39,635 nucleotides of DNA from Nemertoderma westbladi (taxonomy: Eukaryota > Animalia > Xenacoelomorpha), in the NCBI GenBank assembly GCA_032718475.1, contig JAUCBJ010002489.1:1-39635 (forward strand), given 5' to 3'. Of this stretch, positions 1 through 39,635 are shown piece after piece. Made by a program: the position numbers and the translations under genes. The stretch's first letter is position 1, and every line of letters starts with the position of its first letter. The notes under the pieces were generated by a model. The model saw only the letters and a program-made list of their open reading frames with translations, was not told where the DNA came from and did no database searches.

Positions 1-1310
1 TTTCCTAATTGGTCTGTTTCTAAACCAACCTTTCCTGATTGGTCTGTATCCTCACTAACCTTTCCTATTTGGTCTGTTTCTACACAAACCTGTCCTGATT
101 GGTCTGTTTCTACACCAACCTTCCCCGATTGGTCTGTTTCTACACCAACCTTTCCTGATTGGTTTGTTTCTACACTAACCTTTCCTGATTGGTCTGTATC
201 CTCACCAACCTTCCCCGATTGGTCTGTTTCTACACCAACCTTTCCTGATTGGTTTGTTTCTACACTAACCTTTCCTGATTGGTCTGTATCCTCACTAACC
301 TTTCCTAATTGGTCTGTTTCTACACAAACCTGTCATGATTGGTCTGTTTCTACACTAACCTTTCCTGACTGGTCTGTATCCTCACTAACCTTTCCTAATT
401 GGTCTGTTTCTACACAAACCTGTCCTGATTGGTCTGTTTCTAAACTAACCTTTCCTGATTGGTCTGTATCCTCACTAACCTTTCCTAATTGGTCTGTTTC
501 TACACAAACCTGTCCTGATTGGTCTGTTTCTACACCAACCTTCCCCGATTGGTCTGTTTCTACACCAACCTTTCCTGATTGGTTTGTTTCTACACTAACC
601 TTTCCTGATTGGTCTGTATCCTCACTAACCTTTCCTAATTGGTCTGTTTTTACACAAACCTGTCCTGATTGGTCAGATTATACACCAACCTTTCCTGATT
701 GGTCTGTTTCTACACCAACCTTTCCTGATTGGTTTGTTTCTACACTAACATTTCCTGATTGGTCTGTATCCTCACTAACCTTTCCTAATTGGTCTGTTTC
801 TACACCAACCTTTCCTGATTGGTCTGTATCCTCACTAACCTTTCCTAATTGGTCTGTTTCTACACCAACCTTTCCTGATTGGTCTGTATTCTCACTAACC
901 TTTCCAAATTGGTCTGTTTCTACACAAACCTGTCCTGATTGGTCTGTTTCTACACTAACCTTTCCTGATTGGTCTGTATCTTCACTAACCTTTCCTAATT
1001 GGTCTGTTTCTACACAAACCTGTCCTGATTGGTCTGTTTCTACACTAACCTTTCCTGATTGGTCTGTATCCTCACTAACCTTTCCTAATTGGTCTGTTTC
1101 TACACCAACCTTTCCTGATTGGTCTGTATCCTCACTAACCTTTCCTAATTGGTCTGTTTCTACACAAACCTGTCCTGATTGGTCTGTTTCTACAATAACC
1201 TTTCCTGATTGGTCTGTATCCTCACTAACCTTTCCTAATTGGTCTGTTTCTACACAAACCTGTCCTGATTGGTCTGTTTCTACACTAACCTTTCCTGATT
1301 GGTCTGTTTC
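1..1310. repeat. 30-bp minisatellite derived from the exon H/intron junction, about 43 copies, running off the window
   Basis: Plus-strand unit TTTCCTGATTGGTCTGTTTCTACACTAACC. On the gene strand this is GAAACAGACCAATCAGGAAAG|GTTAGTGTA; the last copy is the real exon end. Confidence 0.97.
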
Positions 1311-1873
1311 TTCAACAGACCCTGACAGGACGCCTCGTCTCTCCCCTTCTCATCGCTCATAAAATACAACTCCATCTCGCTCATCCATTGTTCAGCCTCG
1401 TTGGCGTCCTCAAAGTAAGTCTGTGCATCGAAGGACTCTCCGAGCTTCCGGTCGCGATCCCCGATCACCTCGTTCAACTCGTTCCACGCCGTCTCCAACT
1501 GGAAAATCTTCGCGTCAACGAGCTCCGGGTCGCAGAGTTTCTCCTCCGCCAGCTCCCGTCCCGAGTCGCACACCGAGTTGATCCGGGGTTCGTGACACTC
1601 AATATCGTTACGCAGGTTGTTGTTCTTGTTCTGTAGGAGTTGTACCGCAAGCAACGAGTTGCCAACGTCCGGGTTCTCCGCAAGCGGTTTGCGTTCCTCG
1701 ATCCAGAGTAATTCGTCGTCCACATCCCGGAAGAATTGATGGATTCTGAGTTTCTCCTCGAGTTTGCGTCGGCGTTCCTTGAGGGGATCGTCCAACTGCA
1801 CGAATTTGGACTCGACTTCGTTGGATTTTCCGATGGCCTGGACGCAGACCTCCTCTCCGAGGTCGTCAAGGAC
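1290..1873 (-). CDS. SPTBN1-like: Beta-spectrin coding exon H (VLDDLGEE...HQFFRDVDDELLWIEER...EAEQWMSEMELY...LLKKQTNQER)
   Basis: Acceptor CCCTTAG|GTC at 1874 and donor AAG|GTTAGT at 1289. 584 nt. Spectrin repeats resembling beta-spectrin 'HQFNRDVEDEILWVGER' and 'EAEAWMSEQELY'. The gene continues beyond the left window edge. Confidence 0.92.
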
Positions 1874-2405
1874 CTAAGGGAAATAAAAAAAAAATATTAT
1901 AGAAGCTGTTAGTGGAGTAGTAAGTAGTGTAAGTCCGGTTCCTAAACTACAAGTTTAATGCGCACTGTAAGAGAAAAAACAACCCCACGCCCAACGCCCA
2001 CCGCCCCCCCCCCCCCCCCCCCTTCCCTCTAAGACGTTTTTACTTTATTTTACAATGTCTAACCTAAATAAAAAGGAAAGTTTCATCACCGTTGTATTAC
2101 TTTATGAATAACGTCACATTATTACTGTGTCTTGAACTGGTGGGCGGCATAATGACTATTGGGTTTTATACGTATATTTCATAATGTAATAGAATATTTG
2201 CTACCAATAAATTTAATAACTCAAACAACAAAATACAATGTAGTATCTTAAACTATTCTACAGAATGCTTCTTGGATGTACGACAAATGCTAATAGAACA
2301 AAATATTTATATATTACCAAACGTAAAGAATCATTAACAGTATTATCAATTCAATCACCGATCTTACTCAAACTCGAATAAAAACCTACATCGAAAATAT
2401 ATCAA

Positions 2406-5400
2406 ATGAGTTCCCGAACTAAATGAACCAACGTGCGCCATGAGTTCCCTAACTAAATGAACCAACGTGCGCCATGAGTTCCCGAACTAAATGAACCAAC
2501 GTGCGCCATGAGTTACCAAACTAAATGAACCAACGTGCGCCATGAGTTCCCGAACTAAATGAACCAACGTGCGCCATGAGTTACCAAACTAAATGAACCA
2601 ACGTGCGCCATGAGTTCCCGAACTAAATGAACCAACGTGCGCCATGAGTTACCAAACTAAATGAACCAACGTGCGCCATGAGTTCCCTAACTAAATGAAC
2701 CAACGTGCGCCATGAGTTCCCGAACTAAATGAACCAACGTGCGCCATGAGTTCCCGAACTAAATGAACCAACGTGCGCCATGAGTTACCAAACTAAATGA
2801 ACCAACGTGCGCCATGAGTTCCCGAACTAAATGAACCAACGTGCGCCATGAGTTCCCGAACTAAATGAACCAACGTGCGCCATGAGTTACCAAACTAAAT
2901 GAACCAACGTGCGCCATGAGTTACCAAACTAAATGAACCAACGTGCGCCATGAGTTCCCAAACTAAATGAACCAACGTGCGCCATGAGTTCCCTAACTAA
3001 ATGAACCAACGTGCGCCATGAGTTCCCGAACTAAATGAACCAACGTGCGCCATGAGTTCCCGAACTAAATGAACCAACGTGCGCCATGAGTTCCCGAACT
3101 AAATGAACCAACGTGCGCCATGAGTTACCAAACTAAATGAACCAACGTGCGCCATGAGTTCCCGAACTAAATGAACCAACGTGCGCCATGAGTTCCCGAA
3201 CTAAATGAACCAACCTGCGCCATGAGTTCCCGAACTAAATGAACCAACCTGCGCCATGAGTTCCCGAACTAAATGAACCAACGTGCGCCATGAGTTCCCG
3301 AACTAAATGAACCAACGTGCGCCATGAGTTCCCGAACTAAATGAACCAACGTGCGCCATGAGTTCCCTAACTAAATGAACCAACGTGCGCCATGAGTTCC
3401 CGAACTAAATGAACCAACGTGCGCCATGAGTTCCCGAACTAAATGAACCAACATGCGCCATGAGTTCCCTAACTAAATGAACCAACATGCGCCATGAGTT
3501 CCCTAACTAAATGAACCAACGTGCGCCATGAGTTCCCAAACTAAATGAACCAACGTGCGCCATGAGTTCCCGAACTAAATGAACCAACGTGCGCCATGAG
3601 TTCCCGAACTAAATGAACCAACGTGCGCCATGAGTTACCAAACTAAATGAACCAACGTGCGCCATGAGTTCCCGAACTAAATGAACCAACGTGCGCCATG
3701 AGTTCCCAAACTAAATGAACCAACGTGCGCCATGAGTTCCCGAACTAAATGAACCAACGTGCGCCATGAGTTCCCTAACTAAATGAACCAACGTGCGCCA
3801 TGAGTTCCCTAACTAAATGAACCAACGTGCGCCATGAGTTCCCGAACTAAATGAACCAACGTGCGCCATGAGTTACCGAACTAAATGAACCAACCTGCGC
3901 CATGAGTTACCAAACTAAATGAACCAACGTGCGCCATGAGTTCCCGAACTAAATGAACCAACGTGCGCCATGAGTTACCAAACTAAATGAACCAACGTGC
4001 GCCATGAGTTCCCGAACTAAATGAACCAACGTGCGCCATGAGTTCCCTAACTAAATGAACCAACGTGCGCCATGAGTTCCCTAACTAAATGAACCAACGT
4101 GCGCCATGAGTTCCCTAACTAAATGAACCAACGTGCGCCATGAGTTACCAAACTAAATGAACCAACGTGCGCCATGAGTTCCCGAACTAAATGAACCAAC
4201 GTGCGCCATGAGTTACCAAACTAAATGAACCAACGTGCGCCATGAGTTCCCGAACTAAATGAACCAACGTGCGCCATGAGTTCCCAAACTAAATGAACCA
4301 ACGTGCGCCATGAGTTCCCAAACTAAATGAACCAACGTGCGCCATGAGTTCCCTAACTAAATGAACCAACGTGCGCCATGAGTTCCCTAACTAAATGAAC
4401 CAACGTGCGCCATGAGTTCCCGAACTAAATGAACCAACGTGCGCCATGAGTTACCAAACTAAATGAACCAACGTGCGCCATGAGTTCCCGAACTAAATGA
4501 ACCAACGTGCGCCATGAGTTCCCGAACTAAATGAACCAACGTGCGCCATGAGTTCCCGAACTAAATGAACCAACGTGCGCCATGAGTTCCCAAACTAAAT
4601 GAACCAACGTGCGCCATGAGTTCCCGAACTAAATGAACCAACCTGCGCCATGAGTTCCCAAACTAAATGAACCAACGTGCGCCATGAGTTACCAAACTAA
4701 ATGAACCAACGTGCGCCATGAGTTACCAAACTAAATGAACCAACGTGCGCCATGAGTTCCCGAACTAAATGAACCAACCTGCGCCATGAGTTCCCGAACT
4801 AAATGAACCAACGTGCGCCATGAGTTACCAAACTAAATGAACCAACGTGCGCCATGAGTTACCAAACTAAATGAACCAACGTGCGCCATGAGTTCCCAAA
4901 CTAAATGAACCAACGTGCGCCATGAGTTACCAAACTAAATGAACCAACGTGCGCCATGAGTTACCAAACTAAATGAACCAACGTGCGCCATGAGTTCCCT
5001 AACTAAATGAACCAACGTGCGCCATGAGTTCCCGAACTAAATGAACCAACCTGCGCCATGAGTTCCCGAACTAAATGAACCAACGTGCGCCATGAGTTAC
5101 CAAACTAAATGAACCAACGTGCGCCATGAGTTCCCTAACTAAATGAACCAACGTGCGCCATGAGTTCCCGAACTAAATGAACCAACGTGCGCCATGAGTT
5201 CCCGAACTAAATGAACCAACCTGCGCCATGAGTTACCAAACTAAATGAACCAACGTGCGCCATGAGTTCCCGAACTAAATGAACCAACATGCGCCATGAG
5301 TTCCCGAACTAAATGAACCAACCTGCGCCATGAGTTACCAAACTAAATGAACCAACGTGCGCCATGAGTTACCAAACTAAATGAACCACCGTGCGCCATG

Positions 5401-8400
5401 AGTTCCCTAACTAAATGAACCAACCTGCGCCATGAGTTCCCGAACTAAATGAACCAACGTGCGCCATGAGTTTCCGAACTAAATGAACCAACGTGCGCCA
5501 TGAGTTCCCGAACTAAATGAACCAACCTGCGCCATGAGTTCCCGAACTAAATGAACCAACGTGCGCCATGAGTTACCAAACTAAATGAACCAACGTGCGC
5601 CATGAGTTCCCTAACTAAATGAACCAACCTGCGCCATGAGTTCCCGAACTAAATGAACCAACCTGCGCCATGAGTTCCCGAACTAAATGAACCAACGTGC
5701 GCCATGAGTTACCAAACTAAATGAACCAACGTGCGCCATGAGTTACCAAACTAAATGAACCACCGTGCGCCATGAGTTCCCGAACTAAATGAACCAACGT
5801 GTGCCATGAGTACCCGAACTAAATGAACCAACGTGCGCCATGAGTTCCCAAACTAAATGAACCAACGTGCGCCATGAGTTCCCGAACTAAATGAACCAAC
5901 GTGCGCCATGAGTTCCCAAACTAAATGAACCAACGTGCGCCATGAGTTCCCGAACTAAATGAACCAACGTGCGCCATGAGTTCCCTAACTAAATGAACCA
6001 ACGTGCGCCATGAGTTACCAAACTAAATGAACCAACGTGCGCCATGAGTTCCCGAACTAAATGAACCAACCTGCGCCATGAGTTACCAAACTAAATGAAC
6101 CAACGTGCGCCATGAGTTCCCGAACTAAATGAACCAACGTGCGCCATGAGTTCCCTAACTAAATGAACCAACGTGCGCCATGAGTTCCCTAACTAAATGA
6201 ACCAACCTGCGCCATGAGTTACCAAACTAAATGAACCAACGTGCGCCATGAGTTACCAAACTAAATGAACCAACCTGCGCCATGAGTTCCCTAACTAAAT
6301 GAACCAACCTGCGCCATGAGTTCCCGAACTAAATGAACCAACGTGGGCCATGAGTTCCCGAACTAAATGAACCAACCTGCGCCATGAGTTACCAAACTAA
6401 ATGAACCAACGTGCGCCATGAGTTCCCTAACTAAATGAACCAACCTGCGCCATGAGTTCCCGAACTAAATGAACCAACGTGGGCCATGAGTTCCCGAACT
6501 AAATGAACCAACCTGCGCCATGAGTTACCAAACTAAATGAACCAACGTGCGCCATGAGTTACCAAACTAAATGAACCAACGTGCGCCATGAGTTCCCAAA
6601 CTAAATGAACCAACGTGCGCCATGAGTTCCCGAACTAAATGAACCAACGTGCGCCATGAGTTCCCTAACTAAATGAACCAACGTGTGCCATGAGTTACCA
6701 AACTAAATGAACCAACGTGCGCCATGAGTTCCCTAACTAAATGAACCAACGTGCGCCATGAGTTCCCGAACTAAATGAACCAACGTGCGCCATGAGTTCC
6801 CGAACTAAATGAACCAACCTGCGCCATGAGTTACCAAACTAAATGAACCAACGTGCGCCATGAGTTCCCGAACTAAATGAACCAACGTGCGCCATGAGTT
6901 CCCGAACTAAATGAACCAACCTGCGCCATGAGTTACCAAACTAAATGAACCAACGTGCGCCATGAGTTACCAAACTAAATGAACCACCGTGTGCCATGAG
7001 TTCCCTAACTAAATGAACCAACCTGCGCCATGAGTTCCCGAACTAAATGAACCAACGTGCGCCATGAGTTTCCGAACTAAATGAACCAACGTGCGCCATG
7101 AGTTCCCGAACTAAATGAACCAACCTGCGCCATGAGTTCCCGAACTAAATGAACCAACGTGCACCATGAGTTACCAAACTAAATGAACCAACGTGCGCCA
7201 TGAGTTCCCTAACTAAATGAACCAACCTGCGCCATGAGTTCCCGAACTAAATGAACCAACCTGCGCCATGAGTTCCCGAACTAAATGAACCAACGTGCGC
7301 CATGAGTTACCAAACTAAATGAACCAACGTGCGCCATGAGTTACCAAACTAAATGAACCACCGTGCGCCATGAGTTCCCGAACTAAATGAACCAACGTGT
7401 GCCATGAGTACCCGAACTAAATGAACCAACGTGCGCCATGAGTTCCCAAACTAAATGAACCAACATGCGCCATGAGTTCCCGAACTAAATGAACCAACGT
7501 GCGCCATGAGTTCCCAAACTAAATGAACCAACGTGCGCCATGAGTTCCCGAACTAAATGAACCAACGTGCGCCATGAGTTCCCGAACTAAATGAACCAAC
7601 GTGCGCCATGAGTTACCAAACTAAATGAACCAACGTGCGCCATGAGTTCCCGAACTAAATGAACCAACCTGCGCCATGAGTTACCAAACTAAATGAACCA
7701 ACGTGCGCCATGAGTTCCCGAACTAAATGAACCAACGTGCGCCATGAGTTCCCTAACTAAATGAACCAACGTGCGCCATGAGTTCCCTAACTAAATGAAC
7801 CAACCTGCGCCATGAGTTACCAAACTAAATGAACCAACGTGCGCCATGAGTTACCAAACTAAATGAACCAACCTGCGCCATGAGTTCCCGAACTAAATGA
7901 ACCAACGTGCGCCATGAGATACCGAACTAAATGAACCAACGTGCGCCATGAGTTACCAAACTAAATGAACCAACGTGCGCCATGAGTTCCCTAACTAAAT
8001 GAACCAACCTGCGCCATGAGTTACCAAACTAAATGAACCAACGTGCGCCATATGAGTTCCCGAACTAAATGAACCAACGTGTGCCATGAGTACCCGAACT
8101 AAATGAACCAACGTGCGCCATGAGTTCCCAAACTAAATGAACCAACGTGCGCCATGAGTTCCCGAACTAAATGAACCAACGTGCGCCATGAGTTCCCAAA
8201 CTAAATGAACCAACGTGCGCCATGAGTTCCCGAACTAAATGAACCAACGTGCGCCATGAGTTCCCTAACTAAATGAACCAACGTGTGCCATGAGTACCCG
8301 AACTAAATGAACCAACGTGCGCCATGAGTTCCCAAACTAAATGAACCAACGTGCGCCATGAGTTCCCGAACTAAATGAACCAACGTGCGCCATGAGTTCC

Positions 8401-10835
8401 CAAACTAAATGAACCAACGTGCGCCATGAGTTCCCGAACTAAATGAACCAACGTGCGCCATGAGTTCCCTAACTAAATGAACCAACGTGCGCCATGAGTT
8501 ACCAAACTAAATGAACCAACGTGCGCCATGAGTTCCCGAACTAAATGAACCAACCTGCGCCATGAGTTACCAAACTAAATGAACCAACGTGCGCCATGAG
8601 TTCCCGAACTAAATGAACCAACGTGCGCCATGAGTTCCCTAACTAAATGAACCAACGTGCGCCATGAGTTCCCTAACTAAATGAACCAACCTGCGCCATG
8701 AGTTACCAAACTAAATGAACCAACGTGCGCCATGAGTTACCAAACTAAATGAACCAACCTGCGCCATGAGTTCCCGAACTAAATGAACCAACGTGCGCCA
8801 TGAGATACCGAACTAAATGAACCAACAACGTGCGCCATGAGTTACCAAACTAAATGAACCAACGTGCGCCATGAGTTCCCTAACTAAATGAACCAACCTG
8901 CGCCATGAGTTACCAAACTAAATGAACCAACGTGCGCCATGAGTTCCCTAACTAAATGAACCAACGTGCGCCATGAGTTACCAAACTAAATGAACCAACG
9001 TGCGCCATGAGTTCCCGAACTAAATGAACCAACCTGCGCCATGAGTTACCAAACTAAATGAACCAACGTGCGCCATGAGTTCCCGAACTAAATGAACCAA
9101 CGTGCGCCATGAGTTACCAAACTAAATGAACCAACCTGCGCCATGAGTTCCCGAACTAAATGAACCAACGTGCGCCATGAGATACCGAACTAAATGAACC
9201 AACATGCGCCATGAGTTCCCGAACTAAATAAACCAAAGTGCACCATGAGTTCCCGAACTAAATGAACCAACATGCGCCATGAGTTCCCTAACTAAATAAA
9301 CCAACGTGCGCCATGAGTTCCCTAACTAAATGAACCTACGTGCGCCATGAGATACCGAACTAAATGAACCAACGTGCGCCATGAGATACCGAACTAAATG
9401 AACCAACGTGCGCCATGAGTTCCCGAACTAAATGAACCAACGTGCGCCATGAGATACCGAACTAAATGAACCAACGTGCGCCATGAGTTCCCGAACTAAA
9501 TGAACCAACATGCGCCATGAGTTCCCGAACTATATGAACCAATGTGCGCCATGAGTTCCCGAACTAAATGAACCAACGTGCGCCATGAGATACCGAACTA
9601 AATGAACCAACCTGCGCCATGAGTTCCCGAACTAAATGAACCAACGTGCGCCATGAGATACCGAACTAAATGAACCAACGTGCGCCATGAGTTCCCGAAC
9701 TAAATAAACCAAAGTGCACCATGAGTTCCCGAACTAAATGAACCAACATGCGCCATGAGTTCCCGAACTAAATGAACCAACGTGCGCCATGAGATACCGA
9801 ACTAAATGAACCAAAGTGCACCATGAGTTCCCTAACTAAATGAACCAACCTGCGCCATGAGTTCCCGAACTAAATGAACCAACGTGCGCCATGAGTTCCC
9901 GAACTAAATGATCCAACGTGCGCCATGAGTTCCCGAACTAAATAAACCAACGTGCGCCATGAGTTGCCGAACTAAATGAACCAACGTGCGCCATGAGTTC
10001 CCGAACTAAATGAACCAACGTGCGCCATGAGTTACCAAACTAAATGAACCAACATGCGCCATGAGTTCCCGAACTAAATGAACCAACGTGCGCCATGAGA
10101 TACCGAACTAAATGAACCAACGTGCGCCATGAGTTCCCTAACTAAATGAACCAACGTGCGCCATGAGTTCCCGAACTAAATGAACCTACGTGCGCCATGA
10201 GTTCCCTAACTAAATGAACCAACCTGCGCCATGAGTTACCGAACTAAATGAACCAACGTGCGCCATGAGTTCCCGAACTAAATGATCCAACGTGCGCCAT
10301 GAGTTCCCGAACTAAATAAACCAACGTGCGCCATGTGTTGCCGAACTAAATGAACCAACGTGCGCCATGAGTTCCCGAACTAAATGAACCAACGTGCGCC
10401 ATGAGTTCCCGAACTAAATGAACCAACGTGCGCCATGAGTTACCAAACTAAATGAACCAACATGCGCCATGAGTTCCCGAACTAAATGAACCAACGTGCG
10501 CCATGATATACCGAACTAAATGAACCAACCTGCGACATGAGTTCCCGAACTAAATGAACCAACGTGCGCCATGAGTTCCCGAACTAAATGAACCAACGTG
10601 CGCCATGAGTTACCAAACTAAATGAACCAACATGCGCCATGAGTTCCCGAACTAAATGAACCAACCTGCGACATATGTTCCCGAACTAAATGAACCAACG
10701 TGCGCCATGAGTTCCCGAACTAAATGAACCAACCTGCGCCTGTCCATGCAGTTCCCGAACTAAATGAACCTACGTGCGCCATGAGTTCCCGAACTAAATG
10801 AACCAACCTGCGCCTGTCCATGAAGTTCCCGAACT
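2406..10835. repeat. 34-bp minisatellite derived from the exon G/intron junction, about 248 copies (8.4 kb)
   Basis: Plus-strand unit ATGAGTTCCCGAACTAAATGAACCAACGTGCGCC. On the gene strand this is GGCGCAC|GTTGGTTCATTTAGTTCGGGAACTCAT, a 6-nt-deleted copy of the exon end plus donor. Confidence 0.97.
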
Positions 10836-11188
10836 TGATGCTGCCGAACTACCAACTGATCCTCGTAAATCTTCTGCTTCTGCAACTCGAGATTAACCGT
10901 AGTTAAGTTGGTGGTGGTGTCTTCCACAGTGAGCTGTTTCTCGAGATCAGTCATCCAGGTATCTATATCGTCCACGGTCTGGTTAAACAACGTCTCCTTA
11001 TTGGCGTCGAATAGTTTCTGCCCCTTAGCCCGAGTGGCCGCATCCAACTCATCGAATTCCACGCGGATTCTATCCATTTCCTCTCCGACCATCTCAGCGG
11101 AATCCGGTCTCTCTTCCGCTATGGCGTCGGCTTTCTTCTGTAGAGCGTCGATTCTGGCTCGATTGGCTTGGATCTCCGCTTCAAACGC
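10808..11188 (-). CDS. SPTBN1-like: Beta-spectrin coding exon G (AFEAEIQANR...KGQKLFDANK...RELHGQAQ)
   Basis: Acceptor TTTTTAG|GCG and donor CAG|GTTGGT. 381 nt. Continues KHQ|AFEAE and contains 'LFDANK'. Confidence 0.92.
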
Positions 11189-11358
11189 CTAAAAAATTAT
11201 TTCTTATTAACATAATGCAAGTGATTAATTAAATTAAAAATACATTAAATTAAATTAACATAAATAAGTCATTAACATAAAAGTGTTGGAAATTCTTTCC
11301 ACGGACTTATTATTATAACTTTCGTTGGAAACATATTTTAGCAAATTCGGCAATGACG

Positions 11359-11427
11359 TCTAGGTGGGATCGAACCGGTGACTTCCATGTTCGAAGTCTG
11401 GAGCTTTAACAATTCCGCTAGCGGCTC
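11359..11427 (-). mobile_element. tRNA-derived SINE head or tRNA pseudogene within an intron
   Basis: The minus strand reads GAGCCGC-TAGCGGAATTG (A-box-like)...GACTTCGAAC...GGTTCGATCC (B-box)-CACCTAGA with tRNA-like spacing. The acceptor stem is poor. Confidence 0.6.
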
Positions 11428-11629
11428 AGACGGTAGACATGGAAAAACTACCTGATATTATATTGTATGGCCGCAATTTACGTTTGGGAGGACGTGATGA
11501 TATAACGTAGTCAATGATATCAAAGTTCCAGATCTACATTCTATATCTGAGACACTAGCAGAATAGTACAACCAAAACACCAATATATTTTAGCTGACAC
11601 ATGGTTACGCGATCACTGATTAACTGTAC

Positions 11630-11833
11630 CTGGTGTTTCTGCCATTTGGTCTGGAGATTCCTCGCGTCCGCCATCGAGTCGTCCGTTGCTGTCAGCATCT
11701 TCTCATTGATCCACAGATGGGTATCCTCCCCCTCCTCCAACCAACTGTGGACGATCAGACTCTCTCTCAGCACGCTGAGAATCCGCTCCGCCTCCGAGCG
11801 GTTTTGGTTCCTACGCGCCTCCAATTCCTCCAC
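11630..11833 (-). CDS. SPTBN1-like: Beta-spectrin coding exon F (VEELEARRNQNR...WINEKMLTA...ARNLQTKWQKHQ)
   Basis: Acceptor GTTTAG|GTG and donor CAG|GTACAG. 204 nt. 'WINEKMLTA...ARNL..KW.KHQ' is a beta-spectrin motif. Confidence 0.93.
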
Positions 11834-12077
11834 CTAAACGGAATAAGATTACAAGGAACTCGATAGAAATCAGAACCAGTAAATGGGGATATGGATACAG
11901 TGATACATACAGTGTTTAAAATTAAAACAATAAGTTTAGTATCATAAATCAATTTAGTTTTATACTATATATAAGGTGATGGATATTATATTGCTGATGG
12001 AAATAATGGTGATGGATATAAGGTGGAGGTTTGGGTTAGTTTTATATACTTGGGGTTTGGTCGTATGATTTACTCAC

Positions 12078-12263
12078 CTTGGCCCGAATCCGATCCTCGT
12101 AAATATGTTTATCTTCGATTAAACTCCTACCGAACCCGATGACGCTGTTTATCTTCTGGTCGTTGGCGTCCAGCGTTGCTAGGTAATCATCGTATAACTT
12201 TATCTGTTCGTTGGTTTTAACTAAAGTGCTGGGCGCTTCTGATCCCTTACTGAGGAAGTTGTC
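12078..12263 (-). CDS. SPTBN1-like: Beta-spectrin coding exon E (DNFLSKGSEAPSTL...ATLDANDQKINSVIGFGRSLI...DRIRAK)
   Basis: Not in the ORF track; translated by hand. Acceptor TCATTAG|GAC and donor AAG|GTGAGT. 186 nt, open frame, spectrin-repeat-like. Confidence 0.9.
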
Positions 12264-12416
12264 CTAATGAAATAATAACAAAATATTGTGGATTAAAAAT
12301 AATTTAGATTAATAAAGGACATATTAACAACGTGCGGTGTGAAGGTATAAAATATATTAAATTACTATTAAAGTTTTGTTAATTATGTATTCAAGGTAGG
12401 ACTTAATTAATCTTAC

Positions 12417-12599
12417 CTGTCGGTTTAGTAACACGTCAGCCTGTTTGGCGTCCCGAACAAACAATTCGTAGCTGTGAGATTGACCGAGGAACTGTTGTCT
12501 GTTGTTCCACATTGAGCCCAAATCGTTCCACCCCTTGTCCAACCCATCCAATCGCTGCTTTAGGAACACGTATTGTGTGTCATCCTGGCCTTCTGTGAC
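12417..12599 (-). CDS. SPTBN1-like: Beta-spectrin coding exon D (VTEGQDDTQYVFLKQRLDGLDKGW...DVLLNRQ)
   Basis: Acceptor TTCACAG|GTC and donor CAG|GTAAGA. 183 nt, phase 0/0. Resembles beta-spectrin 'VTQGQTDAQYMFLRQRL'. Confidence 0.93.
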
Positions 12600-12677
12600 C
12601 TGTGAAAATTTAATAATCACCATGGAGGTCAGAAAATGATTAATTTATTAGGAACCCCAACGAAATTTTCCAACAGA

Positions 12678-15380
12678 TGTCCCACTAGGCTGCACTAACA
12701 ACTCACCCCCTTACCTTGTGTCCCACTAGGCTACACTAACAACTCACCCCCTTACCTTGTGTCCCACTAGGCTACACTAACAACTCACCCCCTTACCTTG
12801 TGTCCCACTAGGCTGCACTAACAACTCACCCCCTTACCTTGTGTCCCACTAGGCTACACTAACAACTCACCCCCTTACCTTGTGTCCCACTAGGCTACAC
12901 TAACAACTCATCCCCTTACCTTGTGTCCCACTAGGCTGCACTAACAACTCATCCCCTTACCTTGTGTCCCACTAGGCTGCACTAACAACTCATCCCCTTA
13001 CCTTGTGTCCCAGTAGGCTGCACTAACAACTCATCCCCTTACCTTGTGTCCCACTAGGCTGCACTAACAACTCATCCCCTTACCTTGTGTCCCACTAGGC
13101 TGCACTAACAACTCATCCCATTACCTTGTGTCCCACTAGGCTACACTAACAACTCACCCCCTTACCTTGTGTCCCACTAGGCTACACTAACAACTCACCC
13201 CCTTACCTTGTGTCCCACTAGGCTGCACTAACAACTCATCCCATTACCTTGTGTCCCACTAGGCTGCACTAACAACTCATCCCCTTACCTTGTGTCCCAC
13301 TAGGCTACACTAACAACTCATCCCCTTACCTTGTGTCCCACTAGGCTCCACTAACAACTCATCCCCTTTCCTTGTGTCCCACTAGGCTACACTAACAACT
13401 CATCCCCTTACCTTGTGTCCCACTAGGCTGCACTAACAACTCATCCCCTTACCTTGTGTCCCACTAGGCTGCACTAACAACTCATCCCCTTACCTTGTGT
13501 CCCACTAGGCTACACTAACAACTCACCCCCTTACCTTGTGTCCCACTAGGCTGCACTAACAACTCATCCCCTTACCTTGTGTCCCACTAGGCTGCACTAA
13601 CAACTCATCACCTTACCTTGTGTCCCACTAGGCTACACTAACAACTCATCCCCTTACCTTGTGTCCCACTAGGCTGCACTAACAACTCATCCCCTTACCT
13701 TGTGTCCCATTAGGCTGCACTAACAACTCATCCCCTTACCTTGTGTCCCATTAGGCTACACTAACAACTCATCCCCTTACCTTGTGTCCCACTAGGCTGC
13801 ACTAACAACTCACCCCCTTAACTTGTGTCCCACTAGGCTACACTAACCCACCCCCTTAACTTGTGTCCCACTAGGCTACACTAACAACTCATCCCCTTAC
13901 CTTGTGTCCAACTAGGCTACACTAACAACTCATCCCCTTACCTTGTGTCCCACTAGGCTGCACTAACAACTCATCCCCTTACTTTGTGTCCCACTAGGCT
14001 GCACTAACAACTCATCCCCTTACCTTGTGTCCCACTAGGCTGCACTAACAACTCACCCACTTAACTTGTGTCCCACTAGGCTGCACTAACCCACCCCCTT
14101 AACTTGTGTCCCACTAGGCTACACTAACAACTCATCCCCTTACCTTGTGTCCCACTAGGCTGCACTAACAACTCATCCCCTTACCTTGTGTCTTACTAGG
14201 CTACACTAACAACTCATCCCCTTACCTTGTGTCCCACTAGGCTGCACTAACAACTCACCCACTTAACTTGTGTCCCACTAGGCTGCACTAACCCACCCCC
14301 TTAACTTGTGTCCCACTAGGCTACACTAACAACTCATCCCCTTACCTTGTGTCCCACTAGGCTACACTAACAACTCATCCCCTTACCTTGTGTCCCACTG
14401 GGTTACACTAACAACTCATCCCCTTACCTTGTGTCCCACTGGGCTGCACTAACAACTCATCCCCTTACCTTGTGTCCCACTAGGCTGCACTAACAACTCA
14501 TCCCCTTACCTTGTGTCCCACTAGGCTGCACTATAACCCACCCCCTTAACTTGTGTCCCACTAGGCTGCACTAACAACTCATCCTCTTACCTTGTGTCCC
14601 ACTAGGCTGCACTAACAACTCATCCCCTTACCTTGTGTCCCACTAGGCTGCACTAACAACTCATTCCCTTACCTTGTGTCCCACTGGGCTGCACTAACAA
14701 CTCATCCCCTTACCTTGTGTCCCACTGGGCAGCACTATCAACTCATCCCCCTACCTTGTGCCCCACTGGGCTACACTAACAACTCATCCCCTTACTTTGT
14801 GTCCCACTGGGCTGCACTAACAACTCATCCCCCTACCTTGTGTCCCACTGGGCTGCACTAACAACTCATCCCCTTACCTTGTGTCCCACTAGGCTGCACT
14901 AACAACTCATCCCCTTACCTTGTGTCCCACTGGGCTGCACTAACAACTCATCCCCTTACCTTGTGTCCCACTAGGCTGCACTAACAACTCATCCCCTTAC
15001 CTTGTGTCCCACTGGGCTGCACTAACAACTCATCCCCCTACCTTGTGCCCCACTGGGCTACACTAACAACTCATCCCCTTTCCTTGTGTCCCACTAGGCT
15101 ACACTAACAACTCATCCCCTTACCTTGTGTCCCACTAGGCTGCACTAACAACTCATCCCCTTACCTTGTGTCCCACTGGGTTACACTAACAACTCATCCC
15201 CTTACCTTGTGTCCCACTGGGCTGCACTAACAACTCATCCCCTTACCTTGTGTCCCACTAGGCTGCACTAACAACTCATCCCCTTACCTTGTGTCCCATT
15301 AGGCTGCACTAAAAACTCATCCCCTTACCTTGTGTCCCACTAGGCTGCACTAACAACTCATCCCCTTACCTTGTGTCCCA
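12678..15380. repeat. 41-bp minisatellite derived from the exon C/intron junction, about 66 copies
   Basis: Gene-strand unit TGGGACACAAG|GTAAGGGGATGAGTTGTTAGTG(C/T)AGCCTAG, i.e. 11 nt exon plus 30 nt intron. A few copies are shorter. Confidence 0.97.
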
Positions 15381-15575
15381 TATCCATCATTTTATCGAAG
15401 TCATCAGCATAACCATCGATATTTTCCTTGATATGAATGTTGCTGGCGAGGAGTTCCTCGGCCTCCTGTAGATTCTCCGGCATGTCAGCGGAAGCCACCT
15501 TGGTGGTGGTGTCTGTCAACCACTTCTGGAAATCGTCTAGGTCTCGAAGGAACCGCTGCAGGTTGCCGGACTCGC
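15370..15575 (-). CDS. SPTBN1-like: Beta-spectrin coding exon C (ESGNLQRFLRDLDDFQKWL...MMDMGHK)
   Basis: Not in the ORF track; translated by hand. Acceptor CTTCTAG|GC (phase 1, matches exon B) and donor AAG|GTAAGG. 206 nt. 'LQxFLRDLDDFQxWL' is a beta-spectrin motif. Confidence 0.92.
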
Positions 15576-15873
15576 CTAGAAGACGTTAATTATAATTGTT
15601 AAAAACAAAAACCGTAAATGTAAGAGTCCATGTATTATAATAGCATGATTTGCATAAAATTTGAAACAGAATTAGTTTGACCTCTCTCCTCCTTGCGGGA
15701 TTTTTATTTTTGCATTCATTCTTTAGCTATACAAGCGTTTGAAATAAGTGTTTCTATCAATATTGAACCAGTTACACCGCAGTTATTCTTCAACCTTATT
15801 GTGATTTGTTGGAACTGTTACAAAGCAGCCGGCGCAAGGATTCCCAATATGTAACACAATATGAATCCCTTAC

Positions 15874-16111
15874 CTAGAGCGGCGTCTCTGTCCTTTAGCG
15901 TAGCTCGCAACTCGATCCAGGTGTCGGTGATGTCATCGAACTTGTGCCGGATATCTTCCGACAACTCGGGATGTTCGGCCCCGATCTGCCCCGCATCCTT
16001 CTGTAACGCGTCCAACTTGGTCTGGATCGAGGCGACGTCCCGTTCCATCCCGGTGAGACGGCGTTGCAACGCGATCACACCGGACAAATCGTTCCCGAGA
16101 TCCTCTGTCTC
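15874..16111 (-). CDS. SPTBN1-like: Beta-spectrin coding exon B (ETEDLGNDLSGVIALQRRLTGMERD...DRDAALG)
   Basis: Acceptor TTTGTAG|GAG and donor CTAG|GTAAGG. 238 nt. 'DLGNDLxGVxALQRxLTGMERD' is characteristic of beta-spectrin. Confidence 0.93.
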
Positions 16112-16398
16112 CTACAAACACCAAAACAAAAATAGTTAAGGAAAACCTGAAAATTACACAAAATCTAGAAATTTAATAAATAAAATAAGTAAAATTATCG
16201 GTAAACGTTAAATACTATGAGTATCCTTACACGTTACCCCCAGGTTGAATATCAACCAGAACGGTTTGCGTTATTGTAACTTGGTGGATGATTAACCAGT
16301 AACCATACCAAGAAATAGCCACCAAAAGGAAGGCTAACCTATTTGTACTATAATACTCTGAAAACGTTTTGACTATATTAATTAAATACCAAACTGAC

Positions 16399-16624
16399 CT
16401 TTATAATTCTCGTCTTCTCCTTTATCCAAGAGGAAGTTTCTGTGCACTCGATGATATAACTCTTGAACTTGTAAGTGGCGTTGATGTTCTTGAGTTTCAT
16501 GTCGGCATTTCGTTTGAGTTTGTCCCAGCGGTCGTTGAGTCGTTGTTGTCTGGCTTCTATCTCGTCACTGTTTGGATGCGGGATGTTTAGGAGCTGACGA
16601 CTCAAATCGTTAACAGTCTCCACC
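16399..16624 (-). CDS. SPTBN1-like: Beta-spectrin coding exon A (first exon in window; ..RVETVNDLSRQLL...TSSWIKEKTRIIK)
   Basis: Acceptor TTTTCAG|G at 16625 and donor AAG|GTCAGT at 16398. 226 nt, entering in phase 2. The translation is a spectrin repeat resembling beta-spectrin 'RVAVVNQIARQL...WIREKTKVIE'. Confidence 0.9.
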
Positions 16625-17280
16625 CTGAAAACATACCGGCATCAGAGTTAATCTAATGTAATAACGTTTATATTTCACTTTTATCAGTGTTGTAAACTGC
16701 ACTTTATTGCGGAGAGAACCATCAATCAAGTCATAAACAAAAGTTAAATTGATATTTATGTTTGTTTGTTTGTATGTTTGTTCCGGTATGGCCCCGGTGC
16801 TTTATTATTATGGATAATGAAAGAAATAACAGAAAACATACACACAACATGGATTATATAATTACTATATCAAACTGAGTACATTATGGTAATCCTAGTA
16901 TTATTATTTCAGTAGAATAAAGTTATGGTGGAATATTATGGTTGAGGACCGCTGCAAAGCTTTAGGGGTAATGCTATATGTTATGTTGGACAATAAACCA
17001 TATTATTTGGTGTATTTGATATTGTTTTTATAACAAGTTATCTATTTTCAATAAATCTGCGTGTAACACGGAACAAAATGGCTATCATAAACATTTAATT
17101 AATTTCAAAGGAATAAAAATAACAATTTTCTTTGAATTTATGGATTAACAGATTGCTTTGCTATTGGCCCTTCTTGCAAACTATAATAATAATTGAACTG
17201 CCTGACTGCCTGCATGAATTTATTTTTAATGATTTATTTTATTTATACTGAGTTGTTAACAAAAAAGGCGAAAGTTCAAG

Positions 17281-18282
17281 ATGGCGGAAATCAAAGAAAC
17301 AATGGAGATGTGTCGGAAAATGAACACTGCACGCCTTAAATCATTTTTAGCGAAACACGAAGTACCATCTACTGGACGCCGAGCTGAACTACTGACCCGT
17401 GCGGATCGGCTTATTATTAACGGTGTCGTATCTCTGGATTCTGTTGTCCCGGTCGACTCCTTAGTGGACCCCGCTGTCATTCCCGAGACGAAGGTGGTAA
17501 ACACTCCAGAGTATACCACCCTAATCCTGGAGGCAAACTCGCCGGAGAATCCCGCCGTAATCCCGGAGGCGTTGGAGGTAAACTCGCTGGAGGATCCCGC
17601 CCTAATCTCGGAGATGACGGAGTTAAACTCGCTGGAGAATCCCGCCCTAATCCCGCAGGCAACAGAGGTAAACTCCCCGGAGTATCCCGCCCTAATCCCG
17701 GAGGCGATGGAGGTTAACTCCCTGGAAGATCACGGCCTAATCCCGGAGGTGATGGAGGTAAACTCCCCGGAGGATCCCACCCTAATCCCGGAGGTGACGG
17801 AGTTAAACTCGCTGGAGAATCCCGCCCTAATCCCGGAGGCAACAGAGGTAAACTCCCCGAAGTATCCCGCCCTAATCCCAGTGGCGACGGAGGTAAGCTC
17901 CCCAGAGGATCCCACTCTAATCCCTGAGGCGACGGAGGTAAACTCCCCGAATGATCCCGCCCAAATCCCTCCATTTGCTTCAGTTACTTGTAATTCGGTT
18001 CTAATAGAGGACTTACAAGATGATGGCTCTTGGAAACCCCGTAAGTCTAGCAGGAAGATCACTGATTTCTTCAGAAAAACCACTGCTATAGTCTCTGATC
18101 CCATGGAATCTTTGCTGGATCCTGGTGCCAAATTATTCAATCCTATGAATCCAATACCTGTACTCCAGTCCAAGCAAGGAGACTCTGATGATGTTCAGTA
18201 TGTTGGATGTTACCATCACAATCCCAGTACTGGTACTACTGGTGAACATAACAAATTCTACCCAGATCTAGAACTATTATGA
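17281..18282 (+). CDS. LINE ORF1 N-terminal part: SAP-like domain plus acidic/proline 20-aa repeats
   Basis: MNTARLKSFLAKHEVPSTGRRAELLTRA fits the SAP pattern (L+..L...gl..sG.+aeL..R). It is followed by about 8 copies of EVNSPEDPALIPEATE-like units. Confidence 0.65.
   Translation: MAEIKETMEMCRKMNTARLKSFLAKHEVPSTGRRAELLTRADRLIINGVVSLDSVVPVDSLVDPAVIPETKVVNTPEYTTLILEANSPENPAVIPEALEVNSLEDPALISEMTELNSLENPALIPQATEVNSPEYPALIPEAMEVNSLEDHGLIPEVMEVNSPEDPTLIPEVTELNSLENPALIPEATEVNSPKYPALIPVATEVSSPEDPTLIPEATEVNSPNDPAQIPPFASVTCNSVLIEDLQDDGSWKPRKSSRKITDFFRKTTAIVSDPMESLLDPGAKLFNPMNPIPVLQSKQGDSDDVQYVGCYHHNPSTGTTGEHNKFYPDLELL
17460..17970 (+). repeat. 60-bp coding tandem repeat, about 8 copies
   Basis: GAGGTAAACTCCCCGGAGGATCCCGCCCTAATCCCGGAGG-like units recur with a 60-nt period, in frame. 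Confidence 0.9.
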
Positions 18283-20560
18283 CGAAGAACGTGTGAAAGA
18301 CGCAATTTTTAATACAAACATTCGCAAAGGACTGGTGCTTTTAAAGCCAAGTGATCCTGACTGGAGGTACTTCCAACCTGGTCAGAATTTAACAACAACG
18401 GTAGTGGACTCCTTCCTCTCATTACTGGGTGTTCAAGGTGGAAACAGAATTGGCTGTATTGACACCGCTTTGTGCAGTAAATTGCATCAGAACAACTTTG
18501 ATACTGCCAGTGCCATTAAGTATATTGCATCCTCTTGCGACATTGGCACCACATCACTTATATTCTTCCCTGATTGTCACAAAGATCACTTTGTTCTACA
18601 CATTGCAGATCTAAAGCAACATTCTGTCCATACCCTGTGTAGTCTTAGCCAGTTTACGGAACCAACTACCATCACAAAACGTATATGTTATCTTTTAAAC
18701 CTAATTGATCACATAGCGCGGGGAGTACCTACTGCGTGGTCAACTGTGTCGCATGCTAATCCCTTTCCGCTCCAGAGACCTGGGAGTAACGACTGTGGCA
18801 TATTTGTATGTCTATATGCCCTTGCCCTCTGCAGTGACTTTCAATTAACTCAGGATGTCTGTTCTGGTGATATCAGACATTGGTTACACAGTTGTATTTC
18901 CAATATCAAGCTATATGACCCTAACTCTCTAGAGCCTTTCCTGTACACATTGCAGGATGATCATCGACCACATTGCACAAGCAAAGATGCAGGTATGGTA
19001 ACACAAACTCATTCGGCAGGCCTCAAGAAGGACATTGGGAAGTTCCCTCGGTACACCATAACAGATTTCACCCACCTGTCAAATAAATCAAGAAAGGCAG
19101 TTATGAAAAAACTTGAAACATTTGGGACTTGCAAACTAAACCTCCTAAGAGAAGCTATGTTTCAGGAGGTTAAAGCCCTAGCAAACCCCAATCAATCCGT
19201 CAGCCTGGCATTCCCTGCACGTCAGAACGACAGGGACTATGCAGTGGACGTGTATGAACTCATGATTTGTCTGAAAGAAACAAGATTCACGGAGAAATGC
19301 CGCAAGCGTCTCAAGTACACCTCCATAGATATGGGTGGGCCAGTATCGAACGATGTCCTCCGTCATGACCTTATAAAGTCAGTAGATACTTTGCAAGCTC
19401 GACTTACCAAAACAGAATTTCAGAACGATCAACTGCAGATTGAGTTGAAGAAGTTGCGAGATGATCTGGCACATGAGCGGCACTCACGGCTCATTCTAGA
19501 GGCTTCTATCAACAAACAGACTAAACTGGAACATCTTCCCGGAAGTCCCTTACAGTCAGCCGACTGTGACGAACCCACTAATCAAATAACCGAAAACACA
19601 TGGTTTGAACAGAAAGCAAAAAAGCCAACCACAACTGCTATATCCACTAGCAACCGTTTCAAAGGTCTACCAGTTGAGTATACACACCCCAGGCAGGGAC
19701 GGCTGAACTCAGTGAAGACAACGCCTAACACTGTCGATCCAACATGTCATTCATATAGGGAAAATAGCGACCGGAGAAAGGGAAATCCAAATACTCATAT
19801 GAAGAAATACTCCAAGGCGCTGAATTTTCAAGTTGAGCCTAGAGATAAAAACACACACGAACGTCAGCCAGTAAGCCAGAAGAAGCTGTCAGTTCCAAGA
19901 CACCAGCGTGTTGATTACCCTTATTCATATCTATATGTCAGTGGACTTCCTCAACATACAAGCGAATCGCAAATCCGTAACTACTTGTCCAGCAGGGAAA
20001 TCATGGTACACCGAATCAGATGGATAGTAAAGTTTCGTCAATCCAATAGCATACGCATAACCGTAAACAAGACGGATCAAAATCGTCTTTGTAATGCTAA
20101 TTTCTGGCCAAGTGGAAGTAAATGCTGTGAGTGGACAACCAATAAGAGGACTAATCAAGGCCTAGCAACACCGAACTGTGGAGCTAACTATGGGCCCACT
20201 CAATACTGGGATCAAAACTATATTATTAGTAATGGGTTACAAGGGTCAAACTCAAGGTCGATACATACTGTGCCCTATGACTATGCATATTGGAGTTCCC
20301 AGTTCAACTTGGATCCACAAGACCCCAATATTAAGGACTCACGCTGTCACCTAAGAAATGGGTTGCCCCACGATTATGCGCACAGGAATTCCAAACTTAA
20401 TTTGCAACAATCTCGGCTATTCCAGCACATAGAAGCTCCAATGTTTGACTGCAAACTCGCTGATCATGGTAGATACCCCCAATGGCCTTATCCAAACTTC
20501 GAATATCGCAATCACAAAAACATCCGCACTAAGGACAAAGCGTACCTGAACCATTTTTGA
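18272..20560 (+). CDS. LINE ORF1 main part: Ulp1/SENP-like (peptidase C48-type) domain, coiled coil, RRM
   Basis: FQPGQNLTTTVVDSFLSLL...IFFPDCHKDHFVLHIAD...PLQRPGSNDCGIFVCLYA follows the Ulp1 pattern. There is a heptad segment DLIKSVDTLQARL...LRDDL, an SNRF motif, and LYVSGLPQHTSESQIRNYL...FWPSG (the RRM typical of LINE ORF1). The frame is open from 18272 with no ATG near its start. Confidence 0.75.
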   Translation, partial: NYYDEERVKDAIFNTNIRKGLVLLKPSDPDWRYFQPGQNLTTTVVDSFLSLLGVQGGNRIGCIDTALCSKLHQNNFDTASAIKYIASSCDIGTTSLIFFPDCHKDHFVLHIADLKQHSVHTLCSLSQFTEPTTITKRICYLLNLIDHIARGVPTAWSTVSHANPFPLQRPGSNDCGIFVCLYALALCSDFQLTQDVCSGDIRHWLHSCISNIKLYDPNSLEPFLYTLQDDHRPHCTSKDAGMVTQTHSAGLKKDIGKFPRYTITDFTHLSNKSRKAVMKKLETFGTCKLNLLREAMFQEVKALANPNQSVSLAFPARQNDRDYAVDVYELMICLKETRFTEKCRKRLKYTSIDMGGPVSNDVLRHDLIKSVDTLQARLTKTEFQNDQLQIELKKLRDDLAHERHSRLILEASINKQTKLEHLPGSPLQSADCDEPTNQITENTWFEQKAKKPTTTAISTSNRFKGLPVEYTHPRQGRLNSVKTTPNTVDPTCHSYRENSDRRKGNPNTHMKKYSKALNFQVEPRDKNTHERQPVSQKKLSVPRHQRVDYPYSYLYVSGLPQHTSESQIRNYLSSREIMVHRIRWIVKFRQSNSIRITVNKTDQNRLCNANFWPSGSKCCEWTTNKRTNQGLATPNCGANYGPTQYWDQNYIISNGLQGSNSRSIHTVPYDYAYWSSQFNLDPQDPNIKDSRCHLRNGLPHDYAHRNSKLNLQQSRLFQHIEAPMFDCKLADHGRYPQWPYPNFEYRNHKNIRTKDKAYLNHF

Positions 20561-20612
20561 CCCACCCCTCCAGCAATCTCATCACCCTAGGCACCCCTAT
20601 AAACTAAATAAT

Positions 20613-22004
20613 ATGGATGAATTTATACGGATTGGTACTTTTAACTGTCATGGAATTATTAGTAATATCGACTACATCTCACAGTTATTGGGTGTGCTAG
20701 ACATACTTGCTATCCAGGAACATTGGCTTGATGGAGTCGAGGCGAATAGTATCCTAGCAGAAATAAGCCCGGACTTCGACTGTGTTCACCTTGTGAGTGA
20801 TCTAATGAAAAACCCATCGCGTAAACGTGGTGCTGGAGGTGTATGTCTTCTTATACGCAAAAGTGTTTGCAACAAATTCAGTGTAGTGTCTTCATCCGAC
20901 GACATTGTGGGTGTCATGGGCTCCATATCGGGTTTTCACCAGCCTCTATTGTTCGTTTCTGGATATGCACCCGACTCGTCCAAACCCGACTCTGTTTTTG
21001 AGGAGTTCCTTGGCAGGCTCTCAAATATTTTGGATATTAATCAACATGCAACACCATTTATCCTCTCCGATTTCAACTCTGATCTGGGTGCTCTCCAGGG
21101 TCCGCGTTGGAATAGAGAAAAGGCTACTGCTCGGGGGATTCGACTTCATCAATTCCTACAGGAGCAGGGCTTACTGGCCCTAGACACCTACAGCCCCTTC
21201 GACGGTCCAACAGTCACATTTAAAGGTCATGGCTCTTCATACATTGACCACATTCTTAGCACTTCAGAAGTCATGTCCAATGTTGTTAATGGTTGTGTTT
21301 ACAAAACAAACCCCGCAAACTTCTCTGATCACGTTCCAGTAGTTGCTACTGTCGATCTCTCCAGGTTATGTTCAAATCATGTAGAATCAGCGGACAGAAT
21401 TAAATCTAGATCTGCTCCAGCTCGCATACAGTGGACGAGGGTAAATAAACAACAACTTTCTAGGTATCGAAACAATGTGTCAGAGTGTCTAAATAATCTA
21501 TACGCCGAAGTTGGTATCCCACCAGCACAGTGGTCTGTCAACAACATAGATAAGTTTGCAATGACCCTACGAAATAATCTGCATAATGCTTCCTCAAGGT
21601 ACCTGCTCACTTCGAAGGGCAGGAGGAAAACAAAAAATCTAAGGATCAGGTCAATGGAAATTAAAGAAAGATCGAAGGTCTGTCAACAACTATACAATTT
21701 ATGGGTCTGCGAGGGGAAGCCAACCAACAGTATCCATGGCAACGCACTGAAAGAGTCGAAGCGCTCTCTGCGGCGTCTAAAGAACTGGGTAACAAAATCT
21801 ATGGTGAAAAACGAAACCTCACATATTGCGAGCACTTTTAAATCAAATCCGAGAAAGTTCTGGCAGCACTTCAATTCGAAACAGCGTTCCGATAAACTGC
21901 CTCAAACAGCTGTGAATGCTATTAGACAGGATCTCAGAAATTGTTCGCGCTTTCAGACCTTTGGCAGTTTAACCCGCCAAATTAAGATGTCTTCTAGATA
22001 TTAA
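20613..22004 (+). pseudogene. LINE ORF2 5' part: AP-endonuclease domain plus linker, truncated at about 21920
   Basis: Motifs GTFNCHG, LAIQEHW, GGV, YAP, SDFN, SYIDHIL and SDHVPV; the linker ends NPRKFW. No RT follows in frame. Confidence 0.9.
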
Positions 22005-23129
22005 ATCGCTTTTTAGCCTATGACAAGTATTTGATTCACTACACTAGTCGAAACCAATCCATGCGCGACCATTCACCCGCTGGATATTCCCGGGAGATTG
22101 GGTTCGACGGTTTAATTTTGTTGCTATGTAAGCCTAATGTATTATTCGACTGACAGTATTATATAATCTCTGACAATATTATTTACCTTCGGGAATATTA
22201 ACAGTTCCTTTAGGACGTGGCGCTTTATCTATATAAACAGAGTTATGACTTAAACTACTCACAACGATATGGCTTAATTATAATTCACATATATGGCGCA
22301 TTCTTTAGGAATGCTTCTTTAACAGACTCACTCATACACAATGCTGCACAATACTGCACACTAATCTGCCGATCTTCACTGATTTTAGTCACATATAAAA
22401 GGAACACAGACTGACTCATGTAGGGTCTATCAAATAACATTAGATTCACTTCAAACCACTTTAACATAAGTCACAATCGTTTATCTGTAACCTTTCTCTC
22501 TTACCTTCGGTATATCAAGAATATTGGGTTTCGGGGTTATTTCTCGTTATTCCAAATATAATAATTCATCAACAAATATAATGAATAACCGACAACAAAT
22601 AGCAGTATGCAATATTCTCAAAGCCAGTTATGCAGTACTGCAGTATGCAGTGATTACGAAATTGCAGAGTGTTTGTTTCGTCAGTTAAAAGATATATGTC
22701 CTTGTAATTAAACCTACTAGTGTTGAGCTAAAAAGCATAAAACATAAAACACTAAAAGCCGTTCTTTCGTGGCTTTGAAAAACTCGTGACTACTGCTCTA
22801 TACGAGTATACCAACCACTCTTATTCCACGAAGCTCCCGTTCAACACAGAGAAAGAGCAGTGAGATAGGAAATTTTCAGTTCAGTACTCTGTGATTGGTC
22901 AAAATCAAGGCTAACTCAAAATTCTATTGGGAGATACAAAAACAAGGCTATGACGCAACCTCCCTAGGCTTGTTGGCCGATTAAACAGAGCCCAGATGCC
23001 TGCGTACAGCAAATCAGCCAATAAGCTGGTAACTTGCACTATTTTTAGCTGTAGATCACTTTGAGAGTATTCTTAGCGACTGGGGGGGAACTGGCCAACA
23101 AGGCAAACGAATCAGTTATCCCACAAAAG

Positions 23130-24148
23130 CTTTTACACCGCTCCCAGAAAATGGGATTTAAGTCTATAAAACAGATCAAAGTGCTTATTATGAATCTACT
23201 TGTGCCTTTCTCAAGGTTGCCGACGAGATAGATGTTTGTGGGATCAACCTGGTACGTGGAGTCAAGCAGGGGTCACTGTTGTCACCTTTACTGTTTCTTC
23301 TTTATATGAAGGATGTTCTGGATATCCTAAGCTTAAACTGATTTGGGTCCATCGTTGGGCTCATTTGGCTGGGCATCATAGCATATGCTGACAATATACT
23401 GCTCACTGCAACATCTGTCACCGAACTGACATTGGCCACTGATATTTTCAGCATTGAAATGAATAAAGTGAAACTGGAGATTGAGATGAGCAAAACAAAG
23501 TGGTCCTGCTATGGTAATGATTATTCATGTGAGAATGTCCCTACATTTATGTGCATCAATGGAACATTAGTTCCACGATCAGATGACATGACCTTTTTGG
23601 GCTTCCCCATTGTACATCCACGTCGCAACAGCCTCCAGGATTGCATCCGCTCGATAGCCATAATGTCGGATTTATTTCATCGAAATGGGTGGAATGCGCG
23701 CTGGCTCGATTGCAGCACACTGGGATACCTGTGGCGGTCCATAGCTGTACCAACCATATCCTACTCATCGCGGTATCTTATTGGTTCGCTATGTTCAAAA
23801 GAAATCGCTGAACTTGACTCTTATTACCGAAAGACTCTGCGAGGTTTACTTGTCGTGGGTCCTTATTCAAGCAACAACGTTACCCTTGCATTACTCGGAT
23901 GCAACGATTTTAGTGTGGAAATGTATAAACTTTGTGTCGGAACATTAACCAGAGTAAATAAGTGCCCAAATGTTTTATTACAGTCCATCCTGCGTATCGC
24001 ATTACAGGCTAACCTGTCTGGGACAACAAATAACCTTTATGTAGGACTGGGCTCAGTTTTTGAAAAATGTTCTCAAAAGTATGCTATCCCCAGTTTGAGC
24101 TCAATTTTGTGCTATAAATTTGTAAATGCTCACTATATAAGCTTTTAG
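23130..24148 (+). pseudogene. LINE ORF2 3' part: RT domains 4-7 and C-terminus, inactivated
   Basis: RGVKQGSLLSPLLFLLY, an in-frame TGA at about 23339, IAYADNI (YADD changed to YADN), SKTK and FLG. Confidence 0.88.
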
Positions 24149-24624
24149 AACCTGCAGCACTCACAATGGCGGAGGAATCCGACCGCGATTTTATTTTGCA
24201 GTGCTATTCGCAGTCGTTGCCTTTCAAAACGCGTCATCATAGGATAGAACAATATTTTAACTGGATAAATAAAGTTAGGGTGACGTGATTGCTGGATCGT
24301 ATCCTATTTTGATTTATCGTGTACGAACTATAACTCGTAATTATTGAGTCTTTAATGAACCGAATACAATCAGTAATTTTACCTGAACTTATGAGCATAG
24401 CTCTTTTAGATGATCCGGATTTTATTCTTTTATTATGAATGGCTTAGTAGTAGCAGTCTGTTTTAATTATTCTCAAATGTAATATCAATTATTTTACCAA
24501 CAGTGCTATTTTATATACTTCTGCTAGTGGATTTTATTTTGTACTTCCCTTTTAAATTAACACAAATAAATGCCGGCTTGTCCGGATGATGCGCCTCCAT
24601 GCGCTCTGATTATTATTATTACTA

Positions 24625-24960
24625 GATCCACTGGCCCCCAGCCACCTTCAACAAACCATCATTGCTGGGGGGCACTCAGCTGAGGGGGCTGGGGGCGGAG
24701 TGCATTAAAAACTCTAAGTATCACGACCTAATAGACCGGGGCCATTTCTTTCACCCCGTTGCTTTGAGGCCTTTGGCCGCCCTGGTCCAGAGACATCCAC
24801 CTTCCCCCGGGAGATCGGGGCTCGTCTCCACAGTGCCATCCACGAACCGCAGTCACGCCAGTTTCTGCCCCAGCGCCTGGAGATTGCAATTTTGGTTGGT
24901 AATGCAGCCTCAGTCATGAGGACAGCAACCACGCCGACCATCGGTCTATTCGGGGACTGA
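24625..24960 (+). pseudogene. 3' fragment of a restriction-like-endonuclease non-LTR element (CRE-clade-like)
   Basis: Across two frameshifts it reads DPLAPSHL...AE..KNSKYHDL...FFHPVA/EAFG..G...EIGARL...FLPQRLEIAILVGNAASVMRT. This matches the K..KY / P.a.E..G / QR.siAi..GNAas C-terminus of CRE-like elements. Confidence 0.7.
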
Positions 24961-26537
24961 AGAGCCGAAACTGTCGAAATGGTTGCCAATGGAGTCACCA
25001 ACGGGATGACGGCCGAAGATATTCAATACTCTATCTTATGCAATCTCAAATATTCAATTCGGTACTGTACCTTCAATTCAATCTTATTATTATTTCTGTG
25101 CTTCGTTATTTAATAATGTGATTAGATAAAAAAAATAAATTAATGAAATATAATTCATCTGTTAATTATTACAAAAAAAATCCAAAATTTATTTTAACAT
25201 TTATATAGTTTTGAATTAAATGTTTCGAAATCAATACAGCAGTGTCATATATCGCGTATCCCTTGGTTTAATCACTATTCTTTATTCAAGTAAAACTGAA
25301 TCCTGGCCCGCCGCCTTCACCCTCCACTGATAATTTAAAATCGCAATTCATTCAATCCTTGACTAAATTATACCAAACTTGGTAAACATGTAATCTTGTC
25401 TATCGGCTAAAATAAACAAAACTTGCTAAAATTTCCCCTATAATGTTTTTTCCTATAGAACAGGATGCAGTTTTATTTTAGTAGTAAACAATCTGTTATT
25501 TGCGTCGATTTTCTCCTGGAGAGGGAAGAATATTGATTGCCCCCCCCCCCCCCCCCCCCCTACTTGCAGTTAAGTGAAAATATTTCGGCACCATTTCATT
25601 TTATTATCACGGTCGCGCATCAAGTAGTCTGTCAAAAGATACAATTCATTATAAACATAACAAAATTAATTATAATAATTCTAAAAATATAAGGCCGATT
25701 ATCCTAAAGTTAGCTCTTTAGTCTTTAGCAATCTTATACATTGACAAGACTTATAAAATAATTAATGTTGAATAATTATTATTAAGATTAAAATATATTA
25801 TTAGGAATTCGAAGAAAGCAAATTGTATTGAGTTAGTATTGGCAAGTTATTCTCACAAACCAGTCTACGGTCTAGTCTAACTTTACAGTACCGGTAGCCT
25901 TGTTCGCATTGTTCTAGGTTTAGTTAGGCTTGGAACACAGACTCCACCGTCTTCATTCCAGGTTTAATACTGTAATAGACTGTTATCTATCTCGATCGCT
26001 TCGCTATGCACCATCTTACTGGGTTTAATAAACTCCGTCGCCTTCCTGTCATTCTGTGTTTTGTAGATTACCTCGCCATCGTGTGATCGCTTTGGTTGGG
26101 TGTTTAATACTGTAATAGACTCCGTCGCCATTGTATCGTTTTGGATTGAATAGACATTCCGTTGTCCATCGCGATCATTTCATTGTTTACGTTTAATTGA
26201 CTCCGTCGCCTCCTCGGATTAGGAATCCGGCCGGGTTTCGTAGATTCCGCCATCGTTCAGCAGTTCAGTGTTTTTAATCAAAGCCAGAATTCCGGTACGG
26301 GCACCACGATCAACGATTTCGGAAGTAACAGACCAGCAGACTCCGTCAACAACACTCGAGGTTTAAAAAATACAACTGAGGGCAACTTGTAACTGCAGAA
26401 CTGGGCGATCATCTATCTGATAGTTGAAAAAGACTGTCTGACAGTTGGTATCAGACTATCTGATAGTTAGCGCCCATGGGTAAATCCTTACCCCATGGGC
26501 TGTTACCTCTCTGACTGACAGCGCAACAGCCCCTATA

Positions 26538-28664
<2,127 letters not shown>

Positions 28665-29094
28665 GTATACCGGCAAACCACTCGAAACGCTAACGTGCTC
28701 TTTTTCGTCCAAAGTGCTAACTGTTCCAGACGCATGCAAATCAACTATACACCTAACTAACAAATTCTCTGGAAGGTCGCTAGAGTACAAGGGTGGTAAA
28801 GACTACACATATACCATAGCCCTAACTGCATTGTCTATTAATGTTGTGCTAACTGCAAACCTGAACAGTATTACTATACACCTAACTGCAAGGTCTAATT
28901 AATGTTGTGCTAACTGCAAACCCGAACAGTATTATTATACACCTAACTGCATGGTTTATTCATGTTGTAGGCCTACTAGCTAAGTGTTTAAACAGGATCA
29001 AACATTTCAGCATTTCTATAATTCGTCTCGTGATCGATCCTTATTTTGGCATTCGGCCAATTCGGCATTCGTGGGACCATGGAGCCCATAGGAT

Positions 29095-29517
29095 ACCCGA
29101 AGGATAATTGAAGAGTTATCAAAAAAGAAAGATAGGCATCTGGCTGTTATCTTTGTTGACTTCTTCAAGGCCTTTGATTCAGTCTCTCTCTCACGTATGT
29201 TCAGCATACTTTCATTATAATATAATGAAAGTATAATTTCATCAGGAATCCCATATTATGGGATTCCTGATGAAATTATTGCAGCAATCAGATCAGTACA
29301 CGATGGTTCGACAACATTTGTCTCTACTGTTGACGGTGACACAGAACCATTTGAAGTGTTATGGGGCGTCCTCCAAGGAGACACACTTGCACCATTCTTG
29401 TTCATAATTGTGGTTGACTATGTTCTACGCACGTCCTTAGATCATCATAATGATGATGGGGTGATGATAACTCCACCTACTGGCTCCAGAAGTCGAGGAA
29501 ATCCTACCAAGTACCTG
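29095..29517 (+). pseudogene. RT fragment of an RTE-like LINE
   Basis: RRIIEE...VIFVDFFKAFDSVS...YGIPDEII...GVLQGDTLAPFLFIIVVDYVLR, truncated before the YADD box and interrupted by a 39-nt insert. Confidence 0.88.
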
Positions 29518-29530
29518 ATTTTTTATTATT

Positions 29531-29633
29531 GATAGTAAGAATGTAGTCTCGGCTTCCGCCTCGAGGTCCCAGGTTCGAATCCGACACCACGCTGATGAGA
29601 CCCAGTAAGGTCGAAACGCGTACGTGGTTTGGA
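29531..29633 (+). mobile_element. tRNA-like (Pol III) SINE/retrozyme-like unit carrying the hammerhead
   Basis: Perfect B-box GGTTCGAATCC at 29572-29582 and a degenerate A-box TAGTAAGAATG about 40 nt upstream. The hammerhead starts 3 nt after the B-box. Confidence 0.6.
29586..29628 (+). ncRNA. Minimal type I hammerhead ribozyme motif
   Basis: ACCACG-CTGATGA-GACC(CAGTAA)GGTC-GAAA-CGCG-TA-CGTGGT. The catalytic core is complete, with a 6-bp stem I, a 4-bp stem II, a palindromic ACGCGT stem III and a GUA cleavage triplet. Confidence 0.85.
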
Positions 29634-30002
29634 GAGATATGAGATATTAATTTCAAGAAAAATTACGCGATTCCTAAATTTGTACACTACCCGGTTAAAA
29701 AGTACGCATGTGATGGGATTAGTCCTACAATTGAGCCAATAAAAGATAAGTTATTATCTCCAACCAGACACTATATAACATTGGAGGTGTCTCATTGGTT
29801 CCCCCAAGCTTGACACTAGAATAAAATCGCCTCCGCTTTGCAGGACATTGCTTTCACCGTGATGAACAGCCAGTGCATAATCTTGTACTTTGGCAGCCTC
29901 ATGGAGTGAATAAGCATGGTGGACAGCCCATGACTTTCTTGAGACGCATCTTAAAGGACACTGGCCTTGAAGAAGCGGATGATCTTGCAAATGTCATGGG
30001 TG

Positions 30003-31322
30003 CAGGGTTGATAAAAATCATGATTTTTTTTTAATAAAAAAAATCAGATTTTTTTTATTTAAATCAGATTTATTTGATTTAAATCAGATTTTTTTTCATT
30101 TATATCGGGTGACTAAAAAGCAAAGACCCAAATAACAAAGACCTGTATGAAACACATGTGTTAACTTTCGTTTATTGTTTTGGTTCCCCAAACACGCCTC
30201 TGTAACCTGCTCCTTTACTAACGTGCTCCTGTAAATGGCAATGGGACCTAACGCTATATGGCAATGGGACCTAACGCTATATGGCAATGGGACCTAATCC
30301 CCTTTAGGACGTAACGCGACTTTATGTCTTTGTTTTGTACAGGTGCCAAAGAGCGTTAGGTTACATTGCATTTAAAGGAACAGGTTAGTAAAGGAGCATG
30401 TTACAGAGGCTTGTTGGGGGAACCAAAACAATAAACGAAAGTTAACACATGTTTCAAAATTATGCAGGTCTTTATTATTTAGGTCTTTATTATTTAGGTC
30501 TTTATTATTTATTTATTTTTATTTGTCTTTGTTTTGTAGTGACCCATTTAAATCACTTTTTTCTTATTTAAATCAGATTTTTTTATTTAAATCAGATTTT
30601 GTATTTAAACAATCGGAAGACTTCTGGCTTCATCAATGCACTAATGTTTAAAAAAAAAACCGAAAAACCGGGATCCCAGCGAAATATCGAATCCCGATTT
30701 CGACTTTTTTGAAACGGGATCCCGAAGTTTAAATGGTTAAATAAATTTGTTGAACATCTAAAAAAAAGTTCCAGCAGAACGGAAATGTTTTGATTATATC
30801 TAATTTTTATTTCAGTAAACCATCCAGTAATCAATTATAAGATAATTTTAATATAACTTTATCTTACTAATATTTCAGAAGTGTAAAATAAAGTGAGTGT
30901 TACTGAAAACCTGCCTCATATACTATTAACTTTGATGAATTTAATCCAAAATTGCAATACCGATCCCGTAAAACGCGATCTCGAGAGGAGTAATCCCGGT
31001 CCCGATCCCGGAAATCCCGAAAAGTCTGAATTCGAATATAAACTAAATAAACAACAAACTGAATAGAACTCTAAAGTACAACTTAATTAATGGGCCTGTG
31101 AATACTGTATGGTATTGGAAATGCGAGATGATACTGTATTTTCATGTAAATATTTAGGTAATTTGAATCATTTATTAATAATCAGTAATGCAATGTTTAT
31201 CCTGGCCTTAAAGCATGATTGATAAAATTCATGATTTTAAAAAAAATGTCTGATTTTTTTTAATTTTTATATGTGATTTAAATCAATGATTTAAATCAAA
31301 TGATTTAATTCAAACAACCCTG
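30003..31322. mobile_element. Non-autonomous hAT-type DNA transposon
   Basis: Termini CAGGGTTG...CAACCCTG, flanked by CATGGGTG (29995-30002) and CATGGGCG (31323-31330), an 8-bp TSD with one mismatch. Subterminal ATTTAAATC repeats occur at both ends. Confidence 0.85.
30107..30545. mobile_element. Foldback MITE nested in the hAT element
   Basis: Imperfect inverted arms of about 150 bp (e.g. TGTGTTAACTTTCGTTTATTGTTTTGGTTCCCC versus GGGGAACCAAAACAATAAACGAAAGTTAACACA), ends GGGTGACTA/TAGTGACCC, and an internal 23-bp unit present about 2.7 times. Confidence 0.8.
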
Positions 31323-32249
31323 CATGGGCGATAGGGAGTTGTGGCGGCGCAATTTTGTCGACAAGCCGGCACCCGCATTTTTAAAAATGCAGCTGCAATG
31401 CAGCATGCCGATCCTAGCTAGTTGGCATTCGGGATACCTGATTTTTCATTTATCAGAAAAACTTGTCAAAGATTACAGTAGTGACGAGGTGAAACTTGGT
31501 TTTGAAAATTTCAGATCAGTTTATAGGTCTATTTATTGCAAGGGAATGTTATATTAAATTTGGTAATGGATCATCATTTTACAGTAACGGATTCAAAACA
31601 AAACTTGGGAAAAAGACTCCTGGGAAATTTCTAAGAGATACAAAATATCAAAATTGCCGTAGCTCCTATATAATAATTCAAGGCTATTCATTTGAATCAG
31701 TGCAATGAGATGAGTCATATGTGTTAATGTATGAGTAATGTATGAGTTAATGATGCAACTAATGCTTCATATTTTTCATCAAAATTATTATTATACAGTA
31801 TATCTTGTGTTTTATCAGTGTCCACGATATATTAGTTAGGTGCGGTTCCAATTCTTGGACTGTGTTAATTTATTTTCCCCCGGCACTTTAGAATTATCCG
31901 GATTGGTTTTGAAACGTTGCTTTAATATGATAATTTCACTGACTCCTTTCATTATCTTTTCATTAGATCAAAATTTCTAAAATTATCGCATAATTAACAT
32001 TTTTATATTTAATTTCTCCTACGCGGATAGAATTCACTCAAGGGAATTATTTATGTGGGTTTAACTTACTCTGAGCAGCCTATCATTATAGTGAATTTTA
32101 ATTGTTTTGAATTTTAACAATTGTTAATTATTAATCTGACGCATATTATATTTATTGTTTCACTAACTAATTTCACCAATTTACAACCCAAATTAAATTT
32201 GCCACAGTTTGAGTTTGTGTTTTATGTATTTTATTATATCTCAACAATA

Positions 32250-33890
32250 GACGAAACGAGGAAATATTCTAATAACGATTGTCTATCTATGTGTAAGTTT
32301 TCCATTTCACCATTCTTATTCGTTTCAGTCTGGGAATAAATTTCGGTTTGCCTATGTTTCATTAGACTAGTTGTCAATGTCCAGGTAAGAAACCATTAGG
32401 TTTCCATGACAATACAAAATTATCGGGTTAGGACTTTGTATAAAGTACTTTCAAAAGAAAGTATAAGTTAGGACTTTAGCGCTCCCGGAGTTTATGCAAA
32501 CGGTTTTATTTTTGTGTTCGATGTGAAATTGGTTATTTGCGAAACTGAGGGGTATTCGCAATCAATATTTTCGGTCTTACAATCATTTAGCACTTAGTAC
32601 AAATTGAATATAAGTGTGATTGTCTAACCAACGAAAATTAAAATAACACGAGAGAAAGTAAAAAACATTATTGATAATAGGTAAAAAAAATTAAAATATA
32701 GCAGACAATAAAAGTCAGAAAAACCGACGTAATGATTTATGTAAAGGAACTTTCATATTTTACCGATTTATAACTGATGTTACACGAATAATGATTGAAT
32801 TGTATTATTTTTTCCTGCAAATATTGTAAATTGATAAAAGTGAAACTATAACTATTTTACATGATTGTGTGAAAGGTTTCACATAAGCAGTATTTATGTA
32901 CCGAGCGAGGGTGGCGAGGGATGTTTCCATAAATATACAAGGGTCATTCATTCATAAACGTTGACAGTGCCCTTTTCACAAAATGGTGCCATTTTGTTAA
33001 ATTATGTCAATTTAAGGGCGTTCTGAATGCTTAATTATTAGCGTTAATATTGTAATGTTTAGGAATATTAATGAAATTCATATCCTTTTTATGCAATTAA
33101 TTGCAGTTGGTACATCAACTAAACTTACACTTCGCCTACAATCAATGGTTATCAGTAATGGGAAATACTATCAATATTTGTTATAGAAGTTTATTGTTAC
33201 TAAGTTAGTGATTATTACTTAGCTGCGTTACGAGGATATCACCACATCGAGAAGTTGACATAATGTAACAAGTTGTTAAGTTTCATAAAAATAGCGCACG
33301 TTTAGGTACGCCTATAATGCACTAATTATTGCAATTTACCTGCTATAAAAGAAAAGGCAACTTTGTGGAATAAAATTACGCATTACTCTACATAAAAACA
33401 AATAGAGTTTTCTCTTTAACCATAAAATTGTTTCACTAATATTTTCACAAATTTAGAACCTCAATTTGGGGTATCTCAACAATTAGACCGGATGAATTTT
33501 GAAATAACGATTGTCAATATATCTAGGTATTTCCATTTCACGGCAATCACTCACTACATAATAATATGTCGCCTGTGCAATAAATTGAAATACATTGTAT
33601 GGATGTCCAGGTAAGAAACCATTACGTTTCCATGACAATACACAGTTATCGGGTTAGGACTTTGTATAGAGTACTTTCAAAGACTATCTAAAAGTAATAA
33701 GTTAAGACTTTAGCGCCCCCGCAGTTTGTGCAAAACGCTTTTATTATTAGGTTATTACGTGTGCAATTGGCTATTCGCGAAACGGAGGGGTATTCGCAAT
33801 TAACATTCAGCGAGTTAGCGTATTAGGGTATTTGCGGTCTTATAATCATTTAGCACTTGGTAGTTGGTACAAATGGAATGTAAGTGTAAG
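32250..33890 (+). repeat. Two diverged direct copies of a ~370-bp sequence (about 32250-32620 and 33490-33890)
   Basis: Shared blocks ATGTCCAGGTAAGAAACCATTA, TTATCGGGTTAGGACTTTGTATA, GAGGGGTATTCGCAAT and AATCATTTAGCACTT occur in the same order. Confidence 0.8.
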
Positions 33891-34184
33891 AAGTGTGTTT
33901 GTAAGTTAGCATTATGGCCATTCCATACTCTTGAGTGTTTAAGTGTGTTTGAAAAGTACCAATTCCCATAATGCCGCTAAGGGGGGCCAAGTTTTTTATA
34001 CACATGACACACTGGACTGCAAAAGTGGTAAAACGCTAACTTGTGGGAAATGGTCTAAAAAACGTTTTGACAAAGTTTCAGATTGCAAGGACCACGAGTT
34101 AGCACTTTGAGTTAGCACTTTGGAAAAGTTAGCACAATAGCGGAAAAAGAGCTTGCAAAGTTAGCCCTTTGGTATATTTGCCAA

Positions 34185-39635
<5,451 letters not shown>

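Follow-up and report, generated by a model that had tools for sequence, protein, structure and literature searches.

Minisatellites that span exon-intron boundaries

Tandem repeats built of units that cross an exon-intron boundary are already on record in other animals. In lancelets, where they are known as mirages, they occur in Adh3, the globin genes BflGb6 and BflGb9, troponin C and PGBD5, and genes with several mirages recur (PMC3087553, PMC3902484); duplication affects the 5' as well as the 3' boundaries there, BflGb6 being an acceptor-side example, and the generating mechanism is called unclear (PMC3087553). In humans, donor-spanning minisatellites are listed for F7 intron 7 (a 37-bp VNTR), 6-16 intron 2, CBS intron 13, LMNB2 and PDGF intron 4. 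Experiments on F7 showed that the most upstream donor is used and that the pseudo-donors do not compete with it, while in 6-16 and CBS the next two copies are used as well (all PMC1557585). Related structures are the internal tandem repeats at intron boundaries of PMC2812944 and the introns gained, in the Rogers model as cited in PMC3087553, when AG/GT proto-splice sites are duplicated in tandem; passages of PMC11887611 and PMC10078293 do not treat junction-spanning units. Given these precedents, an earlier sequence-only reading of the locus, which knew of no named system matching its arrays, has to be amended: mirages and the five human minisatellites were in print (PMC3087553, PMC3902484, PMC1557585), and the repeat type reported here is one already described.

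Three arrays at donors of a predicted beta-spectrin gene

The locus lies in a window of 39,635 nucleotides from Nemertoderma westbladi (assembly GCA_032718475.1, contig JAUCBJ010002489.1, positions 1 to 39,635). Gene reconstruction in the window gave eight exons on the minus strand, here called A to H, all with an AG acceptor and a GT donor, and one of the three frames of this model is stop-free over 735 amino acids. Upstream of exon A (16399-16624) lies an intron of 23 kb or more, and tblastn with three homologues found no exon past 16700; exon B (15874-16111) was placed by frame and consensus. Contigs of two runs, X4 and X5, which we take to be RNA because they skip introns, bear on the following exons: in X5 there is a 153-nt skip at exon D (12417-12599), joints at exon E (12078-12263), and skips of 441 and 244 nt at exon F (11630-11833). 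Exons A, B, D, E and F are all free of junction repeats. The arrays belong to exons C (15370-15575, 206 nt), G (10808-11188, 381 nt) and H (1290-1873, 584 nt), whose genuine donors follow positions 15370 (phase 0), 10808 (phase 0) and 1290 (phase 2).

Pfam places spectrin repeats in exons G and H. The best collinear protein matches have 37-49% identity and are spectrin beta wherever named, against 28-31% for alpha-type matches; exon H aligns to residues 1464-1639 of a PDB beta chain, and by summed scores an alpha chain ranks top. As the collinear repeats match the beta rather than the alpha chain, the host gene is, judging by its sequence, a beta-spectrin gene. Neither ARAGORN, run on the whole window, nor Rfam, run on 10815-12677, returned a match.

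The three arrays are unrelated to one another. Array H (1..1311, minus strand) consists of at least 43 copies of a 30-bp unit, made of the last 22 nt of the exon and the first 8 nt of the intron, and runs off the edge of the window; it shows higher-order periods of 90 and 150 bp. Array G (2406..10835, minus strand) has 246 units and a founder of 40 bp (28 exonic and 12 intronic), which is kept only beside the donor; 243 units belong to a derived 34-bp form. Array C (12678..15380, minus strand) has 66 units of 41 bp (11 exonic and 30 intronic), the last of them partial, and 17 are identical to the founder. Unit lengths of 30, 34 and 41 bp had been given before; the first and the last stand, whereas 34 bp describes the derived form of array G. 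Likewise, the arrays had been said to begin exactly at the 5' splice site: they do span the donor, but they start 11-28 nt inside the exon rather than at the GT. All extra copies are intronic, in keeping with the claim that the arrays extend only into the intron, and intronic array bases add up to 12,383 bp over the three arrays, which bears out the load of more than 12 kb.

A junction-spanning tandem-copy score, computed for all 16 splice sites, was 251 at donor C, 77 at donor G and 121 at donor H. None of the remaining 13 sites scored above 6, with 300 random intronic positions as a control giving a median of 5 and a maximum of 20. Arrays thus sit at three of eight donors and at none of eight acceptors, as the sequence-only reading had counted. 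The three units resemble neither one another nor the rest of the window, except for one 11-nt chance match (E 0.78), and their independent origin is upheld; a shared satellite family was rejected. The ends of exons C and G align without gaps to beta-spectrin homologues right up to the donor, while homologue alignments of exon H end 4-5 residues before it. Since the exon ends align in this way at C and G, the array must have been derived from an ancestral exon, and exonisation of an older repeat was rejected, the units being absent elsewhere in the window.

As three head-to-tail arrays that hold the exon-intron boundary of their host (-22/+8 at H, -28/+12 at G and -11/+30 at C), they belong with the mirages, or exon-edge minisatellites. 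They share with those of lancelets a boundary-spanning tandem unit, a splice signal retained in many of the copies though not in every one, normal splicing that is unaffected, and edge units that escape homogenisation, and their unit lengths fall within the 10-72 bp given for lancelet Adh3. Unlike BflGb6 with its 3-6 units, they comprise 43 or more, 66 and 246 units, and in this window they occupy the donor side only, whereas lancelets have both sides affected. With the human F7 group they have in common a first unit that spans the donor, a donor reiterated along the intron and use of the most upstream donor; the human genes carry one array each with 5 to about 25 copies, compared with three arrays and up to 246 copies in a single gene here. 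Taken as a single locus, it represents a known type of repeat at an unusually large size.

Tandem units with splice signals at an exon-intron boundary are also reminiscent of the Rogers-type gain and of PMC2812944, but the introns of this gene are not made by their arrays. Beyond the array, 78 nt of unique sequence remain in the intron between C and D and 532 nt in that between G and H, each with its own acceptor, and Rogers-type intron gain was rejected on account of this unique sequence and the normal acceptors beyond arrays C and G (the end of H lies outside the window). With their arrays, these two introns measure 2.8 kb instead of about 0.1 kb and 8.9 kb instead of about 0.5 kb, respectively.

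Presence of the arrays in reads and use of the first donor

One rival explanation is that the arrays are a product of assembly. Array lengths are given as assembled, with read support from short-read contigs only. Contigs of the units, however, occur far above single-copy depth in DNA runs of two studies, X1 of study P1 and X2 and X3 of study P2. For array G, unit contigs in X1 have a depth of 523-547 against 36 for single-copy sequence (summed contig depth is not a copy number); unit contigs of array H were found in X1 and X3, and joints that step back by 41 bp, as in array C, in X1 and X2. Donor-flanking contigs that run into the repeat are present in runs of both studies, and the units are diversified, with 21, 39 and 29 distinct variants in the three arrays. 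No array-free allele appeared among the loose ends listed, which carries no weight because contigs reveal only what is present. X1 may be the source data of the window. An artefact can scarcely account for these observations, and the existence of the arrays is upheld.

The spliced contigs document which donor is taken. In X5, a contig of 7,417 nt (depth 170) uses the first donor at all three sites: it passes from the unique end of exon C to exon D, from the end of exon G to exon H, and leaves exon H at 1290 for the next exon. In X4, a contig of 1,290 nt (depth 94) uses it at the one site that it covers, joining exon G to exon H. Regular splicing is thus undisturbed by the arrays, in that the dominant contigs take the first genuine donor; these contigs are the dominant forms only, rare ones being dropped in assembly and hidden by decay, so that later donors may be used at a low level.

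This choice is made in the presence of a large number of alternatives. The arrays had been said to create hundreds of donor-like sites, which holds for the GT itself, kept at 335 of 352 unit junctions, but only 136 keep G|GT, and a 9-mer identical to the true donor is found in 108 (19 of 42 in H, 41 of 245 in G and 48 of 65 in C). In array G, the G at -1 is lost in 179 of 245 junctions, and the commonest variant of this largest array carries a weakened donor. None of the 335 downstream GT sites is in frame and stop-free by computation, each giving a stop or a frameshift. Use of the next copies, as described for 6-16 and CBS in PMC1557585, would therefore be unproductive here, and those two human genes speak against complete silence of such arrays. 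This cytoskeletal gene puts up with 42 to 237 decoy donors in an intron, which extends the first-donor result of F7, obtained with 4-8 decoys (PMC1557585), more than 10-fold and to another animal. Both the spliced contigs and these F7 experiments support the suggestion that junction-spanning copies are tolerated when they leave the first donor intact.

One could imagine instead that the arrays are functional, with decoy donors diverting part of the transcript to decay and copy number tuning the level of beta-spectrin. Retention of the exact donor 9-mer in 108 copies and the unproductive nature of all later donors would suit such a role. We regard it as very improbable: it is the first donor that appears in the dominant contigs of both studies, the donor is weakened in the commonest variant of the largest array, and the pseudo-donors of F7 do not compete (PMC1557585).

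Origin and growth of the arrays

In our judgment, these are probably three independent mirage minisatellites whose first donor is spliced, that arose by ordinary DNA tandem duplication and that likely persist almost silently. The founding event would have been a duplication of 30-41 bp across the donor, probably through slippage or repair where short matches occur. Array C ends distally in a 7-bp word (12678..12684, minus strand) identical to the one with which the unit starts in exon C (15374-15380); the match itself is observed, and it is likely the microhomology of the founding duplication. It is found at one of the two distal ends in view, none being recoverable at G, and array H continues past the edge of the window. 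Exon and donor remain intact in the upstream copy, which puts the additional copies into the intron. Growth and turnover would then have proceeded by unequal exchange or slippage, and the pattern left behind is visible in array G, where the derived 34-bp variant has swept the array, the founder form remains at the edge, and a block of 14 units is duplicated 73 units apart (the longest repeated run of unit variants, 14, compares with a maximum of 7 in 200 shuffles). Arrays H and C show no block duplication above shuffles, which, together with microhomology at a single distal end, counts against this account. The spliceosome would choose the donor that lies furthest upstream, as experiments on human F7 tested and as seen here in the dominant contigs, and transcripts from later donors would, as computed from their stops and frameshifts, likely be removed by nonsense-mediated decay.

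Templates of spliced RNA (cDNA, lariat or back-splice circle) were rejected as a source. The units contain the unspliced junction rather than exon-exon junctions, and neither a lariat nor spliced cDNA nor a back-spliced circle fits them because the joins lie at different offsets, 8-30 nt into the intron and 11-28 nt into the exon, with none at the splice cut.

A possible donor bias and its proposed causes

The presence of three arrays in one gene is the weakest step of the duplication account; it likely reflects a repeat-prone genome in which long arrays are somewhat over-represented at the edges of exons, together with the choice of an extreme window. Unrelated tandem repeats abound in the window, with 29 TRF rows. 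Under uniform placement, finding all three long arrays of the compact gene part at donors has a probability of about 7e-4, and finding at least 3 of 14-16 seeds at donors, with the upstream intron and short repeats counted, one of about 1e-3, both from a crude model applied post hoc to this window. Acceptors have no long array, and neither do the seven complete introns in their 2,075 collapsed bases. Local clustering at donors thus exceeds uniform placement. Selection by itself does not account for a preference of donors over the interior of introns: it only removes arrays and cannot raise donor-spanning seeds above those inside introns, which again tells against the duplication account.

It is possible, if somewhat doubtful, that there is no edge bias and that we are looking at a chance extreme picked from a very large survey of repeat-rich genomes. 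The window was chosen for showing the pattern, and the chance rises to 0.13-0.17 if 14-16 seeds are confined to the compact region, an unrealistic pairing given that most of the short repeats belong to the upstream intron. With realistic pairings the chance is 1e-3 or less, however, and genes with several mirages recur in lancelets (PMC3087553, PMC3902484).

The sequence-only reading had proposed a generator targeted to donors and acting during transcription, in which breaks, R-loops or an RNA-templated step are tied to U1 or to Pol II pausing at 5' splice sites. The clustering just described would be expected from it, every join lies within 30 nt of a donor, and all five human cases are of the donor type, although PMC1557585 is a paper about donors. 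The difference between donors and acceptors is nonetheless non-significant (Fisher p=0.2 two-sided, 0.1 one-sided), acceptor-side mirages exist (BflGb6; PMC3087553), the joins vary in offset, and the 7-bp DNA microhomology at C is what ordinary slippage would leave. A stronger U1 match at the seeded donors was rejected, each matching the U1-complementary consensus at 7 of 9 positions and the other donors at 6-8. Such a generator is thus not supported and, on our assessment, improbable, though the clustering at donors keeps it from being refuted.

A further, unlikely route is recombination biased toward exon edges in a polymorphic genome, with strand invasion between alleles holding in the conserved exon and failing at the divergent intron; re-annealing out of register would then start or enlarge repeats at both edges, and selection would prune acceptors more. 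This would account for the excess over intron interiors that selection cannot explain. Between X3 and the window there are 29 differences in about 3 kb, 6 of 1,516 in exons (0.40%) and 23 of 1,448 in introns (1.59%; p=0.001), with the indels that were listed falling in introns; the units have a GC content of 41-51%, against 32% for array-free introns. Higher intron polymorphism holds for nearly any gene, however, and permits the process rather than showing it; the comparison covers one haplotype pair, and no paper proposing or testing the idea was found among titles and abstract starts.

We put forward only tentatively that a mutational bias causes minisatellites to be seeded or expanded in this genome with a preference for exon edges, through recombination stalling where a conserved exon gives way to a polymorphic intron or a co-transcriptional lesion just past the donor. 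At the level of literature listings, with most subscription journals outside coverage, no genome-wide test of donors versus acceptors versus intron interiors was found. If the bias were true, mirages would offer introns a general way to expand on the scale of the genome, and would naturally assay the choice of the first donor against as many as 237 decoys. A genome-wide count with a real excess at exon edges would make the locus matter more, the mechanism being called unclear in PMC3087553.

Three arrays at the donors of a beta-spectrin gene

The minus-strand gene in the window comprises eight exons, from A (16399-16624) to H (1290-1873), each with a pyrimidine-rich AG acceptor and a GT donor. 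Joined in order, they yield a single stop-free frame of 735 aa, with 32 stops in each other frame; Pfam spectrin repeats lie in exons G and H, and the best collinear matches among the 159 fetched proteins compared are 37-49% identical, those with names being spectrin beta chains. Since no further beta-spectrin exon was found across 16625-39635, the intron upstream of exon A spans at least 23 kb, whereas the four introns lacking arrays measure 0.15-0.44 kb.

Using Tandem Repeats Finder and then cutting the arrays into units, we located three minus-strand minisatellites contributing 12,383 bp. Array H (1-1311; period 30) has units of 22 exon and 8 intron nt, 43 of which precede the window end; array G (2406-10814 by Tandem Repeats Finder; period 34) has 246 units, whose 28 exon and 12 intron nt are shortened to a 34-bp form in 243; and array C (12678-15380; period 41) has 66 units of 11 exon and 30 intron nt. 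A search of all 16 splice sites returned junction-spanning tandem copies at the donors of exons C, G, and H only (scores 77-251), with the other 13 sites scoring at most 6 against a background maximum of 20 at 300 positions. The sequence-only reading had thus described the arrays accurately, as exon end plus intron start repeated at three donors. GT is kept at 335 of the 352 unit junctions, and the true donor 9-mer is repeated at 108. Within array G (2406-10807), the G at donor position -1 is missing from the most frequent variants (179 of 245), a pattern that drift or selection against decoys could each produce; arrays H and C mostly keep this G. Every unit also carries TAG at or beside the join of its intron part to the exon copy, so that units could be read, from sequence and possibly by chance, as a 10-, 14-, or 30-nt pseudo-intron plus a micro-exon. 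The TAG-bearing piece of the array G unit resembles the true acceptors of the gene.

Arrays in genomic DNA and donor choice in transcripts

The stretch is contained in five of the six listed sequencing runs, which come from three studies. The single-copy contig stops just within the first repeat past donor G in each of the DNA-type runs (X1, X2, and X3), and short unit contigs stand far above single-copy depth (523-547 versus 36 in X1). Joints going back 41 bases are present in X1 and X2; units of array H, as well as the distal terminus of array G, were seen in X1 and X3. The window may itself derive from the X1 sample; X3 stems from another study and represents another haplotype. Arrays C, G, and H exist in genomic DNA, with lengths given as assembled. 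Between haplotypes, the introns show several indels, and at 1967-2033 (intron G-H) a C-rich 67-bp stretch is swapped for 15 other bases in X3.

Two further runs, X4 and X5, carry the label "DNA?" even though their contigs skip introns. A 7,417-nt contig of X5 skips introns of 441, 244, and 153 nt at GT-AG ends, and its loose ends join the unique end of exon C to exon D and the genuine end of exon G to exon H, and place a new exon immediately after position 1290, the exon H donor. A contig of X4 shows the identical G-H join. Because these contigs join genuine exon ends to the next exons, the first donor is used, at the contig level, at all three array sites in X5 and at the one represented in X4. 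By computation, splicing at any of the 335 downstream GT sites would fail to give an in-frame, stop-free product. Nonsense-mediated decay would conceal transcripts from such unproductive donors, and contigs lose rare forms, so that the donor counts reflect dominant transcripts and some minor use of downstream donors may occur.

Known relatives, origin, and turnover

The sequence-only reading knew of no named system matching this structure, yet the lancelet accounts of "mirages" do match it (PMC3087553, PMC3902484). These minisatellite-like duplications of exon-intron boundaries were named in the globin genes and Adh3, with Adh3 units of 10-72 bp, and they affect both 5' and 3' boundaries while splicing remains normal; the generating mechanism is there termed unclear (PMC3087553). 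Troponin C and PGBD5 are additional mirage genes (PMC3902484). Minisatellites whose first unit spans the donor are also described for human F7, 6-16, CBS, LMNB2, and PDGF, and in 50 constructs the most upstream donor won through oriented scanning (PMC1557585). The beta-spectrin arrays are real and new members of an already known kind, of which they form an unusually large example.

At donors C and G, the exon ends align without gaps with homologues up to the donor; therefore, the exon predates the repeat. The duplication joins fall within the intron and within the exon, at offsets that differ among arrays and never at the splice cut, and we rejected a spliced cDNA, lariat, or back-spliced circle as template because none of these fits such joins. 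The distal end of array C is a 7-bp word identical to the unit start within exon C. Haber and Louis reportedly modeled slippage between short direct repeats, for which a terminal short match is the expected signature, and the 7-bp word would be such a signature. Array G terminates 15 nt into the exon copy of its unit, probably following a small deletion, and thus offers no microhomology at its founding join; the distal end of array H lies outside the window, and its founding join is out of view. A variant lacking 6 nt has swept array G, where only the second unit retains the full-length form. This array also contains a series of 14 unit variants that reappears at a distance of 73 units, versus a maximum of 7 in 200 shuffles; the same analysis revealed no recurring run that stands out in arrays H and C. 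Later growth thus looks like ordinary minisatellite turnover. Taken together, the best-supported account, and in our view a probable one, is that a tandem duplication across the donor by an ordinary process would found each array, normal repeat turnover would then amplify it, and first-donor choice would make it tolerated.

Clustering at exon edges

The sequence-only reading had favored a donor-specific, co-transcriptional repeat generator. However, arrays at three of eight donors versus none of eight acceptors differ at only p=0.2, and the three seeded donors match the U1-complementary consensus no more closely than do the five others, making such a generator unlikely. Relative to intron interiors, a uniform-placement model puts the probability that all three long arrays of the compact gene part fall at donors at approximately 7e-4, and that of at least 3 of 14-16 seeds, with the upstream intron included, at approximately 1e-3. 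The placement model is a crude one, and the donor-array pattern was itself the reason for picking the window from a very large scan. Selection only removes arrays, so tolerance leaves any excess relative to intron interiors unexplained; such an excess, if real, requires a bias in array birth or growth. Some mutational bias towards exon edges is conceivable, if doubtful, and constitutes the sole ground for further interest in the locus. One candidate cause is recombination failing at the border between conserved exon and divergent intron: X3 and the window differ at 0.40% of exon bases (6/1,516) and 1.59% of intron bases (23/1,448), a gap that permits the idea without demonstrating it.

Other repeats and elements

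The upstream intron holds a decayed non-LTR retrotransposon (17260-24150, plus strand, antisense to the gene). One of its ORFs contains a 45-bp coding repeat and weakly matches SAP; an endonuclease ORF and a fragment of a reverse transcriptase are also present. A further ORF, of 762 aa, has no Pfam match; a short cysteine motif in it is suggestive of Ulp1-type proteases. A second reverse-transcriptase-like fragment was recognized by eye at 29221-29532. In intron F-G, a very high-copy short element (11338-11440) reaches a summed contig depth of approximately 47,000-123,000 versus 6-36 alongside in the DNA runs; by eye it looks like a tRNA-derived SINE, and neither ARAGORN (whole window) nor Rfam (10815-12677) returned a match for it. 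An inverted repeat at 30154-30452 resembles a MITE; its 84-nt arms are 93% complementary and flank a 23-bp triple repeat. Two diverged copies of an approximately 350-bp segment (32263-32600 and 33495-33860) lie 1.23 kb apart. Finally, long (GCAC)n tracts at 26538-28662 and 34185-39635 are part of a larger repeat unit that also includes an approximately 400-bp unique spacer and an 84-bp doublet, and form a microsatellite-containing higher-order array running off the window.
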